Below, one piece after another: positions 1 through 64,000 of a DNA stretch of 64,000 nucleotides. Below the pieces are notes generated by a model. That model saw only the letters and a program-made list of their open reading frames with translations. It ran no database searches and was not told the DNA's origin. Every line of letters begins with the position of its first letter. The stretch's first letter is position 1. The translations under genes were made by a program, and so were the position numbers. The stretch comes from a virus, in IMG/VR virus record IMGVR_UViG_3300009509_000001, positions 64,001 through 128,000 of that record, one strand, 5' to 3'.

Positions 1-46
1 GACGAACTGCATCGACTCAAGGTCTGCCTGCTTTTTGATCATATCT

Positions 47-373
47 TCATTCGGCACGGGTCGTGTCCTCCGGTTGAATATATTTGAAACTTATGGTTCT
101 TAAAAGTATCTTCCAGGTCTCGAGCCTGGGGACCCACTGCTTTTCTTCGAACGAGATGTGGGTCCAGCCCTTGGCTACCTCGTCGATTATCCGGTTATAA
201 GCCTTTATGTCTTCGGCATCGCTCATGACGAACACCTGCAGTTTCGTCGTGTGCACCCGACGCGGCCGCATACGTGGCGGATCGTCGTTCTTCAGATTAA
301 GTGCCGGCCCTTCGTAGGGCAGCCCTTCGTACATCCCGCGAATGTACGTCATTCCTGGTTCTGGTGTACTCAT
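47..373 (-). CDS. Hypothetical protein, virion-module neighbour
   Basis: 108-aa ORF; ATGA overlap with upstream gene. Confidence 0.7.
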   Translation of the reverse strand: MSTPEPGMTYIRGMYEGLPYEGPALNLKNDDPPRMRPRRVHTTKLQVFVMSDAEDIKAYNRIIDEVAKGWTHISFEEKQWVPRLETWKILLRTISFKYIQPEDTTRAE

Positions 374-696
374 ACAAACATATCGCGCCGGCGCGATTCA
401 TCCTGCTGTTGTCTCTTTCGTTCGATCAGCTTGCGTTTCAACGCCTGCATCTGACGCTGGCGCAGTGCGAGCTGTTCCCGCACGGTCGCGTCGACGACGC
501 GTTCCTGCAAAGCTTCCTTGTCGCTGTCGGTCGGAGAACTCATCTTCGACGCCAGATAGCCGAACGCCGCACCGCCGACGAGCGGGACGCCGACCAGGTA
601 AGGTCCGATACTGCCGAGGCCCTCGCCGATGCCTTCGATGGCGTCGCCCCAGCCGAACTTGGCTTTCTTATGCATGAAAGTGGTGAACTTGTCCAT
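370..696 (-). CDS. Putative virion protein (KxA leader, Gly-rich hydrophobic segment, coiled coil)
   Basis: MDKFTTFMHKKA leader; GVPLVGGAAFGYLA; AGGAG RBS. Confidence 0.65.
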   Translation of the reverse strand: MDKFTTFMHKKAKFGWGDAIEGIGEGLGSIGPYLVGVPLVGGAAFGYLASKMSSPTDSDKEALQERVVDATVREQLALRQRQMQALKRKLIERKRQQQDESRRRDMFV

Positions 697-705
697 GTGC
701 TTCTC

Positions 706-1560
706 CTATGAAATTAAACCGGTCGTACGCAATGCTCCGGCCAGTCCGCCGGTTACGCTGGCAATGCGCGTAACGTCCTTCGGCAATGCGAAAATGTTTC
801 CAAGCGCGTAGGCCGTCACGGCGGCACCTGCAAATCCGAGGCCCGCCCGGATCGCGCCGTTGGTCAGGTCAGCCATGCTGGTGTTCCCGCTGCGTCTGTC
901 CGAGCTCGTATTGTCGAATATGGTGCCGATAGCGGCCTTCTGACCACTGGTCAGGAATCTGTCGTTGGCCACGATCTCTTTGGCGTGATCCAGCGGTATG
1001 ACATCCATGGACATCACCGCCTGATTGCTCGCATCGCCCATACCACCTAACATAGCCGTTTTTTGAATAGGTTTCAACGCTGCAGTCTTCTGCCGATCCC
1101 GATCCATGTAGTTCCAACGGGTCATACTCTTCCACGGATGCTTAGTGTCCAGATTGCTGGCCACGCTCAGCCCGCCGGCTCCAAGAGCTGCGATGAGCGC
1201 CAACCGCCTGCGGAACTTCGAGATCTCCTCGTCGGTGACCGGCTGTGCGCCCATCCCGGGGACCATCTGTGCTCCACGGCCCATGAGCCGCGCTATGATC
1301 GGCGCAGCCAGATAAGCACCGCCACCAGCAACCGTAGCTGCGGCCAAGGCGCTTCCCGCCGGGTTTACCGTGTACTTTTTCCACTTCTTGTACGGAACCG
1401 TCCAGTCGGCATTGCTGAGAATGTTGCCGCCACTGGAGGCGCCGGCGCTTGCGTCGTATTCCTTACTGGGGCCGGCGTCGCGACTCTTCAGGTCGGTCGT
1501 CGGTCCTTTGGGCTTCTGTGCCAGCGGGACTTTCTTATCTTTTTTAACGGTTACTGCCAT
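706..1560 (-). CDS. Putative virion protein with Gly-rich hydrophobic segments and internal KTA motifs
   Basis: Start moved to ATG 1560 (after upstream stop at 1563); RQKTAALKPIQKTAM; several GxxxG segments. Confidence 0.65.
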   Translation of the reverse strand: MAVTVKKDKKVPLAQKPKGPTTDLKSRDAGPSKEYDASAGASSGGNILSNADWTVPYKKWKKYTVNPAGSALAAATVAGGGAYLAAPIIARLMGRGAQMVPGMGAQPVTDEEISKFRRRLALIAALGAGGLSVASNLDTKHPWKSMTRWNYMDRDRQKTAALKPIQKTAMLGGMGDASNQAVMSMDVIPLDHAKEIVANDRFLTSGQKAAIGTIFDNTSSDRRSGNTSMADLTNGAIRAGLGFAGAAVTAYALGNIFALPKDVTRIASVTGGLAGALRTTGLIS

Positions 1561-1562
1561 GG

Positions 1563-2363
1563 TCACACCCGCATATTGTTCATGAAGTTGGTGAATGCAC
1601 TGCCGCGCTGTGGCTGCGGCCGTCTGAAATTCCTGTTCGCCGCCCACCAGTTGGGGTTCTGCGGGTTCTGCTGTGCCTGGGCCTGCTGCTGCGGTTTGTC
1701 TCCGCCGAACAGACCTCCGGCCAGGAGCAGACCGCCGGCGCCGATCGCCAGCTTGCCCCAGTTGCCCTTCATCCAGTCGCCGATCTTTTTGTTGCGCTCG
1801 GTCTTATACTTGTCGTAGGCTCCCTTGGTGCCTGACATGAAGCCCTGGTTGAACTGCTTGGACACTTCCAGATCCGGATCAATGGCTTTACTGGGCTGCG
1901 CCGGCTGCGCCCCATCGTTCATGCCGAACATGCCCTTGACCATCTGTTTGCCTCTTTCGGCGGCGTCCACCACAGTGTTCACCGCAGGGGCTGCCGTAGT
2001 CGCCATCCGGTATTTCGGATCGCTCTCGGACATGATGCGCCGGTCTTCCGGGCTGAACTGTATCCGACGTTGCTCGGGCGTTAGCGTGCGCAGATAGTTT
2101 CCGTAGGATTCGATCTCCTGAGCGCGTCCACCGCCGGTAAGCCCTTCCCACACGCCCTTGCCCTGGACGTATCCGGTTACAAGTTTGCGTCCGGCCGCTG
2201 CACCTATCTGGTTCGCTTCTGCCGGGGTCTTGCCGGCCTTCAGCGCCGCCGCTCTGGCTCGCACGGTAGCGCTCGCCGCCTGCTGCCGCAGGGCGTTCAT
2301 GCGCTTGATCTGCTCGGGCGACATGCCCTGGGCCGTTTTCAGCAATGCTTCTTTAAGATGCAC
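1563..2363 (-). CDS. Putative virion protein (KTA leader)
   Basis: MHLKEALLKTAQ; GKLAIGAGGLLLAGGLFG. Confidence 0.7.
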   Translation of the reverse strand: MHLKEALLKTAQGMSPEQIKRMNALRQQAASATVRARAAALKAGKTPAEANQIGAAAGRKLVTGYVQGKGVWEGLTGGGRAQEIESYGNYLRTLTPEQRRIQFSPEDRRIMSESDPKYRMATTAAPAVNTVVDAAERGKQMVKGMFGMNDGAQPAQPSKAIDPDLEVSKQFNQGFMSGTKGAYDKYKTERNKKIGDWMKGNWGKLAIGAGGLLLAGGLFGGDKPQQQAQAQQNPQNPNWWAANRNFRRPQPQRGSAFTNFMNNMRV

Positions 2364-2375
2364 GGGACGCTCTAG

Positions 2376-3830
2376 TTAAAGGGTTGGTTTTTTCTTGACC
2401 AGCGGCGGTTGCCCGGCGACCACCTGTTTGGGTTCTTCCGGCTTCTTGGTCTTCGACAAAATCTGTTCAGCGCCGCTTAGGAGTTGCGGGTTCGTCTCAC
2501 CGCTGGCCGCCCGCTTGGCGTCCTGCCGCGCCTTGAACCGCTGCCCGGGCGTCAGCTCGGTATCCGTCGAAGCCACCGCAGGTGTCGCGGGTGTCACCGG
2601 CTTCTCGGCAGTCGGGGCATTCCTGCGCGCCTGAACGAGCTGCTGGTGCTGCTGCATGGTAAGTGGTGACAGTCCGGCGCCTTGGCGCTGCTTGTTGGCT
2701 TCCGCCAACGTGCTTTCAGTCGGATAAACCACTCTTCCACCGACGTTCATGCTGCCGGCAATGGCTTCTTGATTTATCTTTGACGCTTTGTCCCATGTCG
2801 ATGCGTCAGCAGGCCCGAAAATCTTCGCCCCGCCGGCATTCACATGCTCCTGGAACTGTGCGTCGGTCATATTGCTGTCGGCGAGCTCCTTCGGCATCAT
2901 GTAAATGTTGCCCTGAAATTCGACCGGCCGATCGTTGGCGCTCGGCTGATATGCGTCGGTGGTAGCGGCTGCGGCCTGCTCGGGCTTCTGCACGGTCTCG
3001 GGCTGCTTCGTCATGGCGGCCTCCACCTCGGGGTTCAGCATGGACGTGCGCTTAGCTTCTTCAGCCACTGCTTCGCCCTTTTTAAGCTCCTCGGCTTGCT
3101 GCCTGGCTGCGCGCTCGGCCCGTGCACGCTCTACGTCGGCGCGGGAAATGGGTGGGGTGGACGCGATGGTTTCCGCTGCCACGGGCGGTTTCGCGGTCTG
3201 CCCCGTAGTCTGAACGGCATCGGTACCCTTCGTGACGTCGTCGGCCTGCGGCTCGTTCTGGACGCGTTCCTGCGTAGTTCCCGGGTTTTTGATGGTGGTG
3301 TTGATATGGTCCTGCATGACGGCCCGGTCTTCTTCGCTGGCACCGGGGACAGCCGTATCAATGGCACTGTCCATCGCGGTCTCCATGTCCTTCGGCAACC
3401 AGCCGAACTCACGAGCGGCGTACATGCCGAGCCCCGCGATAAGTCCACCGATAGCAGCACCCTTGGCTCCGCCGAAGGCTCCACCGACCAGTGCGCCGAT
3501 AATGGCGCCGCCGACGCCGGCACCGACAGTGTATCGATTGATCTTGGCACCACCAAGAGCCTCGCGCATACCGCCTTCCAGCGCGGTCTTCGCCCACTCG
3601 GCCTTTATGGCCGCCTGCTCCTCGGGAGTCTTGTCCTTCAGCTTTTCGCCGATCTCCCGGTCGTGCTTGGCCTTCCAGTATTCGCCGGTCTTCAGCGGGT
3701 TCAGGGCGTCCTCCGGATTCTGCAGGGGCTTCTCCAGCCACTGGTTGAACTGCTGCCCGATGTCCCCTGGTTCGGCCGTCTTACGAAGCCCTTCACGGGC
3801 CGCTCTCAAATCTGCTTTGGTGACGCTCAT
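2376..3830 (-). CDS. Putative virion/ejection protein (KTA leader, glycine zipper)
   Basis: GLRKTAEP; GAGVGGAIIGALVGGAFGGAKGAAIGGLIAGLG; long Ala/Gln/Pro-rich C-terminus. Confidence 0.7.
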   Translation of the reverse strand: MSVTKADLRAAREGLRKTAEPGDIGQQFNQWLEKPLQNPEDALNPLKTGEYWKAKHDREIGEKLKDKTPEEQAAIKAEWAKTALEGGMREALGGAKINRYTVGAGVGGAIIGALVGGAFGGAKGAAIGGLIAGLGMYAAREFGWLPKDMETAMDSAIDTAVPGASEEDRAVMQDHINTTIKNPGTTQERVQNEPQADDVTKGTDAVQTTGQTAKPPVAAETIASTPPISRADVERARAERAARQQAEELKKGEAVAEEAKRTSMLNPEVEAAMTKQPETVQKPEQAAAATTDAYQPSANDRPVEFQGNIYMMPKELADSNMTDAQFQEHVNAGGAKIFGPADASTWDKASKINQEAIAGSMNVGGRVVYPTESTLAEANKQRQGAGLSPLTMQQHQQLVQARRNAPTAEKPVTPATPAVASTDTELTPGQRFKARQDAKRAASGETNPQLLSGAEQILSKTKKPEEPKQVVAGQPPLVKKKPTL

Positions 3831-3839
3831 GATCGACTC

Positions 3840-4322
3840 CTAGTTTGAACCCGGAGCGCTTAGCATCCAGTTGGTGTCCATAGCCTGCTGCTTGGCTTCG
3901 GCCACGCGTTGATCGTTCATATCGCGAACCTCGTTCTGAAGCTGGTTCGCCTTGATGAATTCCTTCTGGGCCTTGGCCACGTTCTGGGCCGCCTTGCCCT
4001 TCTGCTGGAGCCGTGCGGCCGCTTCGTTGGTCTGCTCGGTCTGCTGCTCGAACGCCTGCTTTTCCTTTTCCTGCTGCGCCATCTGCGCCTGCTGAGCCTG
4101 CATCTGGTTCGAGCGCTGGGACATGTTCATGGGAGTGGCCGACGGCATCGGTGCGGCCTGGGCCGGCATGGTACTCGCTGCAGCGCCCATCGACGGGTTC
4201 TGCGGCATGGTTGCCGGGGCGGAAGGCGCCTGTGCGGCGGATTGTGGTTGCTGCACGGCAGCTAGTTTACGCAACGCCGCTACACCTACGGCGGCTTCCA
4301 ATTTAGGGTCGAGCATGGTCAA
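3840..4322 (-). CDS. Putative virion protein, Q/A-rich coiled coil
   Basis: AGGAGG RBS; ALRKLAA leader. Confidence 0.7.
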   Translation of the reverse strand: MTMLDPKLEAAVGVAALRKLAAVQQPQSAAQAPSAPATMPQNPSMGAAASTMPAQAAPMPSATPMNMSQRSNQMQAQQAQMAQQEKEKQAFEQQTEQTNEAAARLQQKGKAAQNVAKAQKEFIKANQLQNEVRDMNDQRVAEAKQQAMDTNWMLSAPGSN

Positions 4323-4364
4323 GCCTCCTGAATTTTTTCATAAATATTACTATATCACCGGGAG

Positions 4365-6224
4365 CTACATCATGCCACCCTGGGCCTTTGCCTGGGTGAG
4401 TGCTTGCGACTGCACTCCCTGCTCCATTTTCTGCAATTCCTCTTTGACGAGTGCGCTCATGGTCGGGTCCGTCTTGTTCAGGTTCGCGAGCTGACTCTGA
4501 CGGTCAGGTGCAGAGAATACCTGCTGCGCGAATGCGGCCGCATCGGCCTGCATCTGATCCAGTGTCGGTGGTCCGCCACCGCCAACCGGCATTCCGGGTG
4601 CGGGCGCTCCGCCGGCCGCAGGCATTACGCCGCCGGCCGCTGGTGGTGCCGCTTCGCCCTGCGGAAGCCCCATGTTGGCCTGCGCCGCGTTCGGCGGGAT
4701 CTGCCCGGGTGGCGCCATCTGGACGTATTCGTCCAGCATCTGGGCCTTGGACTCCTTGGCGTTCTCTTCGCGTGCGTCGTCGGCCATTTGGCGACGTTCC
4801 TCCTTGAGGCGCTCGCGCTCGATCTCCGGATCGATGTGGAAAGCTTTGAGGGCCGTGGTCTGCGAGACGACGCCGGCGCTGGCCAGATTCAATTTGACCT
4901 GCTTGGTGACGTCGTCTTCCGCGATCGACACATAGACCAGGCGGCCGTGAATCTCTTTCCAGCCGATCTGTTCGCTGCAGGCTTCGAGATACCAGTTTAT
5001 CCAGGTCGAGATCGGATCGGTGAAATGGCTCCAGCTGCGTTCGAAGGCTCTGAGGCCGATCGGTGGTCCGTTGACGGAAGCGAAGCTGCTGCGGTAGAAT
5101 TCGGTGGCCACGCCCATCGTGGTCAAAAGCTGGTCGTATCGGCGCTCGATCTGCTCGGCCGGGGTGATGCTCTGGCCTTCACCGCCGGCGATGTTGTAAT
5201 CGACGGGGGCCGGCAGCGTGTGCCAGCCGGTCGGATCGCTCTTGTGACGGCTGATCATGGCCTTCACGTTGCCCATGAAGTTCTGCATGCCGAAAGTCTG
5301 CAGCGGGTCGACGCCACCCTTGGTGGTGGCTGGCGTCAGATAACGGAGCGGGACGATCCAGTCGCTGGCGATGGCTTCGTCGAAACGCTCGAGCATCTGA
5401 AGCTGCACGACCTGACTGAAACAGCTCATGAACAGGGGTATTCCCCACCCGTCGTTAAGCCTGAATCCGCCTGCGGCCGGTTCGATCGAAAGGTGCTTGA
5501 AGGTCTCCGGGTCGAACCGAAGTCGTGTGCGGTCCTTGACAGCCTCGATGAACTCCCATGGAATGGAGCATAGCGACAAGTGGTCGCCCTTCTGGATCTT
5601 GCCGGCGCTTCGGCCGTCGATCCGCAGATAGAACTCGCGGCGGCCGCTCAGGCGGCAGAAATCGATCTCGACGTCGCGTGGGTCCCAGCGGATGACGACG
5701 AGCCCGCTCTTGTGGCTCTTGTCCTGTGAATCCTTGCGCTTATGTGCGCCGTGAAAGCCGCACGCTGGACAGGTGGACAGAAATTCATAGCCGGCCGACC
5801 ATTTGTAGTCGATGTCGGGCTTGAGTTTTTCGAGCACGCGGGTCATTCCGCACTCCGGACACTGGATGGACCGGTTGATGGGAAGCGTCAGACTGGTAAA
5901 GCTGTTGCCGAACCCGATAAGGTCGTCACCGACCAGACCGGCGTTCTCCAGGATGTTGAAGTCGCGATGGAGCTGGAGCGTGTAGTCCTTCCGCTCCGCG
6001 ACGCTCAGGTCCTCCCCATAGATCTCGAGTTCGTTCAGGAAATATCGAATGGACCGTTTGATGGCCATCGTATAGACGCCGTGACGATTCCACAGCCATT
6101 CCGCCCACTGAAGGACCTCGTCCATCGTGCGCGGGTATATGAGATTGGCGTAGGTTCTAAACGGATTCGCTACGCCCGTTGAGTCCAGGTCCCTTTTGTC
6201 GTATGGATTCAGCTCTATTGGCAT
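4365..6224 (-). CDS. Probable portal protein with Zn-ribbon insertion
   Basis: 619 aa; portal-like DDLIGFGNSF segment, IRWDPRDV, helical core, AGVVSQTTAL crown segment, P/Q/G-rich tail; CPEC and CPAC pair; AGGAG RBS. Confidence 0.6.
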   Translation of the reverse strand: MPIELNPYDKRDLDSTGVANPFRTYANLIYPRTMDEVLQWAEWLWNRHGVYTMAIKRSIRYFLNELEIYGEDLSVAERKDYTLQLHRDFNILENAGLVGDDLIGFGNSFTSLTLPINRSIQCPECGMTRVLEKLKPDIDYKWSAGYEFLSTCPACGFHGAHKRKDSQDKSHKSGLVVIRWDPRDVEIDFCRLSGRREFYLRIDGRSAGKIQKGDHLSLCSIPWEFIEAVKDRTRLRFDPETFKHLSIEPAAGGFRLNDGWGIPLFMSCFSQVVQLQMLERFDEAIASDWIVPLRYLTPATTKGGVDPLQTFGMQNFMGNVKAMISRHKSDPTGWHTLPAPVDYNIAGGEGQSITPAEQIERRYDQLLTTMGVATEFYRSSFASVNGPPIGLRAFERSWSHFTDPISTWINWYLEACSEQIGWKEIHGRLVYVSIAEDDVTKQVKLNLASAGVVSQTTALKAFHIDPEIERERLKEERRQMADDAREENAKESKAQMLDEYVQMAPPGQIPPNAAQANMGLPQGEAAPPAAGGVMPAAGGAPAPGMPVGGGGPPTLDQMQADAAAFAQQVFSAPDRQSQLANLNKTDPTMSALVKEELQKMEQGVQSQALTQAKAQGGMM

Positions 6225-6375
6225 GGATGTCTCCTGTAGCCGCTATGGATGTCAGATTGTCGTCACCGGAATCACGGCACGCCCCGCAGACCGGCACCGA
6301 TTCAAAGCCGGAGACGGCCGGGTTCTTGCGACATCTGCAGCAAACGATCCGCTCACTGCTGTTTTTCTTAATCAT
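6157..6375 (-). CDS. Small Zn-finger protein
   Basis: CCRC...CGAC; overlaps the portal start, so start/end are uncertain. Confidence 0.45.
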   Translation of the reverse strand: MIKKNSSERIVCCRCRKNPAVSGFESVPVCGACRDSGDDNLTSIAATGDIHANRAESIRQKGPGLNGRSESV

Positions 6376-7169
6376 GAGATGTCTCCGATGGGTTCTGCAC
6401 AGAAAGGCATTATTAGTAATATATCGCCCTTGTAGGTGAAACTCAAACCGAGGTTGAGTACACTGTGCGCGTTGCCGTCGAACTCGACGGACAGCGGCAT
6501 TTCATGGCTGATCGGCGGTTCGTACATGGAATCCTGGTTCTTCGAACTCGCGAGCACGATGAACCGCTCCTGGGCAAAGGCCGATGCATACGTCGTGGTC
6601 ATACGCCCGAAGGCGCCGCTGAACGTCACGCGGACGCCGTTCTTGGTGACGGGTGCCGTCTCCGGGGCAGGCTGCACTGCCGCTGCTTGCGGCTGCGCCT
6701 GTGGCTGCGCGTTCTGCATGAACATGTTCATCATCTGCATCATCATCTGCATCGGATCGACCGATCCGGGCATCTGTTGAGCCGTCTTCGGCATCGTGCC
6801 TGGCGCCGGCGTGTTGAACATGACGTCGCCGAGGTCTTCCGGAATGCCGGAAGCGGCGGCCTCTTTCGCGTCATTCCCGAACAGGTCGGGCTTAAAGTTG
6901 TCTTCTTCGTGCATAACCATGAATGCTCCGTTTGCGTCGGCCCCTACCTGGCGGCGTTTGAACCCGTCGCCGTACCGCCTTTCCTCGGCAGTCGCCTTAC
7001 CGCTGATGCCACCATCCTTGGTGCTGCGCGGTACGATGGTGTTCTTGCCCATACTTCCATACGTGCCTTCGTCGAGGCCGTTCTCGTCATCAATGCAGAC
7101 GAGCGTCACGTTTCCTGACTTGTGGAACTTCTGAGCGTTCCTGAATACTTCAGATAATGGTTCGCCCAT
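6372..7169 (-). CDS. Hypothetical protein with M/Q/P low-complexity linker
   Basis: 265-aa ORF, GGAGG RBS, PMQMMMQMMNMFMQ. Confidence 0.75.
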   Translation of the reverse strand: MGEPLSEVFRNAQKFHKSGNVTLVCIDDENGLDEGTYGSMGKNTIVPRSTKDGGISGKATAEERRYGDGFKRRQVGADANGAFMVMHEEDNFKPDLFGNDAKEAAASGIPEDLGDVMFNTPAPGTMPKTAQQMPGSVDPMQMMMQMMNMFMQNAQPQAQPQAAAVQPAPETAPVTKNGVRVTFSGAFGRMTTTYASAFAQERFIVLASSKNQDSMYEPPISHEMPLSVEFDGNAHSVLNLGLSFTYKGDILLIMPFCAEPIGDIS

Positions 7170-7216
7170 GAGGGGGTCCTCCGTGTTAATGGTAATTTCC
7201 AGGAGATCCTGGAAAT

Positions 7217-7417
7217 CTACGCGTCGGCCTGCTGCAGCTCGTCGCGGGAAACGCCCTCACGCTGACTCAGGTAACCCGACATGTATCCATCGACGCTCGG
7301 GTCGTTGTTCGGGTTGTCCCGAAGATACCCGGCCATGAAGCCGGCCTGGAATGCGTTGGTCTGTTCGACTGGAATCTGTTGTTCCTGTTCTTGTTGGATG
7401 GTTTCTTCGTCAGGCAT
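7217..7417 (-). CDS. Small acidic hypothetical protein
   Basis: AAAGGAGG RBS; follows sigma70-like promoter. Confidence 0.6.
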   Translation of the reverse strand: MPDEETIQQEQEQQIPVEQTNAFQAGFMAGYLRDNPNNDPSVDGYMSGYLSQREGVSRDELQQADA

Positions 7418-7443
7418 GGTAACCTCCTTTGGTTGTTACTCTT

Positions 7444-7471
7444 AATGTACATATTTACGCCCGTACGTCAA
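7444..7471 (-). promoter_or_regulatory. Sigma70-like promoter
   Basis: TTGACG-N16-TACATT on minus strand. Confidence 0.55.
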
Positions 7472-7474
7472 GAC

Positions 7475-7505
7475 AAAACAGCCCCGGGCGTTTTTGCCAC
7501 GGGGC
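7475..7505 (-). terminator. Rho-independent terminator
   Basis: GCCCCG/CGGGGC stem followed by TGTTTT, downstream of 7553 gene. Confidence 0.5.
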
Positions 7506-7552
7506 CATCGAATAAGAATGAACTATTACTCTAGCCCCGCGGCGGCTTATTG

Positions 7553-8158
7553 TCAAACTTCGTGCAGGTTGTACTCGCCGCATTTGCAGCAGCATTTGTT
7601 TCCGGGGTCCTGCCACTCGTCACACACGGCACAGGCCACGATGATCGTCATCGTATACTCGTCCTCCGGCTCCTCGCCGAGCACGTCGACGGCCGTGTTC
7701 CACAGGATCTCGGCCGTCTGCTTGAATATCCTGAAGCGCATCCGATTGTAATTGATGGACTTGAATATGTTGTGCTCTTCTGGGTCTTCGTGCCGCTGAA
7801 CGGCCGCGCTCCAGTCCACCAGCATTTCGACCATATCGACCAGGTTCATCCCGTTGATACCGTTCTCGAAATGCTCCGGATGATGGCGGTTGTTCGCGTA
7901 ATGGTGCTTGAGCGCCGGCTGGAGCGAGCCCTTGAGCAGGGCATTGTACTCCTTCGACCCGTACTTCAGTTCGCGGAGTTCGGCCGCGGCCGCGAAGTAC
8001 GGCAGTTCCTCCTTGCGGAGCTTGCTTCGGTCGTGCCGGCGCCCACGCAGGCGCATCAGGTTGCTGACGGCATCCAGCTGTCCTCGTACATTGTGCTGGT
8101 GAATGAGGATGCCGTCGCGTTCTGCCAGTAACTGGTCACGTGTTGGTTCGGGTGTCAT
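7553..8158 (-). CDS. DUF5662-like HD-related protein with C-terminal Cys cluster
   Basis: HDRSK...ALKHHYANNRHHPEHF...DMVEMLVDW. Confidence 0.75.
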   Translation of the reverse strand: MTPEPTRDQLLAERDGILIHQHNVRGQLDAVSNLMRLRGRRHDRSKLRKEELPYFAAAAELRELKYGSKEYNALLKGSLQPALKHHYANNRHHPEHFENGINGMNLVDMVEMLVDWSAAVQRHEDPEEHNIFKSINYNRMRFRIFKQTAEILWNTAVDVLGEEPEDEYTMTIIVACAVCDEWQDPGNKCCCKCGEYNLHEV

Positions 8159-8679
8159 TGGTTGCCGTCCTCCGCCATGGTCGACGGTTCGTCCGTCGAT
8201 TCGGGGAACGCGGCCTCTTCCAGGGACCTCAGTCGCTGCGCCTGCAGCATGGCCAGATCCGGCCCCATGTACTGCAGGAACGCTTCCTTATGGTGCGGAG
8301 CGGTGATCACGAACGCCTGGCCGTTGATGACCAGCGTGTGCCCTGGAAGCCACTTGAGCCTCTTGGCTCGTTTACCCATCAGGGCCACGCGAATACCGGC
8401 CTTCGACGTGCCGATCACCCGCATCTTGATGCCTTCATGTCCGTTGATGCGCTCGCCGACCGAGAAGTGCTTCGAGCAGTCGTACTCGGGCTTCTTGGGT
8501 TCCTCCTTCGGCGGATCGAGCGTCGCCATGATAGCGGCGACATCCGCCCGCTGCTCCGGCGTCCAGTCCTTCGTCGGATCTTCACCAAGCAGCACGTCGG
8601 CCGCCTCGTCAAGGCCGAGCTGTGGTTGATCTTTCGTTTCTTCTTCCGTCATACTTACCTCCTCAGAATGGTATGTCAT
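8155..8679 (-). CDS. Hypothetical protein
   Basis: ORF with ATGA overlap; start may be M at ~8652. Confidence 0.6.
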   Translation of the reverse strand: MTYHSEEVSMTEEETKDQPQLGLDEAADVLLGEDPTKDWTPEQRADVAAIMATLDPPKEEPKKPEYDCSKHFSVGERINGHEGIKMRVIGTSKAGIRVALMGKRAKRLKWLPGHTLVINGQAFVITAPHHKEAFLQYMGPDLAMLQAQRLRSLEEAAFPESTDEPSTMAEDGNQ

Positions 8680-9154
8680 CGATTGATTCGTCGCTTACGT
8701 CGAACGGGTCGTCGTCGCTCCCGGCGGGGAACGGCGGCGGTTTGGGCCGACTGGGCTGATACGCCGGCGGCTGATAGGCAGGGGACTGCACGGGAGCCGG
8801 GCCGTCGCCGCTGTCCGTCATTTCATTCTGCGTGATCACGGCCTCTGCAGTGATCCGCACGGCACTGCGCTTTCCACCGCCGTTGGGGTCGTCCCAGGAC
8901 TCGTAGGTCAAACGACCCTGTACGATCACGAACATGGCCGCCTTGAGTTTGTCCCGGAACTGAAGGGCCTGGTCGCCCCAGGCTTTGACTTCGAAGAAGC
9001 CGTGCTCCTGCCGGGCCTGGCCCGCCCACACGTATTCGCGGGCACACCGGATTGAGAACGTGAGCAGCGCCGTTCCGTTGTTGCCCACGTTGCGCATCTC
9101 GGGTTCGCGCGTGACGATCCCGGATATAGTGATTGAATTAAGGTCTTTCATCAT
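8663..9154 (-). CDS. ssb: Single-stranded DNA-binding protein
   Basis: LNSITISGIVTREPEMR, VKAWG, VQGRL, acidic tail ending DDIPF. Confidence 0.93.
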   Translation of the reverse strand: MMKDLNSITISGIVTREPEMRNVGNNGTALLTFSIRCAREYVWAGQARQEHGFFEVKAWGDQALQFRDKLKAAMFVIVQGRLTYESWDDPNGGGKRSAVRITAEAVITQNEMTDSGDGPAPVQSPAYQPPAYQPSRPKPPPFPAGSDDDPFDVSDESIDDIPF

Positions 9155-10981
9155 CGATCCTTCAGCTGCATCTGTTCCGTACGCTGATCGAACTTGTCGC
9201 GCAATATACGCTGGTAGTCGTCGGTGCGCTGCTCCGGCGGGAAGAACTTATCGAAGGTCTTCTTCGGGTTCTTCTCGGGCTGCGGCTGCAGCGGCATCGG
9301 GAACTCCGGCTTGGCGGATTCCGCAGCCATGTGGGCGCAGGTGGCCTCCACGGCCTCCTTCAGCTTCTTGATCTCCTCGGCCATCATGGTGATCAGCTCC
9401 TTGTCGGCCGCGCGTGCGATGGCCAACTCGTGTTCCATGATCTCCATCCGGGCATCCTTTGTCGCAAGCTCCCGCTCATGCATCATCGTCGTGCGGAGAT
9501 TCCAGCCGACGGCCGCACCGATGGCGGCCAGGGTCATGGCTATCAGCACCTTCATAGAGTCCTCTGCTATCTTCTGCCAGTTCATTCCTCACCCTCCGGG
9601 TACTCGGCCGAGAGCATGTCCAGCGTCACGTCAGGCGGCGGCAGCAGGCCGGTGCCGCACGTGCATTCCGGGATTATGCGGTCGCATGTGCCGCACCTTC
9701 CGTTGAACGCACGGCTCAGCGTCTCTTCCGCCGTGCCGTCTTCCATATCCTCCTTATCGGGGGCTATTCCCATGATCGCGGCTGCGGCATGCAGCGCCTT
9801 CCGCCGAATGATCGGAATGGGGCCGAAGGAGTCGGCCATCGGGTCGATGCTCCGGGTGGTGCAGGCGTTGGCTATGGCGACCAGGCGGTCGACGGTTTCC
9901 AGCTCTGCAGGCGTCTTTATCTCGCTCATTGCGTGGTCTCCACTTTGTGTATGTTGTTGTCCGGATAAAACTTGTCGGCCTTCTCCGTCACGTTGTAGCT
10001 GTTGAAATGGCCGTGCATGGCCCGCTTGTTCAGGTACCCGAGCTCCACGAGCTTCTCGAGCCGCCTGTACACCCAGTTGCCCTTCACATGCATACCGTGG
10101 CGATCGGCGGCGCCGGTAACGTCCGGGACGCGGGCGCGCAGCCCGTCGCGATACCGGACGGCGTCACGAACCATGTCGATCCAGAACTTGCGCAGCTCTT
10201 TAGTTGCCAGCATCGGACCTCCTTCTCAACCGCCGCTTCCGCATGTTGATGGCGTTGATCTCGGCCTTGGTCTCGCGTTTGAGTTTCTCGGAGTCCTCGT
10301 CGGTCATGTGCTCGTAGCACTCGAGAAACCGGCGCCGGTCGCTTATGGCGCATTCCAGTATGAACATACTGAACTCAGTCGAGGATTCGAAATGTTTGGG
10401 CGTGCTCACCACTTGATCTGCACCTCCTTGGGGCTTCCGCCGATCGCGGCGTGCAGACTGTCGCTCGTGGAGTCCATGGTCTTCTCGGCCTCGTCCCGCC
10501 AATGCTCGAGGTCGGCCTGCTGCGCCCGGCAAAGCTCCTCCATCTCCTTCAGCTGTTCGTTGCGGGTCTCGATCGCCTGGTCCTGCTCCAGCCGCTTCTC
10601 CTGCAGGCGCTGAACCTCGTCCTTGGCTTTGTCCAGCTGCGCCGCGGCCTTCTTCAGATCCCTGATTTCATCAAGGTACGATTCGATGAGTTCTCTGGAA
10701 AGGGTGTTGTTGCTCATGCCGTCCTCAAAGAAGTAGACGGGATTTTCCACCCACTCGGCGTCCTTGGGCGCCTGCTTGACCACGACCTTTCCACGGTACC
10801 GTTCGGTATACTTGCTGCTGTTGCCGTCGTTCAGATCCGCTTCCATGTTCCAGTCGATGAATTCATCACCTTCAAGCCACAGGATCGGCTTGCCGAAAAG
10901 CTCGGTGGCCGTGTCGGGGATGTACGGATGTTCCCGCACGATCTGCGGCTCGTTGTCGGTGGTTTTCTTTTTAGGCGACAT
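9151..10981 (-). other. Run of five small CDSs (9151-9585, 9582-9929, 9926-10213 wHTH-like, ~10210-10409, 10406-10981 coiled coil)
   Basis: Consecutive ATGA/GTGA-overlapping ORFs. Confidence 0.6.
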
Positions 10982-11441
10982 CAGGGTACCTCAATGTTGC
11001 TAATTCAGTTACATATCCCACGACGCTGTCGGGGGAACGGTCGAAGGCGGAGCATTGATGCGCATAGAATGTGGACAGTGCGCCCGATCTCGGCATGACT
11101 GGAACGGGTCCGGCCGGATCGCGGTATTCAATATCCTCCCAGCAGGCGGTGCTCCACAAGCCGTGGAAGTGCGTGCTGAGCTTAACAAAGTTCATGAAGT
11201 TGTACTCGTCGCACAGCGTACGGTAGCTACGGTTCATCTGGCAGTGGTAGTTCATGTGGCAATCGCCGCACAGCGTCACGCCGTTATCCGGGTCGAACCG
11301 GAGTTCCGGGAAGTACGTGGCGTGGTTCACGTGGTGGGCATGCCGGTTCTGCAGGCTGTTGCAAATCACGCAGCGTTTGTCGCGCATGATCACGGTTGCC
11401 CGCCAGACGCGGTACTCGTAGGTGTCTCTCCAGTCACTCAT
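10971..11441 (-). CDS. HNH endonuclease
   Basis: RDKRCVIC...HAHH...DNGVTLCGDCH. Confidence 0.85.
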   Translation of the reverse strand: MSDWRDTYEYRVWRATVIMRDKRCVICNSLQNRHAHHVNHATYFPELRFDPDNGVTLCGDCHMNYHCQMNRSYRTLCDEYNFMNFVKLSTHFHGLWSTACWEDIEYRDPAGPVPVMPRSGALSTFYAHQCSAFDRSPDSVVGYVTELATLRYPDVA

Positions 11442-12851
11442 TGTTTACCTCCTTTGAAGTCAAACTTATCACGGGTCAGCCTGTAGTGGGGCGGTAGCAT
11501 TCCATGCGCTTCCCAGTACAGTGTCTTCTCCTTCTCGTTCAGTCTCGGGCCGTTACGGTCCCGGGCGGCGAAACGCTCCAGTATCTTGACGACCCTGAAC
11601 ATCTCATCGTCCGACAGGCGTCGTATCAGCTTATCCAGGTACTCTACGTCCCGCTCGTGCTCAGTCATCGGTCGGTACCCTTCAGTGTGGGTTTGGTATA
11701 AGCGTGTAGGCACTCGAAGCTGCAGAAGTCCTTATTGGTCACGCGGCGGCAGCCCATGACCTGGAACTGTATAGCTACCCAGCCCGCGAAGGGCGACGGG
11801 CCACCGATGGACATCTCCTTGTCGGACTCTTCGATCTTCTTGCACTGATCGCAGGTCTTTCTGGTTATCTCTCGCGTGCTCATTTCAATCTGCTCCAGCT
11901 TTTTATAAGGTTGACGATCATGAGGAAGCCCGTGGTTATCATGAGCGGCGTGAAAAGCCCGATTTCCCCTACGGCTCGGTGCAAGAAATAGGCGTAGAGC
12001 AGTCCGAGCATCAGCATGCCGACCACGTCACGGGTGATTCCTTTGATCAGCTTGTTCATCAGCCGTCCAGCTCCGTCGTCGTCGTTGCCGGCGGCCATTC
12101 GCTGCAGCCTTCGGTCGGCACCCCGTTGATCAGCCGGTTGAGCTCCATGATCTGGTCGGCATTGAAATGGTGGATATAGAACTTGTCACGGCCGCGATCG
12201 AGCGACTTGTGGCTCAGATAGCCCTTGTAGTTCTTGCCGCTGGCCCGCTCGTGCACGGCGCCGTCCCTCAGCAGCTCCAACACCTTCTCGGGCTTCAGGC
12301 TGCCGCAGTACGTGCAGGTGTGATCGTTGCGCCAGTAGTCCTTACCGTCCTTCAGGAAGAACACGCCGGTTCCGGCTCCGACCTCCTGGGCGCGTCGCGG
12401 GCATACGCCGCTTTCCTGTGGCTCCCAGGTCTCGTGGTTCTGCGTGTTGCGGATATACATGGCCTGCATGGCGTATTCGTTGGCGATGGTCTGAAGGCCG
12501 TCGTTGAGCTTCTCCATCTCGGGCAGTCCGATCGTGCCCAGGCCATCCTTGCCGTAGATGAAGGTCGTCGGGTCCTTGTCGGCGTTCACGAGCACGACGA
12601 ACGCGGCCTTTACGTCAGTGTTTTCCAGCAGTTTGATGATCTGATCTTGCGTCGTCATCCGATTTCTCCTTATGAATTATGCGTGGGAACGTCACTCGCG
12701 ATCCGATACGCTGTTTGCACTTCGGGCACTCATGCACGTATTTGGGCGGGTTCACCATAAGCGTCTCACCCGTAAACTTCATGATCTCGGTGCATTCGTC
12801 GCACCATAGGTCTTCACGATAGGCGGCAACCTCTGTCGTAACGATCGTCAC
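11438..12851 (-). other. Run of small hypothetical CDSs (11438-11713, 11665-11883 Zn, 11880-12098 membrane, 12059-12658, 12615-12851 Zn)
   Basis: Overlapping ORFs; CxxC pairs; hydrophobic segments. Confidence 0.55.
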
Positions 12852-13462
12852 TCAGGGTACTCCGGCGGTGCGGGGTACTCCGACGTGTCTTCGAGTGGGG
12901 TGGGCTCGAGTGGGGTGGGCTCGTCCGACCGGGCCTTGTCGATCGCCTCCAGCTTCCTGGCCGTTTCGTCCTGGATGGCCCGCGACTTCTCGTCGATCTC
13001 GTCAAGCGGAATCTTCGGGATGTCGTCGAGGATCTTGCGGTCCTCTTCGTTCTTGATCTCCTGGGTCATCTTGTCCATGGCCATCTGCTGCGCACGCTCT
13101 TCGCCGTCCGTCATGATCTTCTCGAGCACGTCCTGGGCCTGCGCCGACGCTTTCAGCGGATCGCGTCGTACCACGGGCTCGACGACGGTCGTGGTCGTAC
13201 GGTCCTGTTCAAGGTCGATGGCGCGGTTGAGTGCGGCCATGGCCCCCTTCAGGTCGGCGAGCTTGTCGCCCTTGCCGCGCTGGCCGGGCATGAGCAGCTT
13301 CTTGATGCAGTGCGCGATGGCCGGGCACGTGACGCCGAACGCTTCGAGAACCGCGTATACGTCGACCTGGATGGCCGCGCGCTTTCCGGGCTCGAGGGCC
13401 ACCGGGCTGATGATGCGTTTGAGGTACTTGGACCCTTCGTGTTTGGTGATGTCTTCCGGCAT
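12848..13462 (-). CDS. DUF3310-like N-terminal domain plus acidic/coiled C-terminus
   Basis: DVYAVLEAF..CPAIAHCIKKLL.PG.RG...DL. Confidence 0.7.
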   Translation of the reverse strand: MPEDITKHEGSKYLKRIISPVALEPGKRAAIQVDVYAVLEAFGVTCPAIAHCIKKLLMPGQRGKGDKLADLKGAMAALNRAIDLEQDRTTTTVVEPVVRRDPLKASAQAQDVLEKIMTDGEERAQQMAMDKMTQEIKNEEDRKILDDIPKIPLDEIDEKSRAIQDETARKLEAIDKARSDEPTPLEPTPLEDTSEYPAPPEYPE

Positions 13463-13464
13463 TC

Positions 13465-13833
13465 TTATTCCTCCGATGTTTCGAGCAGGCTCTGCCCGTG
13501 TGTGTTAAGTTCGAGTTCCCCCTGGCTGATGCGACGGAGCACGCGTTTGTACGCGCGGTCCAGCACGCCGGTGGTTATGTAGGTGTCGAGCTGCACGTTG
13601 AAGGCGAACCGCTGAAGCAGATCGCCGCGCCTGGCCCTGTCCACGAGCTCGCGCATGGGCAGGCAGGTATCTTCCATGTAAGTGTCGTATGCACGGCGCA
13701 ACACGTAGGCGGCGGTATTTCCGCTCGGGTCGTCAACGAGCTGCAGCAGCACGGCGTCGCACATGTCGTCCCGTTCGCACACGCGGCGAAACAGCGCGAC
13801 GGCCTTGTCCAGTTGCAGCTTCAGTTGAGTCAT
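13465..13833 (-). CDS. Hypothetical protein
   Basis: Start at ATG 13833, overlapping the upstream stop. Confidence 0.6.
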   Translation of the reverse strand: MTQLKLQLDKAVALFRRVCERDDMCDAVLLQLVDDPSGNTAAYVLRRAYDTYMEDTCLPMRELVDRARRGDLLQRFAFNVQLDTYITTGVLDRAYKRVLRRISQGELELNTHGQSLLETSEE

Positions 13834-14456
13834 AGCAGCGGCCTTATGGAGTTTCGTCCCGTGCGCCGATGCCGGAACTGGATTTCGCCGTTGCAGCCGC
13901 GGACCACCGGGTATCCCATGAACTCGAAGTTGTCGAAGAGCTTCATGTCTTCGTACGGCACGCGGAATTCGTAGCATCGTTTGTCGCCCTCGCTGTTGAC
14001 GGCCTTCATGACCGCGGCCATCATCTCCCTGATGACCGACATGGGAAGGCCGAGCACCGACTCCTCCCCGTCCGGGATCGGCTCCGGCTTGAGCACGACG
14101 TCCTTGAACTCGTCGCCGGGCATGAACCCGTTCACTTCGTCGAGGACCTGGCTGACGAACATGGAACGGCGGCGGAATCCGCCCTTGCCGTACTTGGCCT
14201 CCAGGCCCTCGAGTCCCGGTATGCTCCCGCTCATGTCCGGCCGGGCCTTCTGTACCTTGATCTTGCGGCCGCCCTTGACCTCTTCGACCTCGATGACCGC
14301 CAGTACGCTGGGAACGGTCGTGGTGAAATCGTCATGCAGATAATGTTCGGTCGGTTCGCACTCGGTGGTGACGTCGAGTATCGTGATCCCCTGGGCTGCC
14401 GGGAGCGTACGCACGGGGTCTTTGACGCGCTCCTGTAGGCGGGTCTTTTTCGCCAT
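13830..14456 (-). CDS. Hypothetical protein
   Basis: AAAGGAG RBS before MAKKTR. Confidence 0.7.
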   Translation of the reverse strand: MAKKTRLQERVKDPVRTLPAAQGITILDVTTECEPTEHYLHDDFTTTVPSVLAVIEVEEVKGGRKIKVQKARPDMSGSIPGLEGLEAKYGKGGFRRRSMFVSQVLDEVNGFMPGDEFKDVVLKPEPIPDGEESVLGLPMSVIREMMAAVMKAVNSEGDKRCYEFRVPYEDMKLFDNFEFMGYPVVRGCNGEIQFRHRRTGRNSIRPLL

Positions 14457-14482
14457 TCTTATTCTCTCCTTTACGTGTCGAC

Positions 14483-14511
14483 ACGATAGCGCGGAATCAC
14501 CGAAGTTGCAA
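14483..14511 (-). promoter_or_regulatory. Sigma70-like promoter overlapped by a 10-bp inverted repeat
   Basis: TTGCAA-N17-TATCGT; GCGCGGAATC-N15-GATTCCGCGC at 14489-14523. Confidence 0.5.
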
Positions 14512-14536
14512 GCGATTCCGCGCAATATGCCGCACT

Positions 14537-15007
14537 TTACCCTGAACTTTCAGGAGTTCCTGACTTTTCATCCAGCCTTGCTGTCATGAACATGCTCACC
14601 GGTTTGAAGCCGCAGGACTCGTAGCACCTGATGGCGCCGACGTTGTCCGCATGAACATTGAGGTTGACGTGCTTCAGGCCGGCGGCCTTCATCGAACTCA
14701 TGACCAGCTTTATGGCCAGTTTGCCATAGCCGTGTCCCCAGTACTTCTCGTAAAGCACGATGTCGCCGATGGCGCCCGCTTCGTCGAAGTTGTGGGACTC
14801 CTGGCTGAGGATGACGCCGGCGACCTCATCGTCGACCATGATCATGTCGACCTTGTAGTCGTCGAGATCGAAGTGCGGGTTGCGCAGCTTCATGTCGCGG
14901 GCGTCGAACAGCTTCAGCTGAACCATATGAAGCCGCCCGAGCAGATCGAACACGTGGCTCGTGTGCTCGAGCGGATCATAATCAAGCAATGACACCGTCA
15001 CGCTCAT
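14537..15007 (-). CDS. GNAT family N-acetyltransferase
   Basis: YWGHGYGK motif A; N.GAIRCYESCGF. Confidence 0.88.
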   Translation of the reverse strand: MSVTVSLLDYDPLEHTSHVFDLLGRLHMVQLKLFDARDMKLRNPHFDLDDYKVDMIMVDDEVAGVILSQESHNFDEAGAIGDIVLYEKYWGHGYGKLAIKLVMSSMKAAGLKHVNLNVHADNVGAIRCYESCGFKPVSMFMTARLDEKSGTPESSG

Positions 15008-15519
15008 TCAGCCGACTCCGTGATGGTCTCGTCGCTGTTAGCGCGGTAGCCCGTGTTCGACGGGCCGATGTTGCAGCCGTACTGGTCCGTATAACCGGGG
15101 TTCACGATGTCTTCGTTCTTGAAGACGTGGCGCCGGAAGTCGACGTTGCGGGTCAGGCTGCGCATGACCTCCATGGTATTGTTGGCGACGGTTGTCTGGG
15201 CACTCAGCTTCTGCTCAAGCTCGAAGACCTTCCTGTCGCGCTCGAACATTCCACGTTCATGCGTCAACTGCGCCTCCTGGGCGCTGAGGTCGTCGGCCAG
15301 CTTCTCGAGCTTGTCGGCCTTCAGCTTCAGATCGCGGAGAGCGCAGAGCTCCTTGGCGTTCTCGGTTATGGTCACGTCCTGCTCCGCGATCCGCTTCTCC
15401 ATCTGGTCGGCCTCGGACAACCGGTCCTTGACGAAGCCGCAGACGTGCTCCGGCATTTCGGCTTTGAGCAGCTTGACCATGTCGTCATGCAGCTTCTTGC
15501 TCAGCTTCTGTTCACTCAT
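15004..15519 (-). CDS. Coiled-coil hypothetical protein
   Basis: AAAGGAG RBS before MSEQKL. Confidence 0.75.
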   Translation of the reverse strand: MSEQKLSKKLHDDMVKLLKAEMPEHVCGFVKDRLSEADQMEKRIAEQDVTITENAKELCALRDLKLKADKLEKLADDLSAQEAQLTHERGMFERDRKVFELEQKLSAQTTVANNTMEVMRSLTRNVDFRRHVFKNEDIVNPGYTDQYGCNIGPSNTGYRANSDETITESAE

Positions 15520-15548
15520 GGGTATCTCCTTTGTGTTAATGGTAATGG

Positions 15549-16421
15549 TTATACGGCGATCGGGGCGATGATGGCCGGATGCGGATCGTACCCGATCCAC
15601 TCGACGTCTTCGTGCGTCCAGCCGAAGATGCCGCCGGGGTTCGTCACCTTGACGCATGGCAGATCCCGCATCTTGCGCCGCAGCTGCTCCTCGATCTGCT
15701 CGATGTGGTTGACGTACACGTGGCAGTCGCAGAGCGTGCCGGTAAGTCGTCCGGGCGTCGCGCCGATCTCACGGCACAGCAGCACGAGCAGCATGGCGTA
15801 GCTCGCGATGTTGAAGGGCACGCCCAGGAACATGTCGCAGCTCCGCTGATGCCAGTGCAGGTTGATCACGCCGTTGACGTACGTGATGTTCCACAGGACG
15901 TGGCAGGGCGGAAGCGCCATCTCGCCGTGCTGTACCGGGTTCCAGGCGCTGCATACCATGCGCCGGTCGTTCGGCATGTTGTGCAGCTTCCAGACGATGT
16001 TGGCCAGCTGGTCGGTCGAGCTCATGTACTCGGGCTCCTTCTTCAGGCCGGCGCTCACCAGCTTGTAGGGCTGCCCGTGGCGGCGCCACTGGTAGCCGTA
16101 GATCGGCCCCAGGTCGTTCCAGTCCTCCTGGCTCATGCCGTAAGGACGGGTCAGCGAGTTGCTCCACTCGTTCCAGATGTTGCACTTGCGGTCCTTGTAC
16201 CACTGCTTGTCCGTGATGCCGCCGATGAAGCCCTCGAGCTCCACGAGCATGGTGCGCTTGGCCATCTTCTTGGTGGTCAGCAGGGGGAAGCCCTCCTTCA
16301 TGTCGTGTTCGAAGTGCTGGGGCGGCAAAACGAGCGTGTCGACGCCCGTGCGGTTCTCCTTCACGTCACTGTCCTGAAGACAGCGCTGAAGCATGTCAAG
16401 ATAACAGAGTTCACCGTTCAT
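15549..16421 (-). CDS. thyA: Thymidylate synthase
   Basis: ENRTGV, GFPLLTTKK, DLGPIYGYQWR, RRMVCSAWNP, MALPPCH, QRSCDMFLGVPFNIASY, HVYVNH. Confidence 0.97.
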   Translation of the reverse strand: MNGELCYLDMLQRCLQDSDVKENRTGVDTLVLPPQHFEHDMKEGFPLLTTKKMAKRTMLVELEGFIGGITDKQWYKDRKCNIWNEWSNSLTRPYGMSQEDWNDLGPIYGYQWRRHGQPYKLVSAGLKKEPEYMSSTDQLANIVWKLHNMPNDRRMVCSAWNPVQHGEMALPPCHVLWNITYVNGVINLHWHQRSCDMFLGVPFNIASYAMLLVLLCREIGATPGRLTGTLCDCHVYVNHIEQIEEQLRRKMRDLPCVKVTNPGGIFGWTHEDVEWIGYDPHPAIIAPIAV

Positions 16422-16438
16422 CCGTAATTCCTTTAGGG

Positions 16439-16954
16439 TTAGAGTTGCGCTTGGATCGGGTGCGCATGGGGCGCAAGCGGCATGGCCAACGGGCTTTGCT
16501 CCGTCAGCGACGGCTGGTTCCAGTTGGTGTGATCCCCGTCGTAGTAGGCTACGGTGGACATCAGGACCCCGAAGTCGAAGCCCTCGAGATGCGCATAAAG
16601 CTCCGGCAGCATAATCCGGACGTGCTCGCGTTGTTCTTGCGGGAACATGGCGTTGAACTGACCGGCGATCAACGACGGCGCCTCGTGGCAGAAGTCGACG
16701 AGCGCCTTGGCCTTCTCGGGCATGGCCAGTTCCCACAGGTCGCACATCATGCGGACGGTGCTGACGCGCACCATCCTGATGCACGGCCGTTCCAGGAAGT
16801 CCGAGAGACTGCTGGGCCGAAGCGCGAACGAGCCGCCGGGCCATGTGGGCGCCAGCAGGTCGAACAGTTCGGGCGGCCGGGCTTCACGCATCAGCCGCTT
16901 GGCGATGTCGGTCGTGTTCTCGGCACACTCGATGAGTTGCATAATGTCGCTCAT
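16439..16954 (-). CDS. Hypothetical protein
   Basis: 171-aa ORF in operon. Confidence 0.6.
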   Translation of the reverse strand: MSDIMQLIECAENTTDIAKRLMREARPPELFDLLAPTWPGGSFALRPSSLSDFLERPCIRMVRVSTVRMMCDLWELAMPEKAKALVDFCHEAPSLIAGQFNAMFPQEQREHVRIMLPELYAHLEGFDFGVLMSTVAYYDGDHTNWNQPSLTEQSPLAMPLAPHAHPIQAQL

Positions 16955-17109
16955 TCTGCTTTGTCGCCCATTGGCTTGGCAATGACCTTGGCGCCCTCGC
17001 CGACCACGGATTCGGCCGCGGCCTGCACTTCGTCGATCAGGCGTTCTTCCTGCTCATCGTCGATGAGCACCGGCAGTTGTACCACGAGGTACTTGTTTCG
17101 CTTCTCCAT
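16951..17109 (-). CDS. Small acidic protein (52 aa; not in ORF track)
   Basis: AAAGGAG RBS, MEKRNKYLVVQLPVLIDDEQEE..., ATGA overlap with next gene. Confidence 0.65.
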   Translation of the reverse strand: MEKRNKYLVVQLPVLIDDEQEERLIDEVQAAAESVVGEGAKVIAKPMGDKAE

Positions 17110-17125
17110 GAGTAGCTCCTTTGTG

Positions 17126-18013
17126 TTAATAGGTATAATGGGAAAGTTCTGTCTCGTCGTCGTCTTCCGGGAACAGGTCGCGCGCCTTTTCGGTCCGGTT
17201 GTTGGCCTGCGCCCGCGCCGTCTCCAGCGTGCTCATCGCCCGGGTGAGGCTGTTCTGCGTCTGCTTCATCGTATTGATCAGCCGGTCCATTTCAGGATCC
17301 TGCACGATCTGGTCCTTGCGCTGCTTGAGCGAGTCCAGGGCCGTGCGGTGCGTCCACGACTGTCGACCGCTCACGTCGACGATCACGCCCTCGCTTCGCA
17401 GGAAGTCCCGGACGTCCTCCAGCTCCTTGATCTTCTTTTCGATGCGCTCCTGCCGCTCCCGTGTGGCCGAGAGCTCGTGGGCCAGACTGCTCCGCAGCAT
17501 TCTGCCGATGGTCAGCGCGTCCTGCTCCAGCTCCATCGACCGCTTGACCCTGGCGATCCGTTCCTCGCGCGTGAACTCCGACTTGTCCATGAGCCCCAGC
17601 TTGTTGAGGATCATACCTAAAAAATAGACGGGGCGATAGGTTACCGTGCGGTACGGCGCCTTTTTGACGGTGCGCATGCCCGTCCCGTTCTTGTGAACGT
17701 ATATGAGTCCGGCGTCTGCCGGCACTTCATCCTTCTTGATGACGCCGTGCGGGCACACGAAATACAGGTTGTTGCACATCTCGAGGTACTGGTGCCACTT
17801 CTCGTCCTGCACGAAGTCCTGGCGGCTCACCTTGATCTCGTAGCCCCATATCTGGATCTTGCTGTAGGCGGGCTTGATCGCGATCGCGTCGATGCGGCTC
17901 TGGTGCCCCAGGACGCTGCGGCCGTAGTCCGTCACCTCGTCGAAGAAGATGTGGCGCTGCGATTCCGCGCGCTTCATAAGCAGATGCCTGATGTCCCTTG
18001 CCGTGATGTTCAT
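17126..18013 (-). CDS. MmcB-like PD-(D/E)XK nuclease-fold protein
   Basis: RIDAIAI...GYEIKVSRQDF..DEKW..Y...CN.LYFVCP...AGLIYV. Confidence 0.8.
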   Translation of the reverse strand: MNITARDIRHLLMKRAESQRHIFFDEVTDYGRSVLGHQSRIDAIAIKPAYSKIQIWGYEIKVSRQDFVQDEKWHQYLEMCNNLYFVCPHGVIKKDEVPADAGLIYVHKNGTGMRTVKKAPYRTVTYRPVYFLGMILNKLGLMDKSEFTREERIARVKRSMELEQDALTIGRMLRSSLAHELSATRERQERIEKKIKELEDVRDFLRSEGVIVDVSGRQSWTHRTALDSLKQRKDQIVQDPEMDRLINTMKQTQNSLTRAMSTLETARAQANNRTEKARDLFPEDDDETELSHYTY

Positions 18014-18774
18014 GCCAGTTCAAGCGCCTCCTCATAGACTTCGAGCAGGTCTTTGCCGGGCGGCGTCCGAAGCAGCAGATCGAGTTCCATCTCGACACAC
18101 CGCATGTCGTTGAGTTTGCGCCACGGCCCGGCGAATATGATCGAGGCGTTGGCGAGCAGCGTGTTCAGGAAGGCGATGCGGTTCATGTGGATCTCGGCCC
18201 AGTTCGGTATCTTGATCTCCGTGGCCTCCTGGATGACCCGGAAGCCGTTGCGCAACGTGCCGCCGTAGTTGTAGGTGGTTAGCGGCAGGAAGTCCAGTGC
18301 CCGGATGGCCAGGAACGCTTCGGGGTACGCGGCGTCCGTGTGGAACAGGTCGAGAGTGCCGGTGCATCCGAAGTAGGCCGTCATGTTGATCAGGCACTCT
18401 ACCTGCACGATCGCACCGTGCTTGATTCCCAGCGTCTTCAGCATGTCGTAGGCGTAGTCGGCACTGCGCTTCTCGTTGTCGCGGAAGCGCGGGTCGTACA
18501 CTACGTCGTGCAGGATGATGGCCAGGTGCAGGATCGCACGGTCCACGTTCTCGTGGATAAGTTCGTGGAAGGTTCCGGCGTCGCTCATCATCTGCGCCAC
18601 ATGGCCGACGGCTCCGTCGGCCTGGAACATGACGTGGTAGCGCCTGCCGGCGTGCTCGTCGTAGCAGTGGAGCACGGCGTAGAACGCCTGGGTGATCTTC
18701 TCGTCGTTCGTCGCGCCGAGTTTCTTGCAGGCGGCGAACCATACCTGCCGCATCATTTCTGGTCTGCTTATCAT
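18010..18774 (-). CDS. HD-domain metal-dependent phosphohydrolase
   Basis: RRYH...H; LAIILHDVVYDPR..DNEKRSA. Confidence 0.8.
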   Translation of the reverse strand: MISRPEMMRQVWFAACKKLGATNDEKITQAFYAVLHCYDEHAGRRYHVMFQADGAVGHVAQMMSDAGTFHELIHENVDRAILHLAIILHDVVYDPRFRDNEKRSADYAYDMLKTLGIKHGAIVQVECLINMTAYFGCTGTLDLFHTDAAYPEAFLAIRALDFLPLTTYNYGGTLRNGFRVIQEATEIKIPNWAEIHMNRIAFLNTLLANASIIFAGPWRKLNDMRCVEMELDLLLRTPPGKDLLEVYEEALELA

Positions 18775-18782
18775 TCTTATCC

Positions 18783-19061
18783 TCAGTTCCGCTGCTGCGG
18801 GTGTTCCTCGTTGTCTTTCCTGATGGCCTCGTACAGGTTCATCAGGGCTTCTCGCGTGTGCGGCGATTGGCCGCCGCCGGCGCCGATCGAACAGAACTCC
18901 ATCGACGGGATCATGCTGGGCCTTGCGGCATCGTCCAGCACGAAGCCGATTATGACGTCGCCATCCTCCTGCAGCATCACCGTGATGCGGCCGCGGGGGC
19001 TCATGTCTTCGAATCTGGTTACCGGTTCTTTCATTGGCGTAAAAAGGGCGGGGGATGCCAC
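18783..19061 (-). CDS. Hypothetical protein
   Basis: 92-aa ORF in operon. Confidence 0.6.
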   Translation of the reverse strand: MASPALFTPMKEPVTRFEDMSPRGRITVMLQEDGDVIIGFVLDDAARPSMIPSMEFCSIGAGGGQSPHTREALMNLYEAIRKDNEEHPQQRN

Positions 19062-19105
19062 ACGGCCGAGGCCATGATGGTCCCCCGCCCGACCTTTGTG
19101 AAAAG

Positions 19106-19792
19106 TTAGGGTCTAAGGCGCCCTTCAACGCCGCGCTTCTCGCGGTCGCTCGTGCGCTTGTTCATCCACATGAGCGCCTCTTCCAGACGCATGATGGCCT
19201 GCTCGTTCTCCTTGCAGGCGTACTTGCCGGCCTGGAACGCCTGCATGCGGTCGATGATTATGGCGATCAGCGGCTCGTGCTGCAGACCGTTGACGCCGTT
19301 GTGCTTGACGGGGCCTTCCTGGAAGTGGATGCTCATCAGGCTGCGGCCGTGGTCCGTGTCGTCGTTGCTGAACACCTCGTACTGGTGGCACGCTCCGCCG
19401 GGACCCGGCCGGTCCATGCTGCAGACCTCAAGGGCCTTGTCGCTGTAGATCACCCGCACGTGCTCGGGCACGTCCACGATCTTCGGCGCTTCGGCCTTCG
19501 GCTTGTAGACCGGGGGCGTGAACGTGATCTCGTGGGCCGGATCGCCGTCGACGAATATGGTGAACGTCGTGTGGTCGATGTGCTGGGCCTTCTGCAGCGT
19601 ATGGTTGTCGAACACGTAGCCCAGGATGTGCGCGTAGTGCGGCGAATCCTGCAGCATGTCGTGGAACTCGTCGGGAACCCGGATGAACACCACCCGGTCC
19701 TGCCCGCGGTACTGCCGGAGCGCACGGCGCAGCGGGGTCGTGTCCACGCGCTCCAGGTAAAGCTCGTTCGGTGTCGGTATGTAGTCTGCCAT
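19106..19792 (-). CDS. tad1: Tad1-like immune-signal sponge with ~110-aa N-terminal extension
   Basis: GPGGACHQY, IHFQEGP, DRMQAFQAG, ENEQAI..LEEALMWMNKR..DR..R.V.G match the conserved blocks of Clostridium Tad1 as recalled. Confidence 0.85.
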   Translation of the reverse strand: MADYIPTPNELYLERVDTTPLRRALRQYRGQDRVVFIRVPDEFHDMLQDSPHYAHILGYVFDNHTLQKAQHIDHTTFTIFVDGDPAHEITFTPPVYKPKAEAPKIVDVPEHVRVIYSDKALEVCSMDRPGPGGACHQYEVFSNDDTDHGRSLMSIHFQEGPVKHNGVNGLQHEPLIAIIIDRMQAFQAGKYACKENEQAIMRLEEALMWMNKRTSDREKRGVEGRLRP

Positions 19793-19802
19793 TGTATCCT
19801 CC

Positions 19803-20564
19803 TTATGTCGATAAACTTATGTTGTCCGTCAGTGCGTTCTTCGCCGCATCCAGCTCGGCCTGAAGCTTCTTCCATTCGGCGCTCATGTCGAGTCCGAACT
19901 CGGCCAGGGCCGTCTGCTTGCTGACCACTCCGGCCTGCATGGCCTTCATGAACACGTTCGGCTGCGTGTTGGGCGTGCCCTGGAACTGTACCGGCTGTTT
20001 GAACTGATGCCACTTGCCGACGCCCTGTTTCTTCGGCGCCATGCGGCCCTGCGCATAGGCTTCGCGGATGACCATGTTGGCCAGGCGCACGTCTATCTTG
20101 CAGACGCGGACGACGTCCTGGCGCTGGAACCACGGACTCTTCTTGGACTTGCACCACTCGCGAATCTTCTCGATGTGAACGTCCAGCGACTGCTTGGACA
20201 CCACGGGCCATCTGGTCCACCGCCGAAACCGCGGTTTTTTATGCTCGCGAGTAATCCTGATGCCGCCGATCGCCTGCATGTCCATGCGGTCGACGTGGTT
20301 GCCCGGAAAGACCTGCATGCCCCAAAGGGTCGGCTCGGCCATGCCGTGACTTGTCTGATACTTCTGACTGCGCCGAAGCCCGTCGTAGGCCGCCGGCGGG
20401 ATCATCAGCGCCACGTTGTCGGCGTCGATGCTCGCCCGGTTCAACCCTGCCCAGGCGCCTGCGGCCGCCAGCTCCGAGAGCGTGATGCCCATGGCCTGGG
20501 CGGTCGCTTCGCGCTCCGACAGCTTCTTGGGGTCCTGCAGCATGTTCTGATTCTGGTACATCAT
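19803..20564 (-). CDS. Mosaic protein: capsid-like segment, wHTH, portal-like C-terminal segment
   Basis: PTLWGMQVF; RQDVV...GKWHQF; AGVVSKQTAL.EF.LD matches this window's portal. Confidence 0.65.
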   Translation of the reverse strand: MMYQNQNMLQDPKKLSEREATAQAMGITLSELAAAGAWAGLNRASIDADNVALMIPPAAYDGLRRSQKYQTSHGMAEPTLWGMQVFPGNHVDRMDMQAIGGIRITREHKKPRFRRWTRWPVVSKQSLDVHIEKIREWCKSKKSPWFQRQDVVRVCKIDVRLANMVIREAYAQGRMAPKKQGVGKWHQFKQPVQFQGTPNTQPNVFMKAMQAGVVSKQTALAEFGLDMSAEWKKLQAELDAAKNALTDNISLST

Positions 20565-21217
20565 GGTCTGAACGCCTCGCCGAACATGGTGTTCTTGTAG
20601 AATTCGTTCATCATCTGCTCGCCGAACTCCTTCGGTATGGTCGCGCTTCCGCTGCGGGCCATGTTCTTGAGCGTGGCGACGCGGCGCTTCCACCAGCGGC
20701 CCGACCGCTCGATCAGCTTGTAGCTCTCGGCGTCCTTGAGCATGCGATGGGCCTTGCTCTTCGTGACGTCGAACTCCTTCATGACCATGCCACGGTTGAT
20801 GTAGCTGCTGCCGGTCTGTTCCTCGCGCCGCTTCAGCATGTCCTCGATCTGCTCGTAGTGGAGCCAACGGGCGCCGACGTTGAAATTCACGGCCTTGACG
20901 GCGCTGGCGTTGGCTACGCTGGCGCCGACCTGCTCGCGCACCCGGAACTGCATCATGTATGCCTTGTCCTTGCCGACGGCCGGATCGACGTGGACGTCGA
21001 ACGGCTGGTTCTGGTACTCGCTCATGAAGCGCTTCCGGACATCGTCCTGCCGATGCGGTATGAGCGCTGCGTGCGGGTTATTACGCGGGATGGTTATCAC
21101 CACTTCCTGCGGCGGCACGGCCTTGAGCCGGCCGTTCTTGTCGATGGTCACGAAGCCGTCGCCGTACAGCAGGGCGTCGCGCGTCGCCTTCTCCATTTCG
21201 TGTTCGAACTCTGTCAT
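20561..21217 (-). CDS. Mosaic protein: portal-, terminase- and capsid-like segments plus wHTH
   Basis: DALLYGDGF; FMSEYQNQP; VDPAVGKD; RGMVM...GRWWKR; GSATIPKEF. Confidence 0.65.
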   Translation of the reverse strand: MTEFEHEMEKATRDALLYGDGFVTIDKNGRLKAVPPQEVVITIPRNNPHAALIPHRQDDVRKRFMSEYQNQPFDVHVDPAVGKDKAYMMQFRVREQVGASVANASAVKAVNFNVGARWLHYEQIEDMLKRREEQTGSSYINRGMVMKEFDVTKSKAHRMLKDAESYKLIERSGRWWKRRVATLKNMARSGSATIPKEFGEQMMNEFYKNTMFGEAFRP

Positions 21218-21697
21218 TTATCGTACCTCGAATTTAACGTCTATTACATGGGCCGGCTGTTGAACCGTCACGTCGACCAGCAGCCTGTTCGGATCGTTCG
21301 GGTCCACGCGCACCTCGTCCACGTCGAAGATCTTGCGGGCGAACCCGTCTTCGCGCTGGCGCATGCGCAGGTAGTCGTTGGACGCCTTGGCCAGTGCCTT
21401 GGGCTCGGTCGTCAGCTCGTACCATTTACCGACGCGCTTGGCCTTGAGCATGGTCACCGCCCATTTCAGGATCTTGGCCGCCTCCGCCTCCGTCAGATTC
21501 GCGTGACGAAGCAGGTCGCTGCGCCGCACGTAGAACTTTCCGTTCTCGTCCGGGTTCTTGCCGGCCGTGGCCTTGGCCACCACGGAGTCCCATACGGGTC
21601 CGTAGGCCAGGCCGTCCTCGAGATCGTCGAGCAATCCCTTGATGATCGCCTGGTTCACTCTGGTCAGCTTCGAAACCGTTTCGTCGAATGCTTTCAT
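21218..21697 (-). CDS. wHTH protein with sheath-like C-terminal segment
   Basis: RRSDLL...GKWYEL; VDPNDPNRLLVDV. Confidence 0.6.
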   Translation of the reverse strand: MKAFDETVSKLTRVNQAIIKGLLDDLEDGLAYGPVWDSVVAKATAGKNPDENGKFYVRRSDLLRHANLTEAEAAKILKWAVTMLKAKRVGKWYELTTEPKALAKASNDYLRMRQREDGFARKIFDVDEVRVDPNDPNRLLVDVTVQQPAHVIDVKFEVR

Positions 21698-22155
21698 GTC
21701 GTCTCCGGCGCCTTGTGTTTGTACGGATGTCTGTCCGGTAGTTGGTCGTACAGCCCATGTCGATGGGCCATGTAGCCTTCCACCTTCTCGCGGATGGCGG
21801 TCTGCCGGTCCTTGAACCGGTACCAGCAGCCGTTGGCGTGCCGGAGCATGCCGCCCCTGATCAGGGTCTCGAGCGCCTCTTCGGCTTTCGGCCCGAACAG
21901 ACGGAAGAGCTCCGACCGGCAGGTGTAGACGCAGCCCGACTCGTCCGGCGTCTTCCGCTCCAGGAACTCGGCGAGCTTAGTGCGGTAGTGCGTGAACGTC
22001 TGCGGCCTCGGGATGTCCTCGTGCACGACGGCAAACCCGTTCGTGATGGCCTTCACGCTTATGACTCCGTCCTCCGGGTCCTTGAAGCTGACGAACTCGC
22101 TGTCCATCACTTGCGGAACGACGGGCGACGGGAAGCTCATGCCGTAGGTGTTCAC
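21694..22155 (-). CDS. wHTH protein
   Basis: RSELF...LIRGGML....GCWYRF. Confidence 0.6.
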   Translation of the reverse strand: MNTYGMSFPSPVVPQVMDSEFVSFKDPEDGVISVKAITNGFAVVHEDIPRPQTFTHYRTKLAEFLERKTPDESGCVYTCRSELFRLFGPKAEEALETLIRGGMLRHANGCWYRFKDRQTAIREKVEGYMAHRHGLYDQLPDRHPYKHKAPETT

Positions 22156-22418
22156 AGAATGTCCTCGTTGGTCAGGGCCTTACGCACTTCGGCCAACAGC
22201 CCTTCCTGGTTCACGTAATGTCGTTTGCTGTGCTTGCCGCTGGCCCACCGGCCGTTGACGCGCAGTCTGTATTTGTAATCGTCGGCGGGATCGTTGGTCC
22301 ACTGGGATTTGCGGAACACTTCGATCCTGCATGAGCCTTCCCGCCCACGCAACAAAGTCAGGTTGCCCACGGGTAGTCGTTTCTCAGCCATTTGTCGGTA
22401 CCTTTGCTTCTTGGCCAT
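22152..22418 (-). CDS. Small basic hypothetical protein
   Basis: First ORF after the 22.5 kb intergenic region. Confidence 0.6.
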   Translation of the reverse strand: MAKKQRYRQMAEKRLPVGNLTLLRGREGSCRIEVFRKSQWTNDPADDYKYRLRVNGRWASGKHSKRHYVNQEGLLAEVRKALTNEDIL

Positions 22419-22521
22419 GGCATTTCACGGGCGGTTCGCCTGAGCGCCATTGCAGCTTCGTTTACGGCTAATATGCGGCGTTACAGCGGCAACTTCAAGC
22501 GCTGCCGGAAAAAAGGCATGA

Positions 22522-22548
22522 AAAAAGCCGCCGGTCGACCCGGCGGCC
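22522..22548 (-). terminator. Rho-independent terminator
   Basis: GCCGCCGG GTCGA CCGGCGGC TTTTTT on minus strand. Confidence 0.85.
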
Positions 22549-22572
22549 AGGGAGAGAAGAGTCCGAAAGGGT

Positions 22573-22818
22573 TCAACGGACTCCGATGGCGTTCAATTTC
22601 TCTATGATCAGGTCATGGATCTCCGGGGCGGCCTCCTTCCCGGTAAAGTCCACGAATTTGTCGTCCAGGCTTCGGTATGCCGTGGACGTAACTGGTACCT
22701 TGGTCCCGAACAGGACCGTCAGGTCGAAGATGCTGCGTCTGATGGTCACCAACACCAGAACGCGCCCCTCCACGTTGTCTTTGCCGAGGTATCTTACCTC
22801 CTTCGTCATTGCCTCCAT
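22573..22818 (-). CDS. Hypothetical protein
   Basis: AGGAGG RBS. Confidence 0.65.
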   Translation of the reverse strand: MEAMTKEVRYLGKDNVEGRVLVLVTIRRSIFDLTVLFGTKVPVTSTAYRSLDDKFVDFTGKEAAPEIHDLIIEKLNAIGVR

Positions 22819-22836
22819 GCCTCCTAGCGTTTGGCG

Positions 22837-23283
22837 TTACAGAAACTTCTCCAGCTCGTCGTTGAGCTTCAGATAGCCTTCAGGGGCTTTGTCGCCCTTG
22901 AAAATCAATTCGACCTTTGCCTTCGTGTTGCGGCTGAACATGCCGCGGCGCATTTCGATGCTCATCTCGTGCTTGCACTCGTCGTCGTCGCACTCGTGTT
23001 CGTCCAGGCCACCGATCTCCACGTCGAACTCCATGCGCATCTTGTCGAGGCGAATGCCGCTGGCTGGCATGAGCGCAAGCATCGGCACTTCGATCTCTCG
23101 CATGGCTCCATCGCCGCCCGGCACCGGAACCTGCAGCTTGAGGGTCTTGACCTTTCCGTCCTCGTCGATGTGCTGCTTGATCGTATCAAGATGCTGGTTG
23201 CGCACCAGTTCCTGGGCCTTGATCACCGCGTTCTGCAGCGCCCGTATAAGTTTGCTCAGTCCCGTTACTCGTTTGTGTGCCAT
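22837..23283 (-). CDS. DUF2589-family protein (short type)
   Basis: LIRALQNAVIKAQ...IEVPMLALMP...LDKMRMEFDV...KVELIFKG..PEG. Confidence 0.8.
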   Translation of the reverse strand: MAHKRVTGLSKLIRALQNAVIKAQELVRNQHLDTIKQHIDEDGKVKTLKLQVPVPGGDGAMREIEVPMLALMPASGIRLDKMRMEFDVEIGGLDEHECDDDECKHEMSIEMRRGMFSRNTKAKVELIFKGDKAPEGYLKLNDELEKFL

Positions 23284-23540
23284 TACATCTTAACCCTGTG
23301 TGTTACGATTCCGACCTTCTTGACGACGGTGATGCCGCGCGCCGACTTCATCTCGCAGTAAGAGGAGTCCAGCGCCTGGCTGCTGCAGCCGCGGCCCACG
23401 ATGTAGCCGCAGGCCGTGCAGACTTCGACCATGGCGGTGCCGTCGCACCCACTGCACTTGCGCGTCCGCTTCTTCGGGTCGCGGCCCGTGCCGTTGCAGT
23501 CCGGGCAAATGCCCTTCTTCGTATCGAGCCGACCGATCAT
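23283..23540 (-). CDS. DnaJ-type Zn-finger small protein
   Basis: CPDCNGTG, CSGCDGT. Confidence 0.65.
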   Translation of the reverse strand: MIGRLDTKKGICPDCNGTGRDPKKRTRKCSGCDGTAMVEVCTACGYIVGRGCSSQALDSSYCEMKSARGITVVKKVGIVTHRVKM

Positions 23541-23914
23541 GGCTGCTCCTTGTACCATTTATCGTAGTATTTGTCGTCGCTTCCCAGAACCCGTCCGGCA
23601 TACTTCCGCATGTTGACCTTGCAGTTCTTGCACGTCACGTCGTCGATTACTTTGGTCTTGTCGTACCCTGTATGCTCTCGGGCGAAACCGCATTGGTGTA
23701 CGCCGTCGTAATGAACTTTCAGCGCTTTCAGCGCTTTCACGGCAACCGGCTTCTTACGGGATGCCTTCTCGCGCTCCGCCCGCTTCTTCTCTTTGTACTC
23801 ACGCGTCTTCACCATCTGCCTGAGTGTGCTGCAGAAGGAGCTGCATGTCTTCTGGTTGGCCCTATGTGCGTAATACGGTTTACCGCACATGCGGCATATA
23901 CGGCGTTTCTTCAT
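23537..23914 (-). CDS. Basic Zn-finger hypothetical protein
   Basis: CRMCGK...CS.FC; CKNC. Confidence 0.6.
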   Translation of the reverse strand: MKKRRICRMCGKPYYAHRANQKTCSSFCSTLRQMVKTREYKEKKRAEREKASRKKPVAVKALKALKVHYDGVHQCGFAREHTGYDKTKVIDDVTCKNCKVNMRKYAGRVLGSDDKYYDKWYKEQP

Positions 23915-24201
23915 AATACCGGCTGCTCCTCCGTGATACGCGGCTGTCTGGTAAATCCGATGTGGTAGACTATGTGCTGGAGCACTACCTGGTGCTCGCC
24001 CATCTGGTACACGGCGAAGCCTTTCTCCTGCCCGATCAGCTTGCCCCTTGGGGACGACCGGTTGATGAGGAAGTTCACCTTGTCCATCGCCTTTCGGATC
24101 TCCTCTTCCGTCTTGATCCTGCTTGGATCGGTGTTACCCACGACGACCCGCTCTACGTGTCGGATCGCCGTGAGATCGAATGGTTTGTCGTCGTGCGACA
24201 T
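23911..24201 (-). CDS. Conserved-type hypothetical protein
   Basis: Well-formed 96-aa ORF with overlaps at both ends. Confidence 0.7.
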   Translation of the reverse strand: MSHDDKPFDLTAIRHVERVVVGNTDPSRIKTEEEIRKAMDKVNFLINRSSPRGKLIGQEKGFAVYQMGEHQVVLQHIVYHIGFTRQPRITEEQPVL

Positions 24202-24836
24202 CAGGGCGTTGTTGCCGGGGTTGGGCTGATGGCGTCGTTCATCATGTCGAGAACGCGGGCCAATCCTTCAGGCATGCCGCTGTCCGACGCACTGACCGTG
24301 ACGTCGTACTTGGCGCTGTTGTCGCTCTTGCGCGTGTGCGCCGAGTGCGACGAGGTCTTGCCATGCACCTTGACCGTGGCCTTGAACGGACCCCAGCCGA
24401 CACTGGCGCTGCCTTCGAAGCCGGCTTCGCTGTCGCTGGCCTCGGTGTCCTCGGTACTGGAGTTGACGCTCATGGTGAAGGCGATGTCCACCTTGTCGAC
24501 CTTGAGGGACGGCATGGGGATGATGGCCAGCAGCGGTACGTCGATCTCCACGTTCTTCGGGGTGATCTTGGAAACCGTCTTGGTCTTGTCGGCCGGGTCC
24601 TCCACCTGTTCAAGGATGTTCTGCATGTAGCCGAACTTCACCATGTTGGCGACCTTGATCGTCTTGGTCTTGTCGGCCGGGTCCTCCACTTCCTGGAATC
24701 CGGTCTTCAGAATGAAATCCGCGTTCGCACTGATCATCTGCGCGTTCGCCTTGGCTGCGGCCTGCAAAGGGCCGCCGATCAGGGAATCCATCGGCAGGTT
24801 GCCGAATTGTTTACCCATGTCTACGAGTCCAGGCAT
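24201..24836 (-). CDS. DUF2589-family protein (long type)
   Basis: LPMDSLIGGPL.AA..A, IDVPLLAIIP.PSLKVD.VDI.F.M.V, SAKYDV.V.A....PEGL; GGAGG RBS. Confidence 0.88.
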   Translation of the reverse strand: MPGLVDMGKQFGNLPMDSLIGGPLQAAAKANAQMISANADFILKTGFQEVEDPADKTKTIKVANMVKFGYMQNILEQVEDPADKTKTVSKITPKNVEIDVPLLAIIPMPSLKVDKVDIAFTMSVNSSTEDTEASDSEAGFEGSASVGWGPFKATVKVHGKTSSHSAHTRKSDNSAKYDVTVSASDSGMPEGLARVLDMMNDAISPTPATTP

Positions 24837-24885
24837 CTGGTACCTCCGTTTGTTTGTTCTTGTTGCCCTTTGTGTTAATGAAAAT

Positions 24886-24995
24886 GGTAGCCCCGGTTTC
24901 CTGATCGCGCTGTCAACGAGCCCCTTCCGGCTGAGGCTTTAACGGCTCCCACGCGATCAGTGCCGGCTGCCCGGCAAGGCACAAGGGCACTACCT
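24886..24995 (-). ncRNA. Structured RNA element (motif copy B)
   Basis: Nested helices GGTAG/CTACC, GTGCC/GGCAC, CTGATCGCG/CGCGATCAG, GAGCC/GGCTC and a CC-GGAA-GG tetraloop. Confidence 0.55.
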
Positions 24996-24997
24996 GA

Positions 24998-25149
24998 TGG
25001 CCAGGAAGGCGGGACTTGAACCCGCATAAGGATGCATCCACACCGACGGTCGGAACGCGAACGCGCTGACTACGCGCTCCAACCAAGCTACCCGGCCGAG
25101 CCGGGTCACTGCCAGTTGTGTCGGTGGCCTACCGTTCGGCCACTCCCTG
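24998..25149 (-). ncRNA. tRNA-like RNA (152 nt) with a 72-nt insert replacing the anticodon loop
   Basis: Acceptor CAGGGAG/CTTCCTG + G-CCA; D arm GCC/GGC; helix CACCGAC/GTCGGTG; variable arm GGAT/ATCC; T arm GCGGG-TTCAAGT-CCCGC. Confidence 0.8.
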
Positions 25150-25238
25150 GAATGCCTCTGACCCATACGCCGGTCTAAGGCGGTAGCGACGTCCGTAGAG
25201 CCCGTGCGCTCCTTGGCTACTTCTGTAAGGCACGGTGT

Positions 25239-25336
25239 TGGTGAAGAGTGACGGATTTGAACCGCCTTCAAGTGCGTCCTGCCCAACGGCCGAAGCCGTG
25301 CTCCGCTCTTGCTTTACCGACATAAGATAACCCTTC
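25239..25336 (-). ncRNA. tRNA-like RNA (98 nt) with expanded anticodon arm
   Basis: Acceptor GAAGGGT/ACTCTTC + A-CCA; T arm GGCGG-TTCAAAT-CCGTC; CAAG.GCG/CGC.CTTG helix enclosing an ACGGC-TTCG-GCCGT hairpin. Confidence 0.75.
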
Positions 25337-25411
25337 AATAAATGCCGACCCCTTACCACCATCATGTGTCAGGTAGTGCGCGGGTCGGCGCAATCAATGG
25401 AGGCAAGGTAC

Positions 25412-25663
25412 TCAAGTGAACCCGGAAGGGTACTGCTGCCATTTTATCGGCGGCCCCGAAAACAGGGCCATACCCTCCTCCAAACAGCCCGCTATGTCCA
25501 CCTCCAGGACGGGGGCCTGAGTTCCACAGGCGATGAGCAGACATGGCACGTCGGCGCTACCGAAGTCGCAGTGCGCCGGGTGGTTGTGGCCGCCCCTGCA
25601 TAGGACGTGATGCTTCACTGGCTGTACGGTGATCAAACCCGCCGCGAGCAAAGTCATCAACAT
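25412..25663 (-). CDS. Small Cys/His-rich protein with hydrophobic N-terminus
   Basis: AGGAGG RBS before ATG; MLMTLLAAGLITV. Confidence 0.4.
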   Translation of the reverse strand: MLMTLLAAGLITVQPVKHHVLCRGGHNHPAHCDFGSADVPCLLIACGTQAPVLEVDIAGCLEEGMALFSGPPIKWQQYPSGFT

Positions 25664-25825
25664 GGCTGCACCTCCTGTGTTGAAATCTAAAGGGCACTTC
25701 CCTCCCTCCCCTTCGTGAGCCACGTTCGCTCCGTCCAGTTCGGGAGGTGCCGGCGACCCGGCAAGGCAAGAACCCGCCTGCGGGAGCGCGGCGGCGATGC
25801 GCCGTCAATCACGCTCCATGCTTTA

Positions 25826-25854
25826 TCTATAACGGGAGTTTGCCGCTAAGTCAA
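25826..25854 (-). promoter_or_regulatory. Sigma70-like promoter driving the RNA locus
   Basis: TTGACT-N17-TATAGA. Confidence 0.6.
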
Positions 25855-25871
25855 GGCAACTTGGAAATTAC

Positions 25872-25900
25872 TCAGTGGATAATCAGTGGATAATCAGTGG
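25872..25900. repeat. 11-bp tandem repeat, about 2.6 copies
   Basis: TCAGTGGATAA x2 + TCAGTGG. Confidence 0.85.
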
Positions 25901-25910
25901 CTAACTTAAA

Positions 25911-26219
25911 TTACCAGGAAGTATTCTGCGGATGGTGCACGGCCTCGGGCGGCGTGTCGTCGAAGAGTATGCGGTGCGGCTGCACGTCGAAGATGATGCG
26001 GTACTGGATGCCGGCCCGCTCCATGTCGGCCAGGATCGTGCGCTTCGTGTTCTCGATGCTCCAGGGCTTGCCGTGGTCGTGCAGGCCGCGCATGGTGATG
26101 AGTATGATGTCATGGCCCTCGTCGTGAACGCGCTGCAGCCGCTCGAAGGCGCCGGGCAGCCACTCGCCCGTGTGGTAGTTCACGAGCGTTCCGTCAATGT
26201 CGTAGATGTGCGTGCTCAT
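25911..26219 (-). CDS. Small HAD-superfamily phosphatase
   Basis: DIDGT, LITMR, ILFDD. Confidence 0.8.
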   Translation of the reverse strand: MSTHIYDIDGTLVNYHTGEWLPGAFERLQRVHDEGHDIILITMRGLHDHGKPWSIENTKRTILADMERAGIQYRIIFDVQPHRILFDDTPPEAVHHPQNTSW

Positions 26220-26736
26220 CGTATGAACCCATAGGCTATGAGTCCGGCGCTCAGGCCGACGATGATCCAGAAGCACCAGGCCATGACCTTGGCCCTGCGG
26301 GCGGACACCTTATGCTGCGGCGTCCAGTTGTTGGCGTCGGCGATTCGCCGCGCTTCGGCCTTGGCTTCCTTGTACGCTTCCTTCTTCTGGCGCTTGTGCC
26401 GCTCGGCCAGCTTGCGCTTGTTGGTCGTACGGTGGCTGTTGTGCTTGCGGTTCCAGTTGAGGGTCCTGCTGCGCTCCTGGTTGTTCACATAGCTCATGGG
26501 ATCGTGTACTCCATCACTTCGTTGAAATCCTTGATGGCGGCCTGGGCGTTCGGATGCGGATCGGTGCCGGCGCCACGCTGGTTGCCGTTGATGAAGAACT
26601 GCCAGCGCCAGAAACTGTCATGTCCCTTGGTGGCGGCCCCGCCCGTGTAGGGCTCGGTCGGTTTTCCGCAATGCTCCTTCATGCCGGGGCCGCGGCCGCC
26701 GCACTCGGTGCATACCATCATCAGTCGTTGCGTCAT
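26216..26736 (-). other. Two small CDSs (26216-26497 basic with C-terminal TM helix; 26494-26736 Zn-finger)
   Basis: ATGA overlaps. Confidence 0.6.
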
Positions 26737-26746
26737 GTCATCCTCC

Positions 26747-28267
26747 TTATAGTCTTACCCACCAGACGTAGTCGTCTTCCAGGTGAAGTTCCAATTTGGC
26801 CGTGGCCACGAACTCGTCGACGGCCTGCTTCACCTGTGGTCCGAAGGTCGTGCCGTTGCGCGTCGGGTGGTTGTAGTCGTGGCCCGCCAGTATCCCGCCG
26901 GACTTCACGCGGTTTCGCCACATTGAAATGTCCTTGGACACCGCCTTGTAGCTGTGGTCCGCATCCAGGAACACCAGGTCGAACAGGCTGCCCGGCGTGT
27001 TCCTGTACGCCTGTTCGCTCGTGGCCTTTCGCACACGGATGCGCTTACCATACGGGTACAGCGCCCACATGGCGTCCAGCATGTTTAGTCGATGCCGCTT
27101 GTCGTCCTGGTTGGCGATGTAGTCGCCGGTCGCCGCATACTCGCTGCCCGTCGGCGGCGGCGCCCAGACGTCGACCGCCAGTATGTTGGCGGATGGAATG
27201 GCTGCGGCCAGGTAGGCCGTCGTCTCGCCGCGGTAGACGCCGATCTCGGCGATGCGTGGATTGGCGATCCCATCAAGAAGCCGGTGGAGTACACGGGCAC
27301 GCCCATACGGCGCACGCGGCTCCGGCCGCTCATCATAGCGGGCCAGCTTTATCGGCATCTTCTCGAAGTGCTCCCACTGGCCACTGAAGCCGCTAGTGTC
27401 CTTACGTAGCCACGTAGTGGTGAGTTCGCTTCGATCACTGATCGTCGTGTAGCCACGGATGGCTATGTGCGGAACACCGTCACGAAAAGCCACGACCCAC
27501 CACCATTCCATGCGGCTGCAGCCCTGACCAATGGTTCCGTCTGCCCGAAGCTCGATGTCCCTGGAGTCGTGGCCCACGCGTTCATACTTGTAGAATCCGG
27601 CGAACTCCTGATAAAGCTCGTAATCCTCGAACGGCATGTCCAGGTGATGGCTCTCGGCAAGCTGGTCGCCGGCACTCTGCAATGACCGCCACTTGTGGGC
27701 GCCGATCACGGGGATGCCGGCCTCGATGGATTCCCGCGCCGTCACCAGCCAGTTGAACACCCGTGGCAAATATGATACCTCGACGTCCATAATCCCGACG
27801 GCCATGTTCAATGCCGTCTGCTCCATGAACGGACTTGCGTCCAGTATGACGTCCTCGGTGAGCCGCCGGGCCACCCGCAGATAGTCGGCGTGCCCTCTGT
27901 TCATGATCATGAGACCTGCGTTGAAGTAGTTGGCCGACGTGGCGCCAAACTTCTCCATGCATTCGTCGATGACATGGGCGGCGTAGTTGACGTCCCTTAC
28001 CACCTGGAGCTTGCCGTCAATAACCTCCGCCGGGTTCCATTGTCGGCAGAACAGGATGTCAGCGTCGAAGTAGATCACTGTGTCGGCGTCCACGTAGTCG
28101 AACGCATACGTGCGCATGAGCGACGGGTTCAAGCATCCGCTGTCCTCGTACTCACGGTCACCGAGGATCGTCACGGGCAGGCCCGTACAAAGCTCGAAGC
28201 GCCGTGCCGCTTCCTGCGCCAGCGGCAAGTGTCCGCCGGTTCCTACAGTCAGTCCGATCATATTCAT
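26747..28267 (-). CDS. Glycosyltransferase (GT8-like GT-A) fused to class I SAM methyltransferase
   Basis: YFDAD, YFNAGL, EQTALN; AEIGV..G, LVFLDADHSY, GGILAGHDY. Confidence 0.85.
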   Translation of the reverse strand: MNMIGLTVGTGGHLPLAQEAARRFELCTGLPVTILGDREYEDSGCLNPSLMRTYAFDYVDADTVIYFDADILFCRQWNPAEVIDGKLQVVRDVNYAAHVIDECMEKFGATSANYFNAGLMIMNRGHADYLRVARRLTEDVILDASPFMEQTALNMAVGIMDVEVSYLPRVFNWLVTARESIEAGIPVIGAHKWRSLQSAGDQLAESHHLDMPFEDYELYQEFAGFYKYERVGHDSRDIELRADGTIGQGCSRMEWWWVVAFRDGVPHIAIRGYTTISDRSELTTTWLRKDTSGFSGQWEHFEKMPIKLARYDERPEPRAPYGRARVLHRLLDGIANPRIAEIGVYRGETTAYLAAAIPSANILAVDVWAPPPTGSEYAATGDYIANQDDKRHRLNMLDAMWALYPYGKRIRVRKATSEQAYRNTPGSLFDLVFLDADHSYKAVSKDISMWRNRVKSGGILAGHDYNHPTRNGTTFGPQVKQAVDEFVATAKLELHLEDDYVWWVRL

Positions 28268-30474
28268 CGCAAGCGCTCCCTGCCTTCGTCCCAGTCACGT
28301 ATCTTCAGCGACCAGCCTGGGTCGGGCCACCAACGGTGATCACGGCCGCTCGGATTGAACTCATGGCCGCCGCCGTAGGGTATGGTGAACTTCTCGCCTC
28401 CCGGTGCTCCGCCCCATTTCATGCGGTAATGCGTAGCGTTCCAGTTGCCGAAGGTGTTACGGTTATGCTTGGCATATACCGGGTCGCTGCCGACGGTCCG
28501 GCTTCCGCCGCCACTCTCGATGTCCACCGCGCCTATCTCCATGGGCGCGTCCATGGTCGTCTCCGTACCCGCATTGCATCTGGGCAGGTGGTAGTATTTG
28601 GCCCCAGCCAGTTCGCAACGCCTGACGAAGTCGTTGTCCTCGAAATAGGCCGGGTAAAAGTTCTCGTCGAACCAGCCGACCTTGTGTATGAACGACGTAT
28701 GAAGTCTGAAGGCGTTGAAGCCGCCGAGCATCCACAATACATCGTCGGGGCCGCACGGAACCTGCTCCTCCATATACGCGAGTGTCCCGGGCAGCAGCCG
28801 GGTATCGTTCGAGCTTATGGTTATGCGGTCGTACCCAAGTGACATTCCATGCATGACGATCCTATTCCAGGAAGCGGCCACACCGAGATTGTACCTGGGT
28901 GAATACAGATCGAACTTCAGTTCCCTGGACATGGCCTTCAGCCTGTCGTTGAATTCCTGATCGTAAGTGTTGTTGTTGACTACGAATATATCGGCCGGGT
29001 AGTCGATGGATCGTACGCACTGTTCAAGAAGGTCGATCCGGTTGAGTACCGGTATTCCCACGAACACGCGGCCACTTCCCCCGCCATGGGCCGCCGGGGC
29101 ACTGATCATACGCTCCTCCACTCTACGGCATACGCACAGGAAGGACCAATCTTCCTGCACAGGTTCACATTTGATTACCTCGAATCCACCTATAAGCCTT
29201 ATAACACGGCAAAAGCTGTCCATAGTGAATGAATGCTCATGCGTAGGATCGAGGTTAATGGTTCGGTTGCCTCCACGGCGCAAGCCGTCTTCATCGGGAA
29301 CCACTACGGCCATATGCCCGCCTGTCTTCAGCACACGCTTCCATTCCTGGAGCGTCTTCACGTAGTCTACGTAATGCTCGATGTTGTGTCTGGCTACAAC
29401 GAAGTCCAGTTCCCCGTCCGCAAACATATGTAGATCATCTCCGCTGGCCTGTATATCGGCCTGGCTGGGCTGTCCCGCAGTACAGCCGACGGAACCCCGC
29501 TGGCCGGCAGCTACAAGGTCAACGCCTATACAGTTTGCCGATGACTTTCGATGCCCACACCCGACATCAACTCCTTTACCTTTCAGGCAGTATGGGAGTA
29601 CAGCGAGCCGCTCCGGGTGCATGGCCTCGCCGCCATTCGGCGGAGGGTACAGCATCTGCGCGTATTTACCCTGATCCTCCTGAACTGTGCGGGGCAACGC
29701 CTCGTCCACAGGAACGGCTGTATACCGGTGACGGCGTCCAAACAGATCATCGCCGGTTTCCAGGCACCTTATTATGTGTTCCGGGTTGAGTGCTATCCCA
29801 GCGTGCTCGGTATGCGCGTAGGCCATAAGCTTAGCACATATGGCATCAATGCCTCCCTGGAAGCTATAATGCCACCCGGCCGGGCAATCCAATAAATATG
29901 TGTGCACTCCGCGTTTACGCATGACATCACCGTTAAGGTCCGTTCCACGCATGCCCTCCTCATGTGTGAATATAGTCCCTGCACACCACAAACCTTCCTC
30001 AGCCTGCAGGTAGTTCAGGAAATAGTAATAAGTTCGCGTCGGTACGCGACACTGGTTCTTGGCAGGGTCGAATACCTCGTAAGCCGACGAATGCGGGATC
30101 TCGTCAAGATCGAATACGCCGATGACGTCACGTGGCTCAGAGTGAGGCTGCTCGTGTAGGCATGTGACGTGACAGTCATAGTAGCCCGAAGCCCCCTGGC
30201 TCGTCGTGCTTCGCTGGAAGTTCTCGCGGAACCAGACGCCACCAATCTCCGTAAGGTCGACCATTATGTACTTGATCTTATGATGCCATGGCTTGAAGCG
30301 GTCCCAATTATCCTTCAGGTACAAAGGCTTGTCGGGTCCTGCATGCGCTTGGTTGGCCTCAGCTATGACGAACACGTCGACGATCTCATCCAGTTCTCGT
30401 AGGCGCAGCTCCAATAGATCCAACTCGTTGAAAAAGGTTACACAATCATATACACGGCGTCCGTCTTTTCGCAT
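28264..30474 (-). CDS. Triple fusion: GT17-like glycosyltransferase, SAM methyltransferase, GT2-like glycosyltransferase
   Basis: FFNELDLLELR, DLDEIP, GWHYSF; VDVGCG, HNIEH, RVLKTGG; GWFDENFYPAYFEDND. Confidence 0.85.
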   Translation of the reverse strand: MRKDGRRVYDCVTFFNELDLLELRLRELDEIVDVFVIAEANQAHAGPDKPLYLKDNWDRFKPWHHKIKYIMVDLTEIGGVWFRENFQRSTTSQGASGYYDCHVTCLHEQPHSEPRDVIGVFDLDEIPHSSAYEVFDPAKNQCRVPTRTYYYFLNYLQAEEGLWCAGTIFTHEEGMRGTDLNGDVMRKRGVHTYLLDCPAGWHYSFQGGIDAICAKLMAYAHTEHAGIALNPEHIIRCLETGDDLFGRRHRYTAVPVDEALPRTVQEDQGKYAQMLYPPPNGGEAMHPERLAVLPYCLKGKGVDVGCGHRKSSANCIGVDLVAAGQRGSVGCTAGQPSQADIQASGDDLHMFADGELDFVVARHNIEHYVDYVKTLQEWKRVLKTGGHMAVVVPDEDGLRRGGNRTINLDPTHEHSFTMDSFCRVIRLIGGFEVIKCEPVQEDWSFLCVCRRVEERMISAPAAHGGGSGRVFVGIPVLNRIDLLEQCVRSIDYPADIFVVNNNTYDQEFNDRLKAMSRELKFDLYSPRYNLGVAASWNRIVMHGMSLGYDRITISSNDTRLLPGTLAYMEEQVPCGPDDVLWMLGGFNAFRLHTSFIHKVGWFDENFYPAYFEDNDFVRRCELAGAKYYHLPRCNAGTETTMDAPMEIGAVDIESGGGSRTVGSDPVYAKHNRNTFGNWNATHYRMKWGGAPGGEKFTIPYGGGHEFNPSGRDHRWWPDPGWSLKIRDWDEGRERLR

Positions 30475-30476
30475 AA

Positions 30477-31775
30477 TTACTTATTGTCCTCGAGAATGCC
30501 AAGGCACTCCGAAAGAAGCTCGTCGCGTACCTCCTGGCTGTTTACTTTTATCGGCCCGGCTCCCCTTGTACCGATCCGCTGCCATTCGAGCATGGCTTCC
30601 TTTTCAGGGTACTCCACCAGCCTGTATCCGAGCCGGTGTATCATGTTGGTGAACGGCACTTCACTCATTCCCTCGTGTGCGCTTACACCACGTCGGTCCG
30701 TGATTCGCCAATGCGGCAATATCGGGTATTGCAGGTCCTCGGCAATGGTCTGCTCCCGAACCTTGTACAGTATCTCTCTGGTGGTCACTCCGACGCCGCC
30801 GGAGCAGTGGGGCGCTCCCGGATGCCCTATGCCACCGCACATGCCGACGAATCCGATCTGCTGGCCACCTATTCGTATCATGGTCTCGAGTGCGATCTTG
30901 AACACATTGTCGGCAAGCTGTATGCAGTCGTCCTCCACGAAGAACCAGGAGTCGTACGCATGGTGTAACGTGCGGAAGGCATGATCATAGGCCCCGAACG
31001 ATATGCCGATATTCGGCCGCTCCAGCACGTATATCCGACCGTTCGGCGTCTCCTGACCATGCATACTGTAAAGGAAGTCCATGTTTGCCTTGAACGCGGC
31101 ATCGTCCAATATCGGATCATTGGCAAGCGGATAGTTATGAACGAGCAACGTATCCACCGGCATTCCCTGGTCAAGCGTCAGCTCCTTGGCACAGGTGCAC
31201 TTCAGCACGTTCAGGTAGTCCGCTATGGTCTTCGGCGGCTCCCGCCTGGTGCCTGCCCAGCACGCAATGACCTTGGCACTCCTGCCCGTGTGTCGCGGTA
31301 TCGGATCGGACACGTCCAGCCGCACACCAACGTCGATGTCGGTGGTGTCGGTCTCGTAGAATCCTACGTGCTTGTCCACTTTAAGCGCCCGCACATTCTC
31401 GTGCAGCACCCTTCCCGTGAACGCCTGCAGTCCCATGTCGCGGCCGATCTCGCGCAGGGCTTTGTATGCCTTCCACACGTGTCCTTTGCCACGGGCGCTG
31501 GGGGCTATGTCCATCCCTATGCTCATGGTGCGGTTGACGACGTCCTTATGGCCCGTACGCACATAGCCGACGAACTCGCCGGAATCGCCGTCCTCGATGG
31601 CCAGCCATTCAGGTCGATCCGTCCTGAACCACTCGACGGCCTGCTCGATGGTGTAGGCTTCCTGTGTATGCAGCCACTTCAAAGTGTCCTCATGGTTACG
31701 AATCTCGAGCACGGCCGGAAGATCCTGCTCAGTAAGTTCACGAAATCGTACACTGACGCCCATCACAGTCCCCAC
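30477..31775 (-). CDS. GNAT acetyltransferase (PseH/RimL-like) fused to GT-A-like domain
   Basis: LEIRNH, ARGKG, VLHENVRA; RPNIGISFGAY, FFVEDD. Confidence 0.75.
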   Translation of the reverse strand: MGTVMGVSVRFRELTEQDLPAVLEIRNHEDTLKWLHTQEAYTIEQAVEWFRTDRPEWLAIEDGDSGEFVGYVRTGHKDVVNRTMSIGMDIAPSARGKGHVWKAYKALREIGRDMGLQAFTGRVLHENVRALKVDKHVGFYETDTTDIDVGVRLDVSDPIPRHTGRSAKVIACWAGTRREPPKTIADYLNVLKCTCAKELTLDQGMPVDTLLVHNYPLANDPILDDAAFKANMDFLYSMHGQETPNGRIYVLERPNIGISFGAYDHAFRTLHHAYDSWFFVEDDCIQLADNVFKIALETMIRIGGQQIGFVGMCGGIGHPGAPHCSGGVGVTTREILYKVREQTIAEDLQYPILPHWRITDRRGVSAHEGMSEVPFTNMIHRLGYRLVEYPEKEAMLEWQRIGTRGAGPIKVNSQEVRDELLSECLGILEDNK

Positions 31776-32839
31776 TCGTTTATGGTTTTCACAACATGGT
31801 CACGATCGCTGACGGTGAGCCACCATCCGACGGGTATGGAAATCTGACGGTCGTAAAACATGGAGACGCCTGGAAGATCTCGCGAGTACTGACTGAACGC
31901 CGTGAACTCGTCGTTGCGTCGATGCACGGGGCTCGTCGCTATGCCGGCATCCTCCATATGGGTCTGGAACGCCTGTTTATCGTCTACAAGTATGGTGTAA
32001 ACCCAGTATGATGCACGGTCGTCGTACGGGATGAGCGTCACATGCGGGTTCTTTATGGAGTCTGCGTAGTGCCTGGCATTGGCTCTGTGGGATCCGACGA
32101 CGTATTCAAGGCACTCGAGATTACTGAGTCCGATCGAAGCGTTTATGTCGTTCATGTGGAACTTGAATCCGGCCTCCGCTATATCCTGCGCGCACCTGAA
32201 AGACTTTGAAGACTTCCTGGAAAGCCCGTACCAGCGCAACAGCTCGGCACGCTCGTGCTGATCCGGGGGAACGACCAATATGCCGCCATCGCCGCTGGTA
32301 AGATGTTTGATGGCCTGCAGGCTGAAGCATACATAATCACCGCCGGAGTCGGCGACGTGTCTCCCGTCGTACATGGTGCCGATGGCATGAGCCGCATCCT
32401 CTATGATCGGAATGCCGAATTTACGCAATGCCTCGTAGTCGCATGGAACCCCGGCCCAGTCCACGCATACGATTGCTTTGGTCTTGTCGGTGATAAGCCG
32501 CTCGACGGATTCAGGGTCTATGAGCCCTGTAGTCGCGTCGACGTCCGCCCACACGATGTCGGCACCGGAGTTTCGTATGGGTGTGTTCGTCGCCGAGCAT
32601 GTCATCGGTGTCGTTATAACCTCATCCCCGGGGCCGGCGTCCACCATATGAAGGGCGAGAGTTATCGCCGACGTCGCCGAATTCACCGTAAGCGGTCGGC
32701 GCTCACTGTTGAAATAAGCCCGTAGCTTCTCCTCGAACAGGTCCACCACCGGACCCTGGCCTATATATCCGCTATTCAGAACTTCGGTGACGGCGCGTGG
32801 TGCCTCGTCGGACATAAACACCTTGAACAATGGAATCAT
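31763..32839 (-). CDS. DegT/DnrJ/EryC1/StrS PLP-dependent sugar aminotransferase
   Basis: NSATSA, TPMTCSAT, IEDAAHA, FSLQAIKHLTSGDGG, GFKFHMND; AAGGAG RBS. Confidence 0.95.
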   Translation of the reverse strand: MIPLFKVFMSDEAPRAVTEVLNSGYIGQGPVVDLFEEKLRAYFNSERRPLTVNSATSAITLALHMVDAGPGDEVITTPMTCSATNTPIRNSGADIVWADVDATTGLIDPESVERLITDKTKAIVCVDWAGVPCDYEALRKFGIPIIEDAAHAIGTMYDGRHVADSGGDYVCFSLQAIKHLTSGDGGILVVPPDQHERAELLRWYGLSRKSSKSFRCAQDIAEAGFKFHMNDINASIGLSNLECLEYVVGSHRANARHYADSIKNPHVTLIPYDDRASYWVYTILVDDKQAFQTHMEDAGIATSPVHRRNDEFTAFSQYSRDLPGVSMFYDRQISIPVGWWLTVSDRDHVVKTINEWGL

Positions 32840-32864
32840 GTGCGTCTCCTTTGCGTTACGATCT

Positions 32865-32893
32865 AAAGTAGCGGAACTTGCCGCCGGTGTCAA
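32865..32893 (-). promoter_or_regulatory. Sigma70 promoter of the glyco-operon
   Basis: TTGACA-N17-TACTTT. Confidence 0.8.
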
Positions 32894-32901
32894 GCAAAAC
32901 C

Positions 32902-32980
32902 AAAAAGGCCCCGGCTAAATACCGAGGCCCGGATGGGATAGGGATACCGTTACAGTACGTCGGTTTGCCGGGAAAGTCAA
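32902..32980 (-). ncRNA. Promoter-sRNA-terminator cassette 2
   Basis: TTGACT(32980-32975)-N17-TACTGT, ~20 nt C/U-rich stretch, hairpin GGCCTCGG/CCGGGGCC + TTTTT. Confidence 0.65.
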
Positions 32981-33039
32981 GCGAAATCGTTTGGTGAGTG
33001 ATTTTCATGTTGCCTGTGAATTGTAGGAGCCCGGGCACG

Positions 33040-33133
33040 AAAAAGCCCCCATGAACTAAATGATCAGGGGGGCTCGGTGTTTTACCGGGGTGAGAACTTG
33101 GCATAGTATACGAAGGAACTCCGCCGCTTTCAA
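33040..33133 (-). ncRNA. Promoter-sRNA-terminator cassette 1
   Basis: TTGAAA(33133-33128)-N17-TATACT, ~27 nt leader, hairpin GCCCCCC/GGGGGGC + TTTTT. Confidence 0.65.
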
Positions 33134-33144
33134 GCCCCTATACG

Positions 33145-33175
33145 AAAAAAGGCCCCGGATTACCGGGACCTTCTG
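33145..33175 (-). terminator. Terminator ending the virion operon
   Basis: GGTCCCGG TAAT CCGGGGCC TTTTTT. Confidence 0.85.
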
Positions 33176-33202
33176 CACACCAATCGCTACTAGGAGGGAA
33201 AT

Positions 33203-35119
33203 CTATTCGTACGTCGTGACGTCGGGGGCGGCCGGCGGCAGGCCCTGCTGCTTGCGGCGCTCGTTGAGTTTACGCTGCATGGCCTGCATCTTCTGGATGC
33301 TCAGCTGCTCTTCCCGTCGGTTCTCTTCGATGGCGCCGCTTACGTCCGTGTACAGGCCGGGTATGTCACTCGGCCCGAACTTCGGGTTGCTAATGGCGCC
33401 GACGAACGCCGGGTTGTTCACGAAGTCGCCCTGGAACCGCTCGCCGAGCATGCCGCCCACGCCCTTGCGGATACGCTCCGGGTCGCCGGCCGCATCGCGC
33501 TTGATCTTGGCGATGTCCCACAAAGCCTTGTTGATCTGTTCGCGGGAGAGCTGCTCGCGGAACTCCGGCTTTATCGGCAACAGGTCCAGGTTGCGCATGG
33601 TCTTCTCGAGACTCGGGTGATCGCCGTACGAGCCGGCCTTGCCCTTGCTGAGATCCAGGGACGGTGCCGGTGTCTTGTGCTTGGCATAGGCCAGGGCCGC
33701 GGCCGCTCCGCCCAGGCCGAGGCTTGCAAGCCCCCAGCCCAACCGGTTCTCGGGACTGTTCATGGCCTTGATCGCCGAGTAGGCGCTGCCGGCACCGGCC
33801 AGACCCGCGCCGATCTCGTACTTGTAATCCTTGGCGTTCTCCCACATGGCCTTGCCGGCCTTCTTCCAGTCGAAGGCGCTGGTCTTGCGCAGGTCCTTCA
33901 CGTTCTGGTCGGCCATGGCCTTGCGCTTCTTCAGGCTCTTGAGCAGCATGCGGTCGGACTCAGCCGTGTCGGGCTTGCCGGCGAACCGCTTGTTCATGGC
34001 ATGAAGCAGGTACGGCAGTGCCGCGCCGCCCAGGCCGCCAAGCGTGCTCCACAGCAGCTTGTTCTTGTCGGCCGTCAGCCAGCCGAGGCTCGATCCCAGC
34101 GTGCCGCCCACCAGGCCGGCAACCACCGGGTTGAAATTGTATTTGTCGCTCTTGGCCTGCTCGTCGCGCACCAGCTTGGCGTCCTCGAAAGCGGCCAGCT
34201 TGTCGTTGATGTCCATCTGTGCGGCAAGGGCCGCATCGGTCTGGGCACTCCTGCCGCTCTTGTCGGCTTTGCCCACCATCATCTTGTCGGCGACGTACGC
34301 CGATCCCATCGGTACGGCGCCGGCCACTGCGGTCTTGGCCGCCCGTGCCATCGGACGCTGCCGGCCCGCATAGGCCCTGGGCGCCGATCCGAGCGGTCCC
34401 TCGACGCGTTTGCCGACGGCGCTCATGGCGCTTCGTGGCGTAAGCGGGATCTCACGGCCGAGCGTCGGATGGTCCTTGATGTATTTCTTGGCCTTCTTGC
34501 CGCCGAGCAGGTACATGAGGGCGGCGCTGCTGACGCCTGCGGTGGCGCCCATCTGTGCCGTCTCCTTCTGCATGTTGATGCCGAACAGTGGATCGTCCGG
34601 GTAGTCGACCTTGCCGACCGTGGCCTTCTTGTCGCCGTAATGGGCCTGCGCCCCGACGTGCGGCTCTTTGCCGCCGAGTATCAGCTCGACGTTCCCGCCG
34701 ACGGTCTCGCCGCTCGGTTCGATCTTAACCGGGTTGTACTCTCCGACGGTGCGGGCCACGTCGCCGACCTTGCGCTTGACGCTCTCGGGTAGAACGGTGC
34801 TCAACCCTTCCTTGACGCCCTTGATGCCCCTGAGCGTGTCGACCAGTGGCGGCAACGCCGTGTCGATCACCTTGCCGGTGAAATCCTTGTCGCGTCCCGC
34901 CGCTTCGTCGATCTTCGCCTGCTCTTCCGGCGTGCGCTGGCTGCGGCCGTACATCGACAGCATGACCGCCGGTGTGCCCAGCCGCAGGGCTGTGCTGCCC
35001 ATGGCCTTGGGCGCCGCCTTCATGCGGAGAACCGCCGCCTTGCGCTTCCAGGGGTTGGTGAAGAGGGTGCCTTTGCCGGCCGCCGTCTTCTGTATCGGTT
35101 TGTCGAGCAGACGTCCCAT
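33203..35119 (-). CDS. Putative virion protein (KTA leader, multiple Gly zippers)
   Basis: MGRLLDKPIQKTAA; several GxxxG hydrophobic pairs. Confidence 0.8.
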   Translation of the reverse strand: MGRLLDKPIQKTAAGKGTLFTNPWKRKAAVLRMKAAPKAMGSTALRLGTPAVMLSMYGRSQRTPEEQAKIDEAAGRDKDFTGKVIDTALPPLVDTLRGIKGVKEGLSTVLPESVKRKVGDVARTVGEYNPVKIEPSGETVGGNVELILGGKEPHVGAQAHYGDKKATVGKVDYPDDPLFGINMQKETAQMGATAGVSSAALMYLLGGKKAKKYIKDHPTLGREIPLTPRSAMSAVGKRVEGPLGSAPRAYAGRQRPMARAAKTAVAGAVPMGSAYVADKMMVGKADKSGRSAQTDAALAAQMDINDKLAAFEDAKLVRDEQAKSDKYNFNPVVAGLVGGTLGSSLGWLTADKNKLLWSTLGGLGGAALPYLLHAMNKRFAGKPDTAESDRMLLKSLKKRKAMADQNVKDLRKTSAFDWKKAGKAMWENAKDYKYEIGAGLAGAGSAYSAIKAMNSPENRLGWGLASLGLGGAAAALAYAKHKTPAPSLDLSKGKAGSYGDHPSLEKTMRNLDLLPIKPEFREQLSREQINKALWDIAKIKRDAAGDPERIRKGVGGMLGERFQGDFVNNPAFVGAISNPKFGPSDIPGLYTDVSGAIEENRREEQLSIQKMQAMQRKLNERRKQQGLPPAAPDVTTYE

Positions 35120-35122
35120 GGG

Positions 35123-35875
35123 TTATGCCTTCTTCTTCTCGCGTTCCTTGATGTACTTGGCGAGCAATGCCGCCAGTCCGGCACCGGTCAATGCACCGCC
35201 GGCCGCGCCGATGAGGCCGCTGCCCATGCGGTTGCCCAGCGCGTATCCGCCGATGCCGCCGGCCAGGGCGCCGGCCGCTCCTGCCTGGAGCTCCTGATTG
35301 TTCTTGATCTCTTCGAGCAGTTCCTGCCATACGCTGGTGCGCGGGGCCGCCGTGCTGTGGGTCGTGTCCTTGGGCGGGTTGTAGTCGCTTACCATCCCGG
35401 TGGGACTCAGCTTCTCGCCGACCTTCTTGCCGACCGCTGCGGTGCCCAGCGTGCTTCCGGCCAGAATGGCCTTTCCTTTCTTGGTCTTGGCCAGTTCGCT
35501 TACTTCCGGACTCTTGGTGGCTTTGCCGTAGACACTGCCGGCCTTGGTGGCCTTGGGGACCGTGCCGCCGCTCGGAGCCGTAATAGTGGAACCGGCCTGC
35601 CCCGCCTGGCGGCCATAGTTGAAGTCGCTGACGATCTCGCCGGGACGGCGGGCCGCACCCTTCAGTGCGTCGACCGGCTTCTTCGTCTTGTCGAGGAGGC
35701 CGCCGACCAGATTCCTGATCGGGGTCCGCTTCGGCGGCATGGTCGCATCCATCAATTCGCCGAGCGAAGGCTTCTTCGCCTGCTTGTGTAGCTGTGCGGT
35801 CTTGGCCATCGGTTCATTGAAGCCGAAGGCCGTACGGAGTTCGCTCATCCGCTGGGGTGATACTGCATGTGTCAT
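35123..35875 (-). CDS. Putative virion protein (KTA/KQA, C-terminal glycine zipper)
   Basis: PMAKTAQLHKQAKK; AGAAGALAGGIGG...GAGLAALL. Confidence 0.8.
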   Translation of the reverse strand: MTHAVSPQRMSELRTAFGFNEPMAKTAQLHKQAKKPSLGELMDATMPPKRTPIRNLVGGLLDKTKKPVDALKGAARRPGEIVSDFNYGRQAGQAGSTITAPSGGTVPKATKAGSVYGKATKSPEVSELAKTKKGKAILAGSTLGTAAVGKKVGEKLSPTGMVSDYNPPKDTTHSTAAPRTSVWQELLEEIKNNQELQAGAAGALAGGIGGYALGNRMGSGLIGAAGGALTGAGLAALLAKYIKEREKKKA

Positions 35876-35891
35876 AGTGTGCTCCTGTATA

Positions 35892-37868
35892 CTATTTAGG
35901 TGTCATGGCGTTCATCTCGTCGTACCAGCTCTGGTTGGAAGCCGCCTGTCGGGCCTTCTCGGCCTGGTTGCGCAGCCTTGCGGCCCGCACGATCTCCTGG
36001 ATGCGTTCACCGAGGCTGGTGTCGGCACTCATGCTCTCGGCCCACTTGTTGCCGGCGGTCAGCTCGCCAAGCGTGTTGACGCTCTCGACGCCGCCGCGGA
36101 GTACGTTGCCGAACACCGGCACGCCCTCGCTGAAGTTTCGAACGAACCCGGTCGCACCGCCCCTCTTGCTGGTCTGCCGAAGGATGTCGCCGATCTCCGA
36201 CGGTTTGAGGGCCTCGGCCTCGAGCTTCGCACGGGCCATAAGGTCCTTGTACTCGGCATACACAGCGTCTCGTTCGTACCCGCTCATTTCATCAAAGTTC
36301 TTGCCTTCCGCGCCCACCATGCGCTTGGCGTGATGGGTGAGCAGATGGTGCGCCCTCCCGACGTCGCGCTTGGACTTCAGGGCTGCCACCGCCTTGTAGA
36401 AATCGTTCAGCTGCACCCGCTGCTCGAGCGGGCTTCCCTTGGTCGCCAGCGCATGGCCATAGGACAGTCCGATGCGCGCCGGGTTGTAGACCTGCATGGT
36501 CGTGCCAAGCGTGCCGAGTCCCATGACCTTCAATGCGTCGTTGCGCTTCTGGTTCCACTCGTCGTCCGTCATCTCGCCGGCCTGGTACTTCTTGAAATCG
36601 TCTTCCAGCATCGCTGCGGCTTCGGGTATGGCCTCCGCCATCTGCCGGGCGTTCTGCAGCTCGACCGGCGCCTTCTGCTCCAGATTGGATACGGCGGCAT
36701 TGAGCATCTTGTCGCCCTGACGGCCACGGTCGCCCTGCGTGACAAGGTTGGCAAAGTCCTCGAGCTCGATGGTCTTCTCGCCGGTCTTGGGATCGGTGGC
36801 CAGCATCTGGTAGGATTCCACGATGTTGTCGGCGATCTCAATGGGTATAAGGAGCTTGCCGGCCAGTTTCTCGGCACCGGGGCGCATCGCCGTGGGGCCG
36901 AAGCGTGCGGCCAGGTTGACGGGCAGCCCCAGCTGTCCGGCGATGATACCGGCCCGGTTCTCGGGATCGCTGGTCATCTGCGACCATAGATTGCTGACCT
37001 TCTCCACCGGCCCGCCGGCGCTTCCGCTTATGGGAATGCCCTCGGGAGTCGTCGTATAGGTTCCGTAGTCCTTCCAGCCGTGAGTGCCTTCCTTGCCCTC
37101 GACGATGTCGGCCATGGCATTGGTGATCCGGTTCGGGTGCATCGGGCTTATCTCGCCACTGCCGACCATACTGAAAATGGATCGCTCCGCCCGCTGGATG
37201 TCCTGGGGCGTCGGGATCTTGCCGGTCTTGTACTTGTGGACCACGGCGTAGTCGGTGAGCAGCTGGCGGCGCAGTTCGGGCGGCAGGCTGACGGTGGCAC
37301 CGCTGCCGACCGTGCCCTTGGCTTCGTAGGGCGCCACCTTCATGATGTCGCGCAAGGCCCCGCTCACTTCCTGAACGTCCTCGGGCTTCATCGTTTCGAA
37401 CTTGAGGTTCTCGTAGAGCGGCGCGTCCTCCTGCTGGAGCTGCTTGACGTCGGCCTGGTACTGGGCCTCGTCCTGCTTCTGAATGATGTCGCCCCGCTTG
37501 ACCCGCCGCTGCGGCTTGCCGGTACGGGGATCGATCGGAGTCGGCGGGGCCGCAACCTGTGGCTGCTGTGGCGTCGGCGGCTGTCCTGGCGTCGGCGGCG
37601 GCTGCGGCGTCGGCGGCGGTTTCGGGGAAGCCGCGCTTGTCGGCGGCTGTTTGCCGAAGCCCTGGCTCAGCGTGTTCTTGAACCGGTCGACCATCTTCGG
37701 GTCGTCCCATGCCTGGTAGCCCAGACCGGCTGCGGCGCCGAGCAGTGTGCCAGCACCGCTTACGCGGCCACGCAACGCCCATTCACCGAGGGTACCGGCT
37801 CCTGCGCCGATGCCGCCGGCGATCAACGCCTTTACCAGGTCGTCGCCTTTAAGTCGTGGTTTCGCCAA
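35892..37868 (-). CDS. Large putative virion/ejection protein
   Basis: TTG start after GGGAGG RBS; N-terminal Gly zipper, Pro-rich linker, helical body. Confidence 0.75.
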   Translation of the reverse strand: MAKPRLKGDDLVKALIAGGIGAGAGTLGEWALRGRVSGAGTLLGAAAGLGYQAWDDPKMVDRFKNTLSQGFGKQPPTSAASPKPPPTPQPPPTPGQPPTPQQPQVAAPPTPIDPRTGKPQRRVKRGDIIQKQDEAQYQADVKQLQQEDAPLYENLKFETMKPEDVQEVSGALRDIMKVAPYEAKGTVGSGATVSLPPELRRQLLTDYAVVHKYKTGKIPTPQDIQRAERSIFSMVGSGEISPMHPNRITNAMADIVEGKEGTHGWKDYGTYTTTPEGIPISGSAGGPVEKVSNLWSQMTSDPENRAGIIAGQLGLPVNLAARFGPTAMRPGAEKLAGKLLIPIEIADNIVESYQMLATDPKTGEKTIELEDFANLVTQGDRGRQGDKMLNAAVSNLEQKAPVELQNARQMAEAIPEAAAMLEDDFKKYQAGEMTDDEWNQKRNDALKVMGLGTLGTTMQVYNPARIGLSYGHALATKGSPLEQRVQLNDFYKAVAALKSKRDVGRAHHLLTHHAKRMVGAEGKNFDEMSGYERDAVYAEYKDLMARAKLEAEALKPSEIGDILRQTSKRGGATGFVRNFSEGVPVFGNVLRGGVESVNTLGELTAGNKWAESMSADTSLGERIQEIVRAARLRNQAEKARQAASNQSWYDEMNAMTPK

Positions 37869-38898
37869 CTGTTCCTCCCTTGCCGATGTTCCATTCACGG
37901 CCGTAGGTGCTGCCGAGGCCCGCACCGGCCAATGCACCGCCGCCACCGCCGAGCAGTATGCCCAGCATGTAATCGGCCGCATCGGGGTTGGTTTTCATAA
38001 GTTTGGTGATGAGCATGCCCAAGCCGGCTCCGAGGGGTACGCCGGCCGCAGCGCCGACAAGGCCCTTGCTGCCGCGGTCAACCTTCTCGTTCAAAGCCTT
38101 CAGATGTTCGCCGACTTCGCCAACGCTCTTCTTGGTGGAACCCAGGTCCTCGCGGATCTGCTGGGTGCCTTCCTGGATGTCGCCCTTGACCCACGCCTCC
38201 TTGCGCATCATCTCGATCGTGTGGTCGATCAGCTCGAACATATTTCCAGGAACTCCTGGATTTGCGGTCTTCTCGATGCTGGCGTTCGGGGTCTTGCCAC
38301 GCTTGGCGAACGGCGTGGTGCCGACGCCCTGGTCGGCGTCCATGACCTGGAAGCTGTGGGGGTTCGATCCCTCGGTCTTCGAGTTACGGATCTTCTCGGC
38401 GAGCTGGCCGCGTGCATGCTTGCGGCAGGCGGCGGCCTTGATGACCCCGGCGACCTTGTGCATGACCCGCTGCTTGACGCCGGGCTCGTACTCGGCGTTC
38501 TTGATCAGATGCTCGGCGAGTAAACCGGTGCCGGCGGTCTTCTTCAGACTCGGGTACTTGGCGTGGACCTTGGCCCGGACCTGTGCCTTCTCTTCGTCGG
38601 TGCCGTGCATGCCCACCAGGCGAAGGGCGGAGCGTGCATGCTCGATGTCGTGTATCGGGTAGTTGCCGCTCTTCTTCTTTTCCTTGGCGTTCTCAGCCTT
38701 TCCGGGGATGGCGAAATTCTTCGTGGCGATGTGGCTGCGCTGCTTGGCCTTGAGGGTCGCTGACTTCTTGTGGCCCTTCTTCTTCTGCTTGTTGGCGGTG
38801 GCGTAGAAGATCTGTTCGCCCTTCTTGTCGCCGTACTGCTTCTTCATCTGGGCCATGACCTCTTCGCCCTTGCCGTCGTAGTATTTGGATAGTGGCAT
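37849..38898 (-). CDS. Putative virion protein with small basic domains and C-terminal Gly zipper
   Basis: MKKQYGDKKGEQIFYA, YPIHDIEHARSAL, LKKTAG, IEKTAN. Confidence 0.8.
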   Translation of the reverse strand: MPLSKYYDGKGEEVMAQMKKQYGDKKGEQIFYATANKQKKKGHKKSATLKAKQRSHIATKNFAIPGKAENAKEKKKSGNYPIHDIEHARSALRLVGMHGTDEEKAQVRAKVHAKYPSLKKTAGTGLLAEHLIKNAEYEPGVKQRVMHKVAGVIKAAACRKHARGQLAEKIRNSKTEGSNPHSFQVMDADQGVGTTPFAKRGKTPNASIEKTANPGVPGNMFELIDHTIEMMRKEAWVKGDIQEGTQQIREDLGSTKKSVGEVGEHLKALNEKVDRGSKGLVGAAAGVPLGAGLGMLITKLMKTNPDAADYMLGILLGGGGGALAGAGLGSTYGREWNIGKGGTVGETTT

Positions 38899-38909
38899 GT
38901 GTGCCCTCC

Positions 38910-39233
38910 TTAACGGGGTATGCGCCGTTGCACCAGCTCCTGCCGGGGCTTGAAGTCACGGTCCACGTAACCGCCCCGATTGTAGCTGGCTTTGCTGACG
39001 TTCATCGGCTGCTTGCTGGCCACGTTGGCTGGGTCGATCGGTGCACCCTTGATCTCGCGGCTTCCGGTCGGGCTCTGGCCACGCTTCATCCGTGCCAGGT
39101 TCTGTTGACGGAGCTTCTCGGCTGCCGCCTTCTTCGCTTGGGCCGCCCGCTGCATCTCCATCATCTGTTGCCGGGCGGCGGCGTTGCGATCGAAAGCCGT
39201 CTTGCGGATCAACGCGTCTTTGAGATGTCCCAT
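38910..39233 (-). CDS. Small basic putative virion protein (KTA leader)
   Basis: MGHLKDALIRKTAF; AGGAGG RBS. Confidence 0.8.
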   Translation of the reverse strand: MGHLKDALIRKTAFDRNAAARQQMMEMQRAAQAKKAAAEKLRQQNLARMKRGQSPTGSREIKGAPIDPANVASKQPMNVSKASYNRGGYVDRDFKPRQELVQRRIPR

Positions 39234-39242
39234 GGTCGCCTC

Positions 39243-40517
39243 CTACTTCTTAGTGGCGTCGTACTTGTGCTGGGCCACGATGGCCTTGCGGGCACCAGGG
39301 CTCACGCGGCCTTTGAAGTTGACGTTCGGGTACTTCTTCTTGGCGGCCTTCAGGCCCATGTTCTCGGCCTTGGTCTCAGCCTGCTCGACCTTCAGGTTCT
39401 TGCGGCCGGCCGCGGCGTCCGTCTGTTCACCGACGGCGACTGCGGCCTGCTTCGTGAGCAGGGCTGCCACCAGGTCGTTGACGACTTCATGCTTGACGCT
39501 TGCGGCCTTGCTGAGGTCTGCCCGCTCGTTGGCACGGGGCCTGGCCGGCGGGAACGTGCTCGGTGTCAATGACGGGGCGCCCAGTCCCGGCTTGGGCGGA
39601 TACTTCTTGCGGATCATCTCGTAAATCTTGCGCTTTTTGCTCTCCGGGCTTTCCTGCACGGCGCTTGGCTGAGTGGCGCCCGGCATTCCCAGCGGGGCGA
39701 TGGGCTTGGGCATCGTCTGTACGCCGGCGGCGACTCCGCCTGCGTTGCCGCCCTGCCGCACGGATTCTAAAATGCCTTTGCCGATTCTGCTGAGATTTCC
39801 GGATCTGGCAGTTTTACGGATAAGTGCTTCAGTTAACAGTCCCATTGGTGTGTCTCCTTGTTGTTCTGCGGTCTTCGGCAGCTGGCGGCCTTCGCTCATC
39901 TGCTGTGCAAGTATCTTCCAGTCTTCGGGCGTCATGGTTTCGCGCCGTGCCATCCAGCGGCCGAGGGCGCTGCCCATACCGGTACCGAGTGCGGCACCGC
40001 CCAGTCCACCGGCCACTCCGCCGATTGCGGCGGCGGTACCCTTGGCGTCGTCACTGGCCTTGTTGAACAGGGCGAGCATGATCGCCGCACCCATGCCGGC
40101 GCCGGTGGCTCCGCCGACCAGACCGCCGCTTGCGCCGCCCAGTCCCTGGAGTGCAGCGGACTCGAGCCGGCTGCTGCCACGGGCGGGTCGGGCCAAACCA
40201 TGAGCGGCACCACCCACGAACGGGATGGTCTGGATCAAATCTGTCTTGTCGTCGAAGGCGGCGGCTTTCATGATCACCGGGCCACCCTTCTCGTTGGCGG
40301 CGTCAAGCGCTGCCTGAGCCTGGGACTTCAGCTTCTCGGCCTCAAGTTCCTTGGAATGCGTGTCGACGTACCACTGGGCAGTGCGCCGCACATGCTCCGG
40401 CGTATTCGGATCGTCGAGTACGGCCTGGGCCTTTTCGATCTCGGCGGCCTTGTCGACCTTGAACATATCCATGAGTCCGGCAGTCTTGCGGACGAGGGCA
40501 TTTGCGAGTAGCGGCAT
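39243..40517 (-). CDS. Putative virion protein; in-frame tandem of two KTA-leader units (second ATG at 39845)
   Basis: MPLLANALVRKTAG and internal AAGGAG-RBS MGLLTEALIRKTAR. Confidence 0.75.
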   Translation of the reverse strand: MPLLANALVRKTAGLMDMFKVDKAAEIEKAQAVLDDPNTPEHVRRTAQWYVDTHSKELEAEKLKSQAQAALDAANEKGGPVIMKAAAFDDKTDLIQTIPFVGGAAHGLARPARGSSRLESAALQGLGGASGGLVGGATGAGMGAAIMLALFNKASDDAKGTAAAIGGVAGGLGGAALGTGMGSALGRWMARRETMTPEDWKILAQQMSEGRQLPKTAEQQGDTPMGLLTEALIRKTARSGNLSRIGKGILESVRQGGNAGGVAAGVQTMPKPIAPLGMPGATQPSAVQESPESKKRKIYEMIRKKYPPKPGLGAPSLTPSTFPPARPRANERADLSKAASVKHEVVNDLVAALLTKQAAVAVGEQTDAAAGRKNLKVEQAETKAENMGLKAAKKKYPNVNFKGRVSPGARKAIVAQHKYDATKK

Positions 40518-40740
40518 ATCTGGATCTCCTGTATGATTCGGTGTTAGTCGCTTCCTGTTAATATACTCCACCGGTTTCGCGCACGCAAGCAACGACCCCG
40601 GTCTGCGGATGGCACGGCACACGCCTCGTCGGGCAGGCCCCCTTACGGGGCCTCGATGGTTTGCATGCGCTTACACGTTGTCCGTGTGCAATCCGTTGCC
40701 CCGGAGGGGCACCTGTTCGTTCCGGAAAATGTCCTGGATT

Positions 40741-43566
40741 TCATTTGCCGACCGCCCGCTTCACCATGGTCTTGATCTTGCCGGTGTTTTTCGTGACGCC
40801 CTTGGCCTTGTCGTCGTATATGGCGGTGCAATACATGTCCTTGACGCAGGTGATGGGCAGTACCTGGCCAATGTGGGCCATGCACCACTTGTCGATGTGG
40901 TAGCGGGCCTTCCCGTCGTCGCCGCTTGCCCGGGCAGTCAGGATCTTTACCTTCTTGCCGTCGGCGAGCCATGCCTTTACCCGGTCGACCATGGGCTTGA
41001 TCGGTGCGCCGATGTGGCCACGGCCCTTCCATTCGGTATATCGGGCCAGCGTGCCGTCAAGGTCCACGCCGATCCATTCCTTTGCCGGGTCGTATTTGAG
41101 GGCTTTCTTGTGCAGGTCGTATCGTTGTGCGGCCGCCCGCAGCTCTTCCTGCGGTATGCCGACGTTGTGTTCATTGAGCTTGGGCCGTACGGCGTCGGCC
41201 GGTACCCGGAACATACCGCACAGCTCGCGCAGCTTGGCCTCCAGCTGGTCGGCGTCCATCGCCGCGGTCTTCCGCAGCCGTCGACTCAATGCCAGTAAAG
41301 CGGGTGCCGCCAGTGCACCGGTCGCTCCGCCGGCCAAGGCGCCGATAAGCTTGTCGTCGGCGAGCCATGCGCCGGCCGCTCCGCCCAGGCCCAGCCCGGC
41401 CAATGCCGCAGTGCCGTAGCCGCCCGGTGCCTTGGCCTTCGGCTGTTGCGGCTGCGGTTGTGGCCGTGGCGTCTGTGTGACCTGCGGTTCGACGCCTGTT
41501 TCGGGTTCGCCGTTATCGCGCATGAGCAATGCCGTGCCGCCGGCGGTGGCCGCAGTCGCCGCAGTGGCGATCGCCGCCTTCTTGCCGGTCGACATCTTGC
41601 CGGTCGCCGGCGGGTCGGTGATTCTTGCCGTGGGCTTGGCCGGCGGTGGATCGGTGATGCGTGCCGTGGACTTGGCGAAAGGCTCCGGTGCCGGCAGGGG
41701 CTCGAACCACGACCTGTTGTGCGTCGGGTCCGCGTTCCAGTCGTCGCCGTAGCCCATGACCGTTCTTGAATTTACGTTGCGCCCCTTTCCGGTCGCTTCC
41801 TGAAACTTCAGCGCCGTATCCATGTATTCGCCGGCGGCCCGCGAAAGCTTGTCGGAGTCTACGTTGCCCCTGAGCGACGGGTCTTTGCGCAGGCGATCCT
41901 TTATCGCCATGCTGACGTCGTACGGCCCGCGGCCGGACGTGTACGTGTGTCCCGGGTGGACGCGATCGATCAGCTTTTGATGGAGCCGCTGGGCGCGCGG
42001 ACCCTCCAAGTACCGCATCGCGTCCATGTACGGCATTTCGCCGGCCTTCTCGTACATGCGCTTCAGCACGCCGAAAGCGCGGGTCGCGTCCGACTCGAAC
42101 TTGAACGCCGGCGTCTTGGCCGCAGCGGTCTTCGGCAGCAGGTTGCCGACCACCACGAGCCGGTCGCGAAGGCTCGGATTCGCCATGAGCCTGAAATGGG
42201 CGTCCGCCTGCTTCTTCAGCTGCTTGGCCTTGGCGCTGGTGGTCGCCGCCACCGGACCGCCGGCCGGCAACAGCTTCTTGATGCGCAGCGCCAGGAGCTT
42301 GCGGCCGTTGATGGTGGGCTGGCCGTTCTCGTCGGTTCCTATACTTTCAACCTTCACAGGCTTGTTCTTGAATCTGCCTACGAGAACGGTGTCGCCCATC
42401 TCTATGTCGAGCACGATCTTCGCGATCTTGCGCAGCCGCGGGTCGGCCAACCGCTGCTTCAGCCGGATCTCCCGGTCGATCGCCCTGATGTCCATGTGGT
42501 AAGTTTTTATCTCAGCCTGCTTCGCCAGGGGCTTGAGCTCTCCCTTGGTCGGGCCGTCGCTCATGGCCCATTCCTTGAATTCGGCCCACGGCAGTTCGAC
42601 CACGGCGCCGTCGCGGTCCCAGCCGTCCTCGTAGTTCTGCCGGTAGGCTTGCACCGCCTGCTGCTTCGTGACGTAGCCGATCATGCACTTGTGCTCGTCG
42701 AACTTGCCGTCGGCGTCCAGCTGGTTGATCACGTACACGCTCTCGGCGTCCCATATGGTCTCGTCGTGGGGTATGCCCGGATTGATGAAGACGTCGAGAT
42801 GATCCTTGTCGTAGCCCCTGCTGCCGCGGATGTAGCCGTAGTCGTCCCACATGGTCTGGCTCCATTCGTTACCGTCGTCGTCCACTCCGCTCCTGACGGA
42901 CTTGAACGGGTTCTCGATGCTGATGTCCAGGCCGTCGATGGTTACGTGCGCCTTCTTGTAGTTCTCGGCCTTGATCTGGGCCTCGGTCGGCTGTAGCTCC
43001 ATGTCCTGGCCCTTGGCCACCCCATGCTCGACCTCCGCGGCGGTCTTGGCCAGGCGCGGTATGAGCAGCGTACTGTAGCGGTCGGCCGGGTTGCTCCACC
43101 GGATGGCGCTGATCGGAAACTTCTGGCCGCTCACGAAATTGGCGAGCCGTGCGTACTTGGCGGGGTCCACGTCCTTCTTCAGGTAGGCGACGGTGACGTG
43201 CGGCCGGTAGGTCTTGTGCGTTTCGCCCGGCATCCTGACGCCGGCGCGCACCGCCTTGTTCAATGCATGCAGGTCCGGACTGTCGACGTCGAACTTCAGC
43301 ACCTTGTAGTCGCCCTGGTCGAAGTGACTGAGCCCGCCGACGGTACCCTGCCCCTGCAGGATTTCCTTGATCGCCTCCTTCGTGGAGCGCGGGTCGTCTT
43401 CTTCATGCCCGTAGGCAAGCGTGACGTGTGGATGCTTCTCGAGGCCGAACCCGTCCTCGTCGTACAAATCCTCCTTGGCGATGGCGCGCTGGATCATAGC
43501 GATCCGAAGCGCCACGCTCCTGGGCATGTCGATGCCCATCCAACCGTATGATTTTTCTTTAGCCAT
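40741..43566 (-). CDS. Polyvalent protein: 2H phosphoesterase (Acb1-like), InPase-like domain, small beta domain, TM/Gly zipper, HAD phosphatase
   Basis: Two HxT motifs (PHVTL, PHVTV); PTEAQ..AENYKK..ISIENP...YGYI...D.DHLDVF...FDEHK; DLDGT...LTAR...IYDD. Confidence 0.85.
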   Translation of the reverse strand: MAKEKSYGWMGIDMPRSVALRIAMIQRAIAKEDLYDEDGFGLEKHPHVTLAYGHEEDDPRSTKEAIKEILQGQGTVGGLSHFDQGDYKVLKFDVDSPDLHALNKAVRAGVRMPGETHKTYRPHVTVAYLKKDVDPAKYARLANFVSGQKFPISAIRWSNPADRYSTLLIPRLAKTAAEVEHGVAKGQDMELQPTEAQIKAENYKKAHVTIDGLDISIENPFKSVRSGVDDDGNEWSQTMWDDYGYIRGSRGYDKDHLDVFINPGIPHDETIWDAESVYVINQLDADGKFDEHKCMIGYVTKQQAVQAYRQNYEDGWDRDGAVVELPWAEFKEWAMSDGPTKGELKPLAKQAEIKTYHMDIRAIDREIRLKQRLADPRLRKIAKIVLDIEMGDTVLVGRFKNKPVKVESIGTDENGQPTINGRKLLALRIKKLLPAGGPVAATTSAKAKQLKKQADAHFRLMANPSLRDRLVVVGNLLPKTAAAKTPAFKFESDATRAFGVLKRMYEKAGEMPYMDAMRYLEGPRAQRLHQKLIDRVHPGHTYTSGRGPYDVSMAIKDRLRKDPSLRGNVDSDKLSRAAGEYMDTALKFQEATGKGRNVNSRTVMGYGDDWNADPTHNRSWFEPLPAPEPFAKSTARITDPPPAKPTARITDPPATGKMSTGKKAAIATAATAATAGGTALLMRDNGEPETGVEPQVTQTPRPQPQPQQPKAKAPGGYGTAALAGLGLGGAAGAWLADDKLIGALAGGATGALAAPALLALSRRLRKTAAMDADQLEAKLRELCGMFRVPADAVRPKLNEHNVGIPQEELRAAAQRYDLHKKALKYDPAKEWIGVDLDGTLARYTEWKGRGHIGAPIKPMVDRVKAWLADGKKVKILTARASGDDGKARYHIDKWCMAHIGQVLPITCVKDMYCTAIYDDKAKGVTKNTGKIKTMVKRAVGK

Positions 43567-43592
43567 GGGTATAATATAGCCCGGTCATAGCT

Positions 43593-43629
43593 AAAAGAAA
43601 AGGCAGGGTCCTTAAAGGAACCTGCCTGG
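43593..43629 (-). terminator. Terminator separating early-type genes from the virion operon
   Basis: GGCAGG...CCTGCC stem followed by TTTTCTTTT. Confidence 0.75.
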
Positions 43630-43729
43630 ATAATCGGATGATGATGTTACCGGTAATATACACCGGCCATCATCACCCTGCAACCCACATCTTGTGGTTT
43701 GCGTGCGTTTTTTCTCAATATCTTGTGGT

Positions 43730-44113
43730 TTATCCGGCGAACAGATGCCGCAGACGGCTCACGAGGCCCGTGAAGTCGAAGTGCGGCCAGTTCTGATGGT
43801 TGACGATCCGCTGCATGAATTCGCCGCGCTGCTCGTCCATGAGCCTGCAGGCGATCTCGTACTTCTTGCGGCGCAATACGAACGTGCATCCGTAGATGTC
43901 CGAGTCGAAATGCTCCTCGTCGGTCTCCTCGCACAGGGCCACGCGGACCCGGTAGTGGCAGTTGACGATGTCGGTGCTCAGCCGCAGGGTGGCGACGAGT
44001 TCGCAGAACTGGTAGTCCTCGTCCTCTTCGTCCCGTTCGCACGGCGGGTTGAACTCGATGACTCCGAGCGCTCCGAACATCTGCGCCCTGGGCGCGTCGA
44101 TCAATACGTTCAT
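43730..44113 (-). CDS. Hypothetical protein
   Basis: 127-aa ORF with AAGGA RBS. Confidence 0.65.
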   Translation of the reverse strand: MNVLIDAPRAQMFGALGVIEFNPPCERDEEDEDYQFCELVATLRLSTDIVNCHYRVRVALCEETDEEHFDSDIYGCTFVLRRKKYEIACRLMDEQRGEFMQRIVNHQNWPHFDFTGLVSRLRHLFAG

Positions 44114-44679
44114 GATATTTCCTTGATTAGCTTTTCATACATCTTGACCACCGCCTTCGAGTGTTCGACGTTGGCCTTCCATTGGTCGCACAGGCGCTGC
44201 ATGCGTCGCCTGTGCAGGTCCAGTATCAGCTCGGGCACGAGGCTCGACACGTAAAGCGTCGGCTTCTCGACCATCCACTCGGGTGCCGGCTCGGTGAGCC
44301 AGTACTCCTGCAGGATGGGGCAGCGCCACGAACTGACGTTGCCCGCCTGCACGTAGCCCGGTTCCATGTCGATGAGCCGGTACTGGATGCGCACGCTTGG
44401 CCGGTCGTGCCGGTTGCTGTAGCCGCTGCAGAAGACCTTGACCGCCACGCCGAGCGCGCGGTCGGGCTTCTTCACATGCTCGAACATGCCGTGGTCGTCG
44501 GCCACCTGGTCGTCCAGGGACTCGACCTCGAGCGCACGGCACAGGAGCCTTGCGGTCTTGGCGCTCGGCTCCATGTGCCCGTTCTCGATGCGGCTGATGT
44601 GCTGGTACGACACGTCGGCACGCTTGGCCAGTGCGGCCTGGGTGAGGCCACGGGCCTTCCGCAGTTCGCGCAGGTTCAT
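44110..44679 (-). CDS. XRE-family HTH protein with C-terminal extension
   Basis: LRELRKARGLTQAALAKRADVSYQHISRIENG. Confidence 0.85.
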   Translation of the reverse strand: MNLRELRKARGLTQAALAKRADVSYQHISRIENGHMEPSAKTARLLCRALEVESLDDQVADDHGMFEHVKKPDRALGVAVKVFCSGYSNRHDRPSVRIQYRLIDMEPGYVQAGNVSSWRCPILQEYWLTEPAPEWMVEKPTLYVSSLVPELILDLHRRRMQRLCDQWKANVEHSKAVVKMYEKLIKEIS

Positions 44680-45350
44680 CAGTACGCCTTCCCGCCGTGG
44701 CGGTGCGACCGCGTGGCGTTGTAGCGTACCTTGGCGATCATGGCGCCGACCACGTCCATCTTGTTGCCGGCACTGAAGTCCAGGATGCGGATCATGGTGT
44801 CGGCCAGCTCCTCCTCGATGCCGCTGAACTCCTGAATGTGGTCGCTCGGCTTGTTGCCCTTGCGATCCCACTCCATGGCCTCGGCGAGCTCGCTCACCAT
44901 AAGCATGAAGTTCGTGGCATTGTTGTTCGGGTTCTCCCACCAGCCGTTCGCGCGGTTGACGGCGTGCAGCTGCTGCTGGAACTTACGGAGATCCGGCAGG
45001 TCCAGGAAGTCGCTTTCGTCCTTGACGTCCCAGGGGAACGGATAGGTCTCCATGACTTCCCAGTGAAGGGCCGCAAGCCCCGTGCCGAACGACCTTACCG
45101 AATTCATCAGAAGGCAGAAGGTGCCGGTGTTCGCGTACTTGTCGTGCACGTTGATGCCGTTGATGGTCGTCTTCTCGGGATCGATGCCACGGGACTTCTG
45201 GTACTCGAACAGGTTCTGCGGCAACGCGATGAACGGCTGCTTGCCGCGCTCGCGCTTGTACAGCTCGGCGAGCGCCGAGTCGAGCGCGTGCAGAAAGCTC
45301 CTGGTGTCGTCCAGGCTCATGCCCGGAATGGCATTAAGCAGAGTGCTCAT
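44679..45350 (-). CDS. MazG-like nucleotide pyrophosphohydrolase
   Basis: GWW...LMVSELAEAME..R...EEELAD..IRILD...K..YN..R...HG. Confidence 0.85.
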   Translation of the reverse strand: MSTLLNAIPGMSLDDTRSFLHALDSALAELYKRERGKQPFIALPQNLFEYQKSRGIDPEKTTINGINVHDKYANTGTFCLLMNSVRSFGTGLAALHWEVMETYPFPWDVKDESDFLDLPDLRKFQQQLHAVNRANGWWENPNNNATNFMLMVSELAEAMEWDRKGNKPSDHIQEFSGIEEELADTMIRILDFSAGNKMDVVGAMIAKVRYNATRSHRHGGKAY

Positions 45351-48300
45351 GATTGGTTCTCCAGTTGATGCATGGCCAGCCGCAGGCCGACCCAATGCTG
45401 TTTCAATGTGTGTGGCATGACCTCGCCCCAGAGCCAGGGGTCGTAGTCCGTCCAGTTGGCGCCCAGGAACTGCTCGCCGTTGGTGGCGAGCCAGTGGCTG
45501 AACTCGTCCTTGTTGGCCGAGGCGGCTTTGGCCTCGCGCACCAGGTCGAGATCCACGTGCTCGTCGTACTCCAGCAGATCCTTGACGTTCTCGTCGATGC
45601 GGCGCTCGCACTCGTTCGTGTCCCAGTCCATCCAGCGACGGCCGCTGCCGTCGGGACTTGCCTGACACTTCTCGTGCAGATAGCTGATGCCGCACTTGGC
45701 CCAGCCGTCGAGCCGCATGTTGTCATACACGCCGTAGATGGCTTCGCCGCAGTCGCCGCGCACGATCAGGCTGTTGCCGACCGCCATGAAGATCATGAGG
45801 TAGCTGCTGCTCGTGGGCCGGCCCCAGATCAGGTAGTCGATCTGGTTGCCGTTGTCGACCTGGCCGGCGTGGCGCTTGGCCAGGTGGTCCTTGAAGTCGT
45901 TGGCGATCATCTGAACGCCGCGGTCTTCGTGGTGATGGGGGAACAACGCTTTAAGATCCACGTTCGGCCTCCTTCGACGGGAAGGTCAGTGCGTGCGACT
46001 CCATGGCGTCCTTCACCTCGTACTTCTTGCCGATGAAGGTGCTTCCGTGGTCGTCGTCGAACCAGCCCTCGAACTCGCGACTGCTCACGCGTTCGATCGT
46101 GGCCTTGCGGCCGTTGAACACGTACTCGGTCTTCGGACCCTTCTTCGGCTGTGCCGGGAAGATGTGGGCCAGACAGTGTTCGTCGATCTTGGTCACGGGC
46201 TCCGGGTTGTACATGGTCGGATGCTCTTCAGTGAACTTCCGGGCCTTGGCGCGCTGCCGGATGAGGCTGCGGCCCGTGGCGTAGAAGTTGGCGTTGAGTA
46301 TGGCCTCCATCCGGTCGATCTCGATCGCCATCTGGTTGAAGAGGTGCTTGTCCTTCTCGGTCTCGCACTTGGCCGCCAGGTCGTCGATCTCAAGCTGCAC
46401 GAGGGCGCCGATCTCGTGCATGAGCGTCGCCAGATACATGATGGCGTCGGTCTTGGATTCGTTCTCGATCGAGTCCGATGCCCAGTCGAAGGCGTTGCAC
46501 GGGCACTCGGCCGTGCAGTCGGCGGGGCAGTCCAATGCCTCCTGGTCGTCGCGCAGCTTGAGAATGCGGGTCTTGAACTCCGCGGCTTCCTTGCCGCCCT
46601 CGTCTTCGTCCGGGAACCAGGTCCCGATGTCTTCGAGTATGTTGTACAGGGTCTCGATGGTCTCTGCTCTATTCATCGATGGTTCCTCCATTTCGTTTGA
46701 TTACGTCAATGAGACCTTCCTCGGTTTCGACCGACAGGCGGCCGTGATTCTCGGAGATCTCCTTGAATATGTTCTGAAGCGCGGTCAACATGTCGGCCTC
46801 GGCGTCGGGCCGATCGACCGGGCGGTGGCCCGCGCGCCGCATCATTCTGACCCAGCGCTCGCGCAGCTCCTCGCAGTATTGGGCGGTGTCCACGCGTTCG
46901 CAGCAGCCGCCGTTCAGCATCAGGTAGGTGTTGCCGTCGCAACGCTCCTCGATGCGGTATCCTTTTTCTTCGTCAGCCATTGGTGTTCTCCATTAGTTCA
47001 TTATTGCTTCGAACAGGCTCTTGGCCCAGTCCGCTACTTGGGATGCGGCTGCCACCAGGACGAGCAGCACCCCCACGCAGCAGCAACAGCCTGCTCCGCC
47101 GTCATCGCTGCCGCTGTCGTTGACATGTGAGCCTTTGACGTTGACGCGTCCAGGCTTTCTGTAGCCGTCAAGCTGCCGTGGGAATCGCCGGGTGTGTGGT
47201 TTACGGTCGTGTCCCATGTCACTGCGGCTCCAGTTCGGACGCGGCGATCACGTCCTCGACGGTTATGAGTTGATCGTCTTCAACCGGGTCCCGCTCCGGG
47301 AATCTCCAGTAGGAGATGGGTCCCGGGAACCACGGATCCGTGCCATAGTAGAATCGAAAGCCCTTGACCGGGTCGACGCCGTTGATGTAGACGCCTGCCC
47401 AACGGTCTTTCGAATCCTTCGCCACCATGGCCTCGCAATGCCCCTTCGGGCCTGCGCGGAGCATCCGCACCAGATGGCTCATGGCCTTGTCATAGCGCTC
47501 CTGTTGTTCCTTGTTCATTGTTCGAGCTCCAGGAACGCGTTTACGGTTTCGATCCAGCACTGCCTGCAGTCGGCGTCCATGTCGCACGCGCGCTTCAGGC
47601 CGAACTTGGTGTGGGACCACGGCTTCAGGTCCTCCGGCGGGCAGTCGCCGATCGGCGCGTGTGCGTCGGCCAGGCGGTCGACCACCTCGGGAAGTTCGTG
47701 CACGATCACCCGGAATCTGTCCATGTTCATTTTGCTCAGCTCTTTAACGTGGGTCTGCGCCCACAGCTGGCCGTCCTGATCCATGAACACCGGGAAGTCG
47801 TCGTACAGCCGATCCTCTTCGATGTGCCATATGCTGAATTTCATAACGTGAAGATTATCTCCTCGATGTCTTTGCGCAGGGCCATGGTGTAGCCACGGTC
47901 GATGGCTTCCTTGGCCTTTGCGCTCTTGAACGGTTTCTTCTTGTCGGCCAGCCGCTCCGCGAGCATGTGCACGTCCGCGGTTGTCTGGGTGCTCTCGACT
48001 ACGATGTCGTATCCGTCGAGCTCCCGGTTTATCAGGAACAGGATGTTCCTGGGGAGCCCCTGGACTTCGACGTGACTTACGATTACGGTCTGCATACTCA
48101 GTCTCCGAACGCTTCGGGGTTCTTGCGGCGCCACCAGCCCTCGACCTTGATCAGGCAGGGCAGGCCCGGCAGTTGTCCGACGGGTGGATCGGGCATGGCC
48201 CCCTTCATGATGTAGGGGGTCACGCTCTTCGGAATCCATATCTGGACCTTGGTGGACTCGATCTCCATCAGCCGCGCCTTTTCGCTTTCGCGGATAAGGA

Positions 48301-51300
48301 AACAGTCGATGTGATCATCCATTGGACGGCCTCGGCACTATGACGGGCTCGCCGTCCTCGATGGGCGGGATGTCCGCGAACGGATCGGGCTCGTCCTTGC
48401 GGGAAGCCTTACGCGCGGCATCGACGAGACCCGCCAGGAAGTCCCCGCCCATCTGGCGCGGGTAGATCATGGAGAAGCACTCGTGCACCAGCTGCTCGTC
48501 GATGAGCAGGTCCATGGCCATGAACTGGTGAACCAGTATGAGCCGGAGTGCCTGCTCGGGCAACGTGTTCGTGGCACTGTCCCGGTCGACGGCGTACGGC
48601 TGGTCACCGTGCTTCAACGCAATCTCGGTGTGGATCACGAACGTCTGCTCGGCCCATTCGAGGAGCTGCGGGTTTTCGTGGGTCACGTCGTGGGTCACGG
48701 CCACCTGCCGCTCACTACGCACCTCCACCCGGAGGTTAGCCTTTATGAGCTCCGTGTGGGCGTTCAGCCGCCCGAGCATCGCCGTCGACATTTCCATGTT
48801 CTTCTCCATGGCTTCGACGGCAGCGTCTTTCGCCACTTTCGTGATGTCGGGCTTCGTTTCTTTGTGCTTGGTCACTTTACGTTCTCCTTCACGCGATTGC
48901 GCCAGCCGGAGCAGCGCATGGTTTTGAATTCATCGCCCATGGCGATGTCGTGTACGGCCACGACGTCGGCGGCGACGTTCAGTCGCTTCGAGTCCTGGTC
49001 GTGATCAGTGTTCTCCAGATAGGCGATGATGTCTTCCAGCTGCTCGGCCTTGGCGTCATACACCAGGAACGGCACGAGCATGTTCACGTCGACCCCGGTA
49101 TCCTTGAACAGAGCCAGAACCAGGTTGATGCATTTCATCAAAACCTGCTGGTGTTCAAGGCCCGCGGCGACTTTTCCTGCCAGTTCAATATCCATGTTAC
49201 TTGTCCACTGTTGCGCCGACGACCCGACAGACGTCACTCCACCTGAAGCCGCACTCGGTGCAGCGCATGTGGACGTGAAGCCGGTAATCCGTGTCGTCGT
49301 CGTAGGTTACTATTCCGATCGTGCTGTTCTTGCCGATCTTGGCGACCGCCGAGCAGCACGGGCAGTGTTTGGGGTCCTCGCTGCGGCGGTTGGCCACGAG
49401 CGTTTCCAGGTCTTCGCCCAGGTTCTCGTACATGTGTACGTAGCCCAGGTGTTCCATGATCGGCTCGCCGTCCTCGAACAGGGTAACCTGCTCGCCGGCG
49501 GCGCGCGTCGCCCAGTCCGTGACTGATTGGCGCTTGTACTCCCGGTAGATCGAACGGGCGGTTTCGCCATCAGTGTCGTCGAAGACGGTACCGATGTTAC
49601 CAACGATGACTTGATATTTACTCATTGGCCACCTCCACGGGATCTATGGGCAGAAGCATGCGCAGCGGCAGCCGGCGCTTACCGAACGGCGGGATCGCGA
49701 TCTCGGCGCCGCTCACCTGTTCTTCGCCGTCGACGACGGTCCAGAAGCTTTCGACCTTTCGGGGTTTGAGATCCTTGACGTCGAATTTCTTCGGGTCGAT
49801 CTCCTCACCGGGTTTCAGGTCGTTGGCCACGTAGACCAGCGTGCCGGGACGGAACTCGCGGGATTCCACGATCTTGCCGTCGGCGTCCTTCACGTTGTGT
49901 GCCAAAGCCCCGCCGATCTCGGCGACCGGAATGGGTTGCGAGGTTTTGTTCACCTTCGACTCGAATCCCGAGCCGAATGCCGATGGGTCACATCCGCTCA
50001 TGGTAACAGCTGCTCCTTCGCCACGCCGGTGAGTGCCGACGCCAGCATGTATGTGTCCTTGAACGCGTTGAAGTCGCCGAGGTCCGTGTTCGGCACCTCG
50101 TTCAACGCACGCTGGATGGTCTCGAACAGCTTGCGCGGCAACACGACCACGTCGTTGTCGAAGCTGACGGTGTCCGGTGCGATCCAGTGCTTGACCTCGA
50201 CGTCGAGCGCCGGCCTGCTGTCCAGGACCTCGACGCCCTCGTCCTCCATCGTGCACATCAGCTGGTCGCCGATGGCCTCGCTGCAGAGTTCGTGCTCGAT
50301 GTCCGCGTCCATCGGTTCATCGTCGTCGTAACGATTCTGTTTGTCGATGTCGATGGCGATCAATGCCTTGTAGTATTTGACGTTCATGATTGTTCCTTTA
50401 ACGTTGACACTCCGTAAGAGAAGTGGTTGAGTCTGTTTATGACGTAGCCGCGCTTGACCATGGCCTCTTTGAACTTGTTCATCAGGTGGTAGTTCTCGTA
50501 GGCCACGTTCAGCATCGGAGCGAAATCGCCGCCGTCGCACATGATGATCATGACCATGTCGTCGGTCGGCATGCACGTGGCGGGCCAGCCGGCCCATTCA
50601 TCCTTGAACCACTGCACGGTGTGGAACGCCTTGCAGCCGCCGCAGTACGGTTTCTCGCCGTAGGCTTCGATCGCTGCGTCGAGCGCGGCCATCGCCGCCG
50701 TGGTGGCTTCGGGCGTGGCGAGCGCCGTGTTCAGCGACTCGAGCTCGTCGATCTTGAAGTACAGATCGCCGTTGATCTCGGGCTCCGGCACGATGGTCTG
50801 ATTGGAATGGACGGTGAACGGTACGGTGTCGCCGTAGGGTTCCCCGTCGTAGTCCTTCAGCACGATGCGGTCGGAGCGCACGAGCTCCTCGCCCGCGTAG
50901 GTGAGTAGCAGGTAGTTTTCCATGTTGTTCTCCAGTTATGGTTTCGGGAAGAATTTGCGGCACTTGGCGTTCATCTCGACCTGACGGCCCTCGGCGTATT
51001 CCCAGAAGCGTCTGGAATCCTCGCTGCCGTTCGGTCGGTAGATGTCGTCGTGCCGCCCTTTGTAGCCTTCCATGCAGTATGCGCGTGCCAGCGGCCCGTT
51101 GCCGCACTGAATCACGCAGTGCCTGCAGTTCTCGCAGCGCTTGGGCAGCGTGTAGCCGCACTCGTGCCGCCAGTCGACGCCGTCGGCCTTAGCGTCGTCC
51201 GAGCGGACGGGCCGCCAGCCGGCCGGCATCGAATCGTCTTTGACCAGCACGACGAAGCCCGGATGCTTCGGCTTTCCGTCGAGGGTGTTCTCCTCGACGT

Positions 51301-52010
51301 AGGCGTTCAGCGCATCGCAGTGCTTCTGTGCCGTCGGCAACCGCATCCAGCTGAGCGGGCTGTCGCTGACGAACGAAAGGTTGTAGTCCTTTACGGTGCC
51401 GTCGTTCCACCGCTTTATCAGCGTGAGGAGGTGGTACTCCTTCAGGCCGGGCCTGTTGAGCGCTATTCGGTACCGCATGATTCATACCGGTTGGTGTTGC
51501 TGTTCGCCAGCAGCCACAGGAAGAACAGGCCGATGGGCCAGAGCACGGACATGATTATCAGGGTGACGGTCATGCCGAGCGTCCAGTGCTGGTTGAGGCC
51601 CCGTACTTTGCGGGCCAGGTTGACTTCTTGAATGAACACGGCCATAACGATGATGGCCGCGATCACGTACAGTAGCGTGTATAGATAGTTCATATTGAAA
51701 TGTGCCTGAATGAGTGTTCAACGGACTTCGTGATCATATCCAGAATCTGCACGGTGAGGTGCACGACCTGATCGTCATTCATTCCGTATAGTTTCTTCAT
51801 CGCCTCGTTCACGGAGTTGTTGGCTCCGAGAATCTTGTCGAACGCCGCTTCCAGCTTGGGAAGCTTCGCACGACTGATGATGATGTAGGTTTTCTTGTCG
51901 ACGCCGCCGAGTTCCGAGAAGAAGCTGTGGATTTCCCCGAACTCAGGGCTCACCCGCGCCAATACGCGCATCTTCTCGCCGATCTCGCGGCGCGTCATTT
52001 TTCGATCCAT
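45347..52010 (-). other. Array of about 17 small early-type hypothetical CDSs (e.g. 45347-45961, 45951-46691, 46669-46980, 47219-47518, 47515-47844, 47841-48095, 48098-48322, 48315-48875, 48872-49237, 49197-49625, 49618-50001, 49998-50387, 50384-50923, 50936-51478, 51463-51693, 51690-52010)
   Basis: Tight overlapping ORFs with RBSs; no recognisable family motifs. Confidence 0.6.
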
Positions 52011-52256
52011 CTTGGTTCTCCAGTTTAACTATTATCAGTGGCTGGGCGCTACGCCAGTATACGTCGCACATAAGGCTGCTGAGCGCCTTGTAGTACGGGT
52101 CTTCCAGGACGCGCTGCATGCGTGTGCGCCATTCCCGTTCATAAAGGGGATGCCATTGTGGCGGCATCCCCTTCATAGCCTCGTCGATCATGTATTGCTG
52201 CCAACATTGGAGCTCGGTGACTACCGCCTGTTCCTTCTCCGTGAGGTAGCCGGGAA

Positions 52257-53342
52257 CTACTTCTCCAACTTCACCAAGCATGTCGCAATCGAGGTCCCGC
52301 TGCTGCGGAACGCTCCCTGATCGATCTCTATCACCGTCGCCTCTTTCTCCTGCAGCCAATTTCTGAATTCCTTCTGTAGTTTGTTGTTGCCGGTTTTCCA
52401 GCCGATGCTCATGACGCTGACCAGGACTCCTCCGTCGGCCAGTAAGTCGTACATGTGCTGCACGTGCCGGATGTCCTGGTTGTTCGTGAACGGCGGGTTC
52501 GCCAGTATGACGTCGAACATGTAGCCCGGATCGAACTCCATGAAGTCGTCGCCCACCAGCGTGTAGCCCTCGTTGAGCAGATACTCGCGGTTCTCGGGAT
52601 CGAGCTCGCAGCAGCGCACCTGGCTCTTGGGTATCCCCTCGACCAGAGCGCCGCGGCCGGCACTGGGCTCGAGAACCACGGCGTCCGTGATCGGACCGGC
52701 GAGGTCCCTGACGATCTTGACGACTTCCGGCGGCGTGTAGAACTGCTGGAACTTCTTCTTGTCGTCGATTACTTCGCCGGCCATGAGCCTGGACTTGATG
52801 TCCTGTGCGTCCTTGCCCTTGAAGGCGAACCCGTTCTTCGAGTACTTGCCGCCGGCCCGGATCATAAGATCCTTCAGCTCGTCGTAGCACTTCTTGCTGA
52901 ACCTGACGTCTTGTGGCAGCTCAAGCCGGGCGCCTTTGGACGGCATGCGGCTCAACGCGTGATTGACGTCGGTGATCTCGTGGATCACGGGCTTATCCTT
53001 CTCGGGCTTGAACGTACGGGGGCCGCTGCCTTTTTCAAGGCACTCGTCGTAATCCGTCCAGCCGTTGTTGACGCAGTCTTCGCGGTGATCGCGAGCCCAG
53101 GAGTTCCACAAATCCAGGAGTTCCTGGAAATGACGGATCTTCAAGCTCTCGAAATCAACGCCCTTGCATCGCATGGCCTGTAGGCGTATCTGTGCGAGAC
53201 TCAGGACCTTCGGCGGGTAGAGACTGCTGTCGCTCTGCATGCAGAGCATGGCGTTGTTTACCCGTCCGCTGGTAGCCCCGGTCTCGTACTCACCGGCGTC
53301 CAGATCATCGTCGATGGCTTCGAGGAGATCCGCGCTGTTCAT
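52257..53342 (-). CDS. N6-adenine DNA methyltransferase (class I SAM)
   Basis: QFYTP, VLEPSAGRG, DFM, ILANPPF, F..SGT.I.T. Confidence 0.88.
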   Translation of the reverse strand: MNSADLLEAIDDDLDAGEYETGATSGRVNNAMLCMQSDSSLYPPKVLSLAQIRLQAMRCKGVDFESLKIRHFQELLDLWNSWARDHREDCVNNGWTDYDECLEKGSGPRTFKPEKDKPVIHEITDVNHALSRMPSKGARLELPQDVRFSKKCYDELKDLMIRAGGKYSKNGFAFKGKDAQDIKSRLMAGEVIDDKKKFQQFYTPPEVVKIVRDLAGPITDAVVLEPSAGRGALVEGIPKSQVRCCELDPENREYLLNEGYTLVGDDFMEFDPGYMFDVILANPPFTNNQDIRHVQHMYDLLADGGVLVSVMSIGWKTGNNKLQKEFRNWLQEKEATVIEIDQGAFRSSGTSIATCLVKLEK

Positions 53343-54140
53343 TAATCGTCCTCCGTGGGAAAGCGTCCGAGCATGATGACGTTGCTCTTCTTCTCGATCC
53401 CTACCAGGACGTGCCGCTTCAGCATGTCGTCGCCGAACACGTCGTACATCATCAGGGCGATCATGTCGCGCGGCAGTATGTACGTGAGCTCGGCAAGCAG
53501 CATGCAGGCCATCGTCGGAAGGAACTGGCCTCCCTCGTCGTTGTATTCTTCGCGAATGGAGCCATAGGCGCCGATGGCCTCGAGCTCCTCGATGTAGGTG
53601 CTGCCCGCGCCGCTAAAGAACTGCTGGATCTTGTCCTTTCGCTCTTCGGGACTCAGGGCGGGGTCGAGCCCCGTCTGGTAGCGGTTGAAGGCGGCCAGGG
53701 CCTGAAGGGCCACGGCATGCGCTTTCCGCCGGCGTCCGATTTCCTTCTCAGTCGGAGGTTGTAGTTCTTCACTCATTTTTCCATGTAACCTTGTATTTGT
53801 CTTTCAATTTGTCGAGCGTCTTGTACAGACGGTCGATGTCGGATTTAGGGGCCTCGTCAACGGACACCAGCGTGAGTCCGATGTGCACGTACAGCTTGCA
53901 CCGTCCGTCCTTGAATTCACGCAGCAGCAGTCCGACGACGCCGGGCTGCAGATCGCGCACCGCCACCTTCTCCTTCGAGACCAGGCGCACGTGATCGACG
54001 TATTCAGTCTTTGGCATGATTGTTCTCCAGATTGTATGGGAAGCTTTCGGCTTCCATTGCCTCCTTGACGCACGGCTCGCACACCTTGTGCGAGTCGTCG
54101 TCAGGAATGAATACGCCGCCGCAGTGCCCGCAAACGGCAC
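53342..54140 (-). other. Small hypothetical CDSs (53342-53776 and downstream-start part of 53769-54140)
   Basis: TAATG overlap; compact ORFs. Confidence 0.55.
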
Positions 54141-54163
54141 GGCGGCGACGCAGGTCGGCCAGT

Positions 54164-56173
54164 TCAGCCTTGGTCAGCTTCATGACCACTGTCTTTTCCG
54201 GTTTCATTACTCAGGTCCATACCCATTTCTTCCGCGTACTTGATGACGGTGCACGCCTGCCTCTCCCAGCAGCTGTGGTCGAGGTCGTGTTTACTCAGTT
54301 CTTCGGCGCGAAGCTTCAGCCGCTCGAGCTCGCGGATCACGTGGTCGTACTCGCGCTTGGCGGTGGTGACCTCGGGATAGTCTTCGATCAGGGATTCGGC
54401 TTCCGCATCAAGCTGGAGGAGGGCGGCCAGTTCGGCCTTGCGTCCCTGCTCGAACAGCGCATGTTCCTTGGCGTCGACCTTCGAGGCGAACACACGCAGC
54501 TTGTCAATCTGCGTGAGTTCGGTAGCCTGCTCCTCCTCCTCCTCCTCGGCGGGAACTTCGAAGCCCAGCTCCTCCTGCACGTCTTCGGCCGGCTTCTTGC
54601 TCTTGTACTGGATCTGGTCGAGTTTGCGGCCGTGATCCTGACTGTAGGCGTCGAGCGCGAACACGTCGGCGAGCGTCGTCTCCTTGGACTTGTCCAGGTC
54701 CTCGCGGATAGCGGGGATAAGCACGTCCTTGGCGAACTCGATGCCGGGAGTCTTCGCAATCACCGAACGGCTGCCCTGGTTCTTGAACGTGTGGATCGCG
54801 TCCAGGAAGAGGCAGGCGAAGGTGCCCGACGACTCGGAGAAGTAGGTCACCCTTCCGATGTCGGCGAGAAGCTTCTCAGCCGCCTCCTTCTGCACGTCGT
54901 TCCCCTCCGAGTAGCACTTGCCGATGGCGGCCAGCACCGTGGAGCCATTGAGCTTGAACCGGCGGTAGCTGACGATCTCGCCCGAGCGATTGTGCTTGGT
55001 GAGATATTCCTTGTACCGGGCGTAGCTCATGTAACACAGGAAGCTGTATAAGCTTACCGGCATGTCCGAGATCAGCTCGGTGGGCTCGAGCTGTTCAGCT
55101 TCCGGCGCGACGGGCGGCTTCGGCATGGCCGATGGCTGGACGGTCTCCGGCGGCACCGGCTGCATGACCGGCATGGCCATGTTCGTGCTGGGCGACCACC
55201 AGTCATTGAATCCGACGAGAGCCTTCTCGTAGGTGAGCGCTCCCACGGCGAACAGCGCGTCGAGCGCCGTCAGATGCGTGGAACGAGCCGTGTCCGGGTA
55301 CCAGGCCAGCGGCGGCTTGGTGACGTTCCTGGTTGTGCCAGGCACCTTGCGGCGGCAGTTGAGCTTGACGTCCCACCATGCATCCGTGTCCTTGGTGGCC
55401 AGGAGATGCGTGTCGTGGACCCGATCGATGCGGACCGTTCCGTCGTCGAGGGTCACGACCTTGATCTTGGTGACCGCGTACCAGTAAAGTATGGCGCGCG
55501 GCGTCTTGCTCGTCACCTTCTTCGGGTTGATGGTGTGCATGAGGCTTACCGCCTTGATCACGCCCTCGTCCCGGTAGTTGGTGTTGGTGTAGGCGCGCAT
55601 GTCCAGCATCACGGCGCCGATGGCCGCACGCCACTCCGGCGTGTCCACCATGTTGTGGATGTACATGTCGTACAGCGTGTGCAGATTGCCGCGAGCGCCG
55701 TAGTTGATCAGGAACGTGGCCGTGAACTGGCCGCGGTCCTCCTTGGCGTAGCCCCTGTCCTTGCGGGTCTTGACGATGTGGTGCGGAAGCGACGGCAGCG
55801 AGCCGGGCACGAACAACGGCGGAAGCTCCAGCGGGGTGACGGAATCCTCGTTGTTCCAATGGGCGTGAACCTGCCGGAGGGCTTCGACGAGGTTCACCAT
55901 TCCGCAAGCCTGCAGGGTGTCGCCGCTGAGCTGGTTGATGAACTGGTTGAAGACGTTCCCGTTCGTGAGCTCCCAGCGCCAGAACAACGCGACGTTCTTG
56001 TGGACGCTGTTCATGGCCAGGCGGCGCGTGAGCGGCGTATCGGCCGTGAGAAAGCTGATGCAGCTGGTGAAGTAGCGATAGACGTTTCGCTCCGTCTTGG
56101 TCTTTGCCGGGCGAGCCTTCATAAGACTCATGAGATCCTGGTACTTTGCGGTTGCGGTTGCGTTCATGTTCAT
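54164..56173 (-). CDS. Large hypothetical protein (669 aa) with acidic coiled-coil C-terminus
   Basis: Long ORF, GAGG RBS. Confidence 0.8.
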   Translation of the reverse strand: MNMNATATAKYQDLMSLMKARPAKTKTERNVYRYFTSCISFLTADTPLTRRLAMNSVHKNVALFWRWELTNGNVFNQFINQLSGDTLQACGMVNLVEALRQVHAHWNNEDSVTPLELPPLFVPGSLPSLPHHIVKTRKDRGYAKEDRGQFTATFLINYGARGNLHTLYDMYIHNMVDTPEWRAAIGAVMLDMRAYTNTNYRDEGVIKAVSLMHTINPKKVTSKTPRAILYWYAVTKIKVVTLDDGTVRIDRVHDTHLLATKDTDAWWDVKLNCRRKVPGTTRNVTKPPLAWYPDTARSTHLTALDALFAVGALTYEKALVGFNDWWSPSTNMAMPVMQPVPPETVQPSAMPKPPVAPEAEQLEPTELISDMPVSLYSFLCYMSYARYKEYLTKHNRSGEIVSYRRFKLNGSTVLAAIGKCYSEGNDVQKEAAEKLLADIGRVTYFSESSGTFACLFLDAIHTFKNQGSRSVIAKTPGIEFAKDVLIPAIREDLDKSKETTLADVFALDAYSQDHGRKLDQIQYKSKKPAEDVQEELGFEVPAEEEEEEQATELTQIDKLRVFASKVDAKEHALFEQGRKAELAALLQLDAEAESLIEDYPEVTTAKREYDHVIRELERLKLRAEELSKHDLDHSCWERQACTVIKYAEEMGMDLSNETGKDSGHEADQG

Positions 56174-56175
56174 TC

Positions 56176-57369
56176 TTATTCCTCTGTGGTAGATTGGTTT
56201 ACAGTGTTAAGGTAACGTGCGAACTCCTGCTCGTCCATCATTTCCGCTGGAGAAAGCTGGAGTCCGAATACTTGGCATTTCAGGTAATTGCCGGCCAACA
56301 CGGCGTTGACGCGGCCGGCCAGCATGCGCCCGTCCGGGCTCACGCAACGATAGCGGAAACCCGGCTCGCTGCGAAGATGCGGGATCGTCGCCTGCCAGAG
56401 CCTGGCCCTCCAGTCCTCTGGGTGCTGATCAACGAGACCACGGACCGCCCGCATGATCGCCTTCTGGTACACGATGTGCGCTGCGCAGCTGTTGGCCCGC
56501 AGCTCCTCGGCGCTCTGCGACCAGTTCTGTTCGAGGCCGACCAGCCACAGGTTCTTGAGCCCCTCGAGAACCTCGCCGATCAGGTCGAAGTCTTCCTGGG
56601 TGAACCCGTCCTTGTCGCCCTTCTCCGAAAAGAACTCGCGCATCATGGCGGTGACGCCGGCGACCGTGAATATCATGTCGCTTTTGCCGCTCACGATATT
56701 CTTGTCGATGTCGGTGCGCCCGCGGAACACGAAGTGCGTGCCGATCAGGTGAGCGACCCCTGCGTTGAAGTCGTTCGCCTTGTCGAAGAACAGGTTGATC
56801 GACTTGCTGGGCTTGCTGGCGTTGCCGTTGACGTCGGCGAACACCTGCTGCATCTGCTCGGCGCCGAACACCGGAAGGACCATGGCCGTGACCGTGACGT
56901 AGTCGAGGTCGCGACCGTTGTACTCCTTGCGCTCGTTGCGCTTGAGCTGGCTCAGGAACTGCATGGCGTAGCGGATGCCCTCGACCCGGTGCTGGCCGTC
57001 AATGATGACGACGGTCGTCCCGGCCTCGAGCGTCTCCTCGCTGGCCGTGGAGTAGAAGTCGAAGTACCCGTTGTCCCTGCGCCAACCGTCGGCGCCTCGT
57101 GGCGGCTCGAGCATGATGAGCAGCGGCGGGATGATGAAGTCCTTCTTCTCCCTGATACGGTCGAGCAGGTACTCGCCGAACTTGCGGGCTCTGGCCTTGT
57201 TGAGGCTTCGCTGCACACGCTCGCCTTCGTACTCGGTGCGGGAGTTCCGCGTGGAGCACAGGCGCATGAAGTCCTGGGCGGCCAGGCTGATCACCGCACC
57301 CATCTTGGTGCCGGTGGCGGTGGTCATGAACTTCTTGACTACGACGTCACTCGATGTCGTGTAGATCAT
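56176..57369 (-). CDS. dndB: DndB-like DGQHR-domain protein
   Basis: QRSLN..R, YL, IIPPL, IIDGQHR, QQVFADVN..A.KPSKSINLFFD. Confidence 0.85.
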   Translation of the reverse strand: MIYTTSSDVVVKKFMTTATGTKMGAVISLAAQDFMRLCSTRNSRTEYEGERVQRSLNKARARKFGEYLLDRIREKKDFIIPPLLIMLEPPRGADGWRRDNGYFDFYSTASEETLEAGTTVVIIDGQHRVEGIRYAMQFLSQLKRNERKEYNGRDLDYVTVTAMVLPVFGAEQMQQVFADVNGNASKPSKSINLFFDKANDFNAGVAHLIGTHFVFRGRTDIDKNIVSGKSDMIFTVAGVTAMMREFFSEKGDKDGFTQEDFDLIGEVLEGLKNLWLVGLEQNWSQSAEELRANSCAAHIVYQKAIMRAVRGLVDQHPEDWRARLWQATIPHLRSEPGFRYRCVSPDGRMLAGRVNAVLAGNYLKCQVFGLQLSPAEMMDEQEFARYLNTVNQSTTEE

Positions 57370-57656
57370 ACTGGTACCTTTCTGAATGTTGGTTTGATGT
57401 TGTGCGTACTCTCGATCAGGCTGAAAAGCGCTTTGAAATTGCGGTTCGGTTCTTCAGGATCACCAACTTCATCGCCGTCGGCGTGAGGATGGGGATCCTG
57501 AAGAACCAGAGGAGAATGCCCGTTTGCATGCGGGCTGCAGGCGTGGCGCCTGCGAACTCCCTGATCAGGGGTACTGGATCGCAGCGCCCGAACGGCGCCG
57601 GGTGTGGATGGCGGACTCAGTTTGCCGGCGAAGCGCCGGCTACCGCTACCCCAGGT

Positions 57657-58559
57657 TTACAGCTCGATTACGCTGATAAACGAGCGGCGGCAGTTGACGC
57701 GTTCACCCTGTTCCTGGGAATTTTCCGGGTTCAGGGCGGCGGTCTTGCCTTCGGTAATCAGAAATTCGGCCCATTCGTCGTACAGCTCGACGAGCTCTCC
57801 TTCGAAGTGACCTTTGCGTTTGTGACTGACGGCGTAACGTTTGCCGACGACCAGGTCGTGACTCTGCACCGTGGTTGGTTCCTTTTTGGGTTGGCGGCCG
57901 CCCGGCAGGTCTTCCGGCCGTTCGAACAGCTCGGACTGCGGCGGCTCCTTGGGGGTTATCGTCATCTCATACGGCCGGCAGAACGCCGAGGCGTACTCGG
58001 GGTGCATCTCGTACCAGCCGGTCGGCGGGAACTCGGCCAGAAACGGGTCCTTGCCCATGCTGACGAGTTGCGCCTGCATCTCGTTGCAGCCGTCGAGCAA
58101 CGCCTGTTCGAATATCATCTTCTTGGCGGGCGACAATACGTCTAGCGCGTGCGTGACTTCCGGGTATTCATGGAAGATCAGGGCACCTGCCTCGATGTAC
58201 TCCTTCATGCTGTGGTTGAGTTCGTACTCGTGCGGGAACACTCTGATCTGCTCGCCCATGAATATGATTGCACGCGCCTCGCTCCAGTCGGGGCACAGCT
58301 GCCCCCAGAAGTCGAGGAACGCGTTGTTCGCCGGACTGTAGCCTGTGTTCACCTGGACCTTGTGCTTGCGCATGAGTTCCCGGTACTCGGCGCCGCCCAG
58401 GCGACCGTCGGGGTCGGTAGACTCGACGTGATTGAGCAGCTTCTTCACCGCCAGGTCGGCGTCACTGTGCCGGCCGTCGAGCCACGGCTCACTCCAGTGG
58501 AAGCTCAGCTTCGGCGGACTCGGCCGCGTCGGCGGCTTTCTTCTCAGCATTATCCACAT
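57657..58559 (-). CDS. Hypothetical protein
   Basis: Start at ATG 58559. Confidence 0.65.
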   Translation of the reverse strand: MWIMLRRKPPTRPSPPKLSFHWSEPWLDGRHSDADLAVKKLLNHVESTDPDGRLGGAEYRELMRKHKVQVNTGYSPANNAFLDFWGQLCPDWSEARAIIFMGEQIRVFPHEYELNHSMKEYIEAGALIFHEYPEVTHALDVLSPAKKMIFEQALLDGCNEMQAQLVSMGKDPFLAEFPPTGWYEMHPEYASAFCRPYEMTITPKEPPQSELFERPEDLPGGRQPKKEPTTVQSHDLVVGKRYAVSHKRKGHFEGELVELYDEWAEFLITEGKTAALNPENSQEQGERVNCRRSFISVIEL

Positions 58560-59097
58560 CAGCGATACCTCATCGGTTTGAACGTTCCTGGGGCATGGTT
58601 GCTGAAGATCTCGCGAATCCGATGCTCCCCGTTGTTTGTCTCTATGGCCTTGCACATTTCCATGCACTCGCCGTAGTCGTCATAGATCCAGGCGCCGCGG
58701 TTGATCACGGCCACCCGGTGCGGGTTCATGTACTCGAAGAACTCACGCTTGGTCGAGATCTCCCGGAGGTTCTCGATCTGTGCCTCCGTGAGTTCGATTC
58801 CGTCCATGACGGGCGGACCCATGTGGCTTACTACCCAGCTCACCGCTAGAGATCCTCAAGCTGTTCGGTCAGCTCGATTCCGTAGATGCCGACCGCACAG
58901 CCGAGGGCCGCCTGCAGCTTCTGGGAACGCTCTTCATCCTCGGGGTTGTCCGACGCGGCCAGGTCCTTTATCTCCTGGATGCGTTTGTCGGTGACGGCGC
59001 TGAGCTCCGCTACGACCTCGTTGCACATGGCCGTGACGTCTTCGCCAGCCTCTGCGAGCATGCCCTTGAGCATGATTTTCTGCATTTTCTGATCCAT
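58559..59097 (-). other. Two small hypothetical CDSs (58559-58843, 58846-59097)
   Basis: Compact ORFs. Confidence 0.6.
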
Positions 59098-59099
59098 GT

Positions 59100-59786
59100 T
59101 TACTTCTCCAACAGGTGTTGCAGTTCCGGGTGTATCGGAACGCGGGTTTCAATGTGTTTGTGGTTGAACCAGGACAGGATGTGGAATCCCCAGTCCGTAG
59201 TGTGCAGGGGTTTGAACGATTCGCCGAAGTCGTTCTTCTTGTGCACGACGTTCGAGTAGTCATCCACGCGCATGTCGCTCTTGAGCTCATCCTCCAGGTA
59301 GATGTTCATCCACCGTGAAGTCCAGGTCGTCATGAGCATGAACAGCGTGTTGGGGTTCTCCTCGATCAGCTTGCGCACGGGCTCGCAGTAGTCCATGAAC
59401 ACGATCTCGCCGTAGTTCTCGCCGACACCGCCGAAGTCCACCAGCACGAGGTCGTGCTTGAGTCCCTTCATCTCGGCGGGGCGCGTGTACTTCTTGACGT
59501 GGATGGGCGTCGTGATGCCCTCGAGCATACGGGCCATCCCGATGAACTGGCTCTTTCCATCGTCGTCCGCCAGCCAGGCCACGGTGATCTCCCGGGGCAG
59601 CTCGTAGGTGTGTTCCAACGTCGTCTGCTTGGCCAGCTGCTTCTGGGCGGTGAGATAAGCTTTGTCCTTCATCTTGACGAACTGCTCGTCGCTGAGACGC
59701 GCCCGCATGTCCTTGAGATCCGATATGCTCAACGTGTGGGGGTCGAGCTTCATGACCTCTTCGATCGGCATTTCCTTGATATTCAT
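59100..59786 (-). CDS. Protein with CheY-like receiver-fold C-terminal domain
   Basis: ITVAWLADDD...HDLVLVDFG...FMLMTT. Confidence 0.5.
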   Translation of the reverse strand: MNIKEMPIEEVMKLDPHTLSISDLKDMRARLSDEQFVKMKDKAYLTAQKQLAKQTTLEHTYELPREITVAWLADDDGKSQFIGMARMLEGITTPIHVKKYTRPAEMKGLKHDLVLVDFGGVGENYGEIVFMDYCEPVRKLIEENPNTLFMLMTTWTSRWMNIYLEDELKSDMRVDDYSNVVHKKNDFGESFKPLHTTDWGFHILSWFNHKHIETRVPIHPELQHLLEK

Positions 59787-62027
59787 AGCATTTCCTCGAT
59801 TTCTGCGATCAGTCTGAGCCGCTCATCCTCGTCCTCTTCGGCGAGCATTGCGGCGATTTCGGATTCATGATCCTTGAGCAGCTGCAGGATGATGCGGCCG
59901 AGACCGCACGGCCAGAACTCGCTGCCGAAGTCGGCGTGGACCACGATCCGCCGATAATGCGGCGTGGCCTCTTCGCGCTCCGGGTAAGTCCTAGTTCCGT
60001 CGCATCCATTGCGGTAAGCCCGCAGCAGCGGCGTGACACTCAGCACATCGTCTTCAGGCTCTCCGGCAAGTTCGCCCGGAGTCAGAATCTCAAATCCGGC
60101 GAAGCTCGCCATCGTCAGGTTCTCCTGCCTGGTCTCGATGCGTAGCGGTATCCGCACGTCGACGTGAGTGCGGATGACCTTTGGTTCAATGCGCTTGCGT
60201 TTACTCATGGTCGATCCCTCGGGTCTTTCGGAACGAGCCGGTCGAGAAGCTCGGTCTTCTCTTTAAGTTCCTTCTGCAGCTTCTCGTTCTGTCTCTCCAG
60301 GCGCTTGGCCCTGGCCGCCATGTTTCTGGTGCAGGGATTGCACACGGGCCATGCCCGCGAGCCCCGCATCTCCCTGTGGCATTCAGTGCAATTCATCGAC
60401 GCACTCCTCCGGGACCGGTATGTCCTCGCTGCTGGGCACGGCGTGGCCGGGATGCCAGGTCTGCTGCGTGAAGTAGCCGTTTCCGTGGTTGACGCGATAA
60501 CGAACCGTCCGGGTTACGCGCTGAGCGATGCGCTTGACCCCAGGCACCTCGACGCCTTCGGCACGGAGCTGCTCGTGGAGTTTGTATGTTTCCGCGAAGT
60601 TGATTACCGGGTTCAGGCCGGCCAGAACTTGTTCGGCATAATTCATAGTTTTGATCTCCTTGTTATGAGTCGGTAAAGGTTGAATCGATCTTCGCACACT
60701 GGGTTGCCGGGGCCGCCCCACTGCACGAGCGCGCACTCATGCGTGCGCCATCGGTAGTCACTGAACCAGTAGGCGTACCACGACATGTCACGATCACGCA
60801 ACACGGCGGTGGACGGGTCGGCCAGGTACTCCTTGTAGGCTTGAAGGTCGAAGTTCCTGTAGTAGCTTGGGAGCGACGACGGGTAGGGCTCGAACTCGGC
60901 CTTGAATCCCTCCTTCTCATGAAACCTGCGCGTATCCTTCGGCACGCGGCGCATGACCTCGGCGGGAAACCAGTAGGACCCGTTCGGCCATTGCGTCTCA
61001 TTCGGATGGCGCTTGATCAGGTGCCAATACCTGGGGCTGTAGCTCTCCTCCACATGGCCGTTTGCGGCGAACCACGCAAGGCTTGCGTGGATGCCGCCTG
61101 CGATGCTTCCCCTCGGATCGGTGCGCACTCTGCTGAGCACGTAGACGAACGGAGATTTGTAGTCGCGGGCGTGCCTGGCCTTGGCCGCCAGGTAGAGACC
61201 TGGGTAAGGCCCCGCCATCGGCACGAGGTCGGCAAAACCGCGTTTGTAGAGGTTGATCAGCACGAGGTGCATCAACCACCCGCAGTATGTTTTGTGAGCC
61301 TCTATGGCTTCGGCGTCGCCGAAGATCTCATCCATGTCCTCCCGTACATCGTTTACAGTCATCATCATCTTGTGTCTCCAGACTGGCCATGAGCGCCTCT
61401 ATCTGTTCGGGATTGTCCATCACTCGTTCGATCTTCAACTGCATGTCGGCGTACAACGACGTCAACACAGTCGCACGGGTCGCTGCTTCCAGCAGCCCGG
61501 CGTCACCCAACGCAAGATCGGCAAGCGCATCCGCGCGAGTGGCCAGGGCCTCACAGGTCGTGGCGGTACTCACGCGGTGCGCTTCGATAATGGAGTCAAT
61601 CTCCTGACAAATGTCTTCAGCTCTGCTCAAGTATGTCTTTCTTGGTTTGTTCGACGAGCTCTTCGAGAGTGATGTCACCCTCTACGATCTCCTCGATGAT
61701 TTCAGGCGGCGAGAACAAGGCGTTCCGGATGCGGATCGCCGTTGGATAAGCATGGCTCGATCCAAACTTTCCCGCCAGGTTGTACAAGGCGACGTCGTCC
61801 ATATCCTCGATGGCGTCGCCGATGGCTTCGGCCGGAGCGTTGGCCGGAAGCCCGACCAGCTCGGCGAGGTTCACGCCCTCGTCGGGCAACAGGTCGCCGC
61901 CCGCTGCCTGTTCGCGGAAGTCCTCCTCCTCGCGATCACCCATCAGGGTGTAGTCTACGAGGTTGCGGACGTCTTCCATGGTGGCCAGTATGCCGTGGAG
62001 TCCACGGACTTTCGGTGGTTCTGTCAT
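59783..62027 (-). other. Run of small hypothetical CDSs (59783-60208, 60205-60396, 60383-60646, 60643-61368, 61328-61678, 61617-62027)
   Basis: Overlapping ORFs. Confidence 0.6.
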
Positions 62028-63082
62028 ATCGCTTCCTTTAGGCTTGCGCCGCACTGGCGCAGGAATTCACGGGTATACCCTTTCGGGTCGCTTGTATCCA
62101 GGAGGCCCTTCATGAACTCATGGGCATCCGGATAGTCCTTCTTCGGCACTGCGATCGGCAATGCGTCGTTAAGGCTCGCGGCTGCGAACTCGGTGAGATC
62201 GCGCGCGTCTTCGATGTCCTCGGCTGCCTTCGGAACGAGGATCACGCCCTCGAACTCCGACGGGTCGAGATTGCCGAGCACCTCAGGATCATAATGGACG
62301 ACCGGCGGGAGAAGGTGGTTCTCGGCGATGGTGTCCTTGATGTCCTGAACCTCGGTAACGTCGAAGTACTTCCTGGTCTCGAGCTTCCAATGCGCGAGCG
62401 TCGCATGCTCGTGGACGAGGAACACGCCGTGCTCCGCATCACACTCGCTGACGCGCCAGACCCACGGCGAGCCGCAGGACGCGATCTTGACGCCGCGCTT
62501 GGTCATCGTTTCGTCGTGCACGTGAACGTGGCCGACGAGAACAAGCTTCTTGACGTTCTCGGGCACCTGCTCCTTGGTCATGTCGTAGGCGCCTTCGAAT
62601 CCGATGAGATGGCGGAAGCCCGTGTGCAGACACAACACGTCGCATTCCGGCACCTGGGCCAGACGTTCGTGCAGCTTTGCTACCGGGCAATAGTCGATAC
62701 CGTAATAGGTCATGCCGTCGATCTCGACTTTGCGCTGGCCAAGAGGCAGTGCGCCCAGCGAGCTGAGCAGCCGATGCTCGTCGTAGTAGCGGTCGGACAG
62801 ATGCGGGTTCTTGTTCACCCGGTCGTGATTTCCTTCAATGTAGTACACCAGCGTGTTCTGCTGATGCATCTTGTTGATGAAGTTGAAAATACGATAGATG
62901 GATTCGCCGCACGGGCTGTTGCTGTCGAACACGTCTCCGCCAAGTATGACGGCCCGGACACTGTTGCGCACCGCGATCTCCTCGATCTGATCGACGGCGA
63001 TGAACGCATCGTCTTTCAGAAGATTCTTCCGGTACACGCTGGCCGGCTTGACGTGCAAGTCCGACGTCCATAATACACTCAT
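62024..63082 (-). CDS. SbcD/Mre11-like metallophosphoesterase nuclease
   Basis: SDLH, GGDVFD, GNHD, LH, GHVH, GSP. Confidence 0.88.
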   Translation of the reverse strand: MSVLWTSDLHVKPASVYRKNLLKDDAFIAVDQIEEIAVRNSVRAVILGGDVFDSNSPCGESIYRIFNFINKMHQQNTLVYYIEGNHDRVNKNPHLSDRYYDEHRLLSSLGALPLGQRKVEIDGMTYYGIDYCPVAKLHERLAQVPECDVLCLHTGFRHLIGFEGAYDMTKEQVPENVKKLVLVGHVHVHDETMTKRGVKIASCGSPWVWRVSECDAEHGVFLVHEHATLAHWKLETRKYFDVTEVQDIKDTIAENHLLPPVVHYDPEVLGNLDPSEFEGVILVPKAAEDIEDARDLTEFAAASLNDALPIAVPKKDYPDAHEFMKGLLDTSDPKGYTREFLRQCGASLKEAI

Positions 63083-63164
63083 ATCAGTTCTCCTTTTGGT
63101 TAATGTATGGATGCCGCCGCCTGCGTCAAGCGGCGGCTGTTCTTGGACCCTAGTTACCTTAATA

Positions 63165-63758
63165 TCAGTAGTCCAGTCCCTTGCGTTTGAGCATGTCGAC
63201 GTAACGCGACAGTAGCCGCTGGAAGCGAAGAAGGTTCGGCGTCGAGTAGTCCTTCAGGTACTCGCCGTATTGCCCTTCGTCGGCCGATCGTGTCGGGCAT
63301 GAGAATTCAGGCACCTCGCCGCCGCGGTTGTGTATGACACCGCTGACGTCGAACAGCCATTCCATGGCCATGCCGTAGGGATCGGTGGTAAGATCGAACT
63401 CACGGACGGTTTCCTTGAGCTCGTTCATGACACCGGCCGTAAGGTTGCGCTGGCGCTTCAGGTCCGCGTACTTGCCGGCCGACCAATCCTTGCGGAAGTG
63501 GTGGTAGGCAGCGATCCAGTCGATGGCCCGTACATACCTGACGCCGGGACGGTCGGGCATATCGGGACGATCATACGCCGCCTGATACAACGGCAGGCCG
63601 ATGCCCCAGTAGGCACCGCCATGGTCGTATCCCTGAGCGTTGATCTTGACCAACTGGATATGGACCTTGGTACCGGCCGGTGGCGGCTCATGCCGCTCGA
63701 CCCGACCCATTGGGGCGCCGCGGCCGGTGTTCTCCAGATTAGGCAGGTATTTATTCAT
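63165..63758 (-). CDS. Hypothetical protein
   Basis: GAPMGR...GYD.GGAYWG.G.PLY. Confidence 0.7.
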   Translation of the reverse strand: MNKYLPNLENTGRGAPMGRVERHEPPPAGTKVHIQLVKINAQGYDHGGAYWGIGLPLYQAAYDRPDMPDRPGVRYVRAIDWIAAYHHFRKDWSAGKYADLKRQRNLTAGVMNELKETVREFDLTTDPYGMAMEWLFDVSGVIHNRGGEVPEFSCPTRSADEGQYGEYLKDYSTPNLLRFQRLLSRYVDMLKRKGLDY

Positions 63759-63978
63759 CGGACGCGCTTTCCTTCAGTTCTTCGAGGATCCTGTTCATGG
63801 CCTCGAAGTCCGTGTAGTCCGGCCCGTCCTCGAGCCCAGCGCAAATCTGGTCGATGACGTCGCCGGAGTTGTCCAGTTCGAGTTCCAGAAGCTGCTCGAG
63901 CTGACGGGTGGCTTCCCAGGCCGATAACTTGTTGTGGACGAGATGCCGCGCAAGCTCCATCTCCTCGGTGAGTTCCAC
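63751..63978 (-). CDS. Small acidic hypothetical protein (start may lie further upstream)
   Basis: ORF at window edge. Confidence 0.55.
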   Translation of the reverse strand: MELTEEMELARHLVHNKLSAWEATRQLEQLLELELDNSGDVIDQICAGLEDGPDYTDFEAMNRILEELKESASDE

Positions 63979-64000
63979 GATGTCCTCAAGCTTGAGCTGT

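What the first reader, a model, noticed from the sequence alone, without database searches (positions are those of the whole stretch)
32865..33175. Tandem promoter-short RNA-terminator cassettes: a miniature sRNA array
Seen on the minus strand, in order: terminator (33145-33175); TTGAAA-N17-TATACT (33133-33105) followed by ~65 nt ending in a GCCCCCC/GGGGGGC-U5 terminator; TTGACT-N17-TACTGT (32980-32952) followed by ~50 nt ending in a terminator; then TTGACA-N17-TACTTT for the glyco-operon. The unpaired 5' parts are pyrimidine-rich (UUCUCACCCC; AUCCCUAUCCCAUCC), i.e. complementary to purine-rich RBS-like sequences. No ORFs. Inference: phage trans-acting sRNAs silencing host mRNAs, or sponges for RNAP or RNA chaperones.
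Basis: partly seen in the sequence, partly recalled or inferred. Interest (0 to 1): 0.75.

Follow-up and report, generated by a model that had tools for sequence, protein, structure and literature searches.

The report
Two candidate phage small-RNA genes in tandem
A 363-base gene-free spacer in a 195-kb uncultured phage holds three strong promoters alternating with three strong terminators, so it probably makes two tiny non-coding RNAs (about 59 and 44 bases) whose hairpin tip also caps a third, much larger RNA of the same phage; nothing has been measured and no related phage could be found for comparison.

Summary
On the minus strand of the spacer 32840-33202, the order is T1, P1, a ~59-nt RNA ending at T2, P2, a ~44-nt RNA ending at T3, then P3 and the DegT sugar operon.

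- **Promoters.** A matrix trained on 12 other promoters of this phage ranks P3, P1 and P2 second, sixth and 18th in the whole genome.
- **Terminators.** Three of the ten strict non-coding minus-strand terminators lie in this spacer.
- **No coding signal.** The 82-codon frame across the spacer has non-coding codon statistics.

New findings:
- T1-P1 and T3-P3 are duplicated terminator-promoter junctions.
- ATTTAG occurs 10 times in the genome. Its only three non-coding copies cap T2, T3 and the terminator of an ~800-nt non-coding region 84 kb away.
- That third terminator is preceded by TTCTCACTCCCATCCC, which joins words from both small-RNA 5' tracts.
- Two more promoter-to-terminator mini-units exist, at 7556-7472 and 43683-43595.

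Best reading (about 0.45): two real small RNA genes. Rivals are by-products of junction duplication, or regulated leaders. No expression data, no relatives and no significant phage targets were found. This is a new member of a known kind, of moderate interest.

The parts
33190..33202 (-). C/U-rich tract (AUUUCCCUCCUAG) in the 3' UTR of the 638-aa gene, upstream of T1
   Evidence: contains the CCUCC anti-Shine-Dalgarno-like word
33145..33170 (-). T1: intrinsic terminator of the upstream virion-protein operon (GGTCCCGG-TAAT-CCGGGGCC plus T6)
   Evidence: -15.6 kcal/mol, strict criteria
33105..33133 (-). P1: promoter GC-TTGAAA-N17-TATACT
   Evidence: matrix score 19.6 bits, rank 6 genome-wide
33040..33098 (-). 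Candidate sRNA1, about 59 nt. It has an unpaired 5' tract UUCUCACCCC (33096-33087), a small hairpin (33087-33075) and terminator T2 (33074-33044, U5 to 33040). The T2 tip is C-AUUUA-G.
   Evidence: fold -21.2 kcal/mol, z -2.3; T2 -14.9 kcal/mol; length estimate; the 5' end is inferred from the -10 position
32981..33039 (-). Spacer between T2 and P2. Its start (TTTTTCGTGCCCGGGCT) resembles the T1-P1 junction (TTTTTCGTATAGGGGCT) but has no intact -35.
   Evidence: repeat D2, 76%
32952..32980 (-). P2: promoter GC-TTGACT-N17-TACTGT
   Evidence: 16.2 bits, rank 18
32902..32945 (-). Candidate sRNA2, about 44 nt. It has an unpaired 5' tract AUCCCUAUCCCAUCC (32945-32931) and terminator T3 (32930-32906, U5 to 32902, second U4 to 32896). 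The T3 tip is U-AUUUA-G.
   Evidence: fold -22.3 kcal/mol, z -2.7; T3 -16.6 kcal/mol
32865..32893 (-). P3: promoter GC-TTGACA-N17-TACTTT of the sugar (DegT / GNAT / glycosyltransferase) operon
   Evidence: 20.3 bits, rank 2; operon content
32837..32852 (-). Ribosome-binding site AAAGGAG and ATG of the DegT-family aminotransferase gene
32860..32934 (-). T3-P3 junction unit, a paralogue of the T1-P1 unit (33176-33100)
   Evidence: local alignment score 23 against 7.8 +/- 1.6 in 2000 shuffles, none as high; alignment A2
7472..7556 (-). Similar mini-unit elsewhere: TTGACA-N17-TAGAGT (overlapping the upstream stop codon), a ~48-nt G-poor RNA, a strong terminator, then the next promoter
   Evidence: promoter 14.0 bits, terminator -20.3 kcal/mol
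43595..43683 (-). Similar mini-unit elsewhere: TTGCAG-N17-TATATT, a ~52-nt RNA and a terminator, just upstream of the polyprotein gene

Best explanation
The spacer carries two independent small non-coding RNA genes in series.

**How the RNAs would be made.** A sigma-70-type holoenzyme starts at P1 and P2. Whether it is the host's or a phage-modified one is unknown. It stops at the intrinsic terminators T2 and T3. This releases RNAs of about 59 and 44 nt. P3 separately drives the sugar operon.

**What the RNAs look like.** Each has a G-free, C/U-rich single-stranded 5' tract. Each ends in a GC-rich hairpin whose tip is a Y-AUUUA-G pentaloop, followed by a U tail. The same module (C/U tract, AUUUA-tipped hairpin, U tail) forms the 3' end of a large non-coding RNA candidate at genome 180,789-180,855. 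The three RNAs therefore form one family.

**Likely action (inferred).** The C/U tracts pair with G-rich, Shine-Dalgarno-like stretches of host or phage mRNAs, as C-rich seeds do in RsaE/RoxS-type sRNAs. The conserved loop would be a handle for a protein, or a stability signal.

**Shown versus inferred.** The sequence shows promoter and terminator quality, the absence of coding signal, the predicted folds and the paralogy. Transcription, RNA ends, targets and any protein partner are inferred.
For: - **Promoters.** A matrix trained on 12 other gene-proximal promoters, with P1-P3 left out, ranks P3 second (20.3 bits), P1 sixth (19.6 bits) and P2 18th (16.2 bits) over both strands of the 194.6-kb genome. 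All three carry the phage-typical GC before TTGA.
- **Terminators.** T1, T2 and T3 pass strict criteria at -15.6, -14.9 and -16.6 kcal/mol. Three of the 10 such non-coding minus-strand terminators lie in this spacer. T1 already ends the upstream operon, so T2 and T3 are surplus unless something is transcribed between them.
- **Genome compactness.** The genome has only 33 gaps of 70 bases or more, totalling 11.4 kb. A useless 363-base spacer would be unusual.
- **No coding signal**, no Rfam family and no tRNA.
- **Shared loop.** ATTTAG occurs 10 times on both strands. Its 3 non-coding copies are exactly the tips of T2, T3 and the terminator at genome 180,789-180,822. The stems are unrelated in sequence but all pair. 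No one-mismatch variant sits in any other terminator.
- **Shared tract words.** The tract before the third terminator, TTCTCACTCCCATCCC, contains TTCTCAC (sRNA1) and TCCCATCC (sRNA2). Composition-preserving shuffles reach both matches in 0.18% of trials. TCTCAC[CT]CC occurs 3 times in the genome, two of them at these sites.
- **Recurring architecture.** Four of the 10 non-coding terminators have a promoter of 14 bits or more placed so as to give a 44-59-nt RNA.
- **Precedent.** Virulent Pseudomonas phages yielded 29 short promoter-to-terminator RNA candidates upstream of genes, some confirmed by Northern blot (PMC10914365).
Against: - No transcript data exist. No RNA run holds the stretch.
- No related phage carries the region, so there is no conservation or covariation test.
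- Predicted pairing of the tracts with the 251 phage translation-start regions is no stronger than for shuffled tracts.
- C/U-rich tracts also precede mRNA terminators (T1; 22520-22547) and hairpins in the retron-like array. They may be part of the terminator unit and not seeds.
- T1-P1 and T3-P3 are duplicates. The sequences after T2 and after the third terminator look like decayed copies of the same junction. Shared words and loops could therefore partly reflect common descent.
- Fold z-scores are modest, at -2.3 and -2.7.
Confidence: 0.45

Rival explanations
1. The units are by-products of duplicated terminator-promoter junctions. The working element is a compact 'stop, then restart' punctuation between operons. 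It was duplicated two or three times here. The result is a triple terminator that insulates the sugar operon from the strongly expressed virion genes. The passenger promoters fire into the next terminator, and the short RNAs have no function of their own.
For: - T1-P1 and T3-P3 align with a score of 23 against 7.8 +/- 1.6 in shuffles.
- The bases after T2, and after the third ATTTAG terminator, resemble the same junction (TTTTT(T)CG...GGGCT...) but lack a usable -35.
- C/U tracts precede ordinary mRNA terminators too.
- The spacer sits at a GC step, from 62-65% upstream to 56-57% in the sugar operon. Such a step is typical of a junction with acquired DNA.
- No targets were found.
Against: - P1 and P2 remain among the best promoters of the genome, although a promoter firing into a terminator would be free to decay.
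- The T2 stem is unrelated to T1 and T3, yet it keeps the ATTTAG tip.
- Stems have diverged completely while the loop is identical in three copies, which points to selection on the loop.
- T1, the only copy that ends an mRNA, is the only one of the four related junction terminators (T1, T2, T3 and the third ATTTAG terminator) without ATTTAG.
- The genome is otherwise tightly packed.
Confidence: 0.3
2. The units are regulated leaders, that is, conditional terminators. Transcripts from P1 and P2 normally stop at T2 and T3, as the lambda pR' 6S transcript stops at tR' and as 5'-UTR premature termination works in phiKZ-like phages. A phage or host factor that recognises the AUUUA-tipped hairpin lets RNA polymerase read through into the sugar operon at a set time. 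At the third site, read-through would run from the large RNA into the genes behind it.
For: - The same loop is conserved on three terminators, each followed by co-oriented genes.
- No matrix-scored promoter lies between the third terminator and its downstream genes.
- Premature termination upstream of genes is documented in virulent phages (PMC10914365).
- The lambda pR'/tR'/Q parallel rests on own knowledge.
Against: - P3, the second-best promoter in the genome, sits 8 bases after the T3 U-run. The operon therefore does not need read-through.
- No convincing alternative (antiterminator) pairing is seen in the folds.
- No candidate antiterminator protein was identified.
Confidence: 0.15
3. The spacer encodes a small protein (82-aa frame 33104-32856, or its 50-aa inner start), or the short transcripts prime DNA replication at an origin.
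For: - Mechanical ORFs exist.
- Tandem promoters in gene-free DNA mark origins in T7 and T4 (own knowledge).
Against: - The ORF scores -0.10 per codon, against +0.33 for genes. It has no ribosome-binding site, its start codon lies upstream of the predicted transcript start, and it crosses two terminators.
- Cumulative GC and AT skew show no turning point near genome position 97 kb.
- There is no AT-rich unwinding element and there are no iterons.
Confidence: 0.05

Closest known systems
[quoted passage not shown]
   Same: In both, a promoter is followed within about 50-200 nt by an intrinsic terminator just ahead of a gene, in a large lytic-type phage. There is no ORF, and the function is unknown.
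   Different: - Here a separate strong promoter (P3) follows the terminator, so sRNA2 is not simply a truncated leader.
- Two units stand in series.
- The RNAs are shorter, at 44-59 nt.
- Nothing has been measured here.
Bacterial base-pairing sRNAs with C-rich seeds (RsaE / RoxS; PMC6158497, PMC8216469)
   Same: Both are small RNAs with their own promoter, unpaired C-rich motifs able to pair with G-rich ribosome-binding regions, and a Rho-independent terminator.
   Different: - There is no sequence relation (Rfam negative).
- The tracts here lie at the extreme 5' end rather than in loops.
- E1 and E2 lack the CCUCC word proper.
- Targets are unknown.
Phage-encoded trans-acting sRNAs (lambda OOP and PreS, 10.1101/2024.10.31.621285; a prophage sRNA of EHEC, PMC13502914)
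   Same: In both, a phage carries a short gene with its own promoter and intrinsic terminator, and its RNA acts on mRNAs.
   Different: - Those are from temperate coliphages and have mapped transcripts and targets.
- No homology was found.
- The host here is unknown.
Lambda pR' - 6S RNA - tR' late-gene control by Q antitermination (own knowledge)
   Same: In both, a constitutive short transcript ends at a terminator directly upstream of an operon.
   Different: - No qut-like element or Q-like protein was identified.
- A strong promoter lies downstream of the terminator.
Tandem terminators after highly expressed operons, such as rrnB T1T2 (own knowledge)
   Same: Both have several intrinsic terminators in a row that give tight insulation.
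   Different: Here each extra terminator is preceded by its own high-scoring promoter, and two of the three share a specific loop.

Membership tests
Independent small non-coding RNA gene (trans-acting sRNA type) | Own promoter | tested here: met
   P1 scores 19.6 bits (rank 6) and P2 16.2 bits (rank 18) with a matrix trained on 12 other promoters of this phage. This is sequence evidence only.
Independent small non-coding RNA gene (trans-acting sRNA type) | Own Rho-independent terminator with U tail | tested here: met
   T2 is -14.9 kcal/mol with U5; T3 is -16.6 kcal/mol with U5.
Independent small non-coding RNA gene (trans-acting sRNA type) | No protein-coding capacity | tested here: met
   The 82-aa frame scores -0.10 per codon, has no ribosome-binding site and crosses two terminators.
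Independent small non-coding RNA gene (trans-acting sRNA type) | Discrete transcript of the predicted size | not testable with these tools
   No RNA run was listed as a holder, and nothing was laid.
Independent small non-coding RNA gene (trans-acting sRNA type) | Seed complementary to target mRNAs beyond chance | tested here: inconclusive
   Best duplexes with the 251 phage start regions are -18.9 and -21.7 kcal/mol, equal to shuffled tracts at -18.7 and -19.9. The host is unknown.
Independent small non-coding RNA gene (trans-acting sRNA type) | Conservation or covariation in related genomes | tested here: inconclusive
   No relative carrying the region was found in any collection. The only evidence is within the genome: three hairpins with unrelated stems and the same AUUUA tip.
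5'UTR premature-termination RNA / attenuator | Terminator lies between the only promoter and the start codon, so that read-through makes the mRNA | tested here: not met
   P3 (rank 2) lies between T3 and the start codon. P2 lies between T2 and the gene.
5'UTR premature-termination RNA / attenuator | Alternative antiterminator pairing | tested here: not met
   No competing helix appears in the minimum-energy or centroid folds of the short RNAs or of the 204-nt read-through RNA.
Known RNA families (Rfam 15) | Score at or above the gathering threshold | tested here: not met
   The best matches are 13-23 bits against thresholds of 51-65. All lie on the terminator hairpins. ARAGORN finds no tRNA or tmRNA.
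Type III antitoxin-like or CRISPR-repeat-mimic RNA arrays | Tandem direct repeats of one unit, or copies of one repeat hairpin | tested here: not met
   Only short, partial direct repeats were found, and they correspond to promoter and terminator parts. The three hairpin stems differ. Likeness to host CRISPR repeats cannot be tested because the host is unknown.

The most novel reading that the evidence does not exclude
The Y-AUUUA-G-tipped terminator hairpin with its upstream C/U tract is a phage-specific 3' handle. It would mark a small regulon of non-coding RNAs: two mini-RNAs and one ~800-nt ornate RNA. A dedicated phage or host protein would read it to stabilise, localise, package or switch these RNAs. 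New members would arise by duplication of terminator-promoter junctions. That would be a simple route for making sRNA genes from genome punctuation.
Probability: 0.15. Interest if true: 0.6.

Novelty: new member of a known kind. Interest (0 to 1): 0.4.

Why it matters
Small RNAs of lytic and giant phages are barely explored, and almost none has a known target. If these two units are real genes, they are among the smallest self-contained phage genes. They also belong, together with a large ornate RNA, to one family defined by a conserved hairpin tip, which gives a concrete handle for pull-downs. The duplicated terminator-promoter junctions also show a plausible way in which new sRNA genes are born. 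If instead they are by-products, the locus is an example of insulation by junction duplication and warns against calling sRNAs from promoter and terminator motifs alone.

Tried and rejected
**Relatives of the region**
- blastn and tblastn against GenBank phages found nothing.
- IMG/VR scans with the 638-aa, 696-aa, 736-aa, 932-aa and 211-aa neighbours and with DegT gave either nothing or only distant domain matches.
- The 638-aa neighbour is alone in the 5.8-billion-protein index. Its best homologue among 1.8 billion representatives is 33% identical.
Their alignment was too divergent to search with. P0002 was not found in IMG/VR or in metagenomes.
- The nearest relative by RNA polymerase (72% amino-acid identity, a 59-kb fragment) covers another part of the genome. 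It lacks the 638-aa gene and any similar terminator.

**Module pattern and operon neighbours**
- The pattern TCCCATCC..GGG..TATTTAGC gave 17 hits in metagenomes and 13 in prokaryote genomes. None is a hairpin with a T-run, so all are chance or coding matches.
- DegT in prokaryote genomes gave only bacterial homologues of 51% identity or less.

**Expression**
- No RNA holder was listed, and three same-study metatranscriptomes laid nothing on the stretch. This is no evidence either way.

**Other checks**
- Phage targets: not significant. Exact complements of 9 nt or more are scattered in coding DNA.
- BLAST of the spacer against the rest of the genome found no extended paralogue.
- Likeness to the retron-like array modules was rejected, because the spacer has no GGCG-N3-CGCC motif.
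- Origin of replication: no skew signal.
- Pfam Sigma70_r2, Hfq and ProQ were not found in the phage.
- The genome search 'relatives' is not available for a virus record.

Full report
**Setting.** The window is bases 64,001-128,000 of a complete 194,576-bp, 59% GC virus record with direct terminal repeats. Nearly all genes lie on the minus strand and the genome is tightly packed. My codon-based gene model gives 251 genes and only 33 gaps of 70 bases or more, totalling 11.4 kb. The finding fills the 363-base gap 32840-33202. Upstream lies a 638-aa gene with no Pfam or PHROG family (33203-35119). Downstream lies an operon of a DegT-family aminotransferase (31763-32839), a protein with a GNAT acetyltransferase domain, and two glycosyltransferase/methyltransferase fusions. 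GC content drops across the gap, from 62-65% upstream to 56-57% in the operon.

**Observation.**
- T1: 33170-33145.
- P1: TTGAAA-N17-TATACT, 33133-33105.
- T2: 33074-33040.
- P2: TTGACT-N17-TACTGT, 32980-32952.
- T3: 32930-32902.
- P3: TTGACA-N17-TACTTT, 32893-32865, followed by AAAGGAG and the ATG.

The predicted RNAs fold with free C/U-rich 5' tracts and terminal hairpins: -21.2 kcal/mol (z -2.3) and -22.3 kcal/mol (z -2.7). Two corrections apply. The 3' arm of T2 is GGGGGC. Mechanical ORFs do exist (82 aa at 33104-32856; 40 aa at 33178-33056). The 82-aa frame scores -0.10 per codon, against a median of +0.33 and a minimum of +0.02 for called genes. It also has no ribosome-binding site and runs through two terminators. 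Rfam gives only sub-threshold matches on the hairpins, and ARAGORN finds nothing.

**Is it more than chance?** The generic consensus scan is not decisive: 2 promoter-like sites against 0.9 expected, and 4 terminator-like sites against 2.3 expected. I therefore used the phage itself as the reference.
- The relaxed pattern TTGNNN-N16-18-TANNNT matches 102 times in the genome. Of these, 21 lie in the 7% that is non-coding, mostly right before genes and usually preceded by GC.
- A weight matrix built from 12 such promoters, with P1-P3 left out, ranks P3 second (20.3 bits), P1 sixth (19.6) and P2 18th (16.2) over both strands.
- Under strict hairpin criteria the genome has 19 intrinsic terminators. 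Thirteen are on the minus strand and 10 of those are non-coding. Three of the 10 lie in this spacer.
- T1 already ends the upstream operon, so T2 and T3 are surplus unless something is transcribed between them.

**Similar cassettes elsewhere.** Four of the 10 non-coding terminators have a promoter of 14 bits or more placed so as to give a 44-59-nt RNA. They are sRNA1, sRNA2, a unit at 7556-7472 and a unit at 43683-43595. An earlier agent of this scan described the last one as an NrdR-gated small-RNA promoter conserved in relatives (note e1-5829300). I confirmed its anatomy but not its conservation.

**A family within the genome.**
- ATTTAG occurs only 10 times on both strands.
- Three copies are non-coding, and all three form the tip of a strict terminator: T2, T3 and a terminator at genome 180,789-180,822.
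- No one-mismatch variant sits in any other terminator.
- In all three the fold gives a pentaloop AUUUA closed by a Y-G pair, on stems that share no sequence.
- As a rough estimate of my own: with a hexamer frequency of 2.6e-5 per position and about 10 possible positions per hairpin top, two further terminators sharing one hexamer has a probability of the order of 1e-5.
- The third terminator ends a roughly 800-nt ORF-poor, hairpin-rich region. Another reader flagged it as an ornate ncRNA candidate. It has no Rfam match.
- The tract before that terminator reads ...CUCACUCCUCUUUUUCUCACUCCCAUCCC. It contains TTCTCAC from sRNA1 and TCCCATCC from sRNA2, side by side.
- Composition-preserving shuffles reach both matches in 0.18% of trials. 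The words are rare genome-wide.

**Origin by duplication.** T1-P1 (33176-33100) and T3-P3 (32934-32860) align from the hairpin through the -35 box and the CGGCGG spacer motif. The score is 23 against 7.8 +/- 1.6 in 2000 shuffles, none as high. The main difference in the hairpin is the loop: TAAT in T1 and TATTTAG in T3. The bases after T2 (TTTTTCGTGCCCGGGCT) and after the third terminator (TTTTTTCGGGGCTGGACAAG) resemble the T1-P1 junction (TTTTTTCGTATAGGGGCTTGAAAG) but lack a usable -35. The locus therefore grew by copying a compact 'terminator then promoter' junction. A promoter of one copy firing into the terminator of the next makes a mini-gene.

**What weakens the seed idea.**
- G-free C/U-rich tracts are rare on the purine-rich minus strand: 22 of 14 nt or more, 8 of them non-coding.
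- They sit upstream of several terminators, including mRNA terminators (22549-22562 before the terminator at 22520-22547; the CCCUCCU tract in the T1 3' UTR) and hairpins of the retron-like array. They may belong to the terminator unit.
- Duplex energies of the tracts with all 251 phage start regions equal those of shuffled tracts.
- Exact complements of 9 nt or more are scattered in coding DNA. The one notable case is a 14-nt perfect match of the third tail inside gene 41,996-44,953 in genome coordinates. By my estimate its chance probability is roughly 0.03-0.1.
- The host is unknown, so host targets cannot be examined.
- The phage has no Hfq or ProQ. Pfam Sigma70_r2 finds no sigma factor, so which holoenzyme reads these promoters is open.

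**Comparative and expression evidence.** None could be obtained. The flanking 638-aa gene has no close homologue anywhere; the best is 33% identical among 1.8 billion representatives. I could not fetch the contigs of its distant homologues. Scans with neighbouring proteins, with DegT, and with the module as a DNA pattern gave only distant or chance matches. The nearest relative by RNA polymerase (72% identity) is a 59-kb fragment covering another region. No RNA run holds the stretch.

**Reading.** I put about 0.45 on two genuine small RNA genes that form a family with the tail of the large RNA. The case rests on these points:
- intact high-ranking promoters;
- surplus strong terminators;
- loop identity across stems that have diverged completely;
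- the compactness of the genome;
- the precedent of many short promoter-to-terminator RNAs in virulent phages, some confirmed by Northern blot (PMC10914365).

Their mode of action is inferred only. It would be C/U tracts pairing with G-rich mRNA stretches, as in RsaE/RoxS (PMC6158497, PMC8216469), with the loop acting as a protein handle.

The rivals are as follows.
- About 0.3: the RNAs are by-products of junction duplication, whose real role is insulation of the acquired sugar operon.
- About 0.15: regulated read-through, in which a loop-binding factor opens T2 and T3. This is weakened by P3 lying behind T3 and by the lack of an alternative pairing.
- About 0.05: a peptide or an origin of replication.

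**Verdict.** This is a new member of a known kind (phage-encoded short promoter-to-terminator RNAs). It has one unusual feature worth following, the AUUUA-tipped terminator shared by three non-coding RNAs. This scan had already noted the same stretch once more (e1-5829295).

Noticed in passing
outside the window: genome 180,587-181,971 (locus L106 1088-2472, minus strand): A 1.4-kb gap with no convincing ORF except a 57-aa frame behind AAGGAGG. About 750-800 nt of it is hairpin-rich RNA-like sequence with no Rfam match. It ends in the third ATTTAG-tipped terminator, preceded by CUCACUCCUCUUUUUCUCACUCCCAUCCC.
   Followed up: partly
window 7472-7556 (-): A promoter-like site overlaps the stop codon of the upstream gene. 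It is followed by a ~48-nt G-poor RNA and a -20 kcal/mol terminator, then immediately by the promoter of the next gene. This is a fourth mini-unit of the same architecture.
   Followed up: partly
whole genome; examples at window 22549-22562 and 33190-33202, and genome 142,315-142,332, 142,742-142,756 and 142,939-142,952: G-free C/U-rich tracts, often containing CCUCC or CUCCU (anti-Shine-Dalgarno-like), are rare on the purine-rich minus strand. They concentrate just upstream of terminator hairpins and inside the retron-like RNA array.
   Followed up: partly
window 32865-33133, 63102-63129 and 25800-25840; genome 139,921: Many promoters of this phage share more than the -35 and -10 boxes. They have a GC before TTGA and a GGCGGCA / CGGCAA motif early in the spacer. 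This suggests a phage-specific promoter class or a regulator site.
   Followed up: no
window 32000-34000: There is a sharp GC step at the spacer, from 62-65% in the virion-protein genes upstream to 56-57% in the sugar operon. This is consistent with the operon having been acquired separately.
   Followed up: no
outside the window: genome 44,786-44,799 (minus strand), inside gene 41,996-44,953: A 14-nt perfect complement (CCCCGGGAUGGGAG) to the tail of the large RNA (CUCCCAUCCCGGGG), 154 nt into a 985-aa gene. It is borderline above chance.
   Followed up: no
window 33177-33197 and genome 142,985-143,005: CCTCCTAGTA(G/A)CGA is shared between the 3' UTR upstream of T1 and a module of the retron-like array. 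It is not significant by BLAST (E = 27).
   Followed up: no

Follow-up and report, generated by a model that had tools for sequence, protein, structure and literature searches.

A phage gene encodes a protein of 941 amino acids in which three small nucleotide- or nucleic-acid-processing enzymes and a membrane-like segment are joined in one chain, and the boundaries between these modules carry a short motif, [LI]-x-K-x-A, that also occurs in the capsid protein and the head-assembly proteins of the same phage. The enzymes themselves belong to known families. On the basis of this sequence pattern it appears somewhat probable that the protein is a polyvalent cargo of the phage head, a polyprotein that would be processed by the prohead protease and injected together with the DNA; packaging, cleavage, injection and the substrates of the enzymes are what we infer from it. 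The gene is located in a window of 64,000 nucleotides, the whole stretch of DNA that was analysed, which is part of a complete phage genome of 194.6 kb.

Domain composition of the 941-aa protein

The open reading frame (P0001) occupies positions 40741..43566 of the minus strand, exactly as given in the preliminary description, and starts with an ATG that is judged to be right, as the first residues are kept in the relatives P0003, P0004 and P0007. The modules, joints and upstream elements given below are all located on the minus strand. The order of domains proposed earlier also holds, namely 2H phosphoesterase, InPase, small module, the region of the repeated octapeptide and Gly zipper, and HAD phosphatase. 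Polyvalent proteins carry at least two unrelated effector domains from a recurrent set in one chain, and here there are three (2H, InPase and HAD). No MuF, portal or MPTase domain was detected in the protein, and neither MuF nor portal domains were found among its immediate neighbours. Megablast with the region as query gave no match among 50,697 phage records, tblastn with the whole protein returned matches to the InPase domain only, with no record covering at least 80% of the query, and an IMG/VR scan found 17 loci, all of them InPase-only relatives and none a close one. Searching PDB with the single domains by phmmer returned almost nothing.

Module 1 (aa 1-171, positions 43054..43566) is the 2H phosphoesterase, with H-x-T motifs at aa 47-49 and 123-125. 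The domain alone is recognised by PF13563 with an E-value of 1.1e-14, which exceeds the cut-off, and the LigT_PEase profile gives 26.9 bits. Both motifs, H47-V-T49 and H123-V-T125, are invariant across 38 relatives. The AF2 model (pLDDT 95.8) has the pseudo-symmetric two-lobe alpha/beta fold of the superfamily and finds 46 2H structures in PDB with Foldseek at E ≤ 1e-3, which bears out the earlier 2H assignment; the fold begins at residue 8, and the protein has no N-terminal leader of its own.

The preliminary description had also pointed to Acb1, which destroys the cyclic nucleotides of CBASS and type III CRISPR, and this part of it is supported only in part. In a profile search against PDB the best solved sequence relatives are Acb1 proteins (9q2g first with 8.7e-10, then 7t26 with 8.4e-6), followed by LigT-like proteins at 3e-5; literature searches gave nothing on the phage from which 9q2g comes. 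However, the Acb1 family PF23474 has a curated Pfam cut-off of 27 bits, which is missed both by the 2H domain alone (25.2 bits) and by the whole protein (20.2 bits), and in structure the domain is closer to generic phage 2H proteins. PF23474 is matched by 32 of 38 short relatives. In the Foldseek ranking against PDB the poxvirus cGAMP PDE, Usb1 and LigT-like proteins come ahead of Acb1, and Acb1 is not separated from LigT, Usb1 or the poxvirus cGAMP PDE by this comparison; in BFVD generic phage '2'-5' RNA ligase/CPDase-like' proteins come first, with named Acb1 entries appearing from rank 14. The module shares with Acb1 (PDB 7t26, 9q2g) the 2H fold, the two H-x-T motifs and the phage origin, whereas Acb1 is a free protein of ~150 aa and the 2H domain here is one module within a chain of 941 aa.

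Module 2 (aa 190-345, positions 42532..42999) is the InPase, a domain known from polyvalent proteins, with an OB fold like that of type I pyrophosphatases. PF18823 matches it at aa 195-334 with an E-value of 4.5e-49 and 166 bits against a cut-off of 26.8, covering profile positions 1-134 of 135, and this full-length match is accompanied by the acidic metal-binding residues E218, D253, D255, D258, D290 and E291, which are kept in 15 divergent relatives. The domain is held by 488 phage records. The InPase-like domain noted earlier is therefore confirmed, and the accompanying statement that such domains occur in phage polyvalent proteins agrees with the literature (PMC5512222).

Module 3 (aa 383-449, positions 42220..42420) is small, conserved in relatives, and the sole module common to all of those listed (P0003, P0004, P0005, P0007 and P0010). 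Its relatives comprise 13 proteins with E-values down to 4.7e-33 and identities of 65-87%, and it has no match in Pfam or PDB. Its look-alikes in the ESM Atlas, weak leads with feature similarity of 0.82 and TM of ~0.5, come from viral proteins in which a nucleotidyltransferase or zeta-toxin kinase domain is also present. Module 4 (aa 482-763, positions 41278..42123) consists of an unassigned part, a Pro/Thr-rich stretch in which the octapeptide T-A-R-I-T-D-P-P is duplicated (aa 634-641 and 646-653), and two hydrophobic, membrane-like Gly/Ala-zipper helices at aa ~714-762; hydropathy peaks are located at aa 664, 718 and 740. An equivalent pair of Gly-zipper helices is visible in P0003 and P0004. 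Module 4 has no match in Pfam, NCBIfam or PDB, and aa 352-768 as a whole match nothing in Pfam or NCBIfam. The small domain, the octapeptide duplication and the Gly zipper of the preliminary description are all present.

Module 5 (aa 823-933, positions 40768..41100) is a cap-less HAD phosphatase with DxDxT at aa 835-839, T-A-R at 877-879, K909 and D-D at 918-919. It has no match in Pfam or NCBIfam, and it is assigned from motifs, fold and PHROG: all four motifs (D-L-D-G-T at 835, T-A-R, Lys and D-D) are invariant in 31 relatives, the AF2 core (pLDDT >90) is Rossmann-like, and phrog_415 (PNK) matches with an E-value of 1.4e-5. The DLDGT, TAR and DD motifs on which the earlier HAD assignment was built are thus accompanied by the expected fold. 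In VIA the model is closest to the 3'-phosphatase of T4 Pnkp (5uj0_B; Z 9.6, rmsd 2.5 Å over 100 residues) and reaches Z 8.7 with Pnkp1 of the RNA-repair complex (4xrp). The T4 enzyme (5uj0, 1ltq) is the best structural match and shares the cap-less HAD fold with DxDxT, but it also has a kinase domain, which the protein described here lacks, and sequence identity is 18%. As BT_0820 (2obb) and other small HAD phosphatases lie within 1 Z unit, the substrate is not readable from the fold.

These neighbours in structure bring in another view of what the enzymes do, one that is compatible with every reading of how the protein travels and to which we assign a serious, though less than even, chance: the enzymes could heal nucleic-acid ends instead of destroying immune signals. 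Host anticodon nucleases and other nucleases that need no metal leave 2',3'-cyclic phosphates; on this view these would be opened by the 2H domain, and the 3'- or 2'-phosphate thus produced would be taken off by the HAD domain. Besides the closeness of the HAD module to T4 Pnkp and Pnkp1, this view is favoured by the NCBIfam match of the 2H domain, which is TIGR02258 (RNA 2',3'-cyclic phosphodiesterase), by the viral CPDase/'2'-5' RNA ligase' models that are closer to it than named Acb1 entries, and by the relatives P0022 and P0188, in which the same HAD and 2H modules are combined with DNA ligase and LigD 3'-phosphoesterase domains. On the other hand, neither an Rnl2-type ligase nor RtcB was found in the genome, the kinase module is absent, the 2H profile finds its best solved sequence relatives in Acb1 proteins, and an HD_4 hydrolase module of the RelA/SpoT type in one relative suggests that small nucleotides are the targets. 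The end-healing role that had been suggested earlier for the HAD domain is therefore supported by its closeness to the T4 Pnkp phosphatase and weakened by the genome searches, in which no Rnl2-type ligase or RtcB turned up.

Joints between the modules

It had been claimed that the domains are delimited by five K-x-A sites. All five are present (K at aa 174, 349, 452, 479 and 766) and the motif is located at the domain boundaries, but there are eight joints, not five, with the consensus [LI]-x-K-x-A; the three sites of the same form that had been missed are L-R-K-I-A at aa 378-382, L-H-K-K-A at 818-822 and M-V-K-R-A at 934-938. The form [LIVMFY]-x-K-x-A occurs 8 times in the protein against 2.6 ± 1.6 in shuffled sequences, and at least 8 occurrences were reached in 17 of the 5000 shuffles. 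The joints fall within low-confidence linkers of the AF2 models, and many of them follow a short helix resembling a leader, or a proline.

Joint 1 (L-A-K-T-A, aa 172-176, positions 43039..43053) is located just past the last 2H strand, where pLDDT drops, and the InPase homology blocks of the relatives begin at aa 168-172. Joint 2 (L-A-K-Q-A, aa 347-351, positions 42514..42528) is close to the end of the homology block shared with P0005 at aa 353. Joint 3 (L-R-K-I-A, aa 378-382, positions 42421..42435) ends a leader-like spacer of 31 aa (aa 352-382); in all relatives K-[IV]-A stands immediately ahead of module 3, and the homology blocks begin at aa 373-380. Joint 4 (L-K-K-Q-A, aa 450-454, positions 42205..42219) coincides with the ends of the blocks shared with P0003, P0004 and P0187 (aa 452-455), and joint 5 (L-P-K-T-A, aa 477-481, positions 42124..42138), which ends a leader-like spacer of 27 aa, with those shared with P0006 and P0011 (aa 477-482). 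Joint 6 (L-R-K-T-A, aa 764-768, positions 41263..41277) was identified by its match to the motif. Joint 7 (L-H-K-K-A, aa 818-822, positions 41101..41115) is directly ahead of the HAD core, where the blocks shared with P0005, P0015 and P0187 begin (aa 823-825), and an equivalent K-x-A precedes the HAD module in P0005, P0015, P0018 and P0025. The joint-like site 8 (M-V-K-R-A, aa 934-938, positions 40753..40767) is three residues short of the C-terminus and may be compared with the V-K-K-V-A site near the C-termini of P0003 and P0004.

The same joints enclose other modules (GNAT, HD_4, ParB-like and HExxH) in P0003, P0004, P0005, P0007, P0010 and P0015. Among internal ends of pairwise homology blocks, 61% are located within 10 aa of a motif site, compared with 17% for random positions. 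The leader-like spacers lie within the 941-aa chain, and leaders are found on neighbouring genes: downstream genes, both here and in the contigs of two relatives, start with leaders that end in K-x-A, and the bodies that follow are not similar to one another by BLAST. Fusions of the HAD module with portal-type (PF06381) and Mu-like head (PF10123) proteins occur in other phages. These fusions and the shared motif are the only links between the 941-aa protein and the virion.

The motif in head proteins

The genome as a whole encodes 37 copies of [LIVMFY]-x-K-[TQ]-A where 6.8 ± 2.7 are expected, an over-representation of about fivefold. Per 1000 aa there are 6-7 sites in the bins of the head module (genome positions 40-60 kb) and in the bin of the 941-aa gene (100-110 kb), and about 1 elsewhere. 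The capsid protein (phrog_2522) has a site at aa 24-28, and the major capsid protein of Salmonella phage Arash, which is the closest cultured relative (phiKZ is not), has the motif at the aligned N-terminal position (gp226, aa 25-29) while being only 25% identical. In Arash, gp220 to gp226 contain 9, 2, 6, 8, 1, 6 and 1 sites, respectively, and all seven proteins have been detected in virions by mass spectrometry (PMC10585845). Neither the 941-aa protein nor its 2H domain has a homologue in Arash.

The head module of our phage also contains multisubunit RNAP genes and, as a candidate, the prohead protease itself. This protein, encoded at genome positions 49268-50710 on the minus strand, was proposed from a language-model feature match (ESM, 0.96 to the cluster 'prohead core protein protease') and from a weak tblastn match to gp19 of phage G, which has been called a head maturation protease (PMC12484599). 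It has 7 motif sites, and the motif is dense in scaffold-like proteins as well. The same short site is therefore found in the capsid protein, the scaffold-like proteins, the protease candidate and the putative cargo, the distribution by which a T4 CTS-type signal is recognised. PHROG did not confirm an 881-aa ORF as sheath.

Two other cutting enzymes were considered and rejected on the motif: signal peptidase I, which needs small residues at -1 and -3, and a C39 peptidase, which cuts at Gly-Gly. No description of a K-x-A prohead-protease motif was found in literature searches.

Proposed processing and comparison with known systems

A prohead protease is implicated because the module boundaries share their motif with capsid and head-assembly proteins. 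This protease would recognise the peptide [LI]-x-K-x-A and cut after Lys, with the same spacing as the T4 [LI]-x-E cut, or else after Ala. Late in infection the 941-aa chain would enter the prohead, where it would be cleaved into separate small enzymes and spacer peptides; at the next infection these fragments would go out together with the DNA and the virion RNA polymerase. The injected enzymes could then attack phosphoester or phosphoanhydride bonds, either in nucleotides or at RNA and DNA ends, and would probably serve to degrade the immune signals of the host or to undo the damage done by nucleases.

In T4, short N-terminal leaders end in the site of the gp21 protease, and the internal proteins IPI-III and Alt are cargo that is injected with the DNA. 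In both phages leaders end in the site, [LI] stands two residues ahead of a charged residue, and capsid protein, scaffold and cargo have the site in common. The differences are that the code is [LI]-x-E in T4 and [LI]-x-K-x-A here, that leaders are N-terminal in T4 whereas leader-like elements here are also located between folded enzymes of a protein that has none at its N-terminus, and that the candidate protease is only weakly related to that of T4. Processing analogous to the T4 capsid-targeting leaders, with a different code, is our best reading. Like phiKZ and SPN3US (gp175 and gp245, A/S/G-x-E sites, virion RNA polymerase), this is a large phage with multisubunit RNAP genes in the head module and many head proteins sharing a protease motif; the motif is a different one from theirs, however, and the sites would separate catalytic domains. 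In SPN3US all mapped cuts remove propeptides, mostly N-terminal and some with multiple sites, and the proteases of T4, phiKZ and SPN3US alike mostly remove N-terminal propeptides instead of separating folded enzymes (PMC10052503), which argues against a cargo polyprotein, as do the distance of the gene from the head module, the lack of a leader of its own and the lack of a homologue in Arash.

InPase and 2H domains in polyvalent proteins were described by Iyer, Burroughs, Anand, de Souza and Aravind in 2017, who predicted that these proteins are packaged and counter host nucleotide signalling, and who proposed that they are either processed by metallopeptidase (MPTase) domains of their own or left unprocessed (PMC5512222). 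The 941-aa protein resembles them in having several unrelated effector domains in one phage polypeptide, with the same InPase and 2H, and differs in the capsid and head-assembly motif at its module boundaries. It is conceivable, although unlikely, that the protein is packaged uncut, with [LI]-x-K-x-A and the leader-like helices serving as docking tags for scaffold, protease or portal by which the intact chain is loaded. The model for this would be the vRNAP of N4 and the ArdC-type polyvalent proteins, which travel unprocessed. Recurrence of the motif at leader ends and joints would be expected of a binding tag no less than of a cut site, full-length delivery has been noted for several polyvalent proteins (PMC5512222), and gp223 and gp221 of Arash have 100% peptide coverage in virions despite their many sites (PMC10585845). 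Three features are, however, more easily explained by cleavage. The conserved site at the N-terminus of the capsid protein in two distant phages is the classic place of a maturation cut and not of docking, the protease candidate and the scaffold-like proteins in which the motif is dense are the usual substrates of self-destruction, and the position of [LI] two residues ahead of a charged residue mirrors the T4 cut site.

A broader form of the cleavage proposal, which we rate at a little below an even chance, extends it to a whole clade of large RNAP-packaging phages, made up of the present phage, its metagenomic relatives and Arash. In these phages a new protease code, [LI]-x-K-x-A, would double as a plug-and-play joint for cargo, so that the cassettes between joints are loaded, cut free and injected, and counter-defence enzymes (2H, InPase, HAD, GNAT, HD, ParB-like and others) could be exchanged inside a single gene, each as a unit of leader plus cargo. 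Cleavage at the joints, if it takes place, would make this a true polyprotein strategy in a tailed phage, by which one late gene gives several small enzymes that are in the cell at DNA entry, before any phage gene is expressed, and the polyvalent-protein concept of 2017 would gain a concrete mechanism of processing. The joints would then make it possible to predict from sequence which proteins are injected by a little-studied clade with a cultured Salmonella phage among its members, the cassettes between joints in relatives would form a catalogue of candidate counter-defence enzymes, and the joint itself could possibly be used as a tag for loading foreign proteins into capsids.

Genomic context

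The portal gene is ~35 kb and the capsid gene ~55 kb away from the 941-aa gene, and sugar-modification genes and many small genes are located in between; upstream of it are genes for an HTH regulator and for a MazG-like pyrophosphatase. These surroundings would suit a protein that is not part of the virion at all, a cytoplasmic multi-enzyme protein in which the motif is a flexible linker or a recombination joint for module shuffling. We consider this quite improbable. The coincidence of module boundaries with the motif is what shuffling joints would give, and the gene has upstream elements of its own; yet a motif of five residues (15 nt) is too short for driving homologous recombination, and it would be left unexplained why the motif is also found near the capsid N-terminus, in scaffold-like proteins and the protease candidate, and where the leaders of unrelated proteins end. 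Its near-background density in the remaining proteome speaks against this reading as well.

The upstream elements are predicted ones. A sigma-70 promoter scan at the gene gave chance-level results. A terminator-like hairpin followed by a T-run, for which the evidence is weak, is located just upstream of the gene (positions 43596..43630, minus strand), and the AT-rich box C-T-A-T-A-T-T-A, a similarly weak prediction, stands 12 nt ahead of the ATG.

Modular organization of the protein

The virus record (194,576 bp, with direct terminal repeats and a completeness rating of 100%), of which the window covers bases 64001-128000, holds the target protein, P0001, as one unbroken ORF of 941 aa at window 40741-43566 (-). 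Its ATG is regarded as the true start because the first residues are kept in relatives, and the public gene call P0002, starting 9 residues later, is probably too short. The 2H phosphoesterase domain occupies aa 1-171 (PF13563, E 1.1e-14; LigT_PEase, 26.9 bits; TIGR02258, 33 bits); its H47-x-T49 and H123-x-T125 motifs are invariant in 38 relatives and its AF2 model has a pLDDT of 95.8. It is followed by the InPase domain of Iyer et al. (aa 190-345; PF18823, E 4.5e-49), in which the conserved acidic residues are all retained, and by a small module (aa 383-449), which is 65-87% identical across 13 proteins and to which the family search gave no assignment. The region aa 482-763 comprises a Pro/Thr-rich stretch with an exact octapeptide duplication and, at its end, two Gly/Ala-zipper hydrophobic helices. 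The cap-less HAD phosphatase (aa 823-933) is recognized by its fold and by DxDxT, T-A-R, Lys and D-D motifs, invariant in 31 relatives; the core of its model exceeds a pLDDT of 90, and its best structural match is the T4 Pnkp 3'-phosphatase (Z 9.6, rmsd 2.5 Å over 100 residues), with Pnkp1 of the Pnkp1/Rnl/Hen1 repair complex (Z 8.7) also among the best. The domain list of the preliminary description, which was made from the sequence alone, is thus correct.

The modules are separated by the peptide [LI]-x-K-x-A. All five K-x-A sites that had been proposed as domain limits are present, and three further joints had been missed (aa 378-382, 818-822 and 934-938). The broader form, [LIVMFY]-x-K-x-A, occurs 8 times in the protein, against 2.6 ± 1.6 in shuffled sequences (n = 5000), 17 of which reach 8. 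Every site falls within a linker: the first comes directly past the final strand of the 2H fold, at a drop in model confidence, and another directly past the InPase domain; the small module is flanked immediately on both sides, one joint follows the Gly-zipper, and one stands immediately ahead of the HAD core, within the low-confidence part of the HAD model.

The relatives P0003, P0004, P0005, P0007, P0010, P0015 and P0187, all metagenomic, retain the small module and exchange the others, the exchanged modules including GNAT, RelA/SpoT-type HD_4, a ParB-like segment, an HExxH C-terminal domain, Peptidase_C39 with a methyltransferase, and a LigD 3'-phosphoesterase. Every junction in these relatives carries [LIM]-x-K-x-A. 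Where pairwise BLAST blocks end inside the proteins, the median distance to a site is 7 residues (39 for random positions), and 61% of these ends fall within 10 residues of one (17% for random positions). In P0012, a distant InPase protein of another lineage, the domain boundary lacks the motif. In other phages, fusions join the HAD module to head proteins of portal type and Mu-like kind.

In a further set of proteins of another lineage (P0019, P0021, P0024, P0026, P0027, P0028 and P0040), a conserved hydrophobic stretch ending L-L-E-G-D precedes the HAD module. This ending resembles the [LI]-x-E protease site of T4, and the sequences suggest that different lineages place the HAD cargo module behind cut sites of their own.

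The motif in head genes and leaders

Across the predicted proteome, [LIVMFY]-x-K-[TQ]-A is found 37 times, against 6.8 ± 2.7 in shuffles. The density of the broader motif reaches 6-7 per 1000 residues only in genome 40-60 kb and in the 100-110 kb bin, and is about 1 elsewhere. The target and the gene next downstream of it lie in the latter bin; the 40-60 kb stretch is the head module, which also holds multisubunit RNA polymerase genes. Here the capsid protein (phrog_2522) has one site (aa 24-28), the scaffold-like proteins have six and eight, and the protease candidate has seven. This candidate (480 aa; genome 49268-50710 (-), L001:5268-6710 (-)) is roughly double the length of a prohead protease domain alone. 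Its language-model features agree with those of a 'prohead core protein protease' cluster at 0.96 and of the S77, S78 and S80 clusters at 0.91-0.92, and by tblastn it matches phage G gp19, which is listed as head maturation protease (PMC12484599). Two of its sites, at aa 240 and 280, lie just past the part that shares homology with Arash gp222 and phage G gp19, the position expected for removal of a C-terminal propeptide.

By capsid and protease, the nearest cultured relatives are Salmonella phage Arash and three Vibrio phages (about 25-33% identity). In the Arash head locus (L003; OQ632216, 138696-163592) gp220, gp222, gp223 and gp225 are dense in [LIVM]-x-K-x-A, and the syntenic proteins gp220-gp226 carry 9, 2, 6, 8, 1, 6 and 1 motif copies; the single site of the capsid protein (aa 25-29) aligns with that of the target phage. 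All seven proteins, together with RNAP subunits, were detected in Arash virions by mass spectrometry (PMC10585845), and Arash could serve as an experimental model for an [LI]-x-K-x-A cleavage code.

Several neighbouring genes (window 38910-39233, 39243-40622, 33203-35119 and 1563-2363, all (-)) open with leaders of about 13 residues of the form M-x-x-L-x-x-[AP]-[LI]-x-K-T-A, which are candidate capsid-targeting leaders. The GTG at 40622, given as the start of the gene at window 39243-40622 (-), is probably not the real one: an ATG near 40517 opens a leader-type N-terminus and has a T-A-T-A-T-T-A box just upstream, at 40565. This 459-aa ORF has a second, internal copy of the leader motif. On the contigs of P0010 and P0004, downstream genes open with K-x-A-ended leaders resembling those at window 38910-39233, from about 40517 downward and at 33203-35119, and BLAST found no similarity between the bodies of these leader-bearing proteins and those of the target genome; the relatives' contigs L004 and L005 have the same leaders on non-homologous proteins. 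Within the target, three short inter-site peptides (aa 352-382, 455-481 and 769-822) resemble the neighbouring leaders, having a hydrophobic or Pro-containing stretch and then [LI]-x-K-x-A.

Proposed processing and packaging

One peptide thus marks the N-terminus of the capsid protein, recurs all along the protease candidate and the scaffold-like proteins, closes short N-terminal leaders and divides exchangeable enzyme cassettes from one another. The simplest account of all these places, which we propose here, is that the prohead protease would recognize [LI]-x-K-x-A as its site. The logic would be the same as that of the T4 capsid-targeting sequences and gp21. T4 [LI]-x-E and [LI]-x-K-x-A both have [LI] two residues ahead of the charged residue, and by analogy with this spacing the cut may fall after Lys rather than Ala. 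A cut behind Ala would yield fragments of 176, 175, 31, 72, 27, 287, 54 and 116 residues and a three-residue C-terminal remnant.

Gly-zipper segments are common in ejection proteins. Such a segment, the HAD fusions to head proteins and the precedent of InPase and 2H domains, both assigned to virion-delivered polyvalent proteins (Iyer et al., PMC5512222), together suggest that the target is packaged. On the other hand, the target has no N-terminal leader and its gene is far from the head genes, both of which count against this reading; so does SPN3US, in which the mapped cuts all take off propeptides and none separates enzymes (PMC10052503). Polyvalent phage proteins with 2H and InPase domains, and a leader with a prohead-protease site for head cargo, are already known. 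The [LI]-x-K-x-A code of the Arash-related clade and its use between folded enzyme cassettes, which would make the chain a real polyprotein, appear to be undescribed; the literature search found a description of neither.

Possible functions of the enzymes

The 2H domain had been likened to Acb1, as an enzyme destroying nucleotide signals, and this reading is partly supported. Among solved structures its profile matches Acb1 best (9q2g, 8.7e-10; 7t26, 8.4e-6), ahead of LigT-like proteins (3e-5), and PF23474 is matched by 32 of the 38 short 2H relatives. However, the target's own domain scores under the Acb1 cut-off, Foldseek does not place Acb1 above poxvirus cGAMP PDE, Usb1 or archaeal LigT-like proteins, and among viral models generic CPDase or '2'-5' RNA ligase' proteins rank first. 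The 2H family is broad (3557 proteins at E <= 1e-3), and its members often lie within proteins of 2000-5000 aa. Alternatively, the enzymes could heal RNA or DNA ends, the 2H domain opening a cyclic phosphate and the HAD domain then removing the phosphate; the closeness of the HAD domain to Pnkp phosphatases allows this reading, as do relatives in which 2H and HAD modules occur together with domains of ligase and LigD phosphoesterase type. Against it, neither an Rnl2-type ligase nor RtcB was found in the phage genome, and one relative has a ppGpp-hydrolase-type HD module. Signal destruction and end healing are considered roughly equally likely.

Genome setting

Directly upstream of the target are an HTH_3 regulator (E 2.2e-17; window 44110-44940 (-)) and a MazG-like protein (window 44679-45695 (-)). 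The pyrophosphatase match of the latter (phrog_5658, E 5.6e-25) is C-terminal, and a further nucleotide-hydrolysing enzyme adjoins the polyprotein gene. An AT-rich box, Y-T-A-T-A-T-T-A, has 11 copies in this 60% GC genome against about 5 expected, including window 43578 and 43660 (-) and genome 28094, 5403, 181958 and 185977; several lie 7-94 nt upstream of ORF starts. One copy stands 12 nt ahead of the target's ATG; the box is a possible promoter element of the phage, and the leader of the target gene may be very short. Window 26747-32893 (-), downstream of the genes with leaders, holds a cluster of methyltransferase-, glycosyltransferase-, acetyltransferase- and aminotransferase-like genes, which could together form a module for sugar modification of DNA or the virion; an RmlD-like gene is found at the corresponding place in the relative's contig L005.
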